This document shows, piece by piece, positions 1 to 64,000 of a stretch of DNA of 64,000 nucleotides. Made by a program: the position numbers and the translations under genes. Under the pieces are notes generated by a model. It made no database searches, had not been told where the DNA came from, and saw nothing but the letters and a program-made list of their open reading frames with translations. Numbering within the stretch: the stretch's first letter is position 1; every line of letters begins with the position of its first letter. The DNA is from Thermoplasmatota archaeon (GTDB lineage Archaea > Thermoplasmatota > Thermoplasmata > UBA10834): the NCBI GenBank assembly GCA_040751795.1, contig JBFMHR010000003.1, positions 289,597 to 353,596 on the forward strand. The letters run 5' to 3'.

Positions 1-1
1 T

Positions 2-1012
2 GTGGTCGATGGCCTTGTTGGCGCACTCCTTGACGCAGAGGAGGCACTTGCCGCTCTTGAAGTGCAGGCAGTTCTCCTTGTCGACGGTGTACTTGAGGGG
101 CACGGCCTGCGGGAAGGGGACGTATATGGCCTTCCTCTTGCCGAAGCCCATGTCGAACTCGTTCTCCACCTTCACGGGGCAGACCTCGGCGCAGACGCCG
201 CAGCCGACGCACTTGTCCTCGTGCACGAACCTGGCCTTGCGCCGGACCTTGACGTCGTAGTTGCCGATGTAGCCCTTGACGTCCTCGACCTCGGAGTAGG
301 ACAGGAGGGTGACGTTGGGGTGCCTGGCGAGCTCGACCATCTTCGGGGCGAGTATGCAGATCGCGCAGTCGCCCGTGGGGAAGGTCTTGTCCAGCTGGGC
401 CATGACGCCCCCGATGCTCGGCTTGGACTCGACCAGGTAGACCTTGAAGCCCATGTTGGCGAGGTCGAGCGTGGCCTGTATGCCGGCGACGCCGCCTCCA
501 ACGACCAGCGCCTTGGGCTCGACCGGCACCTCCCTCGACTCCAGGGGGGCGAGCCTCGCGGCCTTCGAAACCCCCATGCGGACGAGGTCTATGGCCTTCT
601 CGGTGGCCTTCTCCTTCTCCTGGTTGTGGACCCAGGAGCACTGCTCCCGGATGTTGACCATGTGGAGCACATACGGGTTCAGGCCGGCCCTCTGGATGCA
701 GGCCCTGAAGGTCGGCTCGTGCATCCTGGGTGAACAGGACGCGATGACGACGCGGTCGACGTTGGCCTCCTTGATCGCCTTGACGATCTCCTCCTGGCCT
801 AGGTCGGAGCACGTGTACTTGTTGTCCCTGGCGACGACGACCCCGGACATCTTCGCCGCCTCCTCGGTGACCTTCGGGCAGTCCACCACTCCAGCTATGT
901 TGCTGCCGCAGTGGCACACGAAGACCCCGATCCTGGGCGTGGTCGTCTCGGCTTGGGTTGTCTTTTCCGTGCTTGTCAAAGGTTCCTCTTTCAGAGGCTC
1001 GGGCGACCCCAT
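2..1012 (-). CDS. hdrA: Heterodisulfide reductase subunit A-like flavoprotein, N-terminal part (runs off the window start)
   Basis: Not in the ORF track; translated by hand: RIGVFVCHCGSNIAGVVD, SCSPRMHEPTF, NIREQCSWVH, VVGGGVAGI (FAD), DKTFPTGDCAICILAP, CVGCGVCAEVCP (ferredoxin). ATG at 1012 follows AGGAGGGGG; alternative TTG start at 979. Confidence 0.93.
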   Translation of the reverse strand, partial: MGSPEPLKEEPLTSTEKTTQAETTTPRIGVFVCHCGSNIAGVVDCPKVTEEAAKMSGVVVARDNKYTCSDLGQEEIVKAIKEANVDRVVIASCSPRMHEPTFRACIQRAGLNPYVLHMVNIREQCSWVHNQEKEKATEKAIDLVRMGVSKAARLAPLESREVPVEPKALVVGGGVAGIQATLDLANMGFKVYLVESKPSIGGVMAQLDKTFPTGDCAICILAPKMVELARHPNVTLLSYSEVEDVKGYIGNYDVKVRRKARFVHEDKCVGCGVCAEVCPVKVENEFDMGFGKRKAIYVPFPQAVPLKYTVDKENCLHFKSGKCLLCVKECANKAIDH

Positions 1013-1444
1013 GGTTCCCCCTCCTACTCGACTTGCCGCGTCGAAGTGCCGGATGGCCCGAGTGACCCCGCGGGAAGGCACCATTTCCTGCCGACTGGCG
1101 CTCCCACTCAGACCAGGTGTCGGACGAGTGCAGATAATAAAGAGGTGCTTAATATAGGTTTCGTTGCGCGTCTTTCGAAAAACGCAGGCCTCCAGGCGAT
1201 AATCGTTAAAGTTGCCGTGGCGGGTTGTAGGTTCAATTTCAGCGATGGGCTCAGAATTTCGAAAATCGTATAATTGACGTTTCTCGTTGCCCCCTTTCGC
1301 AACGAACCTGCGCCCGCCATCGTGAGGCGGACGTCCTGTAAAGAGTTTTCTGAGGCCGTGTTCCCGGGTGCCAAGGCCCGGGCGACGGCCTTCGTACCTT
1401 CTGCCCGTAAGGCGCCGCGGCCATGTGCCCCGCGCCTGCCGCCC

Positions 1445-2527
1445 TCAGGCCCCCTTCTTCCGGTACCTGTGGGCGATGTAGCAGCTCCCCTCGCGGGACA
1501 CCATGCAGGGGCCCATTGGGGTCGCAGGGGTGCAGGCGTTGCCGAACAGGGGGCACTCCTCGCTCGTCAGGATGCCTCGCAGCATCTCCCCGCACCTGCA
1601 GCCCTCCACCTCGCCGTACTCCTTCTCCTCCACGGGCCTGAGCAGGTCCTCGAACCTCCGCCTCGCGTCGTGCGCCTCGAACCTGCGCCTCAGGGCGAGC
1701 CCGCTGCCTGGTATGATCGGGAAGCCCCTCCAGAGGACGTCGGACGGCTCGAACACGTCGTCAATCGCCTTCACCGCCGTCGGGTTCCCTTCGCGGTGGA
1801 CCACCCTGGTGTACTCGTTCTCGACCTCAGCCCTGCCCTCCTGGACCTGGCGGGCCAGCATGTACACGGCCATGAGGAGGTCGAGCGGCTCGAAGCCCGC
1901 GACGACCTGCGGGATCTTGTACTGCTTGGACAGGAACTCGTACGGCTTCGTGCCGATGATGGTGCTCACGTGCCCGGGCTGGATCATGCCCTGGAGCCTC
2001 ACCTCCCCCATGCCGGCGATGGCCGCCAGAGCGGGGGGCACGGTCCTGTGGCAGCTGATGACGGAGAAGTTGTCGGGCGGGTCGGAGAGGACCGCCGAGG
2101 CGGTCGTCGGCGCCGTCGTCTCGAACCCGATGCCCATGAAGACCACCTCCTTCCTCGACCTCCTCGCGAGGGCGACGGCATCGTCCACGCCGAACACTAT
2201 GTGCACGTCCGCCCCTTCGGCCTTCGCATCGTTGAGTGAGCCCTCCTCGCCCGGGACCTTCATGACATCGCCGAAGGCCGCGACGGTGACGCCCGCCCTG
2301 GCAAGGGCGAGCACCTCCTCCACCTCCTTGGGCGGCGTGACGCAGACGGGGCACCCTGGCCCCTGCCTTATGTCGACGCCGACGCGCCTGAACTCGGTGT
2401 CGAGCCCGAACCTCATCAGGGTGTCCTGGTGGGTCCCGCAGACGTGCATGACCGTGAGGTCGAGCCCCATGGATTCGAGCCTGTCGAGGACCTTCCTCGA
2501 TGTCTCCCTGTCCCTCAGCTTATACAT
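1445..2527 (-). CDS. hypD: Hydrogenase maturation protein HypD
   Basis: MHVCGTH, GPGCPVCVTP, GFETTAP, PGHVS and PMGPCMVSREGSC motifs. Confidence 0.97.
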   Translation of the reverse strand: MYKLRDRETSRKVLDRLESMGLDLTVMHVCGTHQDTLMRFGLDTEFRRVGVDIRQGPGCPVCVTPPKEVEEVLALARAGVTVAAFGDVMKVPGEEGSLNDAKAEGADVHIVFGVDDAVALARRSRKEVVFMGIGFETTAPTTASAVLSDPPDNFSVISCHRTVPPALAAIAGMGEVRLQGMIQPGHVSTIIGTKPYEFLSKQYKIPQVVAGFEPLDLLMAVYMLARQVQEGRAEVENEYTRVVHREGNPTAVKAIDDVFEPSDVLWRGFPIIPGSGLALRRRFEAHDARRRFEDLLRPVEEKEYGEVEGCRCGEMLRGILTSEECPLFGNACTPATPMGPCMVSREGSCYIAHRYRKKGA

Positions 2528-2894
2528 CCGGCACCACGACCCTGAGGTTCTTCACGGTGCATTCCCTCCCGCCAGAAATCCTGGCGAGCCCGCCGCACTT
2601 AGGGCACTCGAGTATGGGGACAGACCGGTGAGGCGTGTCCTCGGAGGGGGACATGGCCCCCCTGAACCCGCAGTCGCACTCGATGGTCCCCTTGACTGGG
2701 ACGATTGTCAGCTTCGACCCCTTGAGGATGCTGTCCTTGGTGAGCACCTCGTAGGCGAACCTGAGCTGCTCCTCGCCGAGCATGGTGAACTCCCCGAGCT
2801 CGAGGACCACCTCCTCGACCCTCTCGGCCTTCCACTTCCTGGCCTCATCGACGATGCCATCGACCATCTGGCTCATGACGGAGAACTCGTGCAT
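2520..2894 (-). CDS. hypA: Hydrogenase nickel incorporation protein HypA
   Basis: N-terminal MHE, ECDCG...CPKCG zinc site, GRE near the C-terminus; operon context. Confidence 0.93.
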   Translation of the reverse strand: MHEFSVMSQMVDGIVDEARKWKAERVEEVVLELGEFTMLGEEQLRFAYEVLTKDSILKGSKLTIVPVKGTIECDCGFRGAMSPSEDTPHRSVPILECPKCGGLARISGGRECTVKNLRVVVPDV

Positions 2895-2897
2895 CGC

Positions 2898-3125
2898 CTA
2901 GGCCCCCGTGTCCCCCTGCGAGAGGAGCTGCCGGAACAGATCCAGGGTCTTCTCGGCATCCTCCCTGTCGAGTATCTCTATGGCGTAGCCGGCGTGGACG
3001 ATGACGAAGTCCCCGACCTTCGCGTCGACGAGCGACACGTTGGCGGTCCTGGTCACGCCGCCGAAGTCGACGGTCGCCATCACGCCGTCTATGGACTTGA
3101 CCTCGGCTGGGACGGCAAGGCACAT
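2898..3125 (-). CDS. hypC: Hydrogenase assembly chaperone HypC
   Basis: MCLAVPAEV start, GDFVIVHAGYAI. Confidence 0.97.
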   Translation of the reverse strand: MCLAVPAEVKSIDGVMATVDFGGVTRTANVSLVDAKVGDFVIVHAGYAIEILDREDAEKTLDLFRQLLSQGDTGA

Positions 3126-3160
3126 CGGACGGTCAGTATGTGGGTCCCGTTGATAAACAT

Positions 3161-5368
3161 TTAGCCGAGCCGCGCGCCAGCTATCGCGTTCTGGCCGGTC
3201 GATATCCCGCCGTCCCCGTTGGGGACCCTCTCATCCCCGACGAACTCGAGCCCCCTCGCCTCGACCGCCTGCTTCACCCACGCGGTCACGGGCCCGCTGA
3301 ACGACACGCCGCCGGTGAGGCCAACCTGTCTCAGCCCCTCCGACGAGGCGCGGTCACAAGCCCGGTCCGCGAGTCCCGAAACGAGCGTCTTCACGAACGA
3401 TGCGGCTGCGTCCGCCCTCTCCCGGTCGGACTCGGGTTTGAGCCCCATGAGCTGCGACAGCATCGGCACGGTCTGGGCCACTTCCACCTTCCCGTCCATC
3501 CTGAACTCCAGGTCGAAGAGTACGTCGGGCCTCCCCGCCTCCAGCCACCTCTCGAGCTTGATCGCCGGCTCGCCCTCGTAGGTCCTCCTGCAGCAGACGC
3601 CCAGGATGCACGAGACCGCGTCGAGGACGCGGCCCATGCTCGAGGCCGTCACGCTCCTCGGGAGCATCTTCGCGTAGATGTCTGCGGCCTCCCCGTCGAC
3701 CATCGTCGGCTCCATCCCCGCCATGAGCTGCACTGCGGTGACGACCCTCCTAGGATCGGTCACAGCCCTGTCACCGCCGAGTAGCGGGATACCCTGGAGG
3801 GTCCCGAACCGCACATAGCCGTCGTAGTCCGCGACCATGCTCTCCCCCCCCCACGAGGTCCCGTCGTCGCCGTAGCCAGTGCCGTCCCAGGTGAGGCACG
3901 CGAGCGGCCCATCGATGCCCCTGTCTATCTTGAGCGCGGCCGCGTGCGCGTGGTAGTGCTGCGTCTCGAACATCGGGCAACCGAACTCCTTCGCGAGCCT
4001 GCGCGCTACGATGCGGGTCGAGTACCTCGGGTGCTTGTCGAGGCCTATGGCCTCGACCTCCTTCACTCCGAGCAGCCTCGCGAGGTGGTGGACCGCGTCG
4101 TCGAGGTACTGCAGCGTAGGGTGCTGCTGCGACTCGCCGACGTACTGTGTCAGGAACACCTCGCCGTTCCTGCTGACCGAGCCGGTGACGTCCCACTGGG
4201 CCCCGACACCGACCACGGAGCGCCCGTGGTTCGCCTTGATCGGGACGGGGACGAACCCCCTGGACTTGCGCGTGAAGTTGGTCAGCCCGGAGTTGACCTT
4301 GACGACCGTGTCGTCGCACCGGTGGATGATCCGCCTGTTGTGCAGGAGGTAGGCGTCGAGCCCCAGCTCGAACGCCTTCTCGTTCTCGACCACCATCGGC
4401 TCGCCCGGCGGGTTGGCCGAGGTCATTATCACCCCGTCGGCCCTGAGGTGCCTGAACATGAGCAGGTGCGCTGCGGAGTAGGGGAGCATGACGCCGACGT
4501 TGCCGAGGCCGGGCGAGACCTTCTCCAGCTCCTCGGCCCTCTCCGGCCTCTTGCGCAGAAGGACAATCGGGCGCTGCGGGGATGTCAGGAGCACCCGCTC
4601 CTGGTCGCCAACGGCGGCGTATTCCTCGACGGTGCGGAGGTCCCGCATCATGACCGCGTAGGGCTTGTCACCGCGCCGGTAGACCTTCCTCAGCCTCGGG
4701 GCGTTCGAGAGGGTGCAGACTATGTGCATGCCGCCCCACCCCTTGAGGAGGCCGACGGAGCCGCCGTCCACCCTCTTCGCGAACTCCTCGAACGGGTCGC
4801 CCGGGACGACGTCCCGGGCGTTATCATATAACGTGTACGTAGGGCCGCATGCCGGGCAGGACAGGGTCTGCGCGTGGAACCGCCGGTCCTCGGGCGACAA
4901 GTACTCCCCGTGACACGACGGGCATGGGGGGAAGTCCGACATGCTCGTCCTCGCCCTGTCGAACGGCACATCTGCAATGACGGTGAACCTCGCCCCGCAC
5001 TCCGTGCAGTTGGTGAAGGGGAAGAGGTGCCTCCTGTTCCCCTCCTCGTTGAAGTCGTCGGCGCATCGCTGGCATATCGCGGTGTCGGTCGGGATGAGGG
5101 ACACTCTCCTCCCATCTGTGCTCTCCGCGATTCTGAACTCCCCGAGCTCTTCCTCGGTGTCCTCGATGTCCGCCCGGTCGATCCTGGCCAGCGACGGCAG
5201 CGCCTCCCTTAGGCGCCGGAGGAACTCCTCGGCGTCCCTGTCGACGTGGACCTCGACGTTGGAGCCGTTGTTCAGGACGTACCCCTTCAGGCCCATGGCC
5301 TTCGCGACCCTGAACACGGTGGGCCTGAAGCCGACCCCCTGGACTACGCCGTACACGGTTACCTTCAT
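3161..5368 (-). CDS. hypF: Carbamoyltransferase HypF
   Basis: GVVQGVGFRP acylphosphatase domain, CxxC zinc fingers, MTSAN, QHYHAH, DGTGYG, DGGISTGQ. Confidence 0.97.
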   Translation of the reverse strand: MKVTVYGVVQGVGFRPTVFRVAKAMGLKGYVLNNGSNVEVHVDRDAEEFLRRLREALPSLARIDRADIEDTEEELGEFRIAESTDGRRVSLIPTDTAICQRCADDFNEEGNRRHLFPFTNCTECGARFTVIADVPFDRARTSMSDFPPCPSCHGEYLSPEDRRFHAQTLSCPACGPTYTLYDNARDVVPGDPFEEFAKRVDGGSVGLLKGWGGMHIVCTLSNAPRLRKVYRRGDKPYAVMMRDLRTVEEYAAVGDQERVLLTSPQRPIVLLRKRPERAEELEKVSPGLGNVGVMLPYSAAHLLMFRHLRADGVIMTSANPPGEPMVVENEKAFELGLDAYLLHNRRIIHRCDDTVVKVNSGLTNFTRKSRGFVPVPIKANHGRSVVGVGAQWDVTGSVSRNGEVFLTQYVGESQQHPTLQYLDDAVHHLARLLGVKEVEAIGLDKHPRYSTRIVARRLAKEFGCPMFETQHYHAHAAALKIDRGIDGPLACLTWDGTGYGDDGTSWGGESMVADYDGYVRFGTLQGIPLLGGDRAVTDPRRVVTAVQLMAGMEPTMVDGEAADIYAKMLPRSVTASSMGRVLDAVSCILGVCCRRTYEGEPAIKLERWLEAGRPDVLFDLEFRMDGKVEVAQTVPMLSQLMGLKPESDRERADAAASFVKTLVSGLADRACDRASSEGLRQVGLTGGVSFSGPVTAWVKQAVEARGLEFVGDERVPNGDGGISTGQNAIAGARLG

Positions 5369-5377
5369 CGGCTACCC

Positions 5378-6028
5378 CTACAGCCCGAGCGCGGACACGA
5401 GCTCGTCCAACCCCCTGCCGCGCCTCGTGTCCATCATTATGACCTTGGCCCCGGGGTTGATCCTCCTCGCGTCCCTCTCGAGTATCCTCGGATCGACGCC
5501 CATCGCCTCCGCGAGGTCGACCTTGTTGATGACTATGATGTCCGAGAACGCGAATATCGGCGGGTGCTTCCTGACCATGTCGTCGCCCTCCGTGACGCTG
5601 ATGACCACGACGCGCACGTGCGAGCCGACGGGGAAGTCGACGGGGCAGACCAGGTTGCCCACGTTCTCAATGAAGAGGTAGTCCAGCTCCTCCAGGGGGA
5701 GGTCCTCGAGAGCGTGGTCCACCAGGTGGGCGTCGAGGTGGCACTCCTTCCCCGTGTTGATGTTCGCGGCGGGTATGCCGTGCGATACGAACCTCTGGTA
5801 GTCGTCGTCGCCCGAGACGTCCCCCGCGATGGCCGCCGCCCTCTTGCCCTTGGACCTCAGGTGGTCCACGAGCTTCTCGATGATCAGGGTCTTGCCGGAA
5901 CCGATGGCCCCTAGGAAGTCGAACGCCCTGATGCCGTGCTCGTCGAGGAGGGCCCGGTTGTGGTCGGCGATGTGCCGGTTCTCGGAGAGGATGTCCTTCT
6001 CCATCTCGACCGTGACGACCTTGTGCAT
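5378..6028 (-). CDS. hypB: Hydrogenase nickel GTPase HypB
   Basis: GAIGSGKT, ECHLDAH, ENVGNLVCP, NKVD. Start chosen at MHKVV (6028); ATG 6052 is possible. Confidence 0.96.
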   Translation of the reverse strand: MHKVVTVEMEKDILSENRHIADHNRALLDEHGIRAFDFLGAIGSGKTLIIEKLVDHLRSKGKRAAAIAGDVSGDDDYQRFVSHGIPAANINTGKECHLDAHLVDHALEDLPLEELDYLFIENVGNLVCPVDFPVGSHVRVVVISVTEGDDMVRKHPPIFAFSDIIVINKVDLAEAMGVDPRILERDARRINPGAKVIMMDTRRGRGLDELVSALGL

Positions 6029-6116
6029 GCCCGTGAATCCGGCCTGGCCCATTAATATTTTGGCCCGGCGGGCCCGTGCGCCGTCGCGACGCGTGAGTTA
6101 AAAGGATGGGAGGGGG

Positions 6117-7532
6117 CTACTTGCCCCTCTCCTTCTTCTCCTCAACTGGTTTCTCCTCTTCCTCGACGGCCCTGGTGACCTTGGCCTTCAGCTCCTTGTT
6201 CTCGTCGAGGACGCCTGTGAGGACGCCCATGATGTCCTTGAAGCCGAGGTCGTTCGGCCTCGCGAGCCTGTTCAGGACGGACATGGCGGAGCTGTCGCTT
6301 GCGACGCTCATGCTCTCGATCATCTGCCCGAGGTCGAAGCCCGCCCTCGCGCTGCTGCCGCCCGCGAACACCTTGAGGTCCGCGCTGCTGAGCGCCTTGG
6401 CGGTCTCTATGCCGATCTCCTTCTGCATGTCGACCAGCTTCTCGGCCACGAGGGCCCTGATGGCCTCGGGGCCGAACCTGTTGAGGGCGTCCTGGAGCTT
6501 CATCTTGGCCTCGGCATCGGCGAGACCCCTCTCCCTGATGGGGGACGCCTCACCCTTCGCCTTCTCGGTCAGGTAGATCCTGTCGCCCTCACCGTCGAGC
6601 CTCTTCTGCTCCTTGTTGATCTCCTCGACCTCCTTGTTCTGGTTGGCGACGACGAGGGCCTTCTGCTTCATGATCTCGGCCATCTTGACCTCTTCGACCC
6701 TGACGACCTCGTACTGCTCGGCGACGGCGACCTTCTGCTGCTCGGCGACGGCCTTGTCCTTCTCCTGCTCCCTCTTGGCCACCTCCTCGTCCCTGCGGAT
6801 CTCCCGCTTCTTGGCCTCCTCGTCCGTCTCCGCCTCCTTGAGCCTGGCGATCTTCCTCTGCTCGGCGTTCTTCTGGCGCGCCTCGCTGTTGATCTGCTCC
6901 TCGATGATGGAGGAGATGTCCTTGATCACGTGCGGGGGCTCCTCCTCGCCGTACTCGGCCTTGGTCGGGTCCTTGAAGTCCACCAGCTCGATGTCCTTGA
7001 GGTCTATGCCCCAGTGCTGGATGGCCTCCCTCAGGGAGGGGGTCACCGTCTCGATGATGTCCTCCCTGTTGTTGATGATCTCCCTGATTGTCTTCTTGGT
7101 GCACGCGTCCCTGGTGGTCGCCATCACAATCTGCGCCACCTGCTGCTCGAGCTCGTGGATGTTGCCCCCGAACCTCTGGGCGGCCTTCACCGGCTCCGTC
7201 ACAGCGACGTACGTGATGATGTTGCAGAGGAACCTCGCCCTGTCGATGTCGAACGACATGAAGTTCGCGACATCGATGGTGATCATCCTGAGCGGGACCC
7301 TGTGGACCGTCATGCCCAGCCCGAACAGGAAGAACCAGCTCGGGATCTTGAAGTACGCAGCCTTGCCCACAGTGTTGTACTCCTTGTGCGGCGAGAGCAC
7401 GCGCATCTTGCCCTTCTGGATCACGACGTCGACGTAGTCCGCGGGGACGATGGTGTACATCGCCGCGAAGATCGCGAACAGCAGCAGGATGCTGAAGAGG
7501 ATGATCAGTATGAGCATCCAGGTCTCGATCAT
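6117..7532 (-). CDS. SPFH/flotillin-family membrane protein
   Basis: N-terminal TM helix, band-7-like domain, long E/K/A-rich coiled coil ending in AEA..A repeats. Confidence 0.8.
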   Translation of the reverse strand: MIETWMLILIILFSILLLFAIFAAMYTIVPADYVDVVIQKGKMRVLSPHKEYNTVGKAAYFKIPSWFFLFGLGMTVHRVPLRMITIDVANFMSFDIDRARFLCNIITYVAVTEPVKAAQRFGGNIHELEQQVAQIVMATTRDACTKKTIREIINNREDIIETVTPSLREAIQHWGIDLKDIELVDFKDPTKAEYGEEEPPHVIKDISSIIEEQINSEARQKNAEQRKIARLKEAETDEEAKKREIRRDEEVAKREQEKDKAVAEQQKVAVAEQYEVVRVEEVKMAEIMKQKALVVANQNKEVEEINKEQKRLDGEGDRIYLTEKAKGEASPIRERGLADAEAKMKLQDALNRFGPEAIRALVAEKLVDMQKEIGIETAKALSSADLKVFAGGSSARAGFDLGQMIESMSVASDSSAMSVLNRLARPNDLGFKDIMGVLTGVLDENKELKAKVTRAVEEEEKPVEEKKERGK

Positions 7533-7780
7533 GCGCTCACCTTCTTCATCGCGGTCAGGACGAGCGTCCCGTCGTACAGCCGCCCCGCGATCATCCGGTG
7601 CGGCAGTAGGGTGACGATGTCCTCCTTCTCGACGTAGATGTCCTTGCCGTCGTTCAGGTCCCTGTACGCGCTCTCCAAGTCCTCGATCGTGCGGAAGATG
7701 ATCCTGTCCCCCTTGGCCTTGTCGCCAAGGATGAGCTCCTCTACGGAGTAGATCTTCTTCCCCTCCGGGCTCTGTCTCAT
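7529..7780 (-). CDS. Small hypothetical protein, translationally coupled to the flotillin gene
   Basis: ATGA overlap with the flotillin start, host-like codon usage, GGGGA upstream. Confidence 0.65.
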   Translation of the reverse strand: MRQSPEGKKIYSVEELILGDKAKGDRIIFRTIEDLESAYRDLNDGKDIYVEKEDIVTLLPHRMIAGRLYDGTLVLTAMKKVSA

Positions 7781-7923
7781 GGTACCAATTCCCCCAGCTT
7801 CATTTCCTGGCGCGGCGCCTAGCTGCCGCGCCTTCTGGCCTCAAGAACGTCGTCGACCTTTATTAACACAGAGGGTGGGAATCCGTGCATCGGCTGCGCC
7901 GGAGCTGGCACATCAGCGCCCCC

Positions 7924-8316
7924 TCATATCCTGGAGCCGATGAGGAAGAGCTGGGGCAGGGATCCGACGAGGGCTGTCAGGAAGATCAGGGCAATGGCGA
8001 GGACGAAGTGCATCGTCACGATGGAGACGATGATCGAGATTGCGAGGACAACCAGGGACACGACCCAGACCGCCGTGAACTTGACCGCCTTCCGCCCGGG
8101 CGAGCCGCCGATCCAGGGGAAGTCGTTCAGGAAGTCGTCCCTGCCCTCCGCGCGCTGCATCTTGCGGATCATGTGCTCGCTGGGCGGCCTGGAGAGGAGC
8201 CACGCTCCGCACCTGGGGCAGTTCGTCCCCCGTTGGTTGAAGCCAATCCGCTTCTCGCACTTGGGGCACCGCAAGTCCTCAGCTCCGTCGTCGTATGATA
8301 GCAGGTGGCGCCTCAT
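7924..8316 (-). CDS. Zinc-ribbon membrane protein
   Basis: CPKC...CPRC followed by two hydrophobic helices; start trimmed to MRRHLL. Confidence 0.65.
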   Translation of the reverse strand: MRRHLLSYDDGAEDLRCPKCEKRIGFNQRGTNCPRCGAWLLSRPPSEHMIRKMQRAEGRDDFLNDFPWIGGSPGRKAVKFTAVWVVSLVVLAISIIVSIVTMHFVLAIALIFLTALVGSLPQLFLIGSRI

Positions 8317-8342
8317 GAACCCTTCTGACCGGTCATGGCCCG

Positions 8343-8630
8343 TCAGATCCATCTGTCGGAAGGGTAGGAGTCCTTGTGGAGGACCAGGGACACGAGGGCG
8401 AAGGCGATCACGAAGTTGAAGAACACCAGGAAGAAAGTGACGATGTACCCGCCCGACATGAAGGGGTTGTCGAACTCCTCTTCTGCCCACGGGACGACCC
8501 AGATGAGGACCAGGGCGTCCGCGACCACGGTGGCCAGGGCCGCCACCGCGGCGATGGCCATCCGCCTTCCCCGCTCCTCATCGTCCGCGGCGAAGTCATC
8601 CTTCAGTTTCGGCTCCTCGGAGCTCATCAT
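8343..8630 (-). CDS. Small two-TM membrane protein
   Basis: Two hydrophobic segments; GAGG just before ATG. Confidence 0.6.
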   Translation of the reverse strand: MMSSEEPKLKDDFAADDEERGRRMAIAAVAALATVVADALVLIWVVPWAEEEFDNPFMSGGYIVTFFLVFFNFVIAFALVSLVLHKDSYPSDRWI

Positions 8631-8756
8631 CCTCTGGGAGGTGAGCATGCCTGCGCTACAACTATGTTGCGGGACTTGGCGCCCGCAGGGTTGATAACGG
8701 CGGACCGGGATTCGGCGAGTCGCCAGGGTTTCCCGTGGCTGAGGGGCAGGACCGTC

Positions 8757-9695
8757 ATGAGTGTGAGGTTCAGGAAGTACGACCCCGCGCTAGATTTCCT
8801 CGGGGTCCGGAAGATGCTGGTGGAAACGTTCGACGCATTCGACAGGCCCCTGAACTGGCGGATCGAGAGATGGAACTACGCCAGGCACTTCGAGGCCCCA
8901 TACCTCTGCCGGGACGAGGAGATCACTCCGGAGAAGAGCCGCGACGCCATCCGGTTCTGGGAAGCCTCCGTGGGGATATGGGAGGACGAGGAGGACGGGG
9001 TCGTCGGGGCGGTCCACACTGAGCATCCCGCGCTCGGGGACGCGTTCATCCAGAGGCACCCTAGGCATCTGGACCTACTCGGGGACATGCTGGACTACGC
9101 GGAGTCGCACCTGGCAGACAGGGGGAGGGGAGTGCTCAGGACATTCGTCTACGAGCACGACAGGGACATGCTGTCCCTGGTGGAGGCCCGCGGCTACAGG
9201 AAGATCGAGGAGGACTGGGACTACGACCAGGAGATCTCCGTGAGGGACCTGCCCCTTCCGGACCTGCCGAGCGGGTATTCGATAGTCTCGATGGCCGAGA
9301 TGGACGACCTCGAGGCGAGGGGGCGGGCGTTCGGCCTGGGCTTCGACCATCCAGAGCCGATCCACTGGGCGCCCGTCCACGTCTACGAGGAGCTCCAGCG
9401 CGCTCCCGACTACAGGAGGGGCCTCGACCTGTGCGCGGTCGCACCTGACGGAGAGATCGCCTCGTTCTGCATTGTGTGGTACGACACCCGCAACAGGATA
9501 GGAGTCCTCGAACCGGTCGGGACGGTCCCGCGGCACAGGAAGATGGGGCTGGCGAAGGCGGTGATATCCGAGGGGGCGAGGCGGATCGCGGCCATGGGCG
9601 CCGAGAGGTTGATAGTTGGCGGAGGTCAGGAGTACTATGGGAAGATGGGATTCCGGAAGACCCACACCTGCTTCGGATGGACGAAGACCATCTGA
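8757..9695 (+). CDS. GNAT-family N-acetyltransferase (tandem GNAT)
   Basis: EPVGTVPRHRKMGLAKA acetyl-CoA motif, YYGKMGF; start trimmed to MSVRFRK. Confidence 0.85.
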   Translation: MSVRFRKYDPALDFLGVRKMLVETFDAFDRPLNWRIERWNYARHFEAPYLCRDEEITPEKSRDAIRFWEASVGIWEDEEDGVVGAVHTEHPALGDAFIQRHPRHLDLLGDMLDYAESHLADRGRGVLRTFVYEHDRDMLSLVEARGYRKIEEDWDYDQEISVRDLPLPDLPSGYSIVSMAEMDDLEARGRAFGLGFDHPEPIHWAPVHVYEELQRAPDYRRGLDLCAVAPDGEIASFCIVWYDTRNRIGVLEPVGTVPRHRKMGLAKAVISEGARRIAAMGAERLIVGGGQEYYGKMGFRKTHTCFGWTKTI

Positions 9696-9770
9696 TCATA
9701 CCGTCGCGACCGCCATCCGCCTCGGAATGCTGCCTGGTCCGGGGAACTCTGCAGCTGGTCGGGCGAGATG

Positions 9771-9795
9771 TGCCTATGAATGGGGCAGAGGGATT
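9771..9795. repeat. Degenerate att-like copy of the tRNA-Trp 3' end
   Basis: ggggcagagggatt at 9782-9795 is identical to 11633-11646, with tgccta shared upstream. Confidence 0.7.
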
Positions 9796-9995
9796 CAAGC
9801 TCCTGCAGAGCCAATGTGTCCGGAGCCTGAGGAAATCAAGCGGGACTTCGTACGGGGACGACCCGTTTGAGTCCTCCGCTACCCCCCCTCATCGCCATCA
9901 ACGAGATCGATCTGCGCCTGAAGGTTGATCGCCTCAGGCCGGCACGGCAAGCCCCCTTAGATGGACAGCCGCCCAGCAGTAGGCATGTGTCCGAC

Positions 9996-10070
9996 AACTT
10001 TAAAGTTCACATACATAATGGGATATATCCGATAATTATTCATATTAGTGGCACAATGAGATATATTGTG
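9996..10070 (+). promoter_or_regulatory. AT-rich promoter with palindromes, possible autoregulatory operators of the TA operon
   Basis: AACTTTAAAGTT (9996-10007), GGATATATCC (10021-10030), CACAAT-n7-ATTGTG (10052-10070). Confidence 0.4.
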
Positions 10071-10685
10071 ACATTCCGACTGAACGGACACGGACTCCCG
10101 CGTTACATTCGAGAGGGGGACAAGGTCGAGCGCATCTATCGGGTACTGCTGAGCAGACGCGGGGCGGGCCAGACGTGGTATCGTATCGCCAAGGCAGCTG
10201 ATGTGAGCTACGGCTGGGCCCATCACATCTTGCAGAACTTGGAGCGCGACGGCCTGATTGATGGGTCAAGGGTAATCGAGCCCCGATCACTGTTCTTGAA
10301 GTGGGCGCGGAGAAGGGATCGCAGGCTATTTCGAGAATACAACATCCAGGAGCCAGATGAACTCATCTCCGAATCGAAACTCGACCACGCATTCACTGGC
10401 TACTTCGCCGAGAACCACCTGGGTCGGTACCTGTTCCCGCGTTTGCGGGAATTCTACGTCAAGGCGGATGACAGAATGAAGTGGCATCAGCTCCTCACGA
10501 GGCATGGATATGTAGGCAGGGGGAACACGCTGGTTCTCCTGGCCGACGACCATGTGTTCTTCGAAAGACAGAATGTCGACGGCTACCCTCTTGTGTCTAC
10601 ACAGCAGCTGATTGCCGACCTTTACCGCACTGGGGCTGAGTGCGCAGAGGCAGCTGACATCTTGGTCTCGAAGGTCTACCCATGA
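10056..10685 (+). CDS. AbiEi-like type IV antitoxin (wHTH + C-terminal domain)
   Basis: N-terminal HTH (YRIAKAADVSYGWAHHILQNLERDGLI); C-terminal LVSTQQLIADL...EAAD typical of AbiEi-like proteins; ATGA overlap with a nucleotidyltransferase gene. Confidence 0.7.
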   Translation: MRYIVTFRLNGHGLPRYIREGDKVERIYRVLLSRRGAGQTWYRIAKAADVSYGWAHHILQNLERDGLIDGSRVIEPRSLFLKWARRRDRRLFREYNIQEPDELISESKLDHAFTGYFAENHLGRYLFPRLREFYVKADDRMKWHQLLTRHGYVGRGNTLVLLADDHVFFERQNVDGYPLVSTQQLIADLYRTGAECAEAADILVSKVYP

Positions 10686-11482
10686 CCGTACCGCTCTATG
10701 ATCCGCAGGAAACCGATGCGGCATTGACAGCCCTTGGGGAACTCTCGAGGTCGTTGCCAGAACCATTCCTCCTCATGGGTGGATGGGCCGTCTACCTCAC
10801 CGTCAATGAGTCCTTCAGCAGAGCACACGGATCGCCGTATCTCGGTTCCCGGGACATCGACGTATGCTTTCACGTCGAACCCGATCAGACCGTGGAGGCT
10901 CTGCGTACCAGCACGTTCGCCAAGGCCTTGAGCATCGTCAGAGAGGCTGGCTATACACCCCACGGCTCCTTCCGATTCTGCAAGGTGATCCGCAGAGTCG
11001 ACGGAATGGTTCTGACCGAGGAGGCAGCGAAGAGGCATCCGCTCCACGAGACCTCCTACCTTTACGTCGATATGATGGTGGACAACGTACATCCGCAACA
11101 CAAGCACATCTTCAGATGCGACCCGCTCGATGAACCCCTGGCGGCTCGTGTGTTCGAAAGCGGTGAGGTTGTCCGGCGATCATTGGGGGACTTCAGAGTC
11201 CACACTCCTGCTCCGGCGTCCCTGCTCGCCACAAAACTGAGGTCTATTCCCAAGCGACAACTGGATGACAAGCTCTGGAAGGATGCATGCGATATCTACT
11301 CTCTCATATGGCATTCATCGGAGGACTATTCGTCAATACTCGCGAAGGTGAGGAAGGAGTATCCCGATGGTTGCTCGGCGGCGCGTGGGGCGATGACGGA
11401 TGAGGTCGTGGCTCGGGCCGCCCATCATATCGGAATCGGGGACGATGAGTTCGCGAGCGTTGTCGATCTCCTGGATGGATGA
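10682..11482 (+). CDS. AbiEii-like nucleotidyltransferase toxin
   Basis: LMGGWAV, GSRDIDV, LLATKL and KDACDI motifs of the AbiEii/DUF1814 Pol-beta superfamily. Confidence 0.75.
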   Translation: MTVPLYDPQETDAALTALGELSRSLPEPFLLMGGWAVYLTVNESFSRAHGSPYLGSRDIDVCFHVEPDQTVEALRTSTFAKALSIVREAGYTPHGSFRFCKVIRRVDGMVLTEEAAKRHPLHETSYLYVDMMVDNVHPQHKHIFRCDPLDEPLAARVFESGEVVRRSLGDFRVHTPAPASLLATKLRSIPKRQLDDKLWKDACDIYSLIWHSSEDYSSILAKVRKEYPDGCSAARGAMTDEVVARAAHHIGIGDDEFASVVDLLDG

Positions 11483-11630
11483 CGCGACGCTTTCCGCAGA
11501 CATCCTCCAGACTCCGCCTGGGCAGCATGCCCGAAGCCGGAGGATTTCAGACGACGCCATGCCCGGCACCCCCGGTGCAAAAAACCCCTTGATTTCTCGG
11601 ACCGATGACTATACTGGCTATGCCTAGGAG

Positions 11631-11805
11631 TGGGGGCAGAGGGATTTGAACCCCCATCGACGGGTTTCCTCCACGCGGAGAGCGACTCCGCGCGTTCTAC
11701 GGACTATGGGTCATCGCTCCAGTTACTCATCACTGGTCAGCAAACCCAACGGAAATCATTCCCATAACTGGAGCCCGTAAGGATACCAGGTTACCCCATA
11801 CCCCC
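11631..11805 (-). tRNA. trnW: tRNA-Trp(CCA) with ~102-nt intron at 37/38 (11666-11767)
   Basis: Acceptor GGGGGTA/TGCCCCC-A, anticodon arm ACGGG-CTCCAG|intron|A-CCCGT, T-arm GGGGG-TTCAAAT-CCCTC; CCA end not encoded. Confidence 0.93.
11666..11767 (-). ncRNA. Box C/D guide RNA inside the tRNA-Trp intron (predicted Cm34 and Cm39)
   Basis: C-like AATGATT, guide TTGGGTTTG + D' CTGA, C' GTGATGA, guide TAACTGGAGC + D-like ATGA, terminal stem TATGGG/CCCATA; the N+5 rule gives C39 and C34 of the same tRNA. Confidence 0.85.
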
Positions 11806-11829
11806 AGAGTGGTTTGGACGCCGGGGAGC

Positions 11830-11937
11830 CTACTTCTTCCTCAGCTTCTGAGCTCTCTTCCGTCTCCTCATCTTCTTCTTGCGCCACTTCCATCGCTGCT
11901 TGCCGCGCTTCTTCCAGGCACGTGAGCTCCTCTTCAT
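11830..11937 (-). CDS. rpl41e: Ribosomal protein eL41 (L41e/eS32), 35 aa
   Basis: MKRSSRAWKKRGKQRWKWRKKKMRRRKRAQKLRKK; RWKWRKKxMRR signature; GGGAG RBS and TATAAAA upstream; too short for the ORF track. Confidence 0.88.
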   Translation of the reverse strand: MKRSSRAWKKRGKQRWKWRKKKMRRRKRAQKLRKK

Positions 11938-12005
11938 CGGTCAGACTCCCTCGCGTCTTTTGGGCGTACAACGCCCCCCTTTTATATGTCTTTTGGAGGC
12001 CAAGG

Positions 12006-12129
12006 CGGGCCGGTCGGGACTTTCGGGCGCTTCGGGCGCCTTTCGAACCCGAGACCACTGGCTTGCCTCACCGCCCCTTAAGGGGCGGATTAGAAGGCCA
12101 GTGCTATATCCTGACTAAGCCACCGGCCC
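12006..12129 (-). tRNA. trnR: tRNA-Arg(UCU) with two introns: 37/38 (12064-12090, 27 nt) and 59/60 (12020-12041, 22 nt)
   Basis: GGGCCGG/CCGGCCC-G acceptor, CTGGC-CT-TCT-A|..|A-GCCAG anticodon arm, TCGGG-TTCGAA|..|T-CCCGA T-arm; both introns form bulge-helix-bulge motifs; removal gives a 75-nt cloverleaf. Confidence 0.9.
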
Positions 12130-12264
12130 ACGCCTGGCCTCGGTGTAGAAGAGCCGCCGCCGTATTAAAGCTTGGTTGCAGGCCCGGCGCCCAAGGCGAT
12201 AGTGCTCTAGCTCCCTGGCTCCGGGGTTACATTAAAAGCGATGCACAGCCCTCAAGGTGGTCGG

Positions 12265-13047
12265 ATGGCCGCGATAGAGATATTCGAACTCAAGAAGACC
12301 GACCTCCGCAACGCCGTGGTAATAGACGGCTTCCCGAGCGTGGGCCTGGTCAGTTCCATAGTGGCGAACTACCTGATAGCGCTCCTGAAGATGGAGTACG
12401 TCGCGGTCATGGACTCCGACCTGTTCCCGACGGTGTCCCTCATCAGGGACTCGGAACCGCTCGGGCCCGCGCGCGTATACGCACGCCCCCGCCTCAAGGA
12501 CGGGGAGCAGCAGGTCGTCGTCTTCTCGACCGAGATACAGCCCTCAGCGCAGCTCCTCAGGCCCCTGGGGACGGCGATCATAGACTTCGCCATCGCCCAG
12601 CGCTGCAGGCTCGTGATATCCGCGGGCGGCCTGATCGTGGAGAGGGGAGAGGACGAGGCCGGCCAGGAGGAGGAGATCGGCGAGGTCGCCGTCTACGGCA
12701 CCGGCAGCACGGACGCGGCCCAGGAGCTCCTGAAGGAGGCCGACGCGGAGCCGTTCCTCGAGGGCGTGATCTCCGGCACCGCGGGGGTGCTGCTCAACGA
12801 GGGCAAGAGGAGGCAGGTCGACGTCATCACCCTCCTCGCGGAGGCAAGGCCCGACGTCGCAGACGCCAGGGCGGCCGCGCTGATACTCGCGGCCATTGAC
12901 CAGATGGTCCTCCACATGAACCTCAACGTCGAGCCGCTGTGCAAGGAGGCGGAGAGGCTAGAGGCGCAGCTGAAGGTGCTGCACAAGGACGCCGCGCGCC
13001 AGAGCAGGGGGCAGTCACCCAACAACAAGGTCGAGGGGTACTACTAG
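12265..13047 (+). CDS. PAC2-family proteasome assembly chaperone
   Basis: VVIDGFPSVGLVSSIVANYL, GVISGTAGVLL, DARAAA motifs. Confidence 0.9.
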   Translation: MAAIEIFELKKTDLRNAVVIDGFPSVGLVSSIVANYLIALLKMEYVAVMDSDLFPTVSLIRDSEPLGPARVYARPRLKDGEQQVVVFSTEIQPSAQLLRPLGTAIIDFAIAQRCRLVISAGGLIVERGEDEAGQEEEIGEVAVYGTGSTDAAQELLKEADAEPFLEGVISGTAGVLLNEGKRRQVDVITLLAEARPDVADARAAALILAAIDQMVLHMNLNVEPLCKEAERLEAQLKVLHKDAARQSRGQSPNNKVEGYY

Positions 13048-13285
13048 GCCCAATCAATTCGCTCAGGGTGCCGGACCGTGAACCAGAGCTGTCGGGGCAG
13101 GCCCGTGGATGTCATCCGCTCTCCGCTGGGCTGCATGCAGGAGCGCGGTTCCAGGCCCGTCTGGGTGCCGCCGCGTCACGTTTCATATAGCTGGGCGGAG
13201 TTCCGTTGACGTGCCCGAGTGACGCCGACCAGAGTATGCGGCCATCCTGCGGTTCGGCCGGGTGCGCCTCCATCTAGGTGAATCG

Positions 13286-14452
13286 ATGATCGAGTGGATC
13301 TACAACGCGCTCATAGTGTTGTTCGTGATCGCGTGGGTCCTGGCGGTGAAGAGGCCCGGTGCGCTCCGGTTCCTCGCCCCTCTCGCATCCAGGAAGAAGG
13401 TCACCCTCGCGATGGCGTGGACCCTCTTCCTCGCGTTGGCGCTCACCTTCGTCATCTCGTTCGATTACATGGAACAGAGCCACGACATCGATGATGCTGT
13501 AGAGGCAGCCGTCGAGAGCTACCTAGAAGGGACGAACCCCTACACAGACCCCGTGGTGCCGCGGTTCAAGGAGATGGGGCACTTCGTCCTCTTCGGCGGG
13601 CTCGGCGACGGCGAGATCGAGTGGGCCTACGGGCCCTACAACTACCTTCCTGTTGACTTGCTGTTCTACGCTGCGTCGTACGAGGCGATGGGGGGTCTGG
13701 GTTCCCCATACTGGTTCGTCCTGACGAACCTGCTGCTGTCGTCATTCGCCCTCGCGCTCCTCAACAGGCTCCTGAAGGTGGATTGGCTGTTGTACGCCCC
13801 CGCCGCGGGTTGCATCGTCCTCTTCCTCGCCTTTGACAATACCAGCCTCACGCTCCTCCTGATGGTCGCCGCGGTGGTCGCCAGGGAACAGCTGCGTGCG
13901 CACCGCGAGGTCGCATCCCTTGTCCTCCTGGGGGTCGCATCCCTGACGAAGGTGTTCGCAGGCATCCCGTTCGTGTGCTTCCTCCTGCGCGACATTCAAT
14001 GTGCGCTGAAGGCGAGGGACTGGCGGTCGCTGGCCCAGACCGGTGCCGCCGCGGCGGCCTGCGGACTGCTGGCCTTCCTCGTCATATATCCTTTCGGGAC
14101 TTCCGACGTCCTCGACTCGACCGTCTTCATATACTCCAGCGGCGAGGAACGCGAGGACAGGCCCATGGGGGGCACGCTGCTCAGCGAACTCCCCCTGGAT
14201 AGCGACTACTACTCCGTGATCAGCATCGCGTCCATCGTCGCCGCCCTTGCCGTCAGCCTCCGCTTCAAGAACCTCAACGACAGGGTCCTCATCGTCTCCA
14301 TGGCCGTCCTGCTCGTGTCCGTGAAGAGCACGTTCGCCCCGTTCTCGGTGGTCGCGCTCTTCATCGTCCTGCGCGCCAGAGGGATCACCCTCGGCGGCAA
14401 GGGGGAGGTCGCTCCACCGGCCCCTGGAGAGGCCGTCAGGCCCCCGTCGTGA
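13286..14452 (+). CDS. Polytopic membrane protein, GT-C/GT87 (DUF2029)-like glycosyltransferase
   Basis: About 10 TM helices, GTNPY and YNYLP loop motifs, conserved LTK; AGGTGA RBS. Confidence 0.55.
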   Translation: MIEWIYNALIVLFVIAWVLAVKRPGALRFLAPLASRKKVTLAMAWTLFLALALTFVISFDYMEQSHDIDDAVEAAVESYLEGTNPYTDPVVPRFKEMGHFVLFGGLGDGEIEWAYGPYNYLPVDLLFYAASYEAMGGLGSPYWFVLTNLLLSSFALALLNRLLKVDWLLYAPAAGCIVLFLAFDNTSLTLLLMVAAVVAREQLRAHREVASLVLLGVASLTKVFAGIPFVCFLLRDIQCALKARDWRSLAQTGAAAAACGLLAFLVIYPFGTSDVLDSTVFIYSSGEEREDRPMGGTLLSELPLDSDYYSVISIASIVAALAVSLRFKNLNDRVLIVSMAVLLVSVKSTFAPFSVVALFIVLRARGITLGGKGEVAPPAPGEAVRPPS

Positions 14453-14621
14453 TGCCGACGGACGCCGTACCCTTACACGCGCCCGGCCGTAACCTGTTCG
14501 GGGCCCGAAGGTCGGCGCGGATGCCCATGCTGCCCACCCCGTTCTTCCTAAAGTAATATCTATTGTTTCAACCATCCGCAACAGAAGCGATGTTTAATCG
14601 CACGAACTTCGAGGTGTTCCG

Positions 14622-15959
14622 ATGGTAGCGCAAAAAGCTTCAATCAAGACCGAGGTCCCCGGCCCCAAGTCCGTGGAGCTCGGCAAGCTGCGGGAGAAGT
14701 ACCTGTCGAAGGGAGTCGGCATAGTCGCCCCGGTGTACATCGAGAAGGCCGAAGGGTCCCTCCTGTACGACGTCGACGGCAACGTCTTCATCGACATGGG
14801 GAGCGGGATAGGCGTCAACAACGTGGGCAACAGGCCCCCGGAGGTCGTGGCGGCGGTCAAGGCCCAGGCGGACAAGTTCCTCCACCTGTGCTTCCAGGTC
14901 ACCCCGTACGAGAGCTACCTCCGCCTCGCCCAGAAGCTCGCGGAGTCCGCGCCAGGCAAGGGTTTGACGAAGTCGGTCCTGTACAACTCGGGCGCCGAGG
15001 CGGTGGAGAACTCCGTCAAGATCTCGAGGCACTACACGAAGAAGCCGGCGGCCTTCTCGTTCGTCCACGCGTTCCACGGCCGGACCATGATGGCCATGGC
15101 CCTGACCTCGAAGGAGATGCCCTACAAGGCGGGGTTCGGGCCGCTGCCGGAGACCTACAAGGTCGAGTTCGCCTACTGCTACAGGTGCCCCCTGAACATG
15201 ACGTACCCGTCCTGCGGCGTCGCCTGCGCGGACAAGATCGACGAGACGTGGTCGAAACCCCAGTTCCAGGGCAAGGTCGCGTGCCTAATAGGTGAGCCGA
15301 TCGCGGGCGAGGGCGGTTTCATCGTCCCGCCCAAGGAGTTCTTCGCGAAGGTCACCAAGATCTGCAGGAAGCACGGTGCCGTGTACATAGACGACGAGAT
15401 CCAGACCGGCGCCGGGAGGACGGGCAGGATGTGGTGCGTCGAGCACTGGCCTGGCGTCGAGCCGGACATGCTGGTCAGCGGCAAGGGCATAGGCGGAGGG
15501 TTCCCGGTGTCCGCCACCACGGGCAAGCCGGAGATCATGGACGCGCCGCAGGTCGGCGGCCTGGGCGGCACGTTCGGAGGCAACCCGGTCGCGTGCTCCG
15601 CGGCCCTGGCCCAGTGGCCGGTGATCGAGAAGGCGTTGAAGAACGTCCCGAAGGTGAACGCCTACATGACGAGGAGGCTCTCCGAGCTGCAGAAGCGCTT
15701 CCCCATCATCGGCGACGTCAGGGGCATGGGCGCGATGATGGCCGTCGAGCTGGTCAGCGACCCGAAGGCCAAGACCCCGGCCGTCAACGAGACCAAGGCG
15801 ATCAAGGCCGCGGCGCTGAAGAAGGGCCTCCTGCTCCTGACCTGCGGCACCTATGACAACGTCATAAGGATGCACCCGTCGATGGTGATGCCGCCGGAGG
15901 TCCTCGAGCAGGCGATGGACATCCTCGAGGCCAGCTTCGCCGAGGCCGTCAAGGCGTAG
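14622..15959 (+). CDS. gabT: Class III PLP aminotransferase (4-aminobutyrate aminotransferase-like)
   Basis: NSGAEAVEN, FHGRT, DEIQTGAGRTG, SGKGIGGG, GGTFGGNP; substrate not proven. Confidence 0.85.
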   Translation: MVAQKASIKTEVPGPKSVELGKLREKYLSKGVGIVAPVYIEKAEGSLLYDVDGNVFIDMGSGIGVNNVGNRPPEVVAAVKAQADKFLHLCFQVTPYESYLRLAQKLAESAPGKGLTKSVLYNSGAEAVENSVKISRHYTKKPAAFSFVHAFHGRTMMAMALTSKEMPYKAGFGPLPETYKVEFAYCYRCPLNMTYPSCGVACADKIDETWSKPQFQGKVACLIGEPIAGEGGFIVPPKEFFAKVTKICRKHGAVYIDDEIQTGAGRTGRMWCVEHWPGVEPDMLVSGKGIGGGFPVSATTGKPEIMDAPQVGGLGGTFGGNPVACSAALAQWPVIEKALKNVPKVNAYMTRRLSELQKRFPIIGDVRGMGAMMAVELVSDPKAKTPAVNETKAIKAAALKKGLLLLTCGTYDNVIRMHPSMVMPPEVLEQAMDILEASFAEAVKA

Positions 15960-16106
15960 GCGCCCAGGCGCCCGAAACCCTTCTCAAACCCCCTCTTTGC
16001 TTCTCCAGGCGATGCCCCCTCAGGGACGGCCACCGGCCCGCCCCCTGTGCGAAACTATAAAATATACTTTCATTATTTCAAGTTGGCTTTAACGGAGGCA
16101 CACGAG

Positions 16107-17057
16107 ATGTCATCGAAGGGCATGAGCAAGACCTCCAGGACGGTCTGGACCGTCCTGGTAGTGGCACTGACGGGCGTTGCAGCGTTCACCGGCGGGTACT
16201 TCGTCGGCGCGATGGTGGCCGACACCGACGACGGTTTCACCGTCGTCGACGACTACGGCAGGACTGTGACCCTCGACGCGATACCCGAGAGGATCATCTC
16301 GATAGCGCCGTCGCCGACCGAGATACTGTTCGCCATCGGCGCCGGCCCCCAGATCGTCGGGGTGGACAACTACAGCGACTACCCCGAGGCGGCGGTCTCG
16401 CTCCCCAAAGTGGGCGACTACACCCTGAACCTCGAGGCGGTCGCGTCGCTCCAGCCGGACCTCATCGTGGGAGGCGACCTCGTCCCCCTGGCGCAGCTGG
16501 AGCAGCTGGAGGCGCAGGGGATACCGTACGTCCTCCTCGCTGACAGGACCCTCGAGGACGTCCTGAAGACCATAAGGCTCGCAGGCGTCATCACTGGCCA
16601 CGTCGCCGAGGCCGACGCGGTCGCGGACGCCCTCTCGGAGAGGATAGACGCGGTCAAGGAGAAGACCCTAGACCCCGGCGTCGTCAAGCCCAGGGTGTAC
16701 ATCGAGTACGACGAGTTCATGGGCCTCTGGACATACGGTCCAGGGTCCTTCGGGGACGACCTCATCATGGCCGCGGGCGGCATCAACATAGCGCACAACA
16801 CGAGCTCGGAGTACCCGATGGTCGAGAGCGAGTTCGTCATCGCGCAGAACCCCGAGATCATCGTATACACCACCGGGCCCTGGTCGACCCTCAACGAGGA
16901 CACCTACATCAACCGGCCCGGCTGGGACGTGATCGACGCGGTCGTCGACGGGGACATATACGGCATGGACGCGAACCTGATCAGCAGGTACGGGCCGAGG
17001 ATAGTGGACTGCCTCGAGATGCTCGCGGAGATCATCCACCCAGAGCTGTTCGAGTGA
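16107..17057 (+). CDS. btuF: Cobalamin/iron-chelate ABC substrate-binding protein (BtuF-like)
   Basis: DDYGRTVTLDAIPERIISIAPSPTEILFAIG, RYGPRIVD; N-terminal membrane anchor. Confidence 0.8.
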   Translation: MSSKGMSKTSRTVWTVLVVALTGVAAFTGGYFVGAMVADTDDGFTVVDDYGRTVTLDAIPERIISIAPSPTEILFAIGAGPQIVGVDNYSDYPEAAVSLPKVGDYTLNLEAVASLQPDLIVGGDLVPLAQLEQLEAQGIPYVLLADRTLEDVLKTIRLAGVITGHVAEADAVADALSERIDAVKEKTLDPGVVKPRVYIEYDEFMGLWTYGPGSFGDDLIMAAGGINIAHNTSSEYPMVESEFVIAQNPEIIVYTTGPWSTLNEDTYINRPGWDVIDAVVDGDIYGMDANLISRYGPRIVDCLEMLAEIIHPELFE

Positions 17058-17067
17058 GCAGGAGCCG

Positions 17068-18168
17068 GTGATGCACCCTGGGAAGGGAGAGGCCGAGTCC
17101 GCGGGCGTGGACTTCCCGAGGCTCATGAGGCGGAGGTTCGTATGGCTCGTCAGCCTCGCGGCCGGGCTGGCCGCGTCGGTGATCGCGGCGGTCCTCGTGG
17201 GCACCCTCGGGCCCATCGGCCCGGGCATCCCCGAATACATCTCCTTCAGGGAGGCCATCGGGGCCATCTTCCTCCAGCAGGGGGACTGGCCCTCCTACTT
17301 CTCTGACGTGTTCTGGGACGTGCGGATCCCCAGGGTCCTGCTCGCGGCGGCGGTAGGCGCGTCGCTCGCGTGCGCCGGCACCGCGATGCAGGCCGTGTTC
17401 AGGAACCCCATGGCCGACCCCTACATAGTAGGCGTGTCGTCCGGCGCATCAGTCGGAGCGGTCGTGGCCGGCCTGATGGGGTTCGCGACAATCGCGGTGA
17501 TCGGCGCGCTGATAACCCCTGCGCTGGCGTTCACGACCGCGCTCCTCACGGTCTTCGTGGTCTACTCCCTGGGCGTCGTCGGGGGGAAGGTGTACGTCAA
17601 CACCCTCCTCCTCTCAGGGGTCGCGGTCGCCGCGTTCCTCGGCGCCGTGGTCTCCGTGCTGATTTACTTCGCGGGCCAGCAGTACCACAGGATAATCTTC
17701 TGGCTCCTCGGGAGCCTTTCGCTCGCGTCGTGGTCGGCGTTCGCGGTGGTCGCGATCGCCGCCGCGATCGGGATAGTCCTAGTGTTCATATCGAGCAGGG
17801 ACTTGAACGCCCTGCTCCTCGGCGAGGAGACCGCCCACAACCTCGGCGTCGACCCGGAGGGCCTCAAGACACTAATGCTGGTCGTGGCCGCGGTGATGAC
17901 GGCGGCCGCCGTCGCGTTCACGGGCGTCATAGGTTTCGTCGGCCTGATCATACCGCACATGGTCAGGCTCGTGGTCGGGGCGGACCACCGCATCCTCGTC
18001 CCCGCGGCGACCATGTCGGGGGCGATATTCCTGATCTGGGCGGACACGGCCGCCAGGACGATCATCGCCCCCACCGAGCTGCCGGTGGGCATCATCACGG
18101 CCCTCTGTGGAGGGCCGTTCTTCCTCTACCTCCTCAGGAGGAACCGGCTGGCGGGTGAGGACCGATGA
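17068..18168 (+). CDS. btuC: FecCD/BtuC-family permease
   Basis: RIPRVLLA, FRNPMADP, LGEETAHNLG, GVIGFVGLIIPH, ELPVGIIT. Confidence 0.88.
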   Translation: MMHPGKGEAESAGVDFPRLMRRRFVWLVSLAAGLAASVIAAVLVGTLGPIGPGIPEYISFREAIGAIFLQQGDWPSYFSDVFWDVRIPRVLLAAAVGASLACAGTAMQAVFRNPMADPYIVGVSSGASVGAVVAGLMGFATIAVIGALITPALAFTTALLTVFVVYSLGVVGGKVYVNTLLLSGVAVAAFLGAVVSVLIYFAGQQYHRIIFWLLGSLSLASWSAFAVVAIAAAIGIVLVFISSRDLNALLLGEETAHNLGVDPEGLKTLMLVVAAVMTAAAVAFTGVIGFVGLIIPHMVRLVVGADHRILVPAATMSGAIFLIWADTAARTIIAPTELPVGIITALCGGPFFLYLLRRNRLAGEDR

Positions 18169-19421
18169 GGCTGGAGGTGAAGGGGCTCTCCTACTCATTC
18201 GGGGACAAGAAGGTCCTGAAGGACGTGTCCTTCGAGGTCAGGCCGGGGGAGTTCATGGGGCTCATGGGCCCCAACGGCTCGGGGAAGACGACGCTCCTCC
18301 GCTGCATCATGAACTACCTCGGGCCCCCCGAGGGCTCGGTCCTCATTGACGGCCATGAGCTGCAGGGCTGCCCCCCCGAGAAGCTGGCCCGCACATTCGC
18401 GGTGGTGCCCCAGAGCTCCTCGACCGACTTCACGTTCTCCGCGTACGACATAGTGATGATGGGTCGCATCCCCCACAGGGCCAGCAAGTTCGCGGGCCCG
18501 TCGAGGGAGGACGCGGACGCCGTCAGGGGCGCCATGGAGAGGACCCGCACGTGGGCCATGGCGAGCAGGCCCTTCTTCGCCCTGAGCGGCGGGGAGAGGC
18601 AGAGGGTGATCATAGCCAGGGCGGTGGCCCAGCAGCCGGAGGCCTTCCTTCTGGACGAGCCCACGGTCTACCTCGACATCAACGGACAGCTCGAGGTCAT
18701 GGACCTCATCAGGAGCCTCAACGAGGAGGAGGGCCTCACGGTCATCGCGGTCCTGCACGACGTGAACGTCGCCGCGCGGTACTGCGACAGGATAGCCCTC
18801 CTGAGCAACGGGTGGCTCGAGGCCATCGGCCCGCCGGCCGAGGTTCTCACACCTGGGGTCATACAGAGCGTGTACGGCGTGGAGGTCGCCGTGAGGAAGG
18901 ACCCGTTCACGGACGCGGTCTACGTGATGCCGCGGTCATCGGTCGCGCCGGCGCCCAGGCACGGGCGCAGGGTGCACGTCCTGTGCGGCGGCGGGGCCGG
19001 AGGCCCCGTCCTGAAGGCGATCGCGGATGCGGGATACGGCGTGTCGACCGGGGTGTTGAACGTCCTGGACTCCGACTTCGAGAACGCCAGGGACCTGCAC
19101 ATACCGGCCGTCCCGGAGGCCCCTTTCGCCGCCGTGAGCGACGCGGCGCACGAGGAGAACCTGAGGCTGATAGGCGAGTCGGAGACGGTCGTGGTGTCGC
19201 CGTTCCCCGTCGGGCCAGGCAACTTCAGGAACATCGAGGCGGCGGAGCACGCCCTCCGCTCGGGCAAGAGGGTAGTGGTCCTCATGCCCGGCGACCCGTC
19301 CTCCGTGGACTTCGTCGGCGGGAGGGCCGCCGAGGCCATCAAGGGTTTGATTAGGTCGGGAGCGATTGAGGTCAAGAGCCTCGACGAGGCGCTGAAGCGC
19401 CTCCACGGGCCGGACGGGTGA
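18165..19421 (+). CDS. btuD: BtuD-like ABC ATPase with archaeal C-terminal extension
   Basis: GPNGSGKT, LSGGERQR, LLDEPT; C-terminal VHVLCGGG domain. Confidence 0.85.
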   Translation: MRLEVKGLSYSFGDKKVLKDVSFEVRPGEFMGLMGPNGSGKTTLLRCIMNYLGPPEGSVLIDGHELQGCPPEKLARTFAVVPQSSSTDFTFSAYDIVMMGRIPHRASKFAGPSREDADAVRGAMERTRTWAMASRPFFALSGGERQRVIIARAVAQQPEAFLLDEPTVYLDINGQLEVMDLIRSLNEEEGLTVIAVLHDVNVAARYCDRIALLSNGWLEAIGPPAEVLTPGVIQSVYGVEVAVRKDPFTDAVYVMPRSSVAPAPRHGRRVHVLCGGGAGGPVLKAIADAGYGVSTGVLNVLDSDFENARDLHIPAVPEAPFAAVSDAAHEENLRLIGESETVVVSPFPVGPGNFRNIEAAEHALRSGKRVVVLMPGDPSSVDFVGGRAAEAIKGLIRSGAIEVKSLDEALKRLHGPDG

Positions 19422-20224
19422 CGGGGTTGAAGGAGAGGCCTCTGAGGGACCTGAAGCGCAACACGGAGATGCTGATCCTGGTGGGGCTCATAAGGTCGCC
19501 CTCGGCCAGGCTCAGGGACGTCGCGGAAGGGCTCGGCATCACCGTGCAGGCGGTCAGCCAGTACACGAACCAGATGCGCAAGGAAGGGCTCCTCCTCGAG
19601 CGCAAGGGCCTCCTCAGGCCCAGCAGGAAGGGCATGCAGGCCCTGCAGGAGCACTTCTCCAGCATCAAGCAGGACGTGGACGAGATCCTCAGGGGCATAA
19701 GCGTCGTGGACAGGTGCGTCGCCGTCGCCGGCACGCCGGTCAGGAAGGGGTCCCCTGTCGGTCTCGCCATGGAGGACGGGATGATGATGGCCTTCGCCGG
19801 CGCGAAGAGCTCATCCACCGGTGTCGCCCTGGAGGACGCCGAGGAGGGGGACGACGTGCTCGTCGGGCGGCTGGAGGGCATACTCGACATGGACCTCGGC
19901 AAGCTCCTGGTGCTGGAGGCACCGTCGGAGCTGGACGGGGGCTCCAAGGCCGCCGACATCGGGCAGGCCAGGCAGAAGGTGGAGGACTTCTCCCCGGGCC
20001 TTCTCGCAGCCGGCGACACCGTCGGGGCGGCCCTGCTGATGAAGGCCAGCGGGGAGATGCTAACGCTCCACGCGCCAGTGGAGTCCGCGATGAGCGCCCT
20101 GAGCAAGGGCGTCGACGTGGTCTACTGCGGGACCAGGGAGTCCTGCGAGCTGATGATCGAGGCGGTGGCGAAGCTCAAGGCGGACACGGGCTACGACATC
20201 AAGTGGCGGACCTTCAGACTGTGA
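19418..20224 (+). CDS. Winged-helix transcriptional regulator (COG1497-like)
   Basis: LRDVAEGLGITVQAVSQY HTH; overlaps the btuD stop. Confidence 0.75.
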   Translation: MTGLKERPLRDLKRNTEMLILVGLIRSPSARLRDVAEGLGITVQAVSQYTNQMRKEGLLLERKGLLRPSRKGMQALQEHFSSIKQDVDEILRGISVVDRCVAVAGTPVRKGSPVGLAMEDGMMMAFAGAKSSSTGVALEDAEEGDDVLVGRLEGILDMDLGKLLVLEAPSELDGGSKAADIGQARQKVEDFSPGLLAAGDTVGAALLMKASGEMLTLHAPVESAMSALSKGVDVVYCGTRESCELMIEAVAKLKADTGYDIKWRTFRL

Positions 20225-20266
20225 TTTTCAGGTGGCAGGGCTAAATCCCGCCATTCGGATTCACCC

Positions 20267-20845
20267 GTGGTGAGCGCGGTGGATGTGGCAGGTGCCGTGG
20301 AGGCAAGGAGGGCCAAGAGGGTCCTGTCCGAGCGTGCAGTCGAGGACGAGAAGGTGCGGGCTCTCGCGGAGGCGGCGCGCCTCTCCGCGTCCTGCTTCAA
20401 CAACCAGCCATGGAGGCTGGTGTTCTGCAGGGGCGAGGGGGCCCTGGAAGCCGTCAAGGGGGCGCTGTCCAAGGGGAACGCGTGGGCGACGAGGTCACCC
20501 CTAATCATAGCCGTGGCGGCGAGGCCGCCCGACGACTGCCAGCTCAGCGACCGCAGGGACTACTTCCTCTTCGACTGCGGGCTCGCGATTGGCCAGCTGG
20601 AGCTCGCGGCCACGGCGATGGACCTAATCGCCCACCCGATCGCCGGCTTCGACCCACTGAAGGTGAAGGCCGCCCTGGGGATACCTGAGGACCACACGGT
20701 GATAACCCTCGTGATATGCGGCTACCCCGGGACCGACGATTCGCTGCTCTCCGACAAGCAGAGGGAGGCCGAGAGGTCCCGGCCAGAGAGGAAGCCCCGG
20801 GGGGAGAATCTCTTCGCGGACGGGTGGGGCCGCCCCCTCGCCTGA
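20267..20845 (+). CDS. Nitroreductase family protein
   Basis: ARLSASCFNNQPW, HPIAGFD, GYP, RKP. Confidence 0.88.
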   Translation: MVSAVDVAGAVEARRAKRVLSERAVEDEKVRALAEAARLSASCFNNQPWRLVFCRGEGALEAVKGALSKGNAWATRSPLIIAVAARPPDDCQLSDRRDYFLFDCGLAIGQLELAATAMDLIAHPIAGFDPLKVKAALGIPEDHTVITLVICGYPGTDDSLLSDKQREAERSRPERKPRGENLFADGWGRPLA

Positions 20846-20904
20846 CCCCGGCAAGGCATATATCGGGCCTGTGACCATCGGGAGGCAGTCCGGAGGCTGT
20901 CCAG

Positions 20905-21840
20905 ATGATGCGGTTCTACGTTGTCGAGGCCGGTGAGCTGAAGAGGGTCGAGACCGCGCAGATGCGCGAGGTCCTCTGGATCGACCTCGTGGCGCCGTCC
21001 CCGGAGGAGGTCGAGGAGCTCCACAGGGAGTTCGGCATCGACCTCCAGGACATCGCGGACTGCCTCGACCCGAACGAGCGCTCCAGGATAGAGGTCGAGG
21101 AGAGGTACGATCTCCTCGTCCTGCGCAGCCTGCTGGCCGACGAGCGCGCCCCGGACAGGATCCAGACGATGCCCATCGGCATCATATCCACGAAGGACCA
21201 GATCATCACCGTCCGGATAGGGGCCTCGTTCCATGCGGAGGACGTCTGCTCCGACATGAAGAGGAGGCCCCGCCTCGAGACGAAGGAGGACCTCTTCCTC
21301 GCCCTCGTGAGGCGCGTCCACCGCGACATGGAGAGGACCGTGAGGCCGATGGAGCGCAGGATAGGCGCCATCCAGGAGACTATCCTCCACGCCAAGAGCG
21401 CGGAGGTCGCGCACAGCGCCTTCGCCCTGAGCAACGGGCTCATCCTCCTCAACACGGCCCTGCTGTCGAACATGAACGCCATCTCCCTGCTCCCCCGCAT
21501 GAAGCAGCTGCACATGACCAAGGAGCGGCTCGACCTGGCGGAGGACATCGAGAACGACGTGGCGCAGCTCTACGAGATGACCACGATCTACCGGGAGATC
21601 ATGTCCAACATCCTGAACGCCTACGAGACGGCCGTCTCGAACAACCTGTCGTTCATAATGAAGACCCTCACCACTATCAGCCTGATCCTGATACTGCCCA
21701 CCCTGGTGGCCAGCCTGTACGGCATGAACGTCGACCTCCCGTTCCAGGGGGACCCGAACGCCTTCTGGTTCGTCATCGGCGTCTCAGCGGTCTGCGTCGC
21801 GGGGCTCTGGGTGCTCTTCCGCCTCAAGAGGATCCTCTGA
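20905..21840 (+). CDS. corA: CorA-family Mg2+ transporter
   Basis: YGMN signature and two C-terminal TM helices. Confidence 0.93.
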   Translation: MMRFYVVEAGELKRVETAQMREVLWIDLVAPSPEEVEELHREFGIDLQDIADCLDPNERSRIEVEERYDLLVLRSLLADERAPDRIQTMPIGIISTKDQIITVRIGASFHAEDVCSDMKRRPRLETKEDLFLALVRRVHRDMERTVRPMERRIGAIQETILHAKSAEVAHSAFALSNGLILLNTALLSNMNAISLLPRMKQLHMTKERLDLAEDIENDVAQLYEMTTIYREIMSNILNAYETAVSNNLSFIMKTLTTISLILILPTLVASLYGMNVDLPFQGDPNAFWFVIGVSAVCVAGLWVLFRLKRIL

Positions 21841-21955
21841 CCTCGGTCCCCACCGCGGGGACGGCCCCGGCCGGCGGGCCTCCATGGCTTACCCAGGCGG
21901 GGGTGCCAGCACATGTATTTAACACCGGGATGTCATATCCAGCATCAGAGTGGCC

Positions 21956-22246
21956 ATGGTCTCCGCGGTCGACGTGTCGATGGGGCTCCTGTTGGGCGTC
22001 TCAGCGTTCCTGCTGGTGCTCTCCCTCGTGTCGTACAGGAGGAGCGGGATCCGCTCCGTGCTCCTCCTGTCGGAGGGCCTCTCGGTGCACGTAGTGGTCA
22101 CATCGCTGCTCATCGGGCTAGGATACACCACGGACTGGCTCGATAAGGTCGACGGGACCCTGATGGCCGTGGCCGACGCGGTCATCCTCCTCTCCGTGGT
22201 TCTCCTGGGGCACTTCGGAGGTAGGCCCGGTGCCGGACCCTCTTGA
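21956..22246 (+). CDS. Small three-TM membrane protein
   Basis: Hydrophobic, SYRRSG loop; overlaps the downstream wHTH gene. Confidence 0.65.
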   Translation: MVSAVDVSMGLLLGVSAFLLVLSLVSYRRSGIRSVLLLSEGLSVHVVVTSLLIGLGYTTDWLDKVDGTLMAVADAVILLSVVLLGHFGGRPGAGPS

Positions 22247-22805
22247 GCTGGCCAGCAGGAAGAAGATATTCGAGTGCGTCAGGGGCAGCCCTGGCATACA
22301 CTTCAGGGAGATCCAGCGCCGCACCAACCTGCCCATCGGGGTCCTGGAGTACCACCTGAACTACCTCGTGGACCACTCGTTGCTGTCGCTGGACAAGCAG
22401 GAGAGCTTCTCGAGGTACTTCCCGAGCGGCCAGGTCAGCGCCGACAAGCAGCGGATACTGTCCGCCCTGAGGCAGGAGATCCCCCGCGGCATCATCCTCT
22501 ACCTGATGGGCCACCCGGGGGCGACGCACGGGGAGGTCCTGAGCAACTTCACCATATCCGGGGGGACCCTCTCGTACCACGTGAAGAAGCTCGTGTCGAG
22601 GGGCGTGGTGAAGCTCGACAAGGTCGGCCGCGAGTCGAGGCTGACCGTGATAGACCCGGACAAGGTGGCGGACCTGCTGATAATCTACAGGCGCACATTC
22701 CTGGACAAGCTGGTCGACGACTTCGTGGCCATGTACGTCGAGAACAAGGGCAGGGCCGTCCCGGCGGAGCAGTCCTCAGAACCAGGCGCCGACAGGACCG
22801 GGTGA
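22230..22805 (+). CDS. Double winged-helix regulator (COG3398-like)
   Basis: PGIHFREIQR..LEYHL and PGATHGEV..TLSYHVKKL. Confidence 0.85.
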   Translation: MPDPLELASRKKIFECVRGSPGIHFREIQRRTNLPIGVLEYHLNYLVDHSLLSLDKQESFSRYFPSGQVSADKQRILSALRQEIPRGIILYLMGHPGATHGEVLSNFTISGGTLSYHVKKLVSRGVVKLDKVGRESRLTVIDPDKVADLLIIYRRTFLDKLVDDFVAMYVENKGRAVPAEQSSEPGADRTG

Positions 22806-22812
22806 GCCCGGC

Positions 22813-24042
22813 TCACTTGCCCCTGTAGTACCTGTTCTTCTCGAGCACGACCGTGTCGCTCTGGTCGTCCTTCGAGGCCCTCCTCGCGGCCACCGCGAGG
22901 CCGGCCCCGCCGGCCGCGACGAGCCCGATGAGTATGCCCGCGACCGTCGACATCGCGGAGGTCCCTATGATGTTCCCGTCAGGGAGGTCCACCACGGCCC
23001 CGCCGCCAGGGCTGGGGAAGAGCCCGATGCTGGGGTCGTGCGTTATCTGGAGCGTCGACTCGTCCACTGGGGCCGACAGGTAGACCTTGAGCGCCTCGCC
23101 GTCGGTCCTGTAGTAGGTCTTGAGGTCCTCGAAGGTGTCGCCCGCAACCACCGTGCTGAGGCACTCCGGCGCCCACGAGAAGAAGCTGGTCTCGTTGGTC
23201 TCCAGGAAGGCGAACAGCTGCTTGAACTGGCTCCTGTGCTGGAACGAGTGCATTATCAGGTCGCCGTCGACGGTCGTCTCGTTGACGTCGGGGTCGCTCG
23301 TGCTCACTTCGTCGCTCTGGAACCCCTCGAAGACGTACTGCTCGTCCATCGCCGTGGGGGTGAAGTTGCCGAACTCCATCATCATCAGCCCGATGTCGAG
23401 GGCCAGGTGGTCCGCGTCGATGGGGGTGTTGATGTCGACCGTGATGTCGAACTTCAGCTCCGTGGAGCCGTTGACCGGGTAGAGCCCCTCGTCTATGGCC
23501 CCGCCGAACGTCGACGAGAAGTTGGACGAGGATATGACGAAGTCCACGGTCACCTCGGCCCAGTCCTCGATGATCACGATGCCGGGCGTCCCCGGTTCGG
23601 GGTTCCCGTCCTCGAAGGCGATCCTCTTGTTCATGGACACAGAGGAGTGCATGGAGAAGTAGGCCGTTGATGTCCCGTCCCCTTCGTCCACTATCTCGGG
23701 GACGTCTGAGGTCCAGGTGGCGTGCTCCATGGACGCGTGGTAGGGCACCTCGTCCAGGATCAGCCCGGCCTCCGCGCTCTCGTTGTAGCCGAGTATCGAG
23801 GAGAACACGAACCCGTAAGAGCGGTTGTCGGGCGAATCGTCCTCCATGATCGCGGCAGCGGGGAAGAGCGTGGATATCGCGATGCTCATGTTGTCGGTGG
23901 AGAGCACGACGTAGCCCTCCTCGACCTCGTAGGAGATGTCCCCGTCCTCGGCGGAGGCGGGAGCCGTGGCTGCGAATTGGAGCAGCAGTGCCAGCGTCAG
24001 GGACACTGCTAGGATAGTAAGGGCCCCCGATCTTTTCCTCAT
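22813..24042 (-). CDS. Acidic surface protein with signal peptide and C-terminal TM anchor (HDP-motif family)
   Basis: MRKRSGALTILAV signal, ELKFDI, ITHDPSIG, C-terminal TM plus basic tail. Confidence 0.75.
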   Translation of the reverse strand: MRKRSGALTILAVSLTLALLLQFAATAPASAEDGDISYEVEEGYVVLSTDNMSIAISTLFPAAAIMEDDSPDNRSYGFVFSSILGYNESAEAGLILDEVPYHASMEHATWTSDVPEIVDEGDGTSTAYFSMHSSVSMNKRIAFEDGNPEPGTPGIVIIEDWAEVTVDFVISSSNFSSTFGGAIDEGLYPVNGSTELKFDITVDINTPIDADHLALDIGLMMMEFGNFTPTAMDEQYVFEGFQSDEVSTSDPDVNETTVDGDLIMHSFQHRSQFKQLFAFLETNETSFFSWAPECLSTVVAGDTFEDLKTYYRTDGEALKVYLSAPVDESTLQITHDPSIGLFPSPGGGAVVDLPDGNIIGTSAMSTVAGILIGLVAAGGAGLAVAARRASKDDQSDTVVLEKNRYYRGK

Positions 24043-24328
24043 CGTGATAGCATCATCATGTTGGCCTTTATTAAGCAATTTGGTACACAGCTCGAAATGC
24101 CGAGGCGCCGCGGCGTCCATTCGGAGAGGGCCCGCACCCCCGCCCTTCGGCCGCCGCCTTCCGGTCGGTAAACGCCGCAAATATAACTGGAGTCCTCAGG
24201 GCGTACTGACCTCATCGGTTAACAATGTTATACATTGGTGGGGGTTTAACTACGTCCAGGAACGTAGTCGGTCCAGCACCCTTGGCACGGTGCTTGACAT
24301 AGGAGAGAATAGGGGAGGAACAAGAGAC

Positions 24329-25150
24329 ATGCACTACAAGAGAGCATCAGCGATGCTCGCGGTCGCCCTGATGGCGTTCGTGCCGTTCGGGATGATCGTG
24401 AGCGCAGCGGAGGAACCAGCGACACCGATGCCCTTCACCGCACCAGGTGAAGTGACCCCCGGGATCGCCGACCCGAACATGGAGTACGCGGTGTACTTCG
24501 CCGACAACATGGCCTTCACCCCGCAGTGGAGGCTCGGCAACCTCGTGAGGGTCGAGACGATGGTCCTGAAGGCCTTCGAGACGAACGCCGACGGCCTCGT
24601 GAACGCCTCGGACATACCCGTTGCGGTGAACACCAACATCACGTCGGGCGTGGTGTACGACCAGGCCGCCCTCCTTGGGAACCCGGACAACATCCTCTGG
24701 ACATGGATGGTATCCGTCCCTTCGATAACCGTGACCATGACCGGTGAGAAGGGCGACGTGCACACGTTCGCCTCCGACTTCACCGACGGGATATCGGACG
24801 CGGACCTCGTGACCAGGGAGACGAACAAGGCCGGCCATCTGATCTACGGCTTCCTCTGGGACACCGAGGGCGCCACTGTGCTCGGCGGCGTGTACAGGGT
24901 CTCCGTGGACATCGGGAGCGCATACCCGGTGACAATGGCCGTCAGGAGCCTGGTCGTCGCGGAGGATGCGGACCCGATAGGGTACGAGGAGCTGCCTGCT
25001 GGGACGCTCGACGCGTTCGTATCGGGCACCGGCGGAGTCGTCGGTGACGATGCGTACATCTACCTCGGCGTCCTGATCGCCAAGGGCGGCAGCTCGGGCG
25101 GCGGCGGTGGCAACGGCGGCAGTGGCGGGGGCCACGGCCGCGGCAGATGA
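24329..25150 (+). CDS. Secreted hypothetical protein, paralog 1
   Basis: Signal peptide; YAVYFADNM..PQWRLGNLVRVETMVLK, RETNKAGHLIYGFLWDT; Gly-rich tail; GGAGG RBS. Confidence 0.8.
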   Translation: MHYKRASAMLAVALMAFVPFGMIVSAAEEPATPMPFTAPGEVTPGIADPNMEYAVYFADNMAFTPQWRLGNLVRVETMVLKAFETNADGLVNASDIPVAVNTNITSGVVYDQAALLGNPDNILWTWMVSVPSITVTMTGEKGDVHTFASDFTDGISDADLVTRETNKAGHLIYGFLWDTEGATVLGGVYRVSVDIGSAYPVTMAVRSLVVAEDADPIGYEELPAGTLDAFVSGTGGVVGDDAYIYLGVLIAKGGSSGGGGGNGGSGGGHGRGR

Positions 25151-25356
25151 GGGGACCTCCTCAGACCGCACGAAACCACATCAAACCCGTTCAGCGTTTT
25201 CCTTAGTCCTTGCCGTCACTGACACCGGGCGCGCGCACGCGACTTAACGCCGATATTTTGAATATTGAACTATCCATATATAAATACCACCGACGACCTA
25301 CTGCGCGCTGCGCCAGGGGCAACACTGGCGCATGACGAACGGGGGAGACATCTGAG

Positions 25357-26274
25357 ATGAAGTACAGTAGGGGAACAGCCATGGCTGTTGTCGCCATCTT
25401 GGCGATCATGCCATCGGCTTGGCTTGTGAGCGCGCATGAGGAGACCAGCCCACTGCCCATAACGCCTGCGGACTCCGCACCTGGCTACGCCGTGTATTTC
25501 GCAGACAATATGGTGTACGGCCCGCAGTGGCGCCTCGGCAACCTCGTGAGGATCGAGACGATGGTGCTGAAGCTTGACGACTACAACAATGACGGGCTCG
25601 CGAACGCTCTGGACCTACCGCTGGAGGTGAATGGGACGGTGGACCCGACAGACGACGTCGTGTACACCCAGACGGCTCTGATCGGGGACCCGTTGCTCCT
25701 GCTCGGGACGTACATGGTCTCGGCGCCGGAGATACTCATAACGATACAGAGCGACGAGCGCGGCCCGTACAGGTTCTATGGCATGTTCGATGACTCCGGC
25801 ACCTATGTGCCGGTGCTGGACGGGGAAGGGGCAGGCGCCCTGACCCGGGAGATCAACAAAGCCGGCCACCTGATATACGGCTTCCTCTGGGACACATCCG
25901 CCGAGGACGTGACCGTTGGACGCTACAGCGTATCGGTCCAGCTGCCTCCAGCATATCCGATATCGATAGCCATAAGGAACTACTACGTGAGCGAGGACAT
26001 CGACGGCGACGGCGAGCAGGGGGAGCGTCTGCCTGGCCCACCGACCGAAGAGGTCCCGCCGGACTACTTCCTCGAGCTCGACGCGGTCACGGACCCGGTC
26101 CTGACCGGCCAGGGCGGCGTGGATGCAGCGGCCAATGCGGCTTTCATCTACCTTGGCGAGATCATCCTCGGAGGCGGGAGCGGCACGGGCGGGGACAACG
26201 GCGGGGAGAACGGCAACCCCGACTCCGGAGGCAATCAGAACGGCCTCCTGGGGAACCGTCACGCGCACAAGTGA
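25357..26274 (+). CDS. Secreted hypothetical protein, paralog 2
   Basis: Same motifs as 24329-25150 (YAVYFADNM..PQWRLGNLVRIETMVLK, REINKAGHLIYGFLWDT); Gly/Asn-rich tail. Confidence 0.8.
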   Translation: MKYSRGTAMAVVAILAIMPSAWLVSAHEETSPLPITPADSAPGYAVYFADNMVYGPQWRLGNLVRIETMVLKLDDYNNDGLANALDLPLEVNGTVDPTDDVVYTQTALIGDPLLLLGTYMVSAPEILITIQSDERGPYRFYGMFDDSGTYVPVLDGEGAGALTREINKAGHLIYGFLWDTSAEDVTVGRYSVSVQLPPAYPISIAIRNYYVSEDIDGDGEQGERLPGPPTEEVPPDYFLELDAVTDPVLTGQGGVDAAANAAFIYLGEIILGGGSGTGGDNGGENGNPDSGGNQNGLLGNRHAHK

Positions 26275-26484
26275 GGGCCGATGAGGGCGCGCGGACAGAC
26301 CGCCGGCACGCCCTCCCTCAAACCATTTCCACCCTCTTTTCCTTTTGAATCCTGCGACGTCTGGCTATGATGCAATGAGGATTGTGCTAGCATTTGATTC
26401 TTGTACCACAAACCACTTATCAAGTGCCCCGTGTTGGTCGATTCAGAAACGGCGAGACCGTTTCCGAAGAGAAGGTGAGGTAAG

Positions 26485-26745
26485 ATGATATCGAAGGTAT
26501 GGATCGCGCTGGCACTCGGCGCCGCGTTCATGGTCGGCGGAGTGGCCGTCGTATCGGCCGCGGGCAACATGAACGGCGACTGTGACCAGATCCAGGACCA
26601 GCTCAAGGACGGCACTGGCGACAACTGCCAGGACGAGACCCTAGAGGACGGCACGTGCGACTCGTGCAACGACTACGACTGGGACTTCCTCTACGGCGAG
26701 ACCGAGCTGGAGCCCCCGTATCAGTCTGCATGTGGACAGGAATAA
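26485..26745 (+). CDS. Small secreted acidic Cys-rich protein
   Basis: Signal peptide, QDQLKDGT/QDETLEDGT repeats, 5 Cys; AGGTGAGG RBS. Confidence 0.7.
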   Translation: MISKVWIALALGAAFMVGGVAVVSAAGNMNGDCDQIQDQLKDGTGDNCQDETLEDGTCDSCNDYDWDFLYGETELEPPYQSACGQE

Positions 26746-26926
26746 CCGCATAGTCATCTGCAAAGGGTCTCCCCTAAGTCTCCTTTGTGTCAAGGGCCGC
26801 GGTTTCCTGCCCACACAACCTTTTTCCCATCCTCCGTCCCGCGACGTGCGGGAACTGGCCCAGGGGCCGGCAGCGGCGCCCTGGGCGGACAATTTTTTAT
26901 CACCCATCATGCCATACTCCCCGACC

Positions 26927-28216
26927 ATGAGGATCGATTCGAGGCTCGTCAAGAGGATCCGCAAAGAATTCCCGGCCGCCGAAGCGGACCCCGCCGGCCG
27001 CCCGCGCGCCTTCCTGGACAACGGTGCTGGCACGCTCGTGACGATGCGCAGCGCGGAGCGCGAGGCCATGGCGAGGATTGACTGGTGTGCGAACGTCGGG
27101 AACCTGTTCCCCGAGTCGCTGGGGGCGGAGGAGACCATCCTCGAGGGCAGGCAGGCGGTGTCAGATCTGCTCGGCGCGAGCGGCCCCGACACCATCCTGT
27201 CGGGGGAGTCCGCGACATCGCTCCTGTTCAACCTCAGCTACGCGATGGGGCGCGAGTTCACAGGCGAGGAGAACGTCGTCACCACTGGCTACGAGCACTA
27301 CACCAACATCAACCCGTGGGTCGAGCTGGGCGAGGAGGAGAGGATAATGCAGCTCCGGTTCGCGGAGTTCGACCGCGACACCGGCCGCATAGACCTCGAG
27401 ACGCTGTCGGACCTGGTCGACGGGGACACGAAGGTCGTGAGCGTCAGCGCGGCCTCGAACGTCCTCGGGACCAGGACCGACCTGAAGGAGGTCGGGAAGA
27501 TCGCCAGGGACGCCGGGGCGTACTTCATCGTGGACGCGGTCCACCACATCGCCCATGGCGCGACCGACGTCAGGGCGATCAAGTGCGACGCACTCGTGTT
27601 CTCAGGCTACAAGCTCTTCTCCAGGCACGGGAGCTTCATGTACCTGAGCCCGGAGCTGATCGAGGGGCTCACCCCGTACAAGGTCCTCCCCTCGCCCAAG
27701 CACGGGCCGGAGAAGTGGGAGTGGGGCACGCGCGACCAGGCGATGTTCGCCGCGGCCGCCGGCGCCATAGACTACGTCGCATGGGTCGGGGATCCCTCCG
27801 CGAAGAGGCCCCCGTCCCCCGGCAAGCAGAGGCGCGCGAGGCTCCTGGAGGCGTTCGAGGCGATCGAGGAGTACGAGAAGACCATCTCGGACCTGGTCCT
27901 GAACGGCCGGGGCAAGCTGAGGGGGCTGCTGGACATCCCTGGCCTGACGCTCTACGGGCCGCCCGACACCAGGGGCAAGATGGGCCGGGACCCGACCTTC
28001 TCGTTCAAGGTCGACGGATGGGACGACCGGAAGCTGTCGAAGCTGCTGTGGGACAAGTACGCCTTGGCGGTGGGCGCGGAGGACTACTTCTCCCGGGTGC
28101 CGGCCCTCTACGAAGCCGAGACGATGCTCAGGGCGACCTTCGTCCACTACAACACGGAGCAGGAGGCCATGTCCCTCCTGAGGGCGCTGAACGAGGTGGC
28201 CGAGAGGAGGCGCTGA
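26927..28216 (+). CDS. Class V aminotransferase, cysteine desulfurase-like
   Basis: FLDNGAGT, EHYTNINPW, ASNVLGT, VDAVH, FSGYK (PLP Lys), HYNT. Confidence 0.85.
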   Translation: MRIDSRLVKRIRKEFPAAEADPAGRPRAFLDNGAGTLVTMRSAEREAMARIDWCANVGNLFPESLGAEETILEGRQAVSDLLGASGPDTILSGESATSLLFNLSYAMGREFTGEENVVTTGYEHYTNINPWVELGEEERIMQLRFAEFDRDTGRIDLETLSDLVDGDTKVVSVSAASNVLGTRTDLKEVGKIARDAGAYFIVDAVHHIAHGATDVRAIKCDALVFSGYKLFSRHGSFMYLSPELIEGLTPYKVLPSPKHGPEKWEWGTRDQAMFAAAAGAIDYVAWVGDPSAKRPPSPGKQRRARLLEAFEAIEEYEKTISDLVLNGRGKLRGLLDIPGLTLYGPPDTRGKMGRDPTFSFKVDGWDDRKLSKLLWDKYALAVGAEDYFSRVPALYEAETMLRATFVHYNTEQEAMSLLRALNEVAERRR

Positions 28217-28505
28217 GAGCCGCGTCGGCGGGGAGCTGGATGGTCACTAGCCGGGTCAACGCTATAAAGAGCTGTCGGCATCTGGCTATCCCCGAAACCC
28301 TTCTAATTCCGTTCCACCTTTTGAAACTTGCACCACAATGGGTATAGGTGCCATCGTCCGCTCAGCGTTCGAAGCGCAGTTAGGGCGACAAGGGGACTCC
28401 GAGCCTCTAAGGCTCCAGATTCGTCGTCTCGCGGTTGCGCAGGAAGACCCGGTCGGTCGGCAGGGGTCGCATCCTCGCCGAGGGCCAGGGGAAGAGGTGA
28501 AGAAC

Positions 28506-29234
28506 ATGGAGAGGAAGTTCGAGAGTGAGCTGGCAGGGCAGATCGCCCGGCGCCACAGGAACCCGCTGAAGGGCAGGATGAATGTCCTGCTGGCGGCCTT
28601 GGTGTCGTGCGTGGTCATGGTCGCCGCGGCAGCCGCCGTCCTGTCGATGCAGGCGAGCGCGAGCCTGGGCGGGCCGACGGAATATGTGAGCGTGTTCTCC
28701 AACGAGGACTACCTCATCAACCTAGACGGCACCGTGGCATACAAGGAGTACGCCGACGGCGAGGTGGTCGATGACACGTTCCTCGTGAAGAGGAACTCCG
28801 AGCTCAAGTGGACCGAGTTCGACACGCCTGGCCTATCGACGGTCGACTACACGAAGGTCGTGTACTCGGTCAACGTGAAGCTGAGGGACATATCCTCGTT
28901 CGCCGACGGAGTCGGCGGGATGGTCGTGGCGGACCTGGCGGTCGCCGGGTTCGTGCAGTACAGCCCGTGGATATCCTCCACGAACGTCTGCGTCAACGGG
29001 GTCGAGGTCTCGGCATCGGCGGGCATAACGCTGGGCACGCTGCCGTACATGACGACCTCGTTCGACGCGGCGACGGGCACTCTGAGCGCCCAGGTCATCC
29101 TCCCGACGGACATCACGTACAACAACGACGACGTGGTCTCGATCTTCGTGATGTTCAAGACGGTCGAGGTAGACCTCGTTATCTCGGGCAGCGAGATCGG
29201 GTTCCCGGACTACCAGGTCACGACCGAGGGTTGA
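28506..29234 (+). CDS. Membrane-anchored or secreted hypothetical protein
   Basis: GAGGTGA RBS, N-terminal hydrophobic helix, beta-rich acidic body. Confidence 0.7.
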   Translation: MERKFESELAGQIARRHRNPLKGRMNVLLAALVSCVVMVAAAAAVLSMQASASLGGPTEYVSVFSNEDYLINLDGTVAYKEYADGEVVDDTFLVKRNSELKWTEFDTPGLSTVDYTKVVYSVNVKLRDISSFADGVGGMVVADLAVAGFVQYSPWISSTNVCVNGVEVSASAGITLGTLPYMTTSFDAATGTLSAQVILPTDITYNNDDVVSIFVMFKTVEVDLVISGSEIGFPDYQVTTEG

Positions 29235-29251
29235 GACATCCTCCTGAGTGC

Positions 29252-29302
29252 CGAGGCACTCAAAACCCCAACGGGCCCTGGAGACTGAGCGTCCCCAGGG
29301 CC
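29252..29302. terminator. Hairpins between convergent genes (likely termination region)
   Basis: GAGTGCC-GA-GGCACTC hairpin followed by AAAACCCC, then GGCCCTGG...CCAGGGCC; coordinates approximate. Confidence 0.4.
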
Positions 29303-29400
29303 GGCAGATTTTCCGAGTCCCACGATGAGCCGGGCTGCGATGCCAGTGGGATTAAAAGTGGGAAGGAGGCCACGGGGCCTCCGTTTGATCGGGTTTGCGC

Positions 29401-30876
29401 CTACTTCTTGTTGTAGTACTTCGACCAGTCGCCCGGCTGCGAGCCCTTGCTCCTCTCGTAGGAGCCACGGTCGCCCCTCCCGGGCTTCTTCCCGGAGGAT
29501 GAGACGGCCGCGATCGCGACGACTATCAGCACTATCACGACCGCCCCGACCAGCAGCAGGAACACCGGCAGTTTGGTCGTCGTGTCGGCGTTGACGTCGA
29601 CGAGCGCCTCGGACGAGTAGACCGGGTCGTGTATGATGCTGTCCCCGCCGGGGAACACCATCGCGCCGAGCGCCACGAAGCCGGTGAAGACCTGCAGCTC
29701 GCCGGCGACCTTCGCCCACGCCATCACCCTGTGGCCGGCCATGATCTGCACCTTGACCAGCTCGGGCTCTCCGTCGACGGTGACGCTGTCGACCCACGTC
29801 AGCTGCCCTATGTCGGTGAGGTCTGTCCCGAAGGTCAGCCTGGTCTGCGTGAGCTGCCTCGGCCTGATGAGGTCGCCCGTGGTCTCGTTGACCTCGAGCT
29901 CACCCTCGACCGACGCGCAGTTCATCACGCCGACCTGGTTGGTGTAGGTCAGCATCTTCATCTCCATCCATGTCGCCATGAGCGGGGAGACGAAGTTGCC
30001 CACGAGGCTGTGGAACTCGATCAGGACGGCCGGGTTCGTGTTGTTGGGGTCGTAGTCCCAGCCCTGGATCTCCTGGTCCCACTTGACGTCGTACTTCATG
30101 ATCTTGCCCTCGGCCTGGAGGGGCTCGAGCCTCTCCGCGCTCATGAAGAGCATCTTCCCGAGCGGCCCGCTCGTGACCGTCACCCTCCATTGCGGGAGGG
30201 AGACGTTGTCGTACTGGGCGAGGTCCGCCGTCAGGTGGAAGGTCAGGGTCAGCTCGTTGAGCATGTCGTCGCCGGTGTCCGCCTCGGCGGACTCGTCGAC
30301 GAGCTCGTAGGGCAGGTCGGTCGCCGTCAGGCTGAAGTCCCAGGCCCGGCTCTCCTCCGTCCCGGTCTCGATGACCTCGGAGGCGTCCCACGAGGTGTTG
30401 AGGTCGACCTTCTTGTAGGCCGTCTCCTCGTACGCGTAGTCGAGGAACTTGCCGTCCTCGTAGGTCCTGGTGTAGTTCACGAGCCCGTCGTCGTCCGAGT
30501 CGTTGAACTCGAGCATCGAGTCGAGCTTCACTGCGTACATCGTGTACACCTTGACCGTCGCGTTCTCCTCGATCATCTCGCCGTCCATGTTGTACACCTG
30601 GGCGAGCCCGAGGTACCGCGCCTTGATGGTCACGAAGTACACGGCGTTCTCGTTGTCCTCTGTCCCCCAGACGATGCCGAACGCAGCGTCCGTGCCGAAC
30701 TTGACGAAGAAGTGGTCCCCGCCGCCGAGCACCTCGGTGGCGCCGTCCTCCGTCTCGATCTGGTCATCCAGGGCGACGACCTCTGCAGCCGCCTGTGCAG
30801 GCACTGCGAGCACGCCCATGACCATCATGAGCACCGCCGTCACCGCGAATGTCGCGATTGCCTTCATTCCTTTCAT
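29401..30876 (-). CDS. Acidic surface protein with signal peptide and C-terminal TM anchor (HDP-motif family)
   Basis: Signal peptide, DVKWDQ, IIHDPVYS, C-terminal TM and KYYNKK tail; distant paralog of 22813-24042. Confidence 0.8.
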   Translation of the reverse strand: MKGMKAIATFAVTAVLMMVMGVLAVPAQAAAEVVALDDQIETEDGATEVLGGGDHFFVKFGTDAAFGIVWGTEDNENAVYFVTIKARYLGLAQVYNMDGEMIEENATVKVYTMYAVKLDSMLEFNDSDDDGLVNYTRTYEDGKFLDYAYEETAYKKVDLNTSWDASEVIETGTEESRAWDFSLTATDLPYELVDESAEADTGDDMLNELTLTFHLTADLAQYDNVSLPQWRVTVTSGPLGKMLFMSAERLEPLQAEGKIMKYDVKWDQEIQGWDYDPNNTNPAVLIEFHSLVGNFVSPLMATWMEMKMLTYTNQVGVMNCASVEGELEVNETTGDLIRPRQLTQTRLTFGTDLTDIGQLTWVDSVTVDGEPELVKVQIMAGHRVMAWAKVAGELQVFTGFVALGAMVFPGGDSIIHDPVYSSEALVDVNADTTTKLPVFLLLVGAVVIVLIVVAIAAVSSSGKKPGRGDRGSYERSKGSQPGDWSKYYNKK

Positions 30877-31048
30877 CTCCTTACCGCCTCATTGCCGAGG
30901 CCTCTCTGGACATGACGAGGCCGTCCCGGGGTATATGAACCCTGAGCACGGTTTTGCAGCCGATTTGCACCCCCTTCGCACGTCCTCGGACCGCCCGCGA
31001 GACCCCTGCGAAAGGGGTATTAGGGAGCCATCCCGTTCGAGGTCCCGT

Positions 31049-33805
31049 ATGCCACGCCCAGCGGTGTCGCAGAACGAGCGCCTGCTCCTGCACCTGCTCG
31101 AGATGGACGCCCACAGGGACGAGCCGGAGGTGCCCATGGGCGCCAGCCAGGAGGGCATAGCGAACCGCCTGGGTACGCAGGTCCACAATGCCTCGCGCGC
31201 CCTCTCCGGGCTGGAGTCGGAGGGCCTGGTAATGGACCGGCTGGCCCACGTCCGGGGCGCCCCCAAGAGGCGCAGGGCCTACTTCCTGACCGACAAGGGC
31301 CACCGCGCTGCGGGGAAGGTCAGGGACGGCCTCCTCCGGTCGAAGGTGGTGTTCGAGGAGCGAGGGCGCGCCGAGGAGATGCCCCTGGGGGAGGCGCTGA
31401 AGCGCATCAAGGCGTCGGCCGGCTCCGTCGGGGGCTTCCTCGACCTCGTCGACATGGCGCGGGGCGCCGAGGTGCTCAGGTCGGAGGACGTCTCGCGCAG
31501 GCTCTCCCCGTCGGCGCGCCCAGAGAGGTTCGCGGAGGCGGCCTCCGGCAGGCCCAAGGTGTCCGCGTTCTTCGGCCGGGAGGCGGAGAAGAGGGCGGTC
31601 CTCGGCCACATAGCGGGCGACTCGTCGGTGATGCTGATCTGGGGCATACCCGGCATCGGCAAGACATCGCTCTCCTCCAGGGTCTTCGACGAGCTCTCCG
31701 GCCACCATCACCTCTTCTGGTACTCGTTCCATCCATGGGACACGGAGGAGCACTTCATGTCGGTCCTCTCGAGGTTCCTCGAGTCGGCCAACCGCACGTC
31801 GACGGCGGAGGCGGTCAGGCGCGGCGCCGCCTCGGGGGACCTGTTCGCCCCGGTCGCCAGCGACCTGGCGGCGCTCGACGCCGTCATCTTCCTCGACGAC
31901 GTCCAGAAGGCCTCGCAGAGGCTCGCGATGACCGTCGCGCTGCTGCTGGAGGCCGTGAGGTCTTCGGGCAGGTGCAAGGCGGTGCTCATGTCAAGGGAGC
32001 TCCCCCCGTTCTTCTCCAGGACGGGGGAGGGGAGCCTCACCCTGGAGCTCTCCGGGCTCGACCATGCGTCCGCGAAGAAGTTCGCGGAGAGCGCCAGGGC
32101 GAAGGACCCAGTCCTCGCCGCCGACGCGAGCCGCGGCCACCCGCTCCTGCTGAGCCTCATGTCGCGGAGCGGCGTCGGCGAGTCCCGCGGGGACGTCCTG
32201 TCCTTCATGGACCGCGAGGTCAGCAGGTCTCTCCCCCCTGAGGAGCGGGGGATGCTGGAGCTCCTCTCCATCTTCAGGCACCCGGTCCCCCCTGAGGCGA
32301 TACTCGGCTCCGGCGACTCCGCCTTGGTGGGCCTGAGGGAGAAGGCCCTGGTGGTCGAGGAGGAGGGGGGCGTCTGGACGCACGACATCCTGAGGGAGTT
32401 CTTCGCCTCGCGGCTGAGCCCCGAGTCGAGGGCCGCCCTGCACGGGAGGGCCGCGAGGTACTGCGAGGGCAGGGAGGGCTCGGACTGGTCGCTGGAGAGC
32501 CTGTACCACTACGTCCAGGCCGGCGACTTCGCCGCTGCCAGGCGCGTGTCCGTCAGGGACTTCGAGGGGATGTCCGAGGAGTTCCCGCAGGAGACGCTCG
32601 ATTGCCTGCAGCAGGTCCACGCGCACTCCGACCCCGGCCCAGAGACGGCGGACCTGCTCTTCCGCATGGCCGGCCTGAGCGAGTCCCTCGGAGACGACGC
32701 CTCCGCGACCAAGCACTACGGGTCGTGCCTGGCACTCCTCCCCGCCGAGGGCAGCTCCGAGAAGAGGGCCCTGGTGCTCGAGTCCCTCGGGAAGCTGAAG
32801 ACCCGGGCGGAGGAGTGGGCGGAGTCCTTCGCAGCCCACGAGAAGGCGCTGAGGATCTACCAGGAGTCGGGCGACGCCGAGGGCCAGGTCAGGGAGTGGC
32901 TGAACATCGGCGGGGCCCACAGGAAGCACGGCGACCACGCGAAGGCGAGGGACGCCTACTCGGAGGCGCTCTCCATAGCCACGAAGAGGGAGGACAGGGC
33001 GGCCCAGGCCGCGTGCGTGAACAACGTCGCGTTGCTGGACTGGGACGAGGGGATGCTGAAGGACGCAGAGGCCCGGCTCAAGGAGTCGGTGAGGCTCGCG
33101 CACGCGGTGCGCGACCATAGGGGCGAGGCCGTGGGGCTGGAGAACCTGGCGGAGCTCCTCAGGACCCAGGCGCGCCTGTCCGAGATGACCGCGCTGATGC
33201 GTGAGTCGTCCGAGGCCTTCCGACGGGCGGGGGAGATCGAGGAGTACAAGAGGCTCCAGGCTGCCTGCGCGGAGTCCATGGACCTGCAGGGGAAGGGCGA
33301 CGAGGCGATCGCCCTCTGCAGGGACGCCCTCTCGGACCCGGAGCTGAGGAGGCGCGTCGGCCTCCTGAGGAGGCCGTCGCGGTACGACCGCGGCGACGTC
33401 GCCCTCTCCATGACGCTCATCGGCCTGCTCAGGTCCTCCGGGGACCTGAAGGGTGCGGAGGCCGAGATAGGCCGGCTCGTCCAGATGGCCGAGTCATCGG
33501 ACGACCATGAGCTCCGTGCCAAGGCCAGGGTCGAGCTCTCCCTCGTGAGGGAGGGCTCCGGCGACCTCGACGGCGCCTCCCGCGAGCTCGCCGCCGCGGA
33601 GTCCATCCTCAGGTCCCTGGGCGACAGGCGCGGCCTCGTCGCTGTGCACATCCTGCTGGGCAACATCGCCGAGAAGAGGGGGGACTACGACGCCGCCCGC
33701 GCACAGTACTCGGAGGCGGTCAGGCAGGCCGAGTCGCTCGGCGACGGGGCGGCGCTGGCGTCCGCGGCGGGGAACCTGGAGTCCCTGGACGCGCCTGCCA
33801 GGTGA
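31049..33805 (+). CDS. wHTH-STAND (NB-ARC-like) NTPase-TPR protein
   Basis: N-terminal wHTH, FFGREAE, GIPGIGKT (Walker A), IFLDDVQ (Walker B), RGHPLLL (GxP), HDILR, multiple TPRs; start trimmed to MPRPAV. Confidence 0.85.
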   Translation: MPRPAVSQNERLLLHLLEMDAHRDEPEVPMGASQEGIANRLGTQVHNASRALSGLESEGLVMDRLAHVRGAPKRRRAYFLTDKGHRAAGKVRDGLLRSKVVFEERGRAEEMPLGEALKRIKASAGSVGGFLDLVDMARGAEVLRSEDVSRRLSPSARPERFAEAASGRPKVSAFFGREAEKRAVLGHIAGDSSVMLIWGIPGIGKTSLSSRVFDELSGHHHLFWYSFHPWDTEEHFMSVLSRFLESANRTSTAEAVRRGAASGDLFAPVASDLAALDAVIFLDDVQKASQRLAMTVALLLEAVRSSGRCKAVLMSRELPPFFSRTGEGSLTLELSGLDHASAKKFAESARAKDPVLAADASRGHPLLLSLMSRSGVGESRGDVLSFMDREVSRSLPPEERGMLELLSIFRHPVPPEAILGSGDSALVGLREKALVVEEEGGVWTHDILREFFASRLSPESRAALHGRAARYCEGREGSDWSLESLYHYVQAGDFAAARRVSVRDFEGMSEEFPQETLDCLQQVHAHSDPGPETADLLFRMAGLSESLGDDASATKHYGSCLALLPAEGSSEKRALVLESLGKLKTRAEEWAESFAAHEKALRIYQESGDAEGQVREWLNIGGAHRKHGDHAKARDAYSEALSIATKREDRAAQAACVNNVALLDWDEGMLKDAEARLKESVRLAHAVRDHRGEAVGLENLAELLRTQARLSEMTALMRESSEAFRRAGEIEEYKRLQAACAESMDLQGKGDEAIALCRDALSDPELRRRVGLLRRPSRYDRGDVALSMTLIGLLRSSGDLKGAEAEIGRLVQMAESSDDHELRAKARVELSLVREGSGDLDGASRELAAAESILRSLGDRRGLVAVHILLGNIAEKRGDYDAARAQYSEAVRQAESLGDGAALASAAGNLESLDAPAR

Positions 33806-33822
33806 CCCCGGGCCGTCCCGCC

Positions 33823-34734
33823 TCACCCGGTCCTCTGCAGGAACTCGGCGATGCCGAAACCTATCTTGCCGGCGATCGTGTACCTCGCCAGCGCCTCGTT
33901 CATCGTCGCGAGCGCCTTCCCCTCGGGGGACACGTGGTGCAGGTCCACCTTCCTGACCACGGACCCGAAGACCCTGTGGCTCCCGCCCTCGGAGTCGCGG
34001 AGGGTCATGTCGAACGACTTGATGTTCCTGCCGGAGTCCGCGTTGACGTTCAGGTCTGCGCCCGTCACCGGGACGTTCCTCCCGTCCGCGAAGACGAAAC
34101 CGGCGTGGACGGTCCCTTCCTCGGTGACGAGCTTGGTCAGGTTGAACGCGTGCGACTCGGAGAACTGGCAGGTCAGCCATGTCCACCCCTTGGGCGCCCC
34201 CCAGTCCCTGGCGCCCCACGAGTGGTCCCTCTCCCCGAGGGCGCTGACCTCGAAGTCGTCGAGGCCGGTCGAGAGCCTCCCGGTGAGCCTTCCCACCTGC
34301 TCCATATGCTCCGAGGCGACCTCCCTGGACGCGCGCTCCCCGTGCGCGGACACGCACTCGCGGTAGTCGAAGACCTCGTTCAGCGCCTCGAACCGCAGGT
34401 CGAGCTCCACGTGGCTCTTCCTGGCCTTCCTCTCAGTGGTCCTCTCCATGCCGCCGCTGAACGACAGCCTCCAGCTCCTCTCCGGTTCGAGGAGCTCGAA
34501 CCTGAGCCCCTTCGCCTGTATTGTCGGGCCGTCGAAGGGGACGGAGTCCTTGAGCCCCACCACGGAGCCGTCGGGCATCATGAAGTAGCAGAACACCTCC
34601 TTCAACCCGAGGTTGGGCTTGAGCCCGACCCTCATGAACCCGCACAGGTCCTTCGCGCGGTCGTAGAAGTTGAAGTAGAAGCTCTCGCTCCAGTGCCGGT
34701 GCTCCCCGAACGGGTGTACCACGTCCGCGTGCAT
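33823..34734 (-). CDS. Beta-barrel protein, CrtC/tocopherol-cyclase/lipocalin-like superfamily
   Basis: WSESFYFNFYD, HMEQVG, GERDHSWG motifs; 3-bp gap to the upstream phosphotransferase gene. Confidence 0.6.
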   Translation of the reverse strand: MHADVVHPFGEHRHWSESFYFNFYDRAKDLCGFMRVGLKPNLGLKEVFCYFMMPDGSVVGLKDSVPFDGPTIQAKGLRFELLEPERSWRLSFSGGMERTTERKARKSHVELDLRFEALNEVFDYRECVSAHGERASREVASEHMEQVGRLTGRLSTGLDDFEVSALGERDHSWGARDWGAPKGWTWLTCQFSESHAFNLTKLVTEEGTVHAGFVFADGRNVPVTGADLNVNADSGRNIKSFDMTLRDSEGGSHRVFGSVVRKVDLHHVSPEGKALATMNEALARYTIAGKIGFGIAEFLQRTG

Positions 34735-34737
34735 GTC

Positions 34738-37362
34738 TCAGCCCTCCTGTATCAGTATCGTCCCCTCGTTCCCGTCCACCGTGACCCTCTGCCCGGTCCT
34801 CAGCATCCTAGTGGCCCCCATGACCGCCGTCACCGCGGGGATCCCGTACTCCCTCGACACCACTGCCCCGTGGGAGAGGATCCCGCCCGTCTCCGTCACC
34901 AGGCCCCCGAGCTTGGAGAACACGGCGGTCCAGCCAGGATCGGTGTTCGACGTCACGAGGATCTCCCCCTCGAGCAGCTCCGAGACCTGCTCGATGGAGC
35001 TGACCACCCTGACCGTCCCTGTCACCACCCCGGGGCTCGCGGACGTGCCCGTGATCCTCACCGCGCCCTCGCGGACCGCGACGGTGTCGTCGAACTCGTG
35101 GTCGCCGCGGAGGAACTTGGGGGGCAGCACGTCCTTGTAGGCCTCGAAGTCCCGCCTCCTCTGCGCCACGGGGGCGGCGACGGCCTCGGCGTCACCGCCG
35201 TGCGCGATCGCGAAGACCTCCTCCTTGCTGAGGAAGAACACGTCGGTGGGGTCCGGGAGGACGCCCCTCTCATGGAACCTGCGCCCGAACTCGAGGAAGA
35301 GGCGCCTCTGCCTCGCTATCTGGTGGTCCAGGTAGAAGCGCTGGTTCTCGCGGAACGTGAGGTAGGTCTGCGCGTAGCCCATGACGGTCTTCAGGGCCAG
35401 CCTCCTGGCGAATCCCCACCTCATCCTCGACACCCTGCCCAGGATGTCCTTCTCCGCGGCCGTCCTCTCCGCCCTCTTCCTCCGTTCCAGCTCCTCGAGG
35501 TCCAGGTTGCTGGAGCCGGCGAGCGACTTGACCACGTCGACGACGAGGGAGGGGTCGTCCCTCCACCTCGGGAAGAATATCTCCCTCGTGTGGGACCGGT
35601 GTCCGTACTCGTCGATGAATCTCCCGAGCTCGCGGGCGAAGCCGCCCATCTCCCCGTCGGTTGCGAGCCGCGCCAGGAACTCCCGCGACGACAGGGTCCC
35701 GAGGGCCCTGAGCACCCTCTCGTCCCCCCTCGCCGACCTGGCGAGAGCGGCGAGGGCGATGTTGGTCTTGATCGTCTTGTTGTCCTCCAGCCCGGAGATG
35801 AGCTTGGCGTAGAGCGCCCCCGACCTGTCGCCGAGCCAGTCCGCGAGCCACCTCTTCAGCATGAGGTTCGTCCCTATGCTGTGGGTGACCATCCCGTACC
35901 TGATCAGCCTGTAGTGCTTCAGGTAGGCCCTCTCCATGGCCCTGAACTCGTCGACCAGCTGCCCGTCCGAGAGCCCGCCGAGGTCGAGGGAGTCGAACCT
36001 CCCCATCTGGCGGAGGAATCCGGCGGCCCACTCCCGGTACGCCCTGTCGGTCCTGGGTATCATCCCGTCGGGGTCCAGGAGGGCGACCCTGACCTCCGCC
36101 CAAAGCCTCCTCACCGCCCTGGTCCTCGCGCCGGCTATCCTGGCCTGGTCCGCCTCGGGGAAGTAGTTGAGGAGCTCCTTGGTGCGCGAGAAGCGCGGGT
36201 TGTAGGTGAAGACCTCCTCGAGGACGGCCGAGCTGAAGTAGACGTGCCCCTTGTGCACCCTGATCAGGTCGCCCTCGGTCAGGTCCCTGTAGCCCATGAC
36301 CCTCGCGCCCTCGTGGTTGACGATGTCGGTCAGGTACGAGCCGAGGAGGGAGAAGAACAGCGGGGACGTGACGTCGGCCCAGTACTCGTCTCCGTACGCC
36401 CTGGTCCAGAGCGCGCCCTCCCCACTTCGGGAGGCAGTCACGGGCCTGGACTGGAGGACGAACACCCTGTCGCCCTCGATGGCCCACTCGATGTCCTGGG
36501 GCCCGCCGAAGTGCCCCTCGATCCTGGTGCCGATGTCCACCAGCAGCCTCAGCTCCGCGTCCGAGACGGAAGGGACAGTGCGGTCCTCCTCGCGGACCTC
36601 CGAGACGGCGCTCCCGCCGGGGCTGAGGAGGACCTGCTTCGCCTTGTCGTTGATGGCCCTGCTGACCACCTCCCCGGACCGCCTGTCGCACTCGAACCTG
36701 TCCGGGGTGACGAGCCCGGAGGCGATCGCCTCGCCCAGGCCCCAGCTGGCCTCGATGAGCATCCTGTCGCTCCGGCCCCTCACCGGGTCGACGGTGAAGA
36801 GTATCCCGGAGGACCTCGCGTCGACCATCCGCTGCACCACGACGGCGATCCCGTGCCGGAGGTGGTCCACGCGCGAGTCGTCCCTGTACGCGATGGCCCT
36901 CTCGTTCCAGTACGACGCCCAGCAGCGCTTGACCATGTGCGGGACGTCCGCCGTGGGCACGTTCAGGTAGGAGTCGAGCTGCCCCGCGAAGGAGGCGTCC
37001 TCGAGGTCCTCGGAGACCGCCGACGACCTCACCGCCCATAGCGCGTCCGGGCCCGCGCGCGAGAGCTCCCCGAGGATGGCCCCGGAGAGCCCTTCGTCGG
37101 CTCCCGCGGAGGCGATCATCCCCTTGACCCTCCGGGACAGCTCCGACGGCCGCCCGGTCCCGGCGCCCCCGAGCAGCTCCGCGACGGCGTCGCGCAGGCC
37201 CGTGGACCGCATGAACGCGTCGTACTCCCCGACAGGTATCACTATGCCGTCGGGGACTGGGAAGCCCGCGGACACGAGCCTGTGGAGGTTCGCGGCCTTC
37301 CCGCCGACGGTCAGAGTGTCGACCCCCCCGAGCTCGGAGAGGCGCATGCACCGGTCGGTCAT
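34738..37362 (-). CDS. PEP-utilising-family dikinase with RPH/PigC domain order
   Basis: GGKAANL, AVRSSA.ED..ASFAG, LQSRPVT (ATP-grasp); central helical domain; C-terminal GGILSHGAVVSREYGIPAV phospho-His domain. Confidence 0.85.
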   Translation of the reverse strand: MTDRCMRLSELGGVDTLTVGGKAANLHRLVSAGFPVPDGIVIPVGEYDAFMRSTGLRDAVAELLGGAGTGRPSELSRRVKGMIASAGADEGLSGAILGELSRAGPDALWAVRSSAVSEDLEDASFAGQLDSYLNVPTADVPHMVKRCWASYWNERAIAYRDDSRVDHLRHGIAVVVQRMVDARSSGILFTVDPVRGRSDRMLIEASWGLGEAIASGLVTPDRFECDRRSGEVVSRAINDKAKQVLLSPGGSAVSEVREEDRTVPSVSDAELRLLVDIGTRIEGHFGGPQDIEWAIEGDRVFVLQSRPVTASRSGEGALWTRAYGDEYWADVTSPLFFSLLGSYLTDIVNHEGARVMGYRDLTEGDLIRVHKGHVYFSSAVLEEVFTYNPRFSRTKELLNYFPEADQARIAGARTRAVRRLWAEVRVALLDPDGMIPRTDRAYREWAAGFLRQMGRFDSLDLGGLSDGQLVDEFRAMERAYLKHYRLIRYGMVTHSIGTNLMLKRWLADWLGDRSGALYAKLISGLEDNKTIKTNIALAALARSARGDERVLRALGTLSSREFLARLATDGEMGGFARELGRFIDEYGHRSHTREIFFPRWRDDPSLVVDVVKSLAGSSNLDLEELERRKRAERTAAEKDILGRVSRMRWGFARRLALKTVMGYAQTYLTFRENQRFYLDHQIARQRRLFLEFGRRFHERGVLPDPTDVFFLSKEEVFAIAHGGDAEAVAAPVAQRRRDFEAYKDVLPPKFLRGDHEFDDTVAVREGAVRITGTSASPGVVTGTVRVVSSIEQVSELLEGEILVTSNTDPGWTAVFSKLGGLVTETGGILSHGAVVSREYGIPAVTAVMGATRMLRTGQRVTVDGNEGTILIQEG

Positions 37363-37468
37363 GGTATCGGCGTCGGCCGGCGCCAGTCCGCGACAACGTG
37401 GCCCCGGCCAGGCCAGTGCCGTGAACCGGTTGCGGGGTGATAAACTGTTCCATCCGACGCGGGCCGGC

Positions 37469-37939
37469 CTACCTCCACCGGCGCACGCTGAGGCGGAGTA
37501 TGTCCGTCCCCCTAAGCTCGGCGACCAGCCTGTTGTCGCCGTCGACCACGGGCAGGTCGTTCAGGTGGTGGTCTACCATCAGCTGCGTGGCGTGCACCAG
37601 GAGCTCGTCGCGGGCGACCCTGATCGGCTTAGCCATCACCTGGTTCACCCTCTCGTCGGCTATCTCCGCGAGCATCCTCAGGAACGAGGTCATCCCGGCG
37701 GGCCTCACGCCGAGCATGTACCCGGCGTGCCTGAGGAGGACCTCCTGCGTGACCGTCCCGGCGAGGCGGCCCTCCCCGTCCACCACGTACACCTTGTGGC
37801 TCGCGCTCTCCTCTATCATCGCCTCCACCGCCTCGCGGAGCGTCGCGTCCGTGCGCACGGTGACGGGCCCCGAGACCGCCTCGGCCCTCTCGAGGACCTC
37901 CGACACCCTGATCTCGCCGACAGGCTTGTCCTCCACCAT
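37469..37939 (-). CDS. CBS domain protein
   Basis: Two CBS repeats (VYVVDGEGRLAG, LPVVDGDNRL). Confidence 0.85.
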   Translation of the reverse strand: MVEDKPVGEIRVSEVLERAEAVSGPVTVRTDATLREAVEAMIEESASHKVYVVDGEGRLAGTVTQEVLLRHAGYMLGVRPAGMTSFLRMLAEIADERVNQVMAKPIRVARDELLVHATQLMVDHHLNDLPVVDGDNRLVAELRGTDILRLSVRRWR

Positions 37940-37955
37940 CAGACCCCCTCCGGGC

Positions 37956-39479
37956 CTACTCCCTCTTGATCATGACCTCCATCTGCGGGTACGGGACCTC
38001 GATGTCGGCATCCGTCAGCTTGTTGTAGATCTCCTCGACCAGCCGGTCCCTCGCCTCCACGCGGGCCGAGTTGTCGTTGACCCAGCATATGACCTTGAAG
38101 GCCAGGGCGGAGTCGCCCATGCTGTCGAAGAGTATCAGGGGCTTGCGGCTCTCATCCGTGAGGAGCGAGTAGGGCGAGGCCTCGATGGCGCTCATGATCG
38201 CCTTCCGCACCTTCCTCGGGTCGGAGCCGTAGGCGACGTTCACGTCGACGTTGACCCTGGCCGGGTCCGAGACGTTGCTCACGCGGATGATCTTGTCGTT
38301 CACCAGCTTGTTGTTGGGGAGGGAGATCACCGTCGCGTCGGAGTACCTGTACAGCCTGCAGGTCCTGAGGCCTATCCTCCGGACCTCGCACCAGTCGCCG
38401 TCTGAGAGGATGATCATGTCCCCCTCGGCGAACGGCCGGTCGAGGAGGAGGAACACGCCGCTGAAGAAGTTGGAGAGCGTGTCCTGGGCGGCGAACGCGA
38501 GCACCATGGAGACGACTACGCCGCCCGCCACGAACATGGTGAGGTCCACGCTGAGCACATCGAGGACGTACCCGAGCGCGGCGAGCCCGATGACCACGAC
38601 CCCGAGCTTCTCCACGACGGGGACGAGCACGTCGTCGATGTTGCTGGTGGTCTTCTTGGCGATCATCTTGCCGTAGTACACGAGGATCTGCTTGAACAGC
38701 TTGTAGGCGAGGTAGAATATGACGAGGACCACGACCACGCTGTAGAGCGACAGGACGAGGTCCCTCATGTCCAGCGGGAAGTGCATGTGGAGCGCGTCGA
38801 GGGAGTTCACGACGCCGAACGCGAAGACCAGGAGGAGCACCGGCGTGCGGATGATCCCGAGGACGATGTCGTCGAGCATCGTGGTGGTCCTGCGGGTGAA
38901 CCCGTAGGCCACCGCGTCCATGAGGTAGGCGATGCCGAACGCTATCGCCAGCCAGATCACCACATCCAGGAGGAAGACCCCCCACTCGTTGTCGAGGGGG
39001 GCGGGGAGTGGGTTGTCGAAGTACCCCAGGACCTTGTTGGCGCTCCCGAAGGCGCCTATGATCTCCGTGACCGCGCTCTCGGACGCCACCTGGACGAGGT
39101 ACCCGTCCTCGTACACATGGAAGACGACCGTCAGGTTGGACACCACGTCCCCGCTCTCGTACGGGGCGTGCACCGTGGCCGTGACGGAGGTGAGGTTCCC
39201 CGGGCCCAGCTCGAGGTCGCTGTCGCTGAGGTCGGCGCTCCACCCGTCGTTGGCGATGCCCGCCTCGACCTCTATGGTGAGGTGCGCGGAGGAGTCGATG
39301 TTCCTTATCGTCCAGTTGTAGGTCGCCGATTCCCCGGCGCGGAGCGTCTTCTCGTAGTTGTCGATGGTTATGATCTGTATGAACTCCGGCTGCTCCGCCG
39401 AGGCCTGCCCGCAGGAGGCCATGAGCGCGAGGGCCACGACCAAGAGGGGCGCGATCACTGTGAGTTCGTGCTTGTTCAT
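37956..39479 (-). CDS. mscS: MscS-family mechanosensitive channel with N-terminal extracellular Ig-like domain
   Basis: AFAAQDTLSNFFSG, DRPF, IGLRT, LPNN, VNVAYGSD, IEVPYPQ; N-terminal signal plus beta domain. Confidence 0.88.
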   Translation of the reverse strand: MNKHELTVIAPLLVVALALMASCGQASAEQPEFIQIITIDNYEKTLRAGESATYNWTIRNIDSSAHLTIEVEAGIANDGWSADLSDSDLELGPGNLTSVTATVHAPYESGDVVSNLTVVFHVYEDGYLVQVASESAVTEIIGAFGSANKVLGYFDNPLPAPLDNEWGVFLLDVVIWLAIAFGIAYLMDAVAYGFTRRTTTMLDDIVLGIIRTPVLLLVFAFGVVNSLDALHMHFPLDMRDLVLSLYSVVVVLVIFYLAYKLFKQILVYYGKMIAKKTTSNIDDVLVPVVEKLGVVVIGLAALGYVLDVLSVDLTMFVAGGVVVSMVLAFAAQDTLSNFFSGVFLLLDRPFAEGDMIILSDGDWCEVRRIGLRTCRLYRYSDATVISLPNNKLVNDKIIRVSNVSDPARVNVDVNVAYGSDPRKVRKAIMSAIEASPYSLLTDESRKPLILFDSMGDSALAFKVICWVNDNSARVEARDRLVEEIYNKLTDADIEVPYPQMEVMIKRE

Positions 39480-39621
39480 GCGGTCACGTCTCTGACTGGC
39501 TGTCCGCCTATGATGGGCAATGGGCACGCGGCTCTTAACGGTTTTGGGGCCAAGGCTGATGCTGACCTGGATGGAGGGTGTGGGCCCCGCGTCGCCACGC
39601 AGGGCCCTTGTGGTTTCCCCC

Positions 39622-42600
39622 CTATTGTTCGGAGCCCTTCTTCCTGGAGACCAGGAAGCCTCCCAGCATCGCCATGCCGACCAGCCCCGCTGCTCCCACC
39701 AGCCACAGCGATTCCTCGTCCGACGGCGCCGCCGCGGAGCCGGAGCCCTGGTCGTCGAGCAGCACGATCGTCCCCACGTCGAGCACGCCCGCGCCGACCG
39801 TTATCGACACGGTGAAGTCGGCGTACCCGTTCTTGGACACGGTGAGGTCGTAGACCCCGGAGACGAGGTCCCTGATCATGAACTCTCCCTGGGCGTCCGT
39901 GAGGGTGGACCCTACCAGGGCCCCGCCCGACGTCCTCACCTCGACGACCGCGTTCTTCAGCGGCCTGAGGCTCTCCGACATCACGACGCCCTTGACGCCG
40001 CTGTCGCCCTTGCCGACCTCGACGGTCTGCGTGATGGACGCCTGCACGCCGTACATGTTCGTCACGGTCAGGGTGACCTCGTAGTCGCCCTGCTCGGCGA
40101 AGACGTGGGCCGCCTCCCAGCCGGATGCGTAGGTGCCGTCCCCGAAGGACCAGACGTACTCCACTATGCCGCCCTCGTCGTAGGAGCCGTACGCGTAGAA
40201 CGTCACCAGCTCCCCCTCGTCCGGGTCGAGGGGCGAGTAGACCATCGCGGGCACGGGCACCGAGGCGACCGTTATGGTGACGACGTCCTCGTCGACCATT
40301 AGGTCCCCGTCCATCACCGTGAGCTTGACCGAGTACACGCCCTCGTGCTCGTACGCGTGCGTGGCCGTCATGCCCTCGGCGACATCGCCGTCGCCGAACT
40401 GCCATATGTACGACACGATGGCGCCGTCAGGGTCGAAGGAGTGGCTCGCGTCGAATGCCACCGTGTCCCCCACCGCCGGCATGGACGGCTCGTAGGCTAT
40501 GACCGCAACGGGCGGGGCGCCCTCCCCGCCGACGGCGATCTCCGCCGACACAGAGCCGGCCAGCCAGTTGTTGTCGTAGACCGTCAGGGTGACGGTGTAG
40601 ACGCCCTCCGCGTTGTAGGTGTGGTACATCTCGGACCACGGGGCACCTTCTGCGTACCCGTCGCCGTAGTCGAAGACATAGTAGTCGACCCATCCGTCCG
40701 GGTCGTAGGAGCCGGACGCGTTGAACAGGACCGCCTCGCCGACCGCTGGCGCCATCGGGGTCCAATCGAGCACCGGCACCGGGGCCGCGTTCTCGCGGAC
40801 GCAGACCATCGCCGATGCGGACGCCTGCGCCCCGCAGTCGTCCACGACCGTCAGGGTGACGATGTAGTCTCCCACCTCGTCGAACGCATGCTCGGCCCAC
40901 TGGCCGTCAGCGGTGGAGTTGTCGCCGAAGTCCCAGTGCCACTGGGTGATCCACCCGTCGGGGTCGTAGGAGTTCCACGCGTCGAAGAGGACCACCTGTC
41001 CTGGCGCTGGCTGCTCCGGCCACCACATGAACTGCGCGACCGGGGGCTCGTTCATCGTGCCCGCGTCGTTGAGCGAGATGTAGTAGCTCGGTATCTCGTT
41101 GTAGTACCCGTAGGACCAGACCTGGACCCAGTAGGTGCCAGCGGGCAGGGATGCCACTATCCTCGACGACAGGTCGTACGTCCAGTCGTCGTTGTAGGCT
41201 ATCCAAGAGTCGGGGACGCCGCCCTCGTCGTAGAGGGCGATCACGGTGTCACCCCAATCCCCGTCGGCGAAGGACGTCCGTATGTCCACGTCCGTGGCGT
41301 CGTCGAGGGTGAAGGTCACCCAGTCGACGTCCCCTGCGCCGGGGGCGATGCTGTGCTCCTGCGTCTCCCCGAGCTGTATGTCGCTCGCCTGGTCGAAGGT
41401 GTCGTCCGGCTCGTAGGCGTCGGGCCCCGCAGCCTCATCGACGTACAGGTCGTATGAGAACGACGTCGACGCTCCGTCGTCGTCCACCACCTCGAGGAAC
41501 AGCAGGTACCACCCTGGCGCCTCGTAGGTGTGGTTCACGACGGCCTCGTAGGCCGTCGTCCCGTCGCCGAAGTCCCAGAAGTAGGAGACGATCCATCCGT
41601 CGGGGTCGTACGAGTAGGTCGCGTCGAACGTGGATTCGATGCCGGCGACGGGCCACGGGTAGACGCCGAGGCTGATCACGGGCGGCATGTTGGGCAGGTC
41701 GCCCACGTACAGGGTGATGTCGTACCCTTCGATGGGGTAGAACGATTCGACTGACGCGAAGTACGTCCCGGCGGGGAGGTACATCTCGATGGTGGCCCAG
41801 TAGTCATAGCCTCCATCCTCCTCCCATGCCAGCGGGTCGTACGGGACGCCCGCCTCGTCGAAGAGGTACATCGTCGTCACGCCGAACTCGCCCCAGGTGC
41901 CCTGGGTGCGCACGCTCACGTTGTCGTCGGCGGCCAGGGTGAACACGAACCAGTCCGCATCCTCTTCCGTGTGCAGGCTGTGGGTCTGGGTGACCTCCTC
42001 GACGAGCTCCGTGGCTTCCGTGTAGACGTCGTCCGGCTCGTATGCGTCGGGGTCGGCCATCAGGTACTGCACCAGGAACTCGTCCCAGGAGGTCTCGGCC
42101 GTGAAGTCGAGGACGTCCTCGTAGTGCTCCCAGTACCAGTCGCCGGAGTCGGGGAAGTAGATCGACACCCCGTGGGCGTCCCAGCGGTAGTCGCCGTGCC
42201 CCTCGGCCACGACGGCCTCGCCGACCGCGGCCCACAACGCGTCGGCCGCCGCGACGAGCCCGTCGGTCGTGTAGATGTCCCCGACCTCGAAGGCGAAGTC
42301 GTAAAGGTCGATGAATGACATGTCGCTGAACGATGTCGTGTTCGCCCTGCAATACCGTATGACCTCCTCGTGGTCGGGCATCGCCGCGATGAGCTCCTGC
42401 GCGAAGGCCTCCAGGGAGTCGTACATCTGGGCGGTCGCGCCCACGTCGACGGCCGACATGGTCTCGATGCCGTAGGTCCCGTAGTAGTCCATGTACCGGC
42501 CGACGATGGCCGACGACAGCTCGGCGGGGGTCATCAGCGGGTCGGCGACGAGGTCGCCCATGATCGTGTCATAGGGCCACCCGTCCCACGGGACCGTCTC

Positions 42601-45600
42601 CTCTGACGCGACGACGTAGTCGACGTACTCCCTCGTCTCGTAGATCACCTCGGCCATCGCCATGAGGCACGCGTCGTAGCCGAGGACGTCCAGGTGGACG
42701 CCGGCCGAGAGCGCCCACTCGACCTCGTCCATGGTGAGCGCGTCGTAGTAGTCGGTCTCGTCCCAGCACACCGCCCCGTCCCAGCCGCCTCCGTGGTCCC
42801 AGAGGACCAGCATGTAGTTCTCGGCCGGGTGGTTGGCCGAGGCCCAGGCGACGAAGTCCGCGAGCGTCGCGGGGTCGCCCATGTCGAGCTCGCCGAGGAC
42901 CTCGACGGCGTTGTACGGGTCAGGGGTCTGCCCCTCGGTCACATAGAACCGCCTCGTGTCGGTCCAGTCGCCATATGTGGAGATGTACCCCGGCGCCCTG
43001 TCGAACTGCACGACTATGTTCACGTCCTCGGTCGAACCGGCCGATGCCATCTCGACGAAGTCGATGAGGCCGACCTCCTCGAGGTTGTTGTCCCCGTCGA
43101 GGTACACCATGACCGTCCACTGCTTACCCTGCGCCTGAGGCAGGACGGTCGTGTACGCCGTCGCCTGGATCAAGGGGTCCGCTGTGTCGGAGACGACAAG
43201 GGACTGCTCCCCCTCCGTGTAGAATGCGGTCTGGTCGTAGAACGTGTGGCTCCCGCCGTCCGCGGCCGTGAAGGTGTAGTCGACGGGCAGGCACGCGTGG
43301 GTGTCAGAGGACGAGAACGTGACCGTTCCTGTGTAGCCCTCGAACGGGTAGCCGTACTGGTCGAGCACCGTGACGGCGATGTCCAGGCTCTGGTTCACCC
43401 GCACGGGGTCGGGCAGCCCCTCGATCATCATGCACGCGGGCTCCACGGGCCCCGTCGAGGCGGCGAACTCAATCCACGGCAGCCCGTAGGGCAGGACCCC
43501 CAATCGGTCCCACTCGGACTCCAGGTAGTCATGGGTCGTCTGGGCCTGGGACCACGAGCACACGTCAATGGGTCCCTCGAAGGTCAATGTGTTGAGGAGC
43601 GGGTCGACGGTGACTCCCGGCAGGTCGTAGCCTGCAGGCTCCGAGTACGGGCTCGCCATCATGTACTCGCTCGTCGAGAACCAGTCGACGCCACCATCGG
43701 TCACGAACGACTGCGGTCCATCTGGCCACTCGAACCACATCTCCTCCCCCTCAGCGAGGTCGAACGCCGCAGGGGTGTATTCGTACGGGGTCATGCTGCC
43801 ATAGCTGACGCTCCCTGCGTACATGTCCAGGCACTCCAGGTACTCGTAGGCGTCGAAGTCCGAGACCGGGTGGGTCAGGCTGGACGGGACGTAGTCCTGG
43901 TGCATCCCCCTCCACGCCCAGCTCGGTTGCTGGGTCTCGAGGTCCTTCCACGCGAACACCGCTCCCACGACCGCCGTGTCGACGTCGATGTCGGCGCTGT
44001 CCGGGCCTATCTCGGCGTGGATGACGAAGTCCTCGAACATCCACTCGGTCGGCATGAAGGCGTCGTGCAGCCACCTGGTCATGAGCGCCTCCATCCCCCA
44101 GGACACGACGTCGTACTGCAGGACGACATTGCCGTCGTAGCTGTACGCGTCGAGGTCGAAGCTGAGGGGGGTGAACGCATACTCGTACATCGGGAAGATG
44201 TCGAGGCGTTCGTTGGCCTCGTGCATCATCCAATCCAAGTAGGCCGTCTCGAAGGCCGCCTCGTTCGCGGCCCACCACGAGGGGAAGTCGTCGAGCCCGT
44301 CGTCCGTGATGCCCAGCACCGCCTTGGCCGCCGTGCTGTCGAGGTAGGTGGTGCCGTTGAGGCCCACGGCCCATCCGTCGTACCACACGCTTATGACATC
44401 AGGGTAGTGCTCCAATTGGTCCCCTGTCAGATACTGCATGCGCCAGTCGATGACGGCCAAACCCCCCCTCTCTTCGCCCAGGAGGGGCAGGAACTGAGGC
44501 CGGTCGTTCATGTTGACCTCGGGGAGGTCGTTCGCCATGACGTTCAGCTGCATGCTGCTGTGGTAGGCGTCGGGGCCGTCGGGTCCGTTTGTCCGGTATA
44601 TGTATGGGTATGATGTGGTCACGGGCTCACAGATGCCGTAGTACGTGTACCTCCATTCCCACCATTCTCCGAACGGCTCGCTGAACATGTCGTGCCACCA
44701 GTATCCGACGGTCCTCCCGCCGGCCGAGCCACCAAGGACGTCCACGGTAGCCAACGAGATGACCTCGTGTCCCTGGACCCCGTCGTGCAGCCTGACCTCG
44801 AGCTCGAGGCCGGCGGCGGCGTAGGAGTACACATGGCTCTGCCGCACGGTCGTCGGCACGGAGGTGCCCATCACCTGGGTAACCAACGTCTCGCCGTCCC
44901 CGAAGGACCAGTTCACGAGGAGCGCGTCCCCCTCAGGGTCGGAGACCACGACCTCGAACGTGATCACCTCCCCCGCCGTCGCTTGGTAGGCGGGCAGGAG
45001 GGGCACGTCGAACACTGGGGGCAGGTTGTCGCCCCTCGGGACCAGGTCGAACCAGAGCCAGAGGAGGTCGGAAGTGACCGTCCTGCCGGGGTGCGACTCC
45101 CAGTCGCCCCAGCCCACGAACCACTGGTCGGTGTATCCGTACAGGCCTATGTCGTAGAAGGGCGGGATCTCCGTGTGGGAGTCGTAGATCATCTGCTGGA
45201 GGTTGTCGACGATGGCCTTCCTGTCCTCGCGGTCGAGCGTCTCGAGCGCCATGGACAGGTTCTGGTCGTAAGCCGAGTACGGGCCTCTCAGGTCCCACTC
45301 GGCCGGCGCGTCGGTGTAGTTGGTGCCATCGTACCACCACGGCCCCATGGGCATCTGGCAGTTCAGGCCGCCCGGGACTATCTCCGACGTGAGCCAAGTG
45401 CTCAGGGCGCTCCCGATGGGCTCGGGTCCCCAGCCCCAGTGCCACACCCAGATGTCGTAGTCGGCCTTGTACCAGTCCATGTTAATCATGACCCCCTCGG
45501 ACAGTATCCTGGGGACGAGTCCTATCCCCGCGTCGCGGGCGTCGGCCGCCCACATGGTGGTGACGGCGTAGTACGTGGGGTCAGTGTCGGGCGCGTCGAG

Positions 45601-46884
45601 GCGTATCATGGACAGCTCGTCCCCAACATCCACCAGCCCCTCGCGGACCGCGTACGCATCCGCGGTCGCCTGGAGGTAGCCGTCCCCGTCAAGGTCCGCG
45701 TAGCCAGATCTCATCAGCAGGTCCAGAGCGGCCAAGGGGTCGAATGCGAGTTCCTCGATGTCGGCCTGCCAGTAGCCGGGCTGTATGACGGCTGTCGCCG
45801 GCTCGGCGAGCCCACTCAGTGTGACATCAGTGATATACGTCTTGTTGAGCGTCATCGCCAGCGCCTGCCTGACCGCGGGGTCGAGCAGGTGCGGGTTGCC
45901 CGTGCCGTAGGTGGAGGTCCGGAACGACATGGGTATCGCGTTGATCGCGACATCGCAGATGCCGGGCTCGGAGACAGCCTGCTTGATGACGTTGGCGGTC
46001 GCGTAGCTTCCGAGCACGTCGAGGTAGGTGTTGACGTCGCTCCCGACGGACACGACGTCGAGGTCGCCGTAGTTGATGGCGAGGGCGAGCGCGGTGTTGT
46101 CATAATAGACCGAGTAGATGATCCCGGGCACCGACACCGTCCTCTCGGCGCCGTAGTCCGCCTCTCCATGGTAGTTCGGGGCCTTAGCGAAGCTGTACCA
46201 CGACCCTTCGACCATCGCGTCGAACACGAAGGGGCCGCTGCCGACGAGTTCGTCGGGATCCATCTGGGCGAACGGGTCGTGCATCGGACCGTACACGTAC
46301 TCCGGCAGGATCGGGACGCCCTCGAGGTCGTCGAACAGGGTGGCCTTGGGCCATGCGGTGGTGATCGAGACGGTGAACCTGTCCAGGGCATCGACGTCCG
46401 TCACGCCGATGAAGTTGGACCTCCACGTGCCACTGTCCGGGTTATTCCTTATCAGGTTGAAAGTGAATTCGACATCGTCCGCGGTCAGCTGGCGGGACGT
46501 GTCGTAAGGGTCCGAGGCCGTCCTGAAGTACGCGTTCTGAGTGATGGCGATCTCCGTGGTCATGGAGCCATCTGGGTTCAGTGTCTGCAGCCAACCCATC
46601 GCCAGGTCCCCGACAGGGCCCTGCAAGTCCTCATCGTACATGAAGAGCGAGCTGTGGATCAGGTTGCACGCGACGTAGTCCTCGACAATCGTCAGTGTCA
46701 GCGGGTTCCAGTATTCGAAGTCCCCCGTCCACCCGACCATCACATATCCATCGGCGCGGGCGGCCGCATCCACGGCGTCCGCCCCCCCTCTCCCGTCCCC
46801 GGCGACCCTGGCCATGGACAGGCTCATCACGATTATCAGCGCTACGGCTGCAAGCCTAGACACTAGCAACTTCCGACCCGACAT
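39622..46884 (-). CDS. Giant surface protein: OppA/DppA-type SBP + PKD + clostripain (C11) peptidase + PPC/PKD repeats + C-terminal TM
   Basis: SBP family 5 motifs (LTADDVEFTF, GSGPF, VRQAL); WTVMVYLDGDNNLE, LWDHGGG and YDACLM (C11 His/Cys dyad); two DAYEPDD PPC-like modules; six (W/F)xFGD-type PKD units; carboxypeptidase-regulatory-like domain; TM + RKK tail. ATG 46884 has a GGAGGGG RBS. Confidence 0.88.
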   Translation of the reverse strand: MSGRKLLVSRLAAVALIIVMSLSMARVAGDGRGGADAVDAAARADGYVMVGWTGDFEYWNPLTLTIVEDYVACNLIHSSLFMYDEDLQGPVGDLAMGWLQTLNPDGSMTTEIAITQNAYFRTASDPYDTSRQLTADDVEFTFNLIRNNPDSGTWRSNFIGVTDVDALDRFTVSITTAWPKATLFDDLEGVPILPEYVYGPMHDPFAQMDPDELVGSGPFVFDAMVEGSWYSFAKAPNYHGEADYGAERTVSVPGIIYSVYYDNTALALAINYGDLDVVSVGSDVNTYLDVLGSYATANVIKQAVSEPGICDVAINAIPMSFRTSTYGTGNPHLLDPAVRQALAMTLNKTYITDVTLSGLAEPATAVIQPGYWQADIEELAFDPLAALDLLMRSGYADLDGDGYLQATADAYAVREGLVDVGDELSMIRLDAPDTDPTYYAVTTMWAADARDAGIGLVPRILSEGVMINMDWYKADYDIWVWHWGWGPEPIGSALSTWLTSEIVPGGLNCQMPMGPWWYDGTNYTDAPAEWDLRGPYSAYDQNLSMALETLDREDRKAIVDNLQQMIYDSHTEIPPFYDIGLYGYTDQWFVGWGDWESHPGRTVTSDLLWLWFDLVPRGDNLPPVFDVPLLPAYQATAGEVITFEVVVSDPEGDALLVNWSFGDGETLVTQVMGTSVPTTVRQSHVYSYAAAGLELEVRLHDGVQGHEVISLATVDVLGGSAGGRTVGYWWHDMFSEPFGEWWEWRYTYYGICEPVTTSYPYIYRTNGPDGPDAYHSSMQLNVMANDLPEVNMNDRPQFLPLLGEERGGLAVIDWRMQYLTGDQLEHYPDVISVWYDGWAVGLNGTTYLDSTAAKAVLGITDDGLDDFPSWWAANEAAFETAYLDWMMHEANERLDIFPMYEYAFTPLSFDLDAYSYDGNVVLQYDVVSWGMEALMTRWLHDAFMPTEWMFEDFVIHAEIGPDSADIDVDTAVVGAVFAWKDLETQQPSWAWRGMHQDYVPSSLTHPVSDFDAYEYLECLDMYAGSVSYGSMTPYEYTPAAFDLAEGEEMWFEWPDGPQSFVTDGGVDWFSTSEYMMASPYSEPAGYDLPGVTVDPLLNTLTFEGPIDVCSWSQAQTTHDYLESEWDRLGVLPYGLPWIEFAASTGPVEPACMMIEGLPDPVRVNQSLDIAVTVLDQYGYPFEGYTGTVTFSSSDTHACLPVDYTFTAADGGSHTFYDQTAFYTEGEQSLVVSDTADPLIQATAYTTVLPQAQGKQWTVMVYLDGDNNLEEVGLIDFVEMASAGSTEDVNIVVQFDRAPGYISTYGDWTDTRRFYVTEGQTPDPYNAVEVLGELDMGDPATLADFVAWASANHPAENYMLVLWDHGGGWDGAVCWDETDYYDALTMDEVEWALSAGVHLDVLGYDACLMAMAEVIYETREYVDYVVASEETVPWDGWPYDTIMGDLVADPLMTPAELSSAIVGRYMDYYGTYGIETMSAVDVGATAQMYDSLEAFAQELIAAMPDHEEVIRYCRANTTSFSDMSFIDLYDFAFEVGDIYTTDGLVAAADALWAAVGEAVVAEGHGDYRWDAHGVSIYFPDSGDWYWEHYEDVLDFTAETSWDEFLVQYLMADPDAYEPDDVYTEATELVEEVTQTHSLHTEEDADWFVFTLAADDNVSVRTQGTWGEFGVTTMYLFDEAGVPYDPLAWEEDGGYDYWATIEMYLPAGTYFASVESFYPIEGYDITLYVGDLPNMPPVISLGVYPWPVAGIESTFDATYSYDPDGWIVSYFWDFGDGTTAYEAVVNHTYEAPGWYLLFLEVVDDDGASTSFSYDLYVDEAAGPDAYEPDDTFDQASDIQLGETQEHSIAPGAGDVDWVTFTLDDATDVDIRTSFADGDWGDTVIALYDEGGVPDSWIAYNDDWTYDLSSRIVASLPAGTYWVQVWSYGYYNEIPSYYISLNDAGTMNEPPVAQFMWWPEQPAPGQVVLFDAWNSYDPDGWITQWHWDFGDNSTADGQWAEHAFDEVGDYIVTLTVVDDCGAQASASAMVCVRENAAPVPVLDWTPMAPAVGEAVLFNASGSYDPDGWVDYYVFDYGDGYAEGAPWSEMYHTYNAEGVYTVTLTVYDNNWLAGSVSAEIAVGGEGAPPVAVIAYEPSMPAVGDTVAFDASHSFDPDGAIVSYIWQFGDGDVAEGMTATHAYEHEGVYSVKLTVMDGDLMVDEDVVTITVASVPVPAMVYSPLDPDEGELVTFYAYGSYDEGGIVEYVWSFGDGTYASGWEAAHVFAEQGDYEVTLTVTNMYGVQASITQTVEVGKGDSGVKGVVMSESLRPLKNAVVEVRTSGGALVGSTLTDAQGEFMIRDLVSGVYDLTVSKNGYADFTVSITVGAGVLDVGTIVLLDDQGSGSAAAPSDEESLWLVGAAGLVGMAMLGGFLVSRKKGSEQ

Positions 46885-47032
46885 CTCTCGCCCCCTCCAG
46901 GAACGAATTGGAGAATTCATTACCACCTCGTGCTATATAAACGATGCCTGGGGATTCTCCGCAGTCTTCTCGCAGTCTCAAGGACCCCCGGCCGGAAACA
47001 TATAATGCCGTGATAGGCGTTACCACGTCCGC

Positions 47033-47971
47033 ATGGACCAGCCTGTCGTAGAGGTCAAGGGCCTCACCAAGAAGTACCCGCCCGCGATAACGGCGGTGGA
47101 CGGCATCGACCTGTCCATACCGAAGGGCAAGGTCTTCTCCCTCCTCGGCCCCAACGGCGCGGGGAAGACCACGACGGTGGAGATACTCGAGGGCCTGCGC
47201 ACCCCGACCTCGGGCGTGGTCTCGGTCCTCGGGGCGGACATATCCCGCGGGTACGGCCCCATAAGGGGCCGGGTAGGCGTCCTGCCGCAGAACTTCGAGC
47301 CGTTCGACCTCCTGAGCCCGTTCGAGGCGGTCGGCTACTGGGCGGACCTCCTGCGGGTGAAGATGGGGAGGAAGGACATCGGCTCGGCCCTCGACGCCGT
47401 GGGCCTCGGGGACAGGAAGAGGGTCATGTCCAAGACCCTCTCGGGGGGCGAGAAGAGGAAGCTCGGCATCGCCCTCTCGATGGTCAACGAGCCGGAGCTG
47501 CTCTTCCTGGACGAGCCGACCACGGGCCTGGACCCGCGCGCGCGGCGCGACCTGTGGAAGCTGATCGAGGAGACCAAGGGGCGGGGCACCACCGTGGTCC
47601 TGACGACCCACTACCTTGACGAGGCCGAGAAGCTCTCGGACGACGTCGCGATCATGCACAGGGGGAGGATCATCGCCCAGGGCACGCCCGAGCAGCTGGT
47701 GTCGAGGCACGGCAAGAGGACGGCGATAGTGCTCGTCGGGGCGGGCGCCGAAGGGCTGAAGGAGCTGACGAGGAGGGGCATCGCGGCCGTGGAGAAGGAA
47801 GGTGACGTGGTCGTCGCCGTGGAGGACCCCTCGCAGCTGAGGTGGATGTTCGCGAAGCTGTCATCGATCGAGGTCAATTACAGGGAGATGTACACCAGGC
47901 GGGAGACGCTCGAGGACGTCTTCCTGGACCTCATAGGCTCCAAGATGGAGGAGGGGGTGCTGCAGGGATGA
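47033..47971 (+). CDS. ABC-2/multidrug exporter ATPase
   Basis: GPNGAGKT, LSGGEK, FLDEPTTGLDP, TTHYLDEAE. Confidence 0.92.
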   Translation: MDQPVVEVKGLTKKYPPAITAVDGIDLSIPKGKVFSLLGPNGAGKTTTVEILEGLRTPTSGVVSVLGADISRGYGPIRGRVGVLPQNFEPFDLLSPFEAVGYWADLLRVKMGRKDIGSALDAVGLGDRKRVMSKTLSGGEKRKLGIALSMVNEPELLFLDEPTTGLDPRARRDLWKLIEETKGRGTTVVLTTHYLDEAEKLSDDVAIMHRGRIIAQGTPEQLVSRHGKRTAIVLVGAGAEGLKELTRRGIAAVEKEGDVVVAVEDPSQLRWMFAKLSSIEVNYREMYTRRETLEDVFLDLIGSKMEEGVLQG

Positions 47972-49053
47972 ACCGCATCCTCTCTGAGACCATCTCCTTC
48001 GGGCGGCAGTACCTGAGGACGAAGATAGGCCCGTTCTTCGCGTTCATCTTCCCGATACTGCTCATCGTGATCTTCGGCGCGATATTCACGTCCTCCGACG
48101 GCTCGGGGATCTCCCTGCCGGTGCAGAACCTCGACCAGGGCCCGCACTCCGTCGCGCTGATGGAGATCCTGAACAGCACCGGCTACTTCGAGATCTCCAT
48201 GGTCGCGGAGGGCGAGGACATCGTGGACTACATCAACGACAACTCCCTCGCGCTCGCCCTGCGCATCCCGGCCGACTTCAGCTCGGACATCGACGCGTCC
48301 GCGCCGGCGAGCGTCACACTCTACGGGGACATGTCGCGCTCGAGCTTCCCCATAGCCCAGGGGGTGCTCGACGCAGTCATCAGCCAGATGAACTACGACC
48401 TGACGGGCGCGAGCCCGATCGTGTCCTTCGACGTGCAGAACGCGGGGTCGGAGCAGCTCTCGGCCTACGACTTCCTCCTGCCGGGCTTCGTCGGCCTGAC
48501 CATAATGGTCAGCGCCATGTACTTCATGACCTCGATCTGCGCGGAGCACAGGTCCAGGGGCTACTTCAAGCTCCTCGCCACGACGACGCTCAAGAAGTCG
48601 GAGTGGCTCGTGTCCAAGTTCATCTTCAACTCCCTGATGCTGATATTCTCGCTCCTGGCGACCTTCGCGGTGGCCGTCGCTTTGTTCGACCTGAAGGCCG
48701 TGCTCACGCCCGTCGCCTTCCTCCTGGTCGTCGCGGGCGCCTTCATGTTCACGAGCCTCGGGATGCTCATCGGGGTCGTGGTCAAGGACCCGGAGTCCGC
48801 CGCCGCGATATCGAACGTCATCGGCTTCCCGATGATGTTCCTCTCCGGCTCGTTCTGGGACCTGAGCGCCGCCCCGCTGTACCTCCAGGCCATATCCAAG
48901 GCCATGCCGCTCACGTACCTCAACGACGGCCTCAGGGACACGATGGTGTACGCCAACGAGGAGAGCGCCCTGGTCAACACACTGATTGTCCTCGCGATCG
49001 GCCTCGTGTGCTTCCTGCTCGCGAGCAGGCTGATGTCCTGGAAGGAGCGCTGA
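47968..49053 (+). CDS. ABC-2 type permease
   Basis: Six TMs, FPMMFLSG..PLTYL; ATGA overlap with the ATPase gene. Confidence 0.9.
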   Translation: MNRILSETISFGRQYLRTKIGPFFAFIFPILLIVIFGAIFTSSDGSGISLPVQNLDQGPHSVALMEILNSTGYFEISMVAEGEDIVDYINDNSLALALRIPADFSSDIDASAPASVTLYGDMSRSSFPIAQGVLDAVISQMNYDLTGASPIVSFDVQNAGSEQLSAYDFLLPGFVGLTIMVSAMYFMTSICAEHRSRGYFKLLATTTLKKSEWLVSKFIFNSLMLIFSLLATFAVAVALFDLKAVLTPVAFLLVVAGAFMFTSLGMLIGVVVKDPESAAAISNVIGFPMMFLSGSFWDLSAAPLYLQAISKAMPLTYLNDGLRDTMVYANEESALVNTLIVLAIGLVCFLLASRLMSWKER

Positions 49054-49065
49054 GCGCGGGCCCGC

Positions 49066-50505
49066 TCACCGCGCCGCCTTCGCGAGCTCCCGGAGGGCCT
49101 CCTCCTCGTGCTTGCGCGCCTCTCTCAGTATGCCTGCGCCCTTCCTCCTGTCCGGCTCCGTCATCCTCCCCTCGAAGCCGAACGGGAACAGGCGCGAGAA
49201 CTCCTCCATCCGCCCCGCGGCCCTGGCGTACGCCTCGGCCGACGAGGCGATGTGGCCCCTGGCCGCGGCCGCCGCCCTCGGGCCCAGCCGCTTCAAGTAG
49301 GTCGACGACATGGCCCGCCCTTCGGCGACGCACCCGGCGGTGTAGCTGTTGCCGAGGTAGTTCTGCTCCTCCTCCGGCACATCGGTCAGGACCCTCGCCC
49401 ACTCCTCGTACGCGTCCGGGCCCGCCACGTAGCCCTTCTGCACCGGCATCTCCGCGGCGGCGAACCTCGCGGCCCTCGACAGCACCTCGTCCACGAAGGC
49501 CCTGTCCTCGTGGGTCCGGGTGCCCTTGCTGAAGTAGAACGCGTCTATGCACCCGGGCGAGTCCAGGGCGTGGAACGGTACGGGCTCCTCCGCCTTCCCC
49601 TTCTCGTTGAGGGACCTGAACGTGCTGACTATGTACGACTGGCCATCGTAGCCGTTGACGATCCCGTACTCGGGGGCGGCGAGGCCGTAGATCACCACGG
49701 GCCTGTCCTCGTCCACCTCCCTCCGGACCCTGTCGAAGAGCTTCGAGACGACCTCGAGCTCCCGCGGGGTCGGCGAACCCGCCTTCGCCGGGTAGGAGTG
49801 CTGGTAGATGTAGGGCTCGATCCTCATGCCGAACGACTCGGTGGCCTTCAACATCTCCCTGAATGTCTTGACGTGCGTGGCGGTCGGCCCGGAGGGACAG
49901 GTCTGCCCCTTGGCCACGTTGATGATGAACGAGTACCCGCTCGCCCCTCCGACGTCCGTCGCGTCGCATCCGCTGCCCAGGGCCGAGAGGCACCCCGCCA
50001 TGGCCCCCGTGTAAGAGAGCCAGCATGGCTGGTATGCCGCCGGCCTGCTCACTATCCTCCTTCCTGCCCCTTCTCCCATGAAAGCCCTCCTGTACCTCGT
50101 CTGGAGGCGAGCCCTCTCCTCCTCCGCCCTCCGGGACGAGCTCATGTACATGGACACCGCCGCCCCGAGCAGCTCCCGCCCGTCCACCGTGAGCTCGTAC
50201 CGGCCCCGCTCCCTCCTCCTCACCAGCCCGTTCTCGACGAGCTTGGCGAGGTGGTTCGCGAGCGCGGTCTTCGAGAGCCCGGTCTTGGACATCATCGTCG
50301 AGAACCCACCGTCCCCCCTGAGCATCAGGGTGAGGATCATCACCCTCGCGGGATTCGCGGCAGAGCTCAGCAGTCCGGCGATGCCGTCCGAGTTGTCGAC
50401 CAGGGCCTCGTCCGCGCCCTTCTCCTTCCTTGGGGCCGTGTGCGCCGCCTTCTTCGTATATGAGACTGCCGCGCCGTTCTTAAAAGCTTCGCTAGGTGTG
50501 AACAT
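49066..50505 (-). CDS. ArsR-type wHTH fused to a BtrH/C39-peptidase-like domain (start uncertain)
   Basis: ANPARVMIL..LSKTALANHLAKLVENGLV HTH; GGASGYSF, CPSGPT, EYGIVNGYDG domain. Confidence 0.6.
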   Translation of the reverse strand: MFTPSEAFKNGAAVSYTKKAAHTAPRKEKGADEALVDNSDGIAGLLSSAANPARVMILTLMLRGDGGFSTMMSKTGLSKTALANHLAKLVENGLVRRRERGRYELTVDGRELLGAAVSMYMSSSRRAEEERARLQTRYRRAFMGEGAGRRIVSRPAAYQPCWLSYTGAMAGCLSALGSGCDATDVGGASGYSFIINVAKGQTCPSGPTATHVKTFREMLKATESFGMRIEPYIYQHSYPAKAGSPTPRELEVVSKLFDRVRREVDEDRPVVIYGLAAPEYGIVNGYDGQSYIVSTFRSLNEKGKAEEPVPFHALDSPGCIDAFYFSKGTRTHEDRAFVDEVLSRAARFAAAEMPVQKGYVAGPDAYEEWARVLTDVPEEEQNYLGNSYTAGCVAEGRAMSSTYLKRLGPRAAAAARGHIASSAEAYARAAGRMEEFSRLFPFGFEGRMTEPDRRKGAGILREARKHEEEALRELAKAAR

Positions 50506-50670
50506 TGGTTCCAAAAAACATGAACAACACGCCGCGGAGGGACGCGGGTATCGCGGTTCGCCCACCGGCGCAGGGCATCCTCCTTAAGTACGGAGGACTC
50601 TGTTCACCCCCGCTGAGGCAGGGCCGCCCTGAGGCGACTGGCCCTGGCCGCTCGGGGACCGGGGATTCGC

Positions 50671-52134
50671 ATGGGTTCTGGGAAGGGCACGCTCACCGTT
50701 CTGGAGAAATCGGACCTGGAGAGGATACACGGCGCGACCATGGAGGTGCTCGACAAGACAGGGGTCTTCGTCGACTCCCCCGAGGCGCTCGACCTGCTCG
50801 GCAAGGCCGGGCACAGGGTCGACAGGAGGACGAGGATAGTGCGGATGTCGGAGTCGTCCGTGAGCGAGGCGGTCAAGAGCTGCGCCCGCAACTTCAGGTG
50901 GCACGCGAGGAGCGAGAAGCGCTCGATGGACGTCGTCGACGGCCGTACCAAGTTCGGGCCAGGCGCCCAGTGCCTCTTCTACATCGACCCCGACACGGGC
51001 GAGTACAGGCCGTCGACCCTCCAGGACGGGATCAGGATCACCAGGCTGGTGGACGCCCTCGACACGTGCGCCGTCGGCTATGTCCCGGTGTACCCCGGCG
51101 ACGTCCCGACGGGCGCAATGAGCATGGTCATGTGGGCCACGAGCCTGATGCACACCTCGAAGCCGAGCTTCGGCAGCAGCGGCGACCCGGTCGAGTTCGA
51201 GCTGATGCAGCGGATAGTCGAGCTGATCCACGGGGACAGGGGGATGCTGGCGAAGAAGCCCCTGTTCCCGGGATACATCGACCCGATCAGCCCCCTGGGG
51301 CACGACAACGGGATGACCAACACGCTGCTCAGGCACGCGGAGAAGGACCTCCCCGTCTTCGTCATGGTCATGGCGCTCGCGGGCGGGACGGCCCCCGCCT
51401 CGCTGGCGGGGCTCCTGGTCCAGCAGAACGCGGAGATCCTCAGCTCGATAGCGATCGCGAAGTGCGTGACGAAGACCCCGAGGATAGTCTACGGGTCGGT
51501 CTCGTGCCCGCTGGACATGAGGTCCGGCATCGCGGCCACGGGGGCACCGGAGTTCTCGCTGATGGGCGTCGGCGCGGTGCAGCTCGCCAGATACTACGGC
51601 CTCCCGAGCGACATGGGCGTGCAGAGCGACTCGAAGGCGGTGGACGCCCAGACGTCGTACGAGAAGATGCAGTCCGCGGTGATGGCCACGCTCGCGGGCG
51701 CGGACATGGCGGAGCTCTTCATGGGCTCCACGGAGGCGTTCAACGCGTTCTCGCCGGTGCAGCTCATGATCGACGACCAGATCGCCTCGAGCGCAATGAG
51801 GATCGCCGAGGGGATCCGGGTTGACGACGAGTCCCTGTCGGTCGACGTCATCGGCAGGACCGGCCCGCAGGGCAACTACCTCAAGAGGAAGGAGACGCTG
51901 GCGCAGTTCAGGAGGGAGCACCGCATGCCCAGGGTGTCCGACAGGTCGACGAGGCAGCAGTGGGCCGCGTCGGGCTCGAAGCACGTCGAGGAGCGGGCCA
52001 GGGAGAGGATGCGCGAGGTCCTGAGGACGCACGAGCCGGAGCCGCTCGAGCCCGAGGTCAGCAAGGGGATCGCCCAGCTGGTGAGGGAATATGCCAAGGG
52101 GTTCGACCCGAGGCTGCTCGCCCTCTCGCGGTGA
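50671..52134 (+). CDS. Trimethylamine methyltransferase (MttB) superfamily, non-pyrrolysine
   Basis: IHGATMEVL, ISPL, GTAPASLAG.LVQQNAEIL, DMRSG..GAPE, SDSKAVDAQ, GPQGNYL; no internal amber codon. Confidence 0.88.
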   Translation: MGSGKGTLTVLEKSDLERIHGATMEVLDKTGVFVDSPEALDLLGKAGHRVDRRTRIVRMSESSVSEAVKSCARNFRWHARSEKRSMDVVDGRTKFGPGAQCLFYIDPDTGEYRPSTLQDGIRITRLVDALDTCAVGYVPVYPGDVPTGAMSMVMWATSLMHTSKPSFGSSGDPVEFELMQRIVELIHGDRGMLAKKPLFPGYIDPISPLGHDNGMTNTLLRHAEKDLPVFVMVMALAGGTAPASLAGLLVQQNAEILSSIAIAKCVTKTPRIVYGSVSCPLDMRSGIAATGAPEFSLMGVGAVQLARYYGLPSDMGVQSDSKAVDAQTSYEKMQSAVMATLAGADMAELFMGSTEAFNAFSPVQLMIDDQIASSAMRIAEGIRVDDESLSVDVIGRTGPQGNYLKRKETLAQFRREHRMPRVSDRSTRQQWAASGSKHVEERARERMREVLRTHEPEPLEPEVSKGIAQLVREYAKGFDPRLLALSR

Positions 52135-52196
52135 CGGCCGGGCCTGATAACGGACGCGGCCGGCGAGCAGCACGACTGCGATGGCCGGGTGTGGTC

Positions 52197-52637
52197 TCAG
52201 CGTACCTCGATTATCTGGAACCCGGAGTCAGGGTCGTTGCCGAAGGCGTCGAGCCTTCCGCGTATCCTCCACTCGTGCCTGACCTGGCCGTTGTACGACG
52301 GCTGCCCCATGGGCAGCTGGATCGTCGTCTCGACGACCTTGGTCTCGTTCGGCTGGAGGACGAAGGCCGGCCCTATCGGGATCGCCTGGTTTATCGTCTG
52401 CGCCTGGACTTGGGTCATCTGTCCGCAGTGCTTGCACTTGACCTGCCCAGCCTCGGTGGCGTGTACGTCGACGAAGACGCCCCCGGACTTGACCTCCTTG
52501 CCCATCGACACCACGGTCACCTTGACGGGAAGGGAGTCGCCAGGTTTCAGTGGCAGGTGCGGGTACTCGATGCTCACCTTGGCCGAGCCGCCGGTTATTG
52601 CCGACCCGGCGGACTTCATCTTGTCTAGGAACCCCAT
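52197..52637 (-). CDS. Spo0M/arrestin-fold-like protein with CxxC insert
   Basis: MGFLDKMKS..GGSAKV start and LDAFGNDPD end, typical of Spo0M-like proteins. Confidence 0.55.
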   Translation of the reverse strand: MGFLDKMKSAGSAITGGSAKVSIEYPHLPLKPGDSLPVKVTVVSMGKEVKSGGVFVDVHATEAGQVKCKHCGQMTQVQAQTINQAIPIGPAFVLQPNETKVVETTIQLPMGQPSYNGQVRHEWRIRGRLDAFGNDPDSGFQIIEVR

Positions 52638-52774
52638 ATGTCACACCGCTGAGTGGTTCGAGGGCATCGCGGGATATATTACCCTTATGGGCTCGGGATG
52701 CCCTGGCATCATACGGAACATATACATCCGCCGAACCCGATGATGCCGGCATCGCAGAGCCGGAGCCGAGGACC

Positions 52775-53512
52775 TTGATCGACATCCCGTCGTTGGACAG
52801 CTTGGAGAAGGGCCGCACGGGCCCCATGTTCCAGAGCAAGAAGAACCGCGTGTTCAGGTCCACAGTCGCCGGGGAGTCCTACGTGGTGAAGGTCTACAGG
52901 GGGGAATGGCGGGAGAGGGCGGCCGTCGAGCACGGCATCCTCGTGGCGTGCCGCGACAGGGGCGTCCCGGTCCCAGAGCCGCTCGCCCTGTTGCCCGGCG
53001 TGATCGTGATGGCCCCCGTGGAGGGCCGCATCGCGGGCGATGTGTTCGACTGCCTGTTCGCAGCATGCAGGGGGGACGTGCTCGGGTCCGAGCAGGAGAG
53101 GCTCGCGGACCTGCTCGTGCGGTGGCTGGCGAGCTTCCACGAGGCGTTCGGGTACGGGCTCGCGCGCGGCGACACCATCCTGAGAAACTTCATAGTCACC
53201 GAGCGGGGGGCGGTCGGCCTCGACTTCGAGGAGGCGGCGCGGGGGGACACCCTCTCCGACCTGGGTCAGCTATGCGCGAGCGCCATGATGGCTGACCCCG
53301 CGTTCACCGGGGCGAAGATTGCGTTCGCAAGGAGGCTGGCCGACAGGTACTGGGCCGTCTCCGGGCAGCGGAGGATGGGCGAGCTGGACGGAGCCGTCAC
53401 TGCGGCGATCCGCCACTACGCGCAGTTCAGGCCGAACGGTAAGGCCCTCCTCGCCCACGCGGACAGGATCGAGCGGGGAGAGGTCGTGGTCTCCTCCTCA
53501 GAGGAGCTGTAG
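52775..53512 (+). CDS. Protein-kinase-like phosphotransferase (APH/RIO-like)
   Basis: VVKVY, E..IL, VPVP, RGDTILRNF, LDFEEA, DLG; TTG start assumed. Confidence 0.7.
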   Translation: MIDIPSLDSLEKGRTGPMFQSKKNRVFRSTVAGESYVVKVYRGEWRERAAVEHGILVACRDRGVPVPEPLALLPGVIVMAPVEGRIAGDVFDCLFAACRGDVLGSEQERLADLLVRWLASFHEAFGYGLARGDTILRNFIVTERGAVGLDFEEAARGDTLSDLGQLCASAMMADPAFTGAKIAFARRLADRYWAVSGQRRMGELDGAVTAAIRHYAQFRPNGKALLAHADRIERGEVVVSSSEEL

Positions 53513-54253
53513 CCCGGGGCACCTGGTGACGAGGAACGCCAGGGCCAGGGCGGCCGCGGAGGCCGCGAGGAAGGCGACGTCGTGGGCGGTCATCTTCGTC
53601 GGCCTCAGCTGGGTCCTGGTCGCGTACATCCCGAACCCCCTGCCCGACATCGAGGCGGCCACGTAGTTGACCCTGGACATGGCGGTCATGAGCATCGGCA
53701 TGGTGGTGTACCTCGCGGACCGCACGATGCCCCTGAGGCTCCTGTCGAGCCTGAGTCCCCTGGTGACCTGCGCCTCCCTCACCGTCGCGAGCTCGAACCT
53801 GAAGACCGGTACGAACCTCATCGAGAGCGCTGGGAGGAACGCGTACCTGTAGGGGAACCCCGCGGTCGTTAGGGCGGAGGAGAGCTCCGCCGGCGTGGTC
53901 GTGGCGACGAATATCCACGACATCATTATCAGGCTCAGGAACTTGCCGGCGATGGTGAGGCCGTCCGCGACCCCGCCTGTCGTCACCTCGAACACGTACC
54001 AGCTCGCGACCTCGTCCCCCGAATGGTTGAAGACCACCTGCGCGAGGAAGATGGTGCCGGCGAACATGGCGATCCCCTTGGTCATCACCCCCCGCGCCCC
54101 GAACCTCTCCTTCGCGACGAGGACGAGCACTGCGAAGGCGGTCATGTGCACTGGGTCCGAGACCAGGAGGACCAGCACCGAGCACATCACGAGGAGCAAC
54201 GCCTTCGTTATGGGGTTCAGGCGGCCCCCTCCCGCGCCGGCCCCGGCAGTCAT
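53498..54253 (-). CDS. ecfT: ECF transporter T component
   Basis: LNPITK, TTTPAEL, MRFVP, AQVTRG, MSGRGF coupling motifs. Confidence 0.9.
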   Translation of the reverse strand: MTAGAGAGGGRLNPITKALLLVMCSVLVLLVSDPVHMTAFAVLVLVAKERFGARGVMTKGIAMFAGTIFLAQVVFNHSGDEVASWYVFEVTTGGVADGLTIAGKFLSLIMMSWIFVATTTPAELSSALTTAGFPYRYAFLPALSMRFVPVFRFELATVREAQVTRGLRLDRSLRGIVRSARYTTMPMLMTAMSRVNYVAASMSGRGFGMYATRTQLRPTKMTAHDVAFLAASAAALALAFLVTRCPGLQLL

Positions 54254-55713
54254 GCGCCACCCCCCGAGAAGAGGTCGTCCCACGCCCGCTCCGGGACGTC
54301 GGCCACTGGCCCGGACCTCACGACCCTCCCCGCGCCCATGAGGAGCACGTCGGTGCAGGTCCCTCTCGCGAAGTCGACGTCGTGTGTCACGACGATCGCG
54401 GTCTTGCCCGCGGCCCTGAGGCCGACTATCATGTCCCTGATGGCCGCCGCGTTCGCGGCGTCCTGCCCGGCGAAGGGCTCGTCCAGCAGGACGAGACTGG
54501 GACCGTGGGACGACGCCGAGGCGATGTTCACCCTCCTCTTCTGCCCGAAGCTGAGGCAGTGCGGGTGTACGAACCCCCTCACCGACTCCGCGGCCTCGAA
54601 CCTCCTCACCGCCTCTGCGGCCTCCTCCTTCGGGGCCCCGTAGTTGTCGGCGGCGAAGAGGACCTCCTTCTCGACCGTCCTCTCGAAGATCTGGTGGTTG
54701 GGATTCTGGAACACGAACCCCACGTCCCTGCCGATGGTCCATGGCTCCCCCCTCTTGTCCGCGCCGAACTCGTGCCCGAGGAGGCTGATCATCCCGGACC
54801 GGGGCTGGATGAGCCCTGTGAGGAGCCTGAGCAGCGTCGTCTTGCCCGCTCCGTTCTCCCCCATCAGGGCGACTATCGACCGCTCCGCGACCTCGAAGGA
54901 AACGTCCTCGAGGATGGTGACGCCGCCTATCTGGCAGGACAGCCCCTGGACCGAGACGGCCTTGACCTCCGACCGCTGGACCACCTGCGCGGGAGGACGG
55001 GGGGCGGCTCCGCCGACCAGGCCCGCGAAGCCCGGGGAGCCCCTGCCCATGTCCTCGACGAGCCTCCCCCTCTCCATGACCATCGCCCGCGACGCGAGGT
55101 GGGCGAACTGGCCGGGCCTGTGCTCGACGACGACTATGGTCATCTCCCTGGCCCGCCTCAGCGCGTCCACCGCCGCCACGACCTCGCGCACCGAGCGCGG
55201 GTCGAGGTTGGAGGTCGGCTCGTCCAGTATCAGGAGTTTGGGCCCGATGGCAAGCATCGAAGCTATCGCGACCTTCTGCTTCTCCCCGCCCGAGAGGGTG
55301 GTGAGCCTCCTGTCGACGAGGTGAGAGGCGCAGACGCTGGCGAGGGCGCTGTCGACTGCGTCCCGTATCTCCCCCCTCGGCAGGTTCAGGTTCTCGGGCC
55401 CGAAGGCCACCTCGTCCTCGACGACCTCCGTGCAGAACTGGGTCTCCGGGTCCTGCTGGACCATGCAGGCGACCTTCGACGCCGAGGTCGCGTCCTGGAA
55501 CGCCTGCCCGCCGATACTGACCGTCCCCTTCTTCTCCGCATGGATGATCTCAGGGATGAATCCGCAGACCGCCTGCATCGCGGTGGACTTGCCCGAGGCG
55601 CTCCCGCCCATGAGGAGGACGAACTCCCCGGGGCCGATGCGGAAGCTTATGCCGTCCACGGCCGGCTTGGACCGGTTCTCGTACCTGACGGTGAGGCCCT
55701 GGACGTCGAGCAT
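54250..55713 (-). CDS. ecfA: ECF transporter duplicated ATPase (A-A' fusion)
   Basis: GGSASGKST/QDPETQ/LSGGEKQ and GENGAGKT/FQNPNHQ/LSFGQKR. Confidence 0.92.
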   Translation of the reverse strand: MLDVQGLTVRYENRSKPAVDGISFRIGPGEFVLLMGGSASGKSTAMQAVCGFIPEIIHAEKKGTVSIGGQAFQDATSASKVACMVQQDPETQFCTEVVEDEVAFGPENLNLPRGEIRDAVDSALASVCASHLVDRRLTTLSGGEKQKVAIASMLAIGPKLLILDEPTSNLDPRSVREVVAAVDALRRAREMTIVVVEHRPGQFAHLASRAMVMERGRLVEDMGRGSPGFAGLVGGAAPRPPAQVVQRSEVKAVSVQGLSCQIGGVTILEDVSFEVAERSIVALMGENGAGKTTLLRLLTGLIQPRSGMISLLGHEFGADKRGEPWTIGRDVGFVFQNPNHQIFERTVEKEVLFAADNYGAPKEEAAEAVRRFEAAESVRGFVHPHCLSFGQKRRVNIASASSHGPSLVLLDEPFAGQDAANAAAIRDMIVGLRAAGKTAIVVTHDVDFARGTCTDVLLMGAGRVVRSGPVADVPERAWDDLFSGGGA

Positions 55714-56787
55714 CTACCTCACTTCGACCTTGGTCACGTCCTCTACCCAGTACGCCCCCTCGTAGTTGGCGGCGACGACCCTCAGCCTCCCGTCCTCGAG
55801 GGTCAGGATGAGCTCGCCGTCCCCGAGGACGTCGTCCATCTGGAAGACCGCGTAGTATCCGTCCGTTGCGGAGACCACGACCTCCGAGGCGCCGGCCTGC
55901 GGCTGCGCCTCCTCGACTACCCTCCAGAGGGACACACCTTCGTAGTCCCGCGGGTCGACATGGGTGACGCTCCCTATCAGCTCAGCGTTGACAACCACCT
56001 CGAACTCCTCGAAGTCGGTGTACCTGAAGGTGTACGGTTCCTCGACCAGCCCGGTGACCTCCGCGGTGCCCGCCTCCGTGACATCGTACACGACGGCATA
56101 GTAGTAGACGGCCCCGACGGTGAACGCCGCGAGGAACACCGCCATTACAGCAGCCGCGGCCCTCGCCCTGCGCTTGGCCGCCTTGCGGTCAGTCCACGCG
56201 GACTCCTCGACCGAGGGGTCGTCGACGACGATCCTCCTCTTGCCCAGGACCATCCCGGAGAACTCGAGCGACTCGAGCATCTCGAGGACCAGCCACCCGC
56301 CGAAGATGATGCCCGACGCCGCGGCGAGCATGCAGAGCATCGCAATGAGGACCGCGGGCACGCCGGCGAGGAAGAACGTGTAGAAGACCACGACGTTCGA
56401 TGCGGAGGAGAGCCCTCCGGCGACCGCGTAGAGCGTCGGGCTCCTGTCCTCCTTCGCCTTGTCCCTGAAGAGTATCAGGTCGGGAATGAGGCCCTGGACG
56501 AGGGAGACCGCGACTATGACGATCCCGTGGGTGCTCCCCATGAACAGCTCGATGACCCCCTTGAGCAGCCCGGTGGCCGTCGCCGCCCCCTTCTTGCGGG
56601 TTATCCCCAGGGCCAGCATTATCCATATGACGTGCAGGCCGGCCATGAACTGGCCGGCGCCGAAGGGCACCCCGATGATGTGGTTGACCATGTTGCCGAG
56701 GTACCCGATGTAGGTGGAGAGGACGCCCCCGAGCGCGGAGAGGAGTGCTATCGTCACGAGGTCCTTCGTCGTGAAGTGGTACTTCAT
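55714..56787 (-). CDS. ECF S component (YkoE-like) fused to a C-terminal sulfite-oxidase-type Moco-binding-like domain
   Basis: FTTKDLVTIALL, RKKGAAT, VQGLIPDL S-component motifs; an extra TM then YEGVSL..ATDGY..LRVV..WVEDV domain. Confidence 0.8.
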   Translation of the reverse strand: MKYHFTTKDLVTIALLSALGGVLSTYIGYLGNMVNHIIGVPFGAGQFMAGLHVIWIMLALGITRKKGAATATGLLKGVIELFMGSTHGIVIVAVSLVQGLIPDLILFRDKAKEDRSPTLYAVAGGLSSASNVVVFYTFFLAGVPAVLIAMLCMLAAASGIIFGGWLVLEMLESLEFSGMVLGKRRIVVDDPSVEESAWTDRKAAKRRARAAAAVMAVFLAAFTVGAVYYYAVVYDVTEAGTAEVTGLVEEPYTFRYTDFEEFEVVVNAELIGSVTHVDPRDYEGVSLWRVVEEAQPQAGASEVVVSATDGYYAVFQMDDVLGDGELILTLEDGRLRVVAANYEGAYWVEDVTKVEVR

Positions 56788-58274
56788 CCGAGCGCCTCCA
56801 CGGTTATCGTCAGGGCGTTCTTGACCCACCTCGCCCCCGCGGACTCGTAGACGTAGAACCCCTGCCCCTCGTACGACGTGAGCTCGCAGTCGGAGTTGCT
56901 GTAGACGCCGTCGTCGGGGAGCATCGCGAGCCTCGGCCCCTCCGTCCACTCGGGCGCGAGGACCCCGTCCATCTCCAGGGCGACCACCATCTCCCCCTGG
57001 AGGCCGAGCCAGGCCGCGTCCGGGTACGCGTTGAGGTACCCGAACTCCTGGAAGTAGCCGTCGGTGGACGTCACGGTGAGCAGGTCCCCCTCGGACATGC
57101 CGCCGACCAGGTCGATGAGGTCGCTGACTGGGACGCCCCTGTAGTGCCCCTCCCCGGTGATGCTGCCGTAGAGGTTCTCGTAGGAGGAGTCCCCCTCGAG
57201 CAGGTCCATGAGCATCAGTTCCTCGAAGGTCAGGTTGACGGATGCCCCGTCCCTGCCCACCACCTGGACGTAGGACGATGAGGGCGGGACGTACTCGACG
57301 TCGACCTTCTCGTAGGAGAAGCCGTCCCCGTCGACCGTCACGATCACGATGTGGTGCACCCCGTCGGTGAGGGTCCCGCCCGCGCCGCCGGTGATGAGGA
57401 AGTCGGTGCCCATCTCCCGCATCAGGTGGTACGCGTGGATGTGTCCCGAGAACACGGCGTCCACCCCCTCCTCGAGCACGAAGTCCTGTACCCGCCCGCA
57501 CGAGGCCGCGTCGAGGGTGTGGTTGTACTCGAAGGGGTCGTAGCTGGGCATGTGCGTCACCAGGACCTTCCTCTCCGCCCCCTCGTAGGCCTCCCTGAGC
57601 CACGCGACCTCCTCCTCCGACACCACCAGGTCGGACGAGTCGACGAAGGCGAATACGGTCCCTGAGTACTCGAAGCTGTACGCCTTCGGACCGAGCCTGG
57701 AGGCGTACTCATCGCCGCCGTCGGACTTGACGTCGTGGTTCCCGGGGGTCGACATGAACGGGACGGGCACGGACCCCATGGCCGCCTCGAACGCGTCGAA
57801 CTCGGAGGCCTGCCCCGACGGGGTCGTGTCCCCGCAGTGGACGATGAACTCGCACCCGGCCACCTCCTTGAGCGCCTCGGCGAGTATCTCGTTGTGTCCC
57901 TGGCTGTCGCCCATGACCGCGAACCTGTACGACTCCTTCTGCTGCGCCGAAAGCCGGAGCTCCGCCTCGGGCCCGTCAACGGTGCAGGTCACCGTCGTCC
58001 CGGTCCAGGTCGGGGTCCCAGAGTGCCCGGTGAGGGTCGAGCCGGGCAGGCAGTTCGTGAGGGTGACCTGCCCCTCGAAGTTCCCGAGGGACACCGCGAC
58101 CTCCGGCCCCAGGCACCTCACGGTGAGCGTGTCGGAGGCCTGGGCCAGCACGGCCCCTCCATCGACCTCCACGCCCCCCCAGAGCATCGGCAGGGCCAGG
58201 CCTGCCAGCACTATCGCCGAACAGGCCGCGACGGCCACGATGGCCAAGGTCCTGGGGTCGCGGATCCCTCTCAT
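56784..58274 (-). CDS. Membrane-anchored metallophosphoesterase fused to a Moco-binding-like domain
   Basis: GDSQ, HCGD, PGNHD, THMP, SGHIH calcineurin-like motifs; C-terminal YRGVPV..STDGY..GPRLA..WVKNA. Confidence 0.82.
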   Translation of the reverse strand: MRGIRDPRTLAIVAVAACSAIVLAGLALPMLWGGVEVDGGAVLAQASDTLTVRCLGPEVAVSLGNFEGQVTLTNCLPGSTLTGHSGTPTWTGTTVTCTVDGPEAELRLSAQQKESYRFAVMGDSQGHNEILAEALKEVAGCEFIVHCGDTTPSGQASEFDAFEAAMGSVPVPFMSTPGNHDVKSDGGDEYASRLGPKAYSFEYSGTVFAFVDSSDLVVSEEEVAWLREAYEGAERKVLVTHMPSYDPFEYNHTLDAASCGRVQDFVLEEGVDAVFSGHIHAYHLMREMGTDFLITGGAGGTLTDGVHHIVIVTVDGDGFSYEKVDVEYVPPSSSYVQVVGRDGASVNLTFEELMLMDLLEGDSSYENLYGSITGEGHYRGVPVSDLIDLVGGMSEGDLLTVTSTDGYFQEFGYLNAYPDAAWLGLQGEMVVALEMDGVLAPEWTEGPRLAMLPDDGVYSNSDCELTSYEGQGFYVYESAGARWVKNALTITVEALG

Positions 58275-58284
58275 CCTTCCCTCT

Positions 58285-60330
58285 CTAGGGCAGCCCCATC
58301 AGTTCGATGGTCGCCACCGACTTGATCTTCTCGGACCCGGTGAGCCACTCGCCCGTCAGCTTGAGCGGGTACTCGTCGTCCACCAGGAACTCCCAGTCGA
58401 GCATGAAGGCCACGACGAAGCTGTCGTTGTAGGCCACGTCCTCGATCGAGTATGTCTTGTAGTAGCCGTCGGAGGCGGTGACGTTCACGAGGTACCCCGT
58501 CTCAGCGAGCGTGTCGTTGAACTCGTAGTGGTACAGGTCATCGCCGTCGACCGCCGCGACCAGCACCCAGAGCGGTATGCCGGCGTAGGTGTGGTCGACC
58601 TCGAGGTCGTCCGTGAAGTTGTGGTACGCCGCGTGCCACCCGCCGTAGTCGGTGTAGTTGAACCACGGCCCGTGGAGGCCCGAGTAGTAGGTCGATGCGA
58701 ACGTCTCAGCGCTGATGGTCACCGTCTCGGTCCCTATGACGGTCAGCTCCCAGTCGGGGACCGCCTGCAGCCCCTCCAGGGATATGTTCACGACCTGGCT
58801 GACCTTCATGCTGCCGGAGAGCCAGTCGCCAACGATCCTCAGGGGCCACTCCTCGTCCGGGAGGGGCTCGCCGTCGAGCTTGTTGGCGACTATGATCGAG
58901 TCGTTCCTGGCGACCTGCATCGAGGTGAAGACCTTGTTGTACCCGTCCTCCGCGGTCACCCTCACGCTGTAGCCGGCGAACGCCAGCAGGTCGTTGAACA
59001 GGTACTCGGTGTCGGGCCCGTCGGCGCCGTCGACGGCGGACACGAGGGTCCAGAGCGCGACGCCGGTGTAGGTGTGCGTCCCGGTCTCGTTCTCGAAGGA
59101 CCAGCTGAGCGCGTGGTAGTCGCACGAGGCGACCGACTCGAAGGTCGGCCTGTCCATCTCGTAGGACGTCGTGCCGTTGATCTCGAGGACGTACTCCTTC
59201 ACGGGGGACAGGACGTTGACCGTCCTGACGTACTTCGCCCAGAAGTGCCCGTCGGTGATGGGGGCGCTTTCGTCGATGATGGCTATGCGCAGGACCATGT
59301 CTACCAGGGGCAATCCGTCCTGCGCATAGGCCACGACCATCGTGAAGTCATCCGTGCCGAGGGAGGTCCCCGCGGGGTCGTAGTACTCGAAGGTCCCGTT
59401 CTCGGCCTGGGAGTTGGAGTAGGTCATCGTGTAGCCGTCCGTGGCCACGACCTCGACCGAGTAGTCGTCCCCAGCGTACACCAGGTCGACGAGGTCCCTG
59501 AGGGCCACGCCGGTGAACTCGAAGGGGCCCTCGACCGTGCCTGTCGACTTGATGAAGCTGCCCTCGGAGGTCACGGTGTCCATGCTCTGGAGGTCGTACA
59601 TGGTCAGGTCGACCGTGGTCGCCCCCGCGACCGTGAGCACGACCTCGTGCTCCTCGAGCACGCCTATGGTTATGTTCGCGACCGTCTTGACCCAGAGCGA
59701 GCCAGCGGACGTCTGCATCTCGAACTCCGGCCCCTCGGGAGCGGTCGCGTTGAAGTCGTCGTTGCTGAACGCCTCGTCCGGGGCGAGGACCGCTATCATG
59801 GGCCAGTCCTCCACGGACATGAGGCTGCCGTTGAACTCGTATGCGAGGACGATCTGCCCCTGGACCGCGAGGTACTCGGTGCTCGCGTAGACCTGCTCGT
59901 ATGAGAGGTTCACGCAGTACCCGTCGGACGCGGTCACGGTCATCACGTCGCCCTCGGCCATCCCGCCGACGAGGTCCGCGATGTCCCGCAGCTCGACCCC
60001 GCCGTAGGTCCCGAGGCCCTTCCAGTTGTTGAACCTGTTCTGGTAGGAGGAGATGCCCTCGACGAAGTCCATTTCCTCGAGCGCCGCGAGGTCCACGGTC
60101 TCATCCTCCCCGCCCTTCCCCGTCAATGCGACGGAGAGGTCCGCGCCCTCGTCCTCCTCCTGGTTCAGGATGAAGTACCCCATGGGCACTGCGACCAGCA
60201 AAATCACCACGGCCGCCACGGCGGCCATCTTCATGGTGGGCGAGATCCCTGCCTTCTTAGGCGGGCTGACGCCCTCAGACCCGGTCTCCTGCTGTGAATC
60301 CGCACTCGTCCTCTCGGAGTCGCCACTCAT
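58285..60330 (-). CDS. Membrane-anchored extracellular protein with four tandem Moco-binding-like (SO/MsrP-fold) repeats
   Basis: N-terminal TM; four repeats of G(V/I)xL...A(S/T/E)DGY...(P)L(R/K)...V/IK.V. Confidence 0.78.
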   Translation of the reverse strand: MSGDSERTSADSQQETGSEGVSPPKKAGISPTMKMAAVAAVVILLVAVPMGYFILNQEEDEGADLSVALTGKGGEDETVDLAALEEMDFVEGISSYQNRFNNWKGLGTYGGVELRDIADLVGGMAEGDVMTVTASDGYCVNLSYEQVYASTEYLAVQGQIVLAYEFNGSLMSVEDWPMIAVLAPDEAFSNDDFNATAPEGPEFEMQTSAGSLWVKTVANITIGVLEEHEVVLTVAGATTVDLTMYDLQSMDTVTSEGSFIKSTGTVEGPFEFTGVALRDLVDLVYAGDDYSVEVVATDGYTMTYSNSQAENGTFEYYDPAGTSLGTDDFTMVVAYAQDGLPLVDMVLRIAIIDESAPITDGHFWAKYVRTVNVLSPVKEYVLEINGTTSYEMDRPTFESVASCDYHALSWSFENETGTHTYTGVALWTLVSAVDGADGPDTEYLFNDLLAFAGYSVRVTAEDGYNKVFTSMQVARNDSIIVANKLDGEPLPDEEWPLRIVGDWLSGSMKVSQVVNISLEGLQAVPDWELTVIGTETVTISAETFASTYYSGLHGPWFNYTDYGGWHAAYHNFTDDLEVDHTYAGIPLWVLVAAVDGDDLYHYEFNDTLAETGYLVNVTASDGYYKTYSIEDVAYNDSFVVAFMLDWEFLVDDEYPLKLTGEWLTGSEKIKSVATIELMGLP

Positions 60331-60467
60331 CGTATCCCAGCTCCTATATGCTCATTGAAGCATAACGCTGATGCCTAGCCCTGATATATAGATGTCGTCC
60401 GGCCGCCGGGCTCGGTCGAGGGCATGGTTGAAATCCTGGTCTGGCGTTCAGCTCTCGGGATGTCAGA

Positions 60468-61142
60468 ATGCAGATGCCCAAGGTCGTGGTTCACTCCGAG
60501 GTCAGCGCGGACGGGCGGATAGACTGGTTCAAGGCGCACGAGGACCTCTACTACGGCCTTCTCCCGACGTGGAACGAGGACGCGGCCCTCACAGGGATAG
60601 AGACACTCTTCGACCCGAGGACGGGCGTCACGAGGGAGGAGGGGCCCGTCAAGCCGCACGTGGTCGCCCCCGACGACAGGAGGCCTCTGCTGGTGGTCAC
60701 GGACAGCAAGGGCAGGGGGTACAACTGGCAGTTCTTCAGGGATTGGCCGTTCATCAGGGACGTCGTCGTCCTGGTCTCCTCGAGGACGTCCGAGAGCTAC
60801 ATACGGTACCTCGAGGAGAGGCACGTGGACCACATCGTGAAGGGTGAGGACAGGGTCGACCTCAGGGGGGCACTCCTCGAGCTGAACAGGCGCTACGGGG
60901 TCAGGACCGTGAGGACGGACAGCGGCGGGAGCCTCAACGGGGCCCTCCTCAGGGCGGGGCTGGTCGACGAGTTGAGCCTGCTCGTCGCCCCCTCCCTGGT
61001 GGGCGGGCTCTCCCCGAGGTCCTTCTTCAGGGCCCCGGACCTCGAGTCTCCCGAGGGGGTCATAGGGCTGGAGCTCTTCCACATGGAGAAGCTCAAGCAC
61101 GACGTGGTGTGGCTGAGGTACAGGGTGCTACACGGTCGATGA
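60468..61142 (+). CDS. RibD C-terminal/DHFR-family reductase
   Basis: VSADGRI, VVTDSKG, DSGGSLNGALLRAGLVDEL..AP. Confidence 0.85.
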   Translation: MQMPKVVVHSEVSADGRIDWFKAHEDLYYGLLPTWNEDAALTGIETLFDPRTGVTREEGPVKPHVVAPDDRRPLLVVTDSKGRGYNWQFFRDWPFIRDVVVLVSSRTSESYIRYLEERHVDHIVKGEDRVDLRGALLELNRRYGVRTVRTDSGGSLNGALLRAGLVDELSLLVAPSLVGGLSPRSFFRAPDLESPEGVIGLELFHMEKLKHDVVWLRYRVLHGR

Positions 61143-61224
61143 GCGGCTCGCCGGGCCGCCCCCGCAGGCACTGACGCAATCATAATGTAACCCCTCCCGC
61201 GTTCAAGGGAGGGGGGAGTCAGTA

Positions 61225-62247
61225 GTGCATTTCGGGAAACGCGTGCTAGCAGGGACCATAGTCTTGGTCATGGTCCTGGCGACGACGATGATGTCCATTT
61301 CCGCGCTCGGAGCGCGGGCGAGTTATGACTACTATCTGACGGGGGACGGGGCGGACGTCACGACGGATGTGACGCCCTGCCTCCTGCTAGCGGGTGGGAG
61401 CACCGACGTCGATGAGGCCATGAGGTGGATGATCGAGATGTCCGGAGGCGGGGACTTCGTGGTCATCCGATGCTCCGGGGAGGACGGCTACAACGACTGG
61501 TTGTACACGGACATCGGCGGCGTCGACTCGGTCGAGACCATCGTCTTCAACACTGAAGAGGCGTGCACGGACCAGTTCGTCCTCGACACGATCATGAACG
61601 CGGAGGCGCTGTTCATCGCGGGCGGGAACCAGTGGAACTATGTCAGCATGTGGAAGGGGACCCCGGTGGAGGACGCGATACACCATGTCAGGGACAAGGG
61701 GGCGCCGATCGGTGGGACGAGCGCCGGGCTCGCAGTGCTCGGCGAGTTCGCATACGCCGCGCAGAAGGGTTCGGTCGACTCCGTGGCCGCCCTCAGGGAC
61801 CCGTACACCCCGCGCGTGACGCTCTCGCAGGACTTCCTCGAGATGCCGAACATGGATGAGACGATAACGGACAGCCACTTCGCGGCCAGGGACAGGATGG
61901 GCAGGCTGGTGGCGTTCCTCGCGCGGATAGTCCAGGACGGATGGTCCACCGAGGCGTCCGGGATCGGGATCGACGAGGAGACGGCGCTCGGGGTCGAGAT
62001 GGACGGCACAGTCACGCTGTTCAGCTGGCAGCCGACCGGCTCGGCCTACTTCCTGCGCACGCCGGGCCCGCCCGAGGTCTGCCAGCCCAGGACTGAGTTG
62101 ACCTACACGGGCATCTCGGTCTACAGGATGTCCGGTGACGCGACCTTCAACATCGTGACCTGGGAGGGCGTCGGCGGGACCGAGTACACGCTGTCCGCGG
62201 TGGACGGGGTGCTGACCTCGGACCAGGCCGATGGCAGCATATACTGA
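61225..62247 (+). CDS. Secreted cyanophycinase-like S51 peptidase
   Basis: Signal peptide; LAGG, FIAGGNQ, GGTSAG (Ser), DSHFAARDRMGRL (His), GIDEETA (Glu). Confidence 0.85.
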   Translation: MHFGKRVLAGTIVLVMVLATTMMSISALGARASYDYYLTGDGADVTTDVTPCLLLAGGSTDVDEAMRWMIEMSGGGDFVVIRCSGEDGYNDWLYTDIGGVDSVETIVFNTEEACTDQFVLDTIMNAEALFIAGGNQWNYVSMWKGTPVEDAIHHVRDKGAPIGGTSAGLAVLGEFAYAAQKGSVDSVAALRDPYTPRVTLSQDFLEMPNMDETITDSHFAARDRMGRLVAFLARIVQDGWSTEASGIGIDEETALGVEMDGTVTLFSWQPTGSAYFLRTPGPPEVCQPRTELTYTGISVYRMSGDATFNIVTWEGVGGTEYTLSAVDGVLTSDQADGSIY

Positions 62248-62413
62248 CGCGCTGGTCCGGGGCGCGACCAAACCCCTTGTGCATTCACTGAGATCACGGC
62301 GCTAGCCGCGCGAGTGTGGGCCATGAGGCCTCGAGTCCGCTCGAACCAGACACCCGCCTCCGGCAACCTTTTTCACTGCGTCATTCATACCATACGCCGA
62401 TGCCCCCGGCCAC

Positions 62414-63787
62414 GTGCGTCGCAGGTCGGCTGCCATCGACGGAGACATAGATACGACGAACTGGAGGTTGAAGGGCCCCAGGATAGTGGTGGACCCCCCT
62501 GGGCCCAAGTCCAGGGCCGCTATGAAGAGGAAGGAACGGTACGTGACCGTCGGCCTCGGGGTCAGCCACCCTGTGGCTATAGACGTCGCGGAGGGCCCCT
62601 TCCTCCGGGACGTCGACGGGAACGTCTACCTGGACTTCACCGTCGGCCTGGGCGCGCTCAACTGCGGACACAGGCCGAGGGAGGTGCTGGACGCGTGGAA
62701 GCGCCAGATCGACAGGTTCGACCACATCAGCGCTCTGGTGTCGATGTACGAGCCGTACATCCAGCTGGCGGAGGAGCTGTCGCGGATCTGCCCGGGCAAC
62801 ATGGGGAAGAGCTTGATCATGAACAGCGGCTCTGAGGCCATCGAGAACGCCGTGAAGATCGCCAGGGCATACAACAAGAAGAGGTGGCTCCTGTCCTACG
62901 CCACCGGCTACCACGGCAGGACATACCTCGGGATATCCCTCATGGACAAGGGGAAGCTGTACCGCAGAGGTTTCGGGAGCGTCCTGCCTGACGTGAGGCT
63001 GGTGGACTTCGCGTACTGCTACAGGTGCCACCTGGGGCTCGAGTACCCCTCTTGCGGCCTCGCCTGCGCGGACCTCATCGAGAAGGCGGTGAGGTCCCGC
63101 GAGCTGAAGGACGACGTCTGCTGCCTGATCATGGAGCCGGTCGAGGGGGCCGGCGGTTTCATCAACCCCCCGCCAGGGTATTGGGAGCGGATCGGGCAGA
63201 TATGCGGCGACAACGGGATTCTGCTCATCGACGACGAGATCCAGACCGGCTTCGGCAGGACGGGCAAGCTCTTCGCGATAGAGCACTGGAAGGTCGAGCC
63301 GGACCTCGTCGTCACCGGCAAGTCGCTGTCCATGGGGCTGCCCATAGGGGCGGTCACCGGGAGGGCCGAGGTCATGGACGCGCCGGCCGCTTCCAGCCTG
63401 GGCGGGACCTATGGCGGGAACCCGATCTGCTGCGCGGGCGCCCTGGAGGCCATCAAGCTGGCCGAGCGCGCGCTCCCGAACGTGAGGATGGTCCACAGGG
63501 TCGAGGCTAGGCGTCTCAACGAGTGGAAGGAACAGTACGGGTCGGTCGGCGACGCGAGGGGCCTGGGGGCCATGATGGGCATCGAGCTGGTCAGGACGAA
63601 GGGCGGAAAGGCGCCCGACCCTCAGCTGGCCAAGGCCATTCAGCTCAACTGCTTCCGGAAGGGGCTGTACATCTCATCAGGCGGGTACTTCGGCAACGTC
63701 TCGAGGCTGCATCCACCGCTCACGATAACGAAGCCCCTCCTGGAGACGGGCCTCGACATCATGGAGGGTGCGCTCGAAGAAGCGTGA
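62414..63787 (+). CDS. Class III PLP aminotransferase, second GabT-like paralog (start uncertain)
   Basis: PPGPKS, NSGSEAIEN, YHGRT, DEIQTGFGRTG, TGKSL, GGTYGGNP. Confidence 0.88.
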   Translation: MRRRSAAIDGDIDTTNWRLKGPRIVVDPPGPKSRAAMKRKERYVTVGLGVSHPVAIDVAEGPFLRDVDGNVYLDFTVGLGALNCGHRPREVLDAWKRQIDRFDHISALVSMYEPYIQLAEELSRICPGNMGKSLIMNSGSEAIENAVKIARAYNKKRWLLSYATGYHGRTYLGISLMDKGKLYRRGFGSVLPDVRLVDFAYCYRCHLGLEYPSCGLACADLIEKAVRSRELKDDVCCLIMEPVEGAGGFINPPPGYWERIGQICGDNGILLIDDEIQTGFGRTGKLFAIEHWKVEPDLVVTGKSLSMGLPIGAVTGRAEVMDAPAASSLGGTYGGNPICCAGALEAIKLAERALPNVRMVHRVEARRLNEWKEQYGSVGDARGLGAMMGIELVRTKGGKAPDPQLAKAIQLNCFRKGLYISSGGYFGNVSRLHPPLTITKPLLETGLDIMEGALEEA

Positions 63788-64000
63788 GCGTGGACCGGGC
63801 GAGCATTGGACTCGCTCGAGCCAGACGTTCATGAAATCGGTTCAACTAGAAAGAGAATGCACCAGAGCGTTCGCAAACCTCTATGTGAAGAGGCCCTCGC
63901 GCCTCTTCCAAATCACTTTCCTTCTTCTTTTCTCTTCTGCCTCCTATCAGCGATTCTCATCTCGTTCGCGGGTTGGGGAGTTTAGCGGACAAACCTCTAT

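Follow-up and report, generated by a model that had tools for sequence, protein, structure and literature searches.

A YkoE-type ECF transporter operon with sulfite oxidase-fold domains in a Thermoplasmatota archaeon, a candidate importer of molybdenum and tungsten cofactors

Organisation of the operon

The window analysed here is a stretch of 64,000 nucleotides from a Thermoplasmatota archaeon. Open reading frames and their translations place an operon of five genes, A to E, on its minus strand at 53498-60330 (Table 1). The tight coupling of five genes claimed in the original prediction is confirmed, as all junctions are overlaps or gaps of at most 10 nt. Genes A and B are separated by 10 nt, ATGA overlaps join B to C and D to E (the start codon of E overlapping the stop codon of D), and the ATG of D follows immediately on the TAG of C.

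The product of gene A (PF00174, Oxidored_molyb, 2.9e-16) has one N-terminal hydrophobic helix as a putative membrane anchor, followed by four sulfite oxidase (SUOX)-like repeats. Gene B also starts with one hydrophobic helix, which is followed by a beta-sandwich, a calcineurin-like metallophosphoesterase (residues ~116-325; PF00149, Metallophos, 5.6e-17) and one SUOX-like repeat. Its metal-ligand motifs (GD123, GD149, GNHD178-181, H241 and GH278xH280) are invariant across 65 sequences. The predicted model of B (pLDDT 90.7) is closest in fold to Rv0805, GpdQ and purple acid phosphatases, with E. coli UshA also among the matches.

Gene C combines a YkoE-like S core (residues 1 to ~190; PF09819, 6.9e-19), a basic linker, a seventh helix (~195-233) and a SUOX/PruR-like domain, which matches PF00174 at 3.1e-4 and 20.8 bits, below the 24-bit cut-off. 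In the predicted model (pLDDT 82.6), the S core aligns with YkoE (PDB: 5edl) at Z 21.4 over 186 residues by VIA-align with ~20% identity, and the HMM match has an E-value of 1.2e-9. This nearest solved relative, named HMP/thiamine permease YkoE, is a thiamine binder, and that counts against a Moco reading of the S component. Judged by two ABC_tran domains (1.4e-55) and a TIGR04520 score of 324 bits against a 315-bit cut-off, gene D is a fused double ECF ATPase, EcfA-EcfA'. Gene E, with matches to CbiQ/EcfT PF02361 (2.7e-26) and TIGR02454 (9e-11), is by the same kind of evidence the EcfT/CbiQ transmembrane coupling component.

The operon therefore resembles YkoEDC of B. subtilis in the family and fold of the S component, and in being a dedicated one-operon module whose ATPase is a fused double one and whose T component is of the CbiQ type. 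It differs from YkoEDC in that C adds the seventh helix and an extracellular SUOX-like domain, and in having two further exported repeat proteins.

Table 1. Features of the operon and its leader, with positions in the window
Feature	Position	Strand	Length or residues	Remark
Gene A	58285-60330	-	681 aa	
Gene B	56784-58274	-	496 aa	
Gene C	55714-56787	-	357 aa	
Gene D	54250-55713	-	487 aa	
Gene E	53498-54253	-	251 aa	
Repeat A1	59653-60144	-	A residues 63-226	repeat alignment
Repeat A2	59206-59652	-	A residues 227-375	repeat alignment
Repeat A3	58762-59205	-	A residues 376-523	repeat alignment; carries Cys403
Repeat A4	58288-58761	-	A residues 524-681	repeat alignment
B repeat	56787-57278	-	B residues 333-496	repeat alignment
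C repeat	55717-56076	-	C residues 238-357	repeat alignment
Leader of gene A	60331..60467	-		intergenic; AT-rich stretches by eye; no riboswitch found

A truncated sulfite oxidase-like module

That one module occurs six times over three proteins, as originally predicted, was borne out by the repeat alignment, with four copies in A, one in B and one in C. The six copies have pairwise identities of 20-46%, and their invariant positions are a G, the DGY motif and one late G. Their predicted location outside the membrane is supported by the hydrophobic N-terminal helices of A and B and by the linker and extra helix of C.

The proposed sulfite oxidase-like fold is also supported. The predicted folds of the repeats are the SUOX Moco-domain fold, truncated like that of PruR. 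The best sequence and structure matches are the Moco domains of SorA, SoxC, plant and chicken sulfite oxidase and YedY/MsrP. In VIA-align comparisons (Foldseek was also run), the extracellular domain of C matched SorA (Z 14.5; 122 aa, 2.5 Å, 28% identity), plant sulfite oxidase (Z 13.9) and PruR (Z 13.3; 114 aa, 18% identity). Profile comparison gave a match to SorA with an E-value of 7e-8. The repeats have the I.G.V start, GV.L and PLRL in common with the SUOX-family enzymes, and share the G..WVK motif with SorA and SoxC. They differ from these enzymes in that the hairpin with the Mo-ligating Cys is ~19 residues shorter, and in their tandem arrangement, their fusion to non-redox partners, and their lack of a dimerisation or haem domain.

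The original prediction regarded the copies that it could align by eye as lacking the Mo-ligating Cys, and the domains as catalytically dead. Absence of the Cys holds only for the C copy, which has no Cys at all; repeat A3 and the B repeat each have a conserved Cys, which may or may not lie at the Mo-ligand position. Of 49 aligned orthologues, 47 have Cys403 of A3, and this residue is invariant across all 29 archaeal and bacterial copies of a further alignment, while Cys463 of the B repeat is invariant (65/65 sequences). With a conserved Cys in two types of repeat, the description is too strong as put, while the idea of non-enzymatic, Moco-fold capture domains itself is supported. In the C repeat, an E, the DGY motif and a W are invariant across 30 archaeal and bacterial copies.

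PruR of Agrobacterium and other Proteobacteria is likewise a small, truncated and exported SUOX fold, and its structures (PDB: 7kos, 7kou, 7rkb, 7kom, 7kp2) match the C domain at Z 12-13 over ~114 of 146 residues. The invariant DGY aligns to N102-D103-Y104 of PruR, so that the pterin-stacking Tyr is kept. The part of the PruR study consulted (PMC11194511) gives N102 and Y104 as pterin contacts, and describes PruR as the signalling partner of a c-di-GMP enzyme that binds small, monapterin-type pterins. By its position alone, a Trp ~10 residues before the C-terminus of C, B, A1 and A2 may correspond to W160 of PruR. Unlike PruR, the operon's domains occur as fusions with a transporter, with a phosphoesterase and with one another, have Asp in place of Asn, and replace the Pro-Trp motif with an invariant Glu (in C) or Cys (in the A3 type). 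Their genomic context, moreover, points to Moco/Tuco.

Cofactor genes in the host and its class

The host genome, 92.8% complete, has three full-length AOR genes and an FdhA whose 826 bits exceed the 666-bit cut-off, as well as another DMSOR-family gene and one that is MobA-like. Profile searches of this genome found no MoaC, MoeA (MoeA_N), MoaA C-domain, MoaE or MogA/MoaB (MoCF_biosynth), nor a binding protein of the ModA/WtpA type. Its PF00174 matches are confined to the operon.

The original prediction proposed a correlation between the operon and missing moa/moe genes, and our survey of 251 genomes of the class supports it. The operon is carried by 40 of them, all with AOR, and 34 of these 40 lack both MoaC and MoeA, including two carriers assembled as single contigs. 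Besides AOR, carriers retain FdhA. Matches to MoaC and MoeA were found in only six carriers. One of the six MoaC genes is a pseudogene with five in-frame stops and another is a fragment, leaving four archaeal carriers with an intact MoaC. Among 96 non-carriers with AOR, 24 lack both genes and 72 have MoaC or MoeA. A 2x2 test of carriage against MoaC/MoeA loss gives p ~1e-10, a value that overstates the case, given the relatedness of the genomes in the survey; the contrasts that can be named in separate taxa number about four. Within one genus, intact MoaC is present in none of three carriers and in nine of 11 non-carriers, and the contrast is seen again in three families. MoaC and MoeA are frequently adjacent in relatives, and therefore their absences within one genome are not independent. 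Of the controls, ThiC is kept in all 40 carriers, and FolP/Pterin_bind in 39 of 40 carriers and 244 of 251 genomes. Since 24 AOR genomes lack MoaC, MoeA and the operon alike, there must be other answers to "orphan" molybdoenzymes besides the operon.

Conservation and regulation in other lineages

The gene order of repeat protein, phosphoesterase-repeat, S-repeat, ATPases and T component is common to Thermoplasmata, Asgard archaea and Bacillota, and the phosphoesterase is part of 66 of 80 loci, so that the operon is conserved well beyond the host. AOR is present in 65 of all 66 carriers examined. Among bacterial carriers, MoaC is found in 19 of 22, so that the system adds to synthesis and is not always a replacement for it.

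At 10 Bacillota loci, an RF01055 Moco/Tuco riboswitch (56-78 bits against a gathering score of 36 bits) lies immediately 5' of the operon's first gene and shares its strand. Stem P3 is missing in all six of the 10 that were inspected. In the part consulted, Regulski et al. (PMC2408646) tie the class lacking P3 to the tungsten cofactor, and describe tungstate and molybdate transporters as commonly controlled by Tuco/Moco riboswitches. At one locus, L098, a single riboswitch is followed by TupABC-like genes, a MOT1-family transporter gene and the ECF set, and the operon there may share a transcript with the Tup-like genes. Neither the window nor any of the 25 bacterial and Asgard loci that were scanned gave a TPP riboswitch; among these loci it was the Moco/Tuco class that turned up. 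In the window itself no regulatory evidence was found, which counts against the cofactor reading: no Rfam family matched at the gathering threshold, and at E<=10 the region 60200-61300 gave chance-level matches only.

Discussion

The operon is probably a dedicated (group I) ECF importer that salvages extracellular Moco/Tuco, and its cargo would most likely be a metal-loaded form of molybdopterin. That it encodes an ECF importer with Moco-fold capture domains for a Mo/W-pterin, as originally predicted, is supported by fold, phyletic pattern and regulation, which are three independent lines not open to the original prediction. Drawing on sequence, predicted models and co-occurrence, we infer what the ligand is, in which order the proteins hand it over, what the phosphoesterase acts on, and the passage of the metal together with the pterin; the relay and the trimming of the original prediction are inferences of the same kind.

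In the mechanism we propose, the outward, truncated SUOX-fold domains of A, B and C would bind the pyranopterin. The phosphoesterase would turn unsuitable forms into the transported one, most plausibly by cleaving the dinucleotides MGD or MCD so that MPT in its mononucleotide form remains. With EcfT and the double ATPase as its partners, the YkoE-like S core could then bring the cofactor inside, where it would be supplied to AOR-family enzymes and, after MobA-dependent guanylylation, to formate dehydrogenase. The proposed cleavage by the phosphoesterase has parallels in NAD and FAD salvage, where NadN and UshA process dinucleotide cofactors before uptake. Like these exported metallophosphoesterases, B has a calcineurin-like fold in which every metal-ligand motif is kept, has a predicted outward orientation and is encoded beside an importer; its closest folds, however, do not include UshA, and it is fused to a pterin-domain repeat.

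Our literature searches turned up no description of a transporter of this kind, and no precedent for prokaryotic uptake of the intact metal-loaded cofactor. Moco is also very labile. The truncated cleft of PruR is thought to be too small for Moco in the part consulted of a 2026 review (PMC13259868), which also describes the passage of pterins across membranes as unexplained.

This last point fits a rival reading in which PruR-like repeats serve to import, or only to sense, a simpler, non-Moco pterin, such as a compound of the neopterin/monapterin type, a precursor of folate or methanopterin, or an oxidised breakdown product of MPT. The fold of the repeats, the Tyr of DGY and the shortened hairpin that bears the Mo-ligand Cys in the enzymes all match the small-pterin binder PruR. 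We nevertheless regard this as unlikely. The wide retention of FolP shows no tie between the operon and loss of folate-type pterin synthesis, whereas the loss that does track the operon is that of moaC/moeA. In addition, the bacterial operons are preceded by a Moco/Tuco-class riboswitch, the domains are closer to SorA and SoxC than to PruR in both sequence and structure, and a DcpA-type partner is absent from the operon by Pfam.

It is quite unlikely that the cargo is a metal oxyanion, with the SUOX-like domains acting as anion sites for tungstate or molybdate. On its own, the metal would be of no use to carriers without Moco synthesis genes, the S core belongs with the organic-vitamin S components of the YkoE type and not with those of the CbiM/NikM type, and the phosphoesterase would have no role in oxyanion uptake. 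At L098, the ECF genes would be redundant beside the TupABC-like and MOT1 genes, which speaks against an oxyanion as the ECF cargo. On the other side stands the common control of oxyanion transporters by this riboswitch class. Consistent with an oxyanion cargo, moreover, a ModA/WtpA-type binding protein (PF13531) was not found in the host genome or in the two single-contig carriers, and a weak match is present in 3/3 non-carrier relatives. TupABC, WtpABC and ModABC belong to the same Moco/Tuco riboswitch regulon as the Bacillota operon; they are binding-protein-dependent type I importers, whereas the operon is a YkoE-type ECF system that occurs in genomes unable to build the pterin.

YkoE is a thiamine binder from a TPP-riboswitch operon. 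An ordinary YkoEDC-type thiamine/HMP importer, with extra domains binding the aminopyrimidine and the phosphoesterase acting on TPP, TMP or HMP-P, would fit the PF09819 match, the nearest solved structure, the arrangement of an S component with a double ATPase and a T component, and the naming of several homologues as thiamin/HMP permease by JGI. This is very unlikely, however, as identity to YkoE is only ~20%, carriage is unrelated to ThiC, and the loci scanned gave no TPP riboswitch. Binding of thiamine/HMP by the S component, which the original prediction named as a finding that would speak against it, thus received no support. Most of the other findings so named did not turn up either, as the repeats have the SUOX fold and the operon is conserved.

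Despite their conserved Cys in the A3 type and the B repeat, the repeats are extremely unlikely to be working extracellular Mo/W enzymes beside a functionally unrelated transporter, since the domains are truncated (~120 residues aligned against ~165 in the enzymes), A, B and C show no Pfam match to a haem, cytochrome or dimerisation domain, the C copy is Cys-free, hosts unable to make Moco would need to import it anyway, and tight gene coupling with fusion to the S component argues for one shared function.

Salvage of Moco/Tuco by this operon would have a counterpart in the nematodes C. elegans and Haemonchus contortus, which are reported to take up dietary Moco. There, too, an organism without (full) Moco synthesis lives on the cofactor of others, though the case is eukaryotic and has no defined transporter like this ECF system. 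If our reading is true, the operon could explain how tungsten and molybdenum enzymes run in microbes that are unable to make their cofactor.

Operon layout and transporter class

The five genes described in the original prediction were all recovered in place on the minus strand. They encode a surface protein with four repeats (A, repeats A1 to A4), a metallophosphoesterase with one repeat (B), an S component with one repeat (C), a double ATPase (D) and EcfT (E). Their junctions are tight: A and B are separated by a gap of 10 nt, B/C and D/E share ATGA overlaps, and the TAG of C is followed at once by the ATG of D.

Genes of the operon and neighbouring features in the window
Feature	Position	Strand	Length	Assignment
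Gene A	58285-60330	-	681 aa	PF00174 Oxidored_molyb, 2.9e-16 (Pfam)
Gene B	56784-58274	-	496 aa	calcineurin-like phosphoesterase, 5.6e-17 (Pfam)
Gene C	55714-56787	-	357 aa	PF09819 YkoE-type ECF S component, 6.9e-19; PF00174 match sub-threshold
Gene D	54250-55713	-	487 aa	two ABC_tran ATPase domains; ECF_ATPase_1 equivalog above cut-off
Gene E	53498-54253	-	251 aa	CbiQ/EcfT PF02361, 2.7e-26
RibD_C-domain gene	60468-61142	+		pyrimidine/pterin reductase family; divergent, upstream of operon
MttB-family gene	50671-52134	+	487 aa	trimethylamine methyltransferase-like, 5.9e-87; uninterrupted frame
ArsR-type HTH protein	49066-50565	-		adjoins MttB-family gene
Putative gene	39622-46926	-	2434 aa	open frame from ORF finder, GC-rich window

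The repeat is a SUOX-like domain, i.e. one resembling the molybdenum-cofactor (Moco) domain of sulfite oxidase, and the six copies noted in the original prediction are indeed present: A has four, and B and C each end with one, with 120-165 residues per copy. In an alignment of the six, pairwise identity ranges from 20 to 46% and the DGY motif is invariant. A and B each have one hydrophobic helix at the N-terminus, and in C a six-helix S core leads through a basic linker and a long additional helix (model residues 195-233) to the module. Since this extra helix follows the six-helix core, the module of C should face outward, as is predicted for the repeat modules in general. The exported proteins are strongly acidic, with 16% D+E against 4% K+R in A.

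The S component of C scores 68.6 bits with PF09819 (cut-off 25.2 bits), and VIA-align on the AlphaFold2 model matches its core to B. subtilis YkoE (5edl) at Z 21.4 over 186 residues, compared with Z 9-12 for ThiT, RibU, FolT, PanT and BioY. The ATPase D reaches 324 bits with TIGR04520, above the cut-off of 315 bits, and 314 bits with TIGR04521, below the cut-off of 330 bits. With the S fold, an adjoining EcfT and two EcfA ATPase domains all present, C-D-E is an ECF transporter of group I, which has a dedicated module. By its textbook definition, group I has no extracytoplasmic substrate-binding protein or domain. In contrast, the operon adds six SUOX-like domains predicted to face outward, of which C carries one as a fusion to its S component, and this is its main departure from the class. 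The machine it encodes is a variant of the ECF transporter with putative extracytoplasmic capture domains. It also differs from YkoE-type thiamine/HMP S components in having no thiamine regulon context in the window or in the homologous loci scanned.

Fold and pocket of the SUOX-like repeats

In the AlphaFold2 model of C (92 homologues, pLDDT 82.6), VIA-align superimposes residues 235-357 on SorA (Z 14.5, 122 residues, 2.5 Å, 28% identity), plant sulfite oxidase (Z 13.9), PruR (Z 13.3, rmsd 2.3 Å, 114/146 residues) and YedY (Z 11.5), and Foldseek concurs with these matches. The resemblance to the sulfite oxidase/MsrP Moco domain, first noticed from motifs, is thus borne out by the SUOX fold of the C domain and by the PF00174 match of A. 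As modelled, the C domain is a truncated, PruR-like SUOX fold, in which the stretch with the long beta-hairpin that bears the Mo-ligating Cys in the enzymes is ~19 residues shorter than in SorA.

Searching with a profile built from the six repeats retrieves SorA (7e-8) and PruR (3e-4), and the profile pairs the invariant DGY with N102-D103-Y104 of PruR. The PruR study describes Y104 and W160 as sandwiching the pterin ring and N102 as hydrogen-bonding the pterin (PMC11194511). The pocket Tyr is invariant and aligned in the repeats, and the position of the PruR Asn is taken by an invariant Asp. Across 30 archaeal and bacterial S-component domains, a Glu in the shortened hairpin, the DGY motif and the Trp of G..WV, ~10 residues from the end, never vary; the G..WVK motif is common to the repeats, SorA and SoxC. 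In C this Trp (W347) is invariant; B, A1 and A2 have it too, but A3 and A4 do not, and its position suggests that it may be the counterpart of PruR W160.

Like PruR, the repeats are small, truncated and exported versions of the SUOX fold; unlike PruR, they have ECF components and a phosphoesterase as operon partners rather than a DcpA-type GGDEF/EAL protein or a sensor kinase. No haem, cytochrome b5, Mo-co_dimer or YedZ-like domain was found by Pfam in A, B or C, so that they differ from SUOX-family molybdoenzymes in having no partner redox or dimerisation domains. The NCBIfam model 'GEGP motif-containing diheme protein' gave matches on A and C (2e-8 and 6e-3) far below its cut-off, covering the stretch immediately ahead of the GV.L motif of the repeats. 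Small stand-alone PF00174-like ORFs away from the operon were seen in three genomes of the class survey (G240:C67:5419-5826, G123:C1:21085-21492 and G102:C5:27589-27930; 191-218 aa, E 1e-20 to 1e-25). Two of the three also match the C-terminal domain of the S component, and all three may be free PruR-like proteins.

The copies aligned by eye in the original prediction had seemed to lack the Mo-ligating Cys. The C domain indeed has no Cys at all and carries the invariant Glu in its hairpin, but not all copies are without Cys: Cys403 of A3 and Cys463 of B are conserved. Cys403 lies in a conserved F-E-S-x-A-(S/T)-C motif, 18-27 residues ahead of G..LW, and is kept in 47 of 49 aligned orthologues and in all 29 selected archaeal and bacterial copies; Cys463 is invariant in 65/65 sequences, and Cys139 of A is not conserved among aligned orthologues. 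When the A3-type Cys was compared with that of the enzymes, a single sequence gave no relevant match and a 29-sequence profile was reliable over the C-terminal half only. If Cys403 is equivalent to the Mo ligand of the enzymes, it would fit the capture of a metal-loaded cofactor.

The phosphoesterase

The model of B (pLDDT 90.7, pTM 0.83) runs from a helix through a beta-sandwich and a metallophosphoesterase domain to the SUOX-like module. None of the five metal-ligand motifs (GD, GD, GNHD, H and GHxH) varies across 65 homologues, and motif I has Gln where many family members have His. By fold, B comes closest to the phosphodiesterases Rv0805 and GpdQ and to purple acid phosphatases (Foldseek E 1e-11). 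Judged by modelled fold and motifs, B is a predicted calcineurin-like metallophosphoesterase.

Cofactor-pathway genes in carriers and non-carriers

Profile searches of the host assembly (2.05 Mb, 53 contigs, 92.8% complete) gave no match for MoaC, MoeA_N, the MoaA C-terminal domain, MoaE or the MoCF domain of MogA/MoaB/MoeA, and none for a ModA/WtpA-type binding protein; the same searches match in 11 to 14 of 14 control genomes. The host encodes three full-length AOR-family proteins, a formate dehydrogenase alpha subunit (TIGR01591, 826 bits; cut-off 666 bits), a second DMSOR-family protein, and a MobA-like protein whose top NCBIfam matches are all MobA models and all below cut-off. Its PF00174 matches are confined to the operon. 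Judged by the names of homologues, the host is a Thermoplasmatota archaeon.

The class survey covered 251 genomes, host included, and the sample was identical across all searches. The fused S component was found in 40 of them: 20/31 in family f1, to which the host belongs, 17/32 in f16 and one each in f2, f3 and f12. All 40 carriers have AOR. MoaC and MoeA_N matches occur in the same six carriers (G246, G094, G027, G129, G040 and G185), two of which show decaying genes: MoaC of G040 is a C-terminal fragment (G040:C1:608214-608465) adjoining an apparently intact MoeA, and the MoaC match of G185 (G185:C4:48611-49027) has five in-frame stops. Among the 136 AOR-bearing genomes, both MoaC and MoeA are missing in 34/40 carriers against 24/96 non-carriers, so that the proposed correlation of the operon with missing moaC/moeA is seen in the survey; the Fisher p of ~1e-10 overstates the association, because the surveyed genomes are related.

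The contrast recurs in several separate taxa. Intact MoaC is present in 0/3 carriers and 9/11 non-carriers of genus g2, where all 11 non-carriers have MoeA, and MoaC is found in 3/17 carriers and 11/15 non-carriers of f16. It is missing from the f2 carrier G102 and present in the f2 non-carriers G069 and G165; likewise, it is missing from the f3 carrier G016 and present in the non-carrier G001. The single-contig carriers G137 and G144 have neither MoaC nor MoeA. The loss is specific, since the control genes ThiC (40/40 carriers) and FolP (39/40) are retained. MobA-like genes are present in 3/3 further f1 carriers tested and absent from two f16 carriers. A weak PF13531 match occurs in 3/3 non-carrier relatives against 0/2 closed carriers, and carriers have possibly also lost a metal-binding protein along with the Moco pathway. 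The survey includes G098 and G212, which are flagged as unpublished; both are non-carriers in which MoaC, MoeA_N and FolP were matched. They count as 2 in the totals of 137/251, 135/251 and 244/251 and among the non-carriers with synthesis genes, and no conclusion hinges on them.

The 24 AOR genomes without MoaC, MoeA_N and the fused S component belong to families f9, f18, f22 and f17, with a few incomplete f16/f3 genomes (G008, G017, G021, G028, G033, G038, G053, G072, G089, G097, G104, G111, G118, G125, G132, G139, G146, G153, G167, G174, G181, G221, G227 and G245). G021 and G033 have a canonical 345-aa SUOX gene. These 24 are 'orphan' Mo/W-enzyme genomes and must have some other solution.

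Homologous operons and their regulation

A scan of one genome per species returned 234 loci with relatives of the fused S component. Of the best 80, 53 belong to Thermoplasmata/Thermoplasmatota, 4 to Asgard archaea and 23 to Bacillota; among the last are Syntrophomonadaceae, Syntrophaceticus, Pelotomaculum, Desulfosporosinus and the cultured Thermovorax subterraneus DSM 21563 (locus L104). The operon, whose conservation had been left to be surveyed, keeps its order of repeat protein, phosphoesterase-repeat, S-repeat, ATPases and T. The phosphoesterase is present in 66 of these best 80 loci (46/53 Thermoplasmata/Thermoplasmatota, 3/4 Asgard and 17/23 Bacillota), and that of Thermovorax is divergent and purple-acid-phosphatase-like. 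Among 12 loci of the class survey, A-B-C stand in order in 10, two of which are truncated by a contig end, and the phosphoesterase is missing in 2. Bacterial repeat proteins also bear SLH, Big_2, BspA-type LRR, Fn3-associated and copper-amine-oxidase-N domains, which are surface/adhesin modules.

AOR is found in 25/26 non-Thermoplasmata carrier genomes, and MoaC in 19/26 (19/22 bacteria and 0/4 Asgard archaea). Strict replacement of cofactor synthesis by the operon is therefore rejected.

No riboswitch was found in the window at the Rfam gathering threshold, and the leader of the operon gave chance-level matches only. In seven bacterial loci (L086, L090, L093, L094, L098, L104 and L110), Rfam places the aptamer RF01055 of the molybdenum/tungsten cofactor (Moco/Tuco) riboswitch right before the gene that opens the operon and in the same orientation, with scores of 56-78 bits against a gathering score of 36. 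It likewise precedes the operon in the genomes of L105, L106 and L107, three loci that were extended upstream. The total is 10/23 bacterial loci, and most of the remaining loci end at a contig edge before the operon start. Stem P3 is missing in all six aptamers whose alignments were inspected, and Regulski et al. (PMC2408646) associate the P3-lacking class with the tungsten cofactor.

In Thermovorax, the aptamer lies 13 nt ahead of the phosphoesterase gene. Next come a PF00174-repeat protein bearing three SLH domains, a PF00174 protein of 184 aa, the fused S component and an ATPase/T gene of 800 aa. At L098, TupABC-like genes and a MOT1-family transporter come after one aptamer, with the phosphoesterase and ECF genes behind them. 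Riboswitch-led giant surface proteins combining PF00174-like domains with BspA-type LRR, Big_2, Fn3-associated, GEVED and copper-amine-oxidase-N domains are found at L112:1886-6898, L111:2-4678, L113:1-4901 and L104:822-2147. The repeat-protein ORF of L112 (1670 aa) begins 117 nt past the aptamer, an ORF of L111 (at least 1559 aa) begins 143 nt past its aptamer, and at L113 the aptamer is followed by a run of co-directional surface-protein genes, with a MotA/ExbB-like gene among them. Further Moco/Tuco riboswitches were seen at L098:10483-10603, downstream of EcfT and ahead of a dockerin-domain protein and a 1129-aa ORF, and at L099:7946-8061 (-), on the opposite strand and facing an ABC ATPase gene.

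Discussion

The fold of the repeats, their kept residues, the specific joint loss of the Moco pathway from carriers that still have AOR, FdhA and MobA, and the membership in a Moco/Tuco riboswitch regulon together make import of the pterin cofactor of Mo/W enzymes the most likely function of the operon. A host that has neither MoeA nor MogA is unable to insert the metal, so a metal-loaded cargo is most likely. By lineage, the carriers are strict anaerobes, in keeping with the oxygen lability of the cofactor.

A simpler pterin might be imported instead of Moco/Tuco, and the repeat fold and the Tyr of the DGY motif do match PruR; we consider this unlikely, and salvage of a folate-type pterin in particular is unsupported, FolP being retained in all carriers of the class survey but one. 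Import of a metal oxyanion, which the missing ModA/WtpA-type protein of the host could bring to mind, seems slightly less probable still: at L098, TupABC-like and MOT1 genes follow the same aptamer, and the ECF set is thus unlikely to duplicate oxyanion uptake. Thiamine or HMP, suggested by the YkoE-type S fold, is rejected as the main reading and is a quite improbable cargo, since ThiC is present in every carrier of the class survey, and neither the window nor the scanned homologous loci gave a TPP riboswitch. Least credible of all is that the repeats are working surface enzymes, which the conserved Cys403 and Cys463 would favour and the missing redox and dimerisation partners speak against.

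Import of the pterin cofactor could proceed as follows. The phosphoesterase would cleave the dinucleotide forms MGD and MCD to the MPT form used by AORs, a role that would fit its phosphodiesterase-like fold matches, and MobA would re-make MGD inside the cell for FdhA. The proposal draws on the analogy of exported nucleotidases in the salvage of NAD and FAD. We infer that A and B may hand the cofactor over to C in a relay.

Several hundred 'orphan molybdoprotein' organisms have Mo/W enzymes without the Moco pathway, often also without a Mo transporter, and Peng et al. (2018, PMC6147048) present them as an open problem; where that paper discusses answers, it points to as yet unknown genes for synthesis or to metal-free enzymes rather than to uptake. 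A 2026 review, in its treatment of pterin transport, calls the way in which pterins cross bacterial membranes unknown (PMC13259868). We found no Moco/Tuco or pterin ECF transporter in the main texts of the open-access literature searched; Fig. S4 and the tables of Regulski 2008 and Tables S1 and S2 of Peng 2018 may list such genes or organisms. Prokaryotic uptake of the finished Mo/W cofactor would be a new process.

We put about even weight on the broader proposal that prokaryotes of anoxic habitats trade the finished W/Mo pterin cofactor as a public good. The operon would then be the first dedicated importer, combining an ECF transporter with surface capture domains derived from the SUOX-type Moco domain and an exo-phosphoesterase that converts foreign cofactor forms, and thanks to it entire lineages of Thermoplasmata and Asgard archaea could do without the Moco pathway and metal transporters and still retain AOR and formate dehydrogenase. 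If true, this would explain part of the 'orphan molybdoenzyme' genomes.

As Thermovorax subterraneus DSM 21563 is a cultured carrier, import of the cofactor is directly testable. If it is true, it would account for an unassigned member of the Moco/Tuco riboswitch regulon and show that ECF transporters are able to recruit extracytoplasmic binding domains. It would also alter how Mo/W metabolism is inferred from metagenome-assembled genomes, and would reveal a new vitamin-like exchange in anaerobic communities of syntrophs, sediment Thermoplasmata and Asgard archaea.
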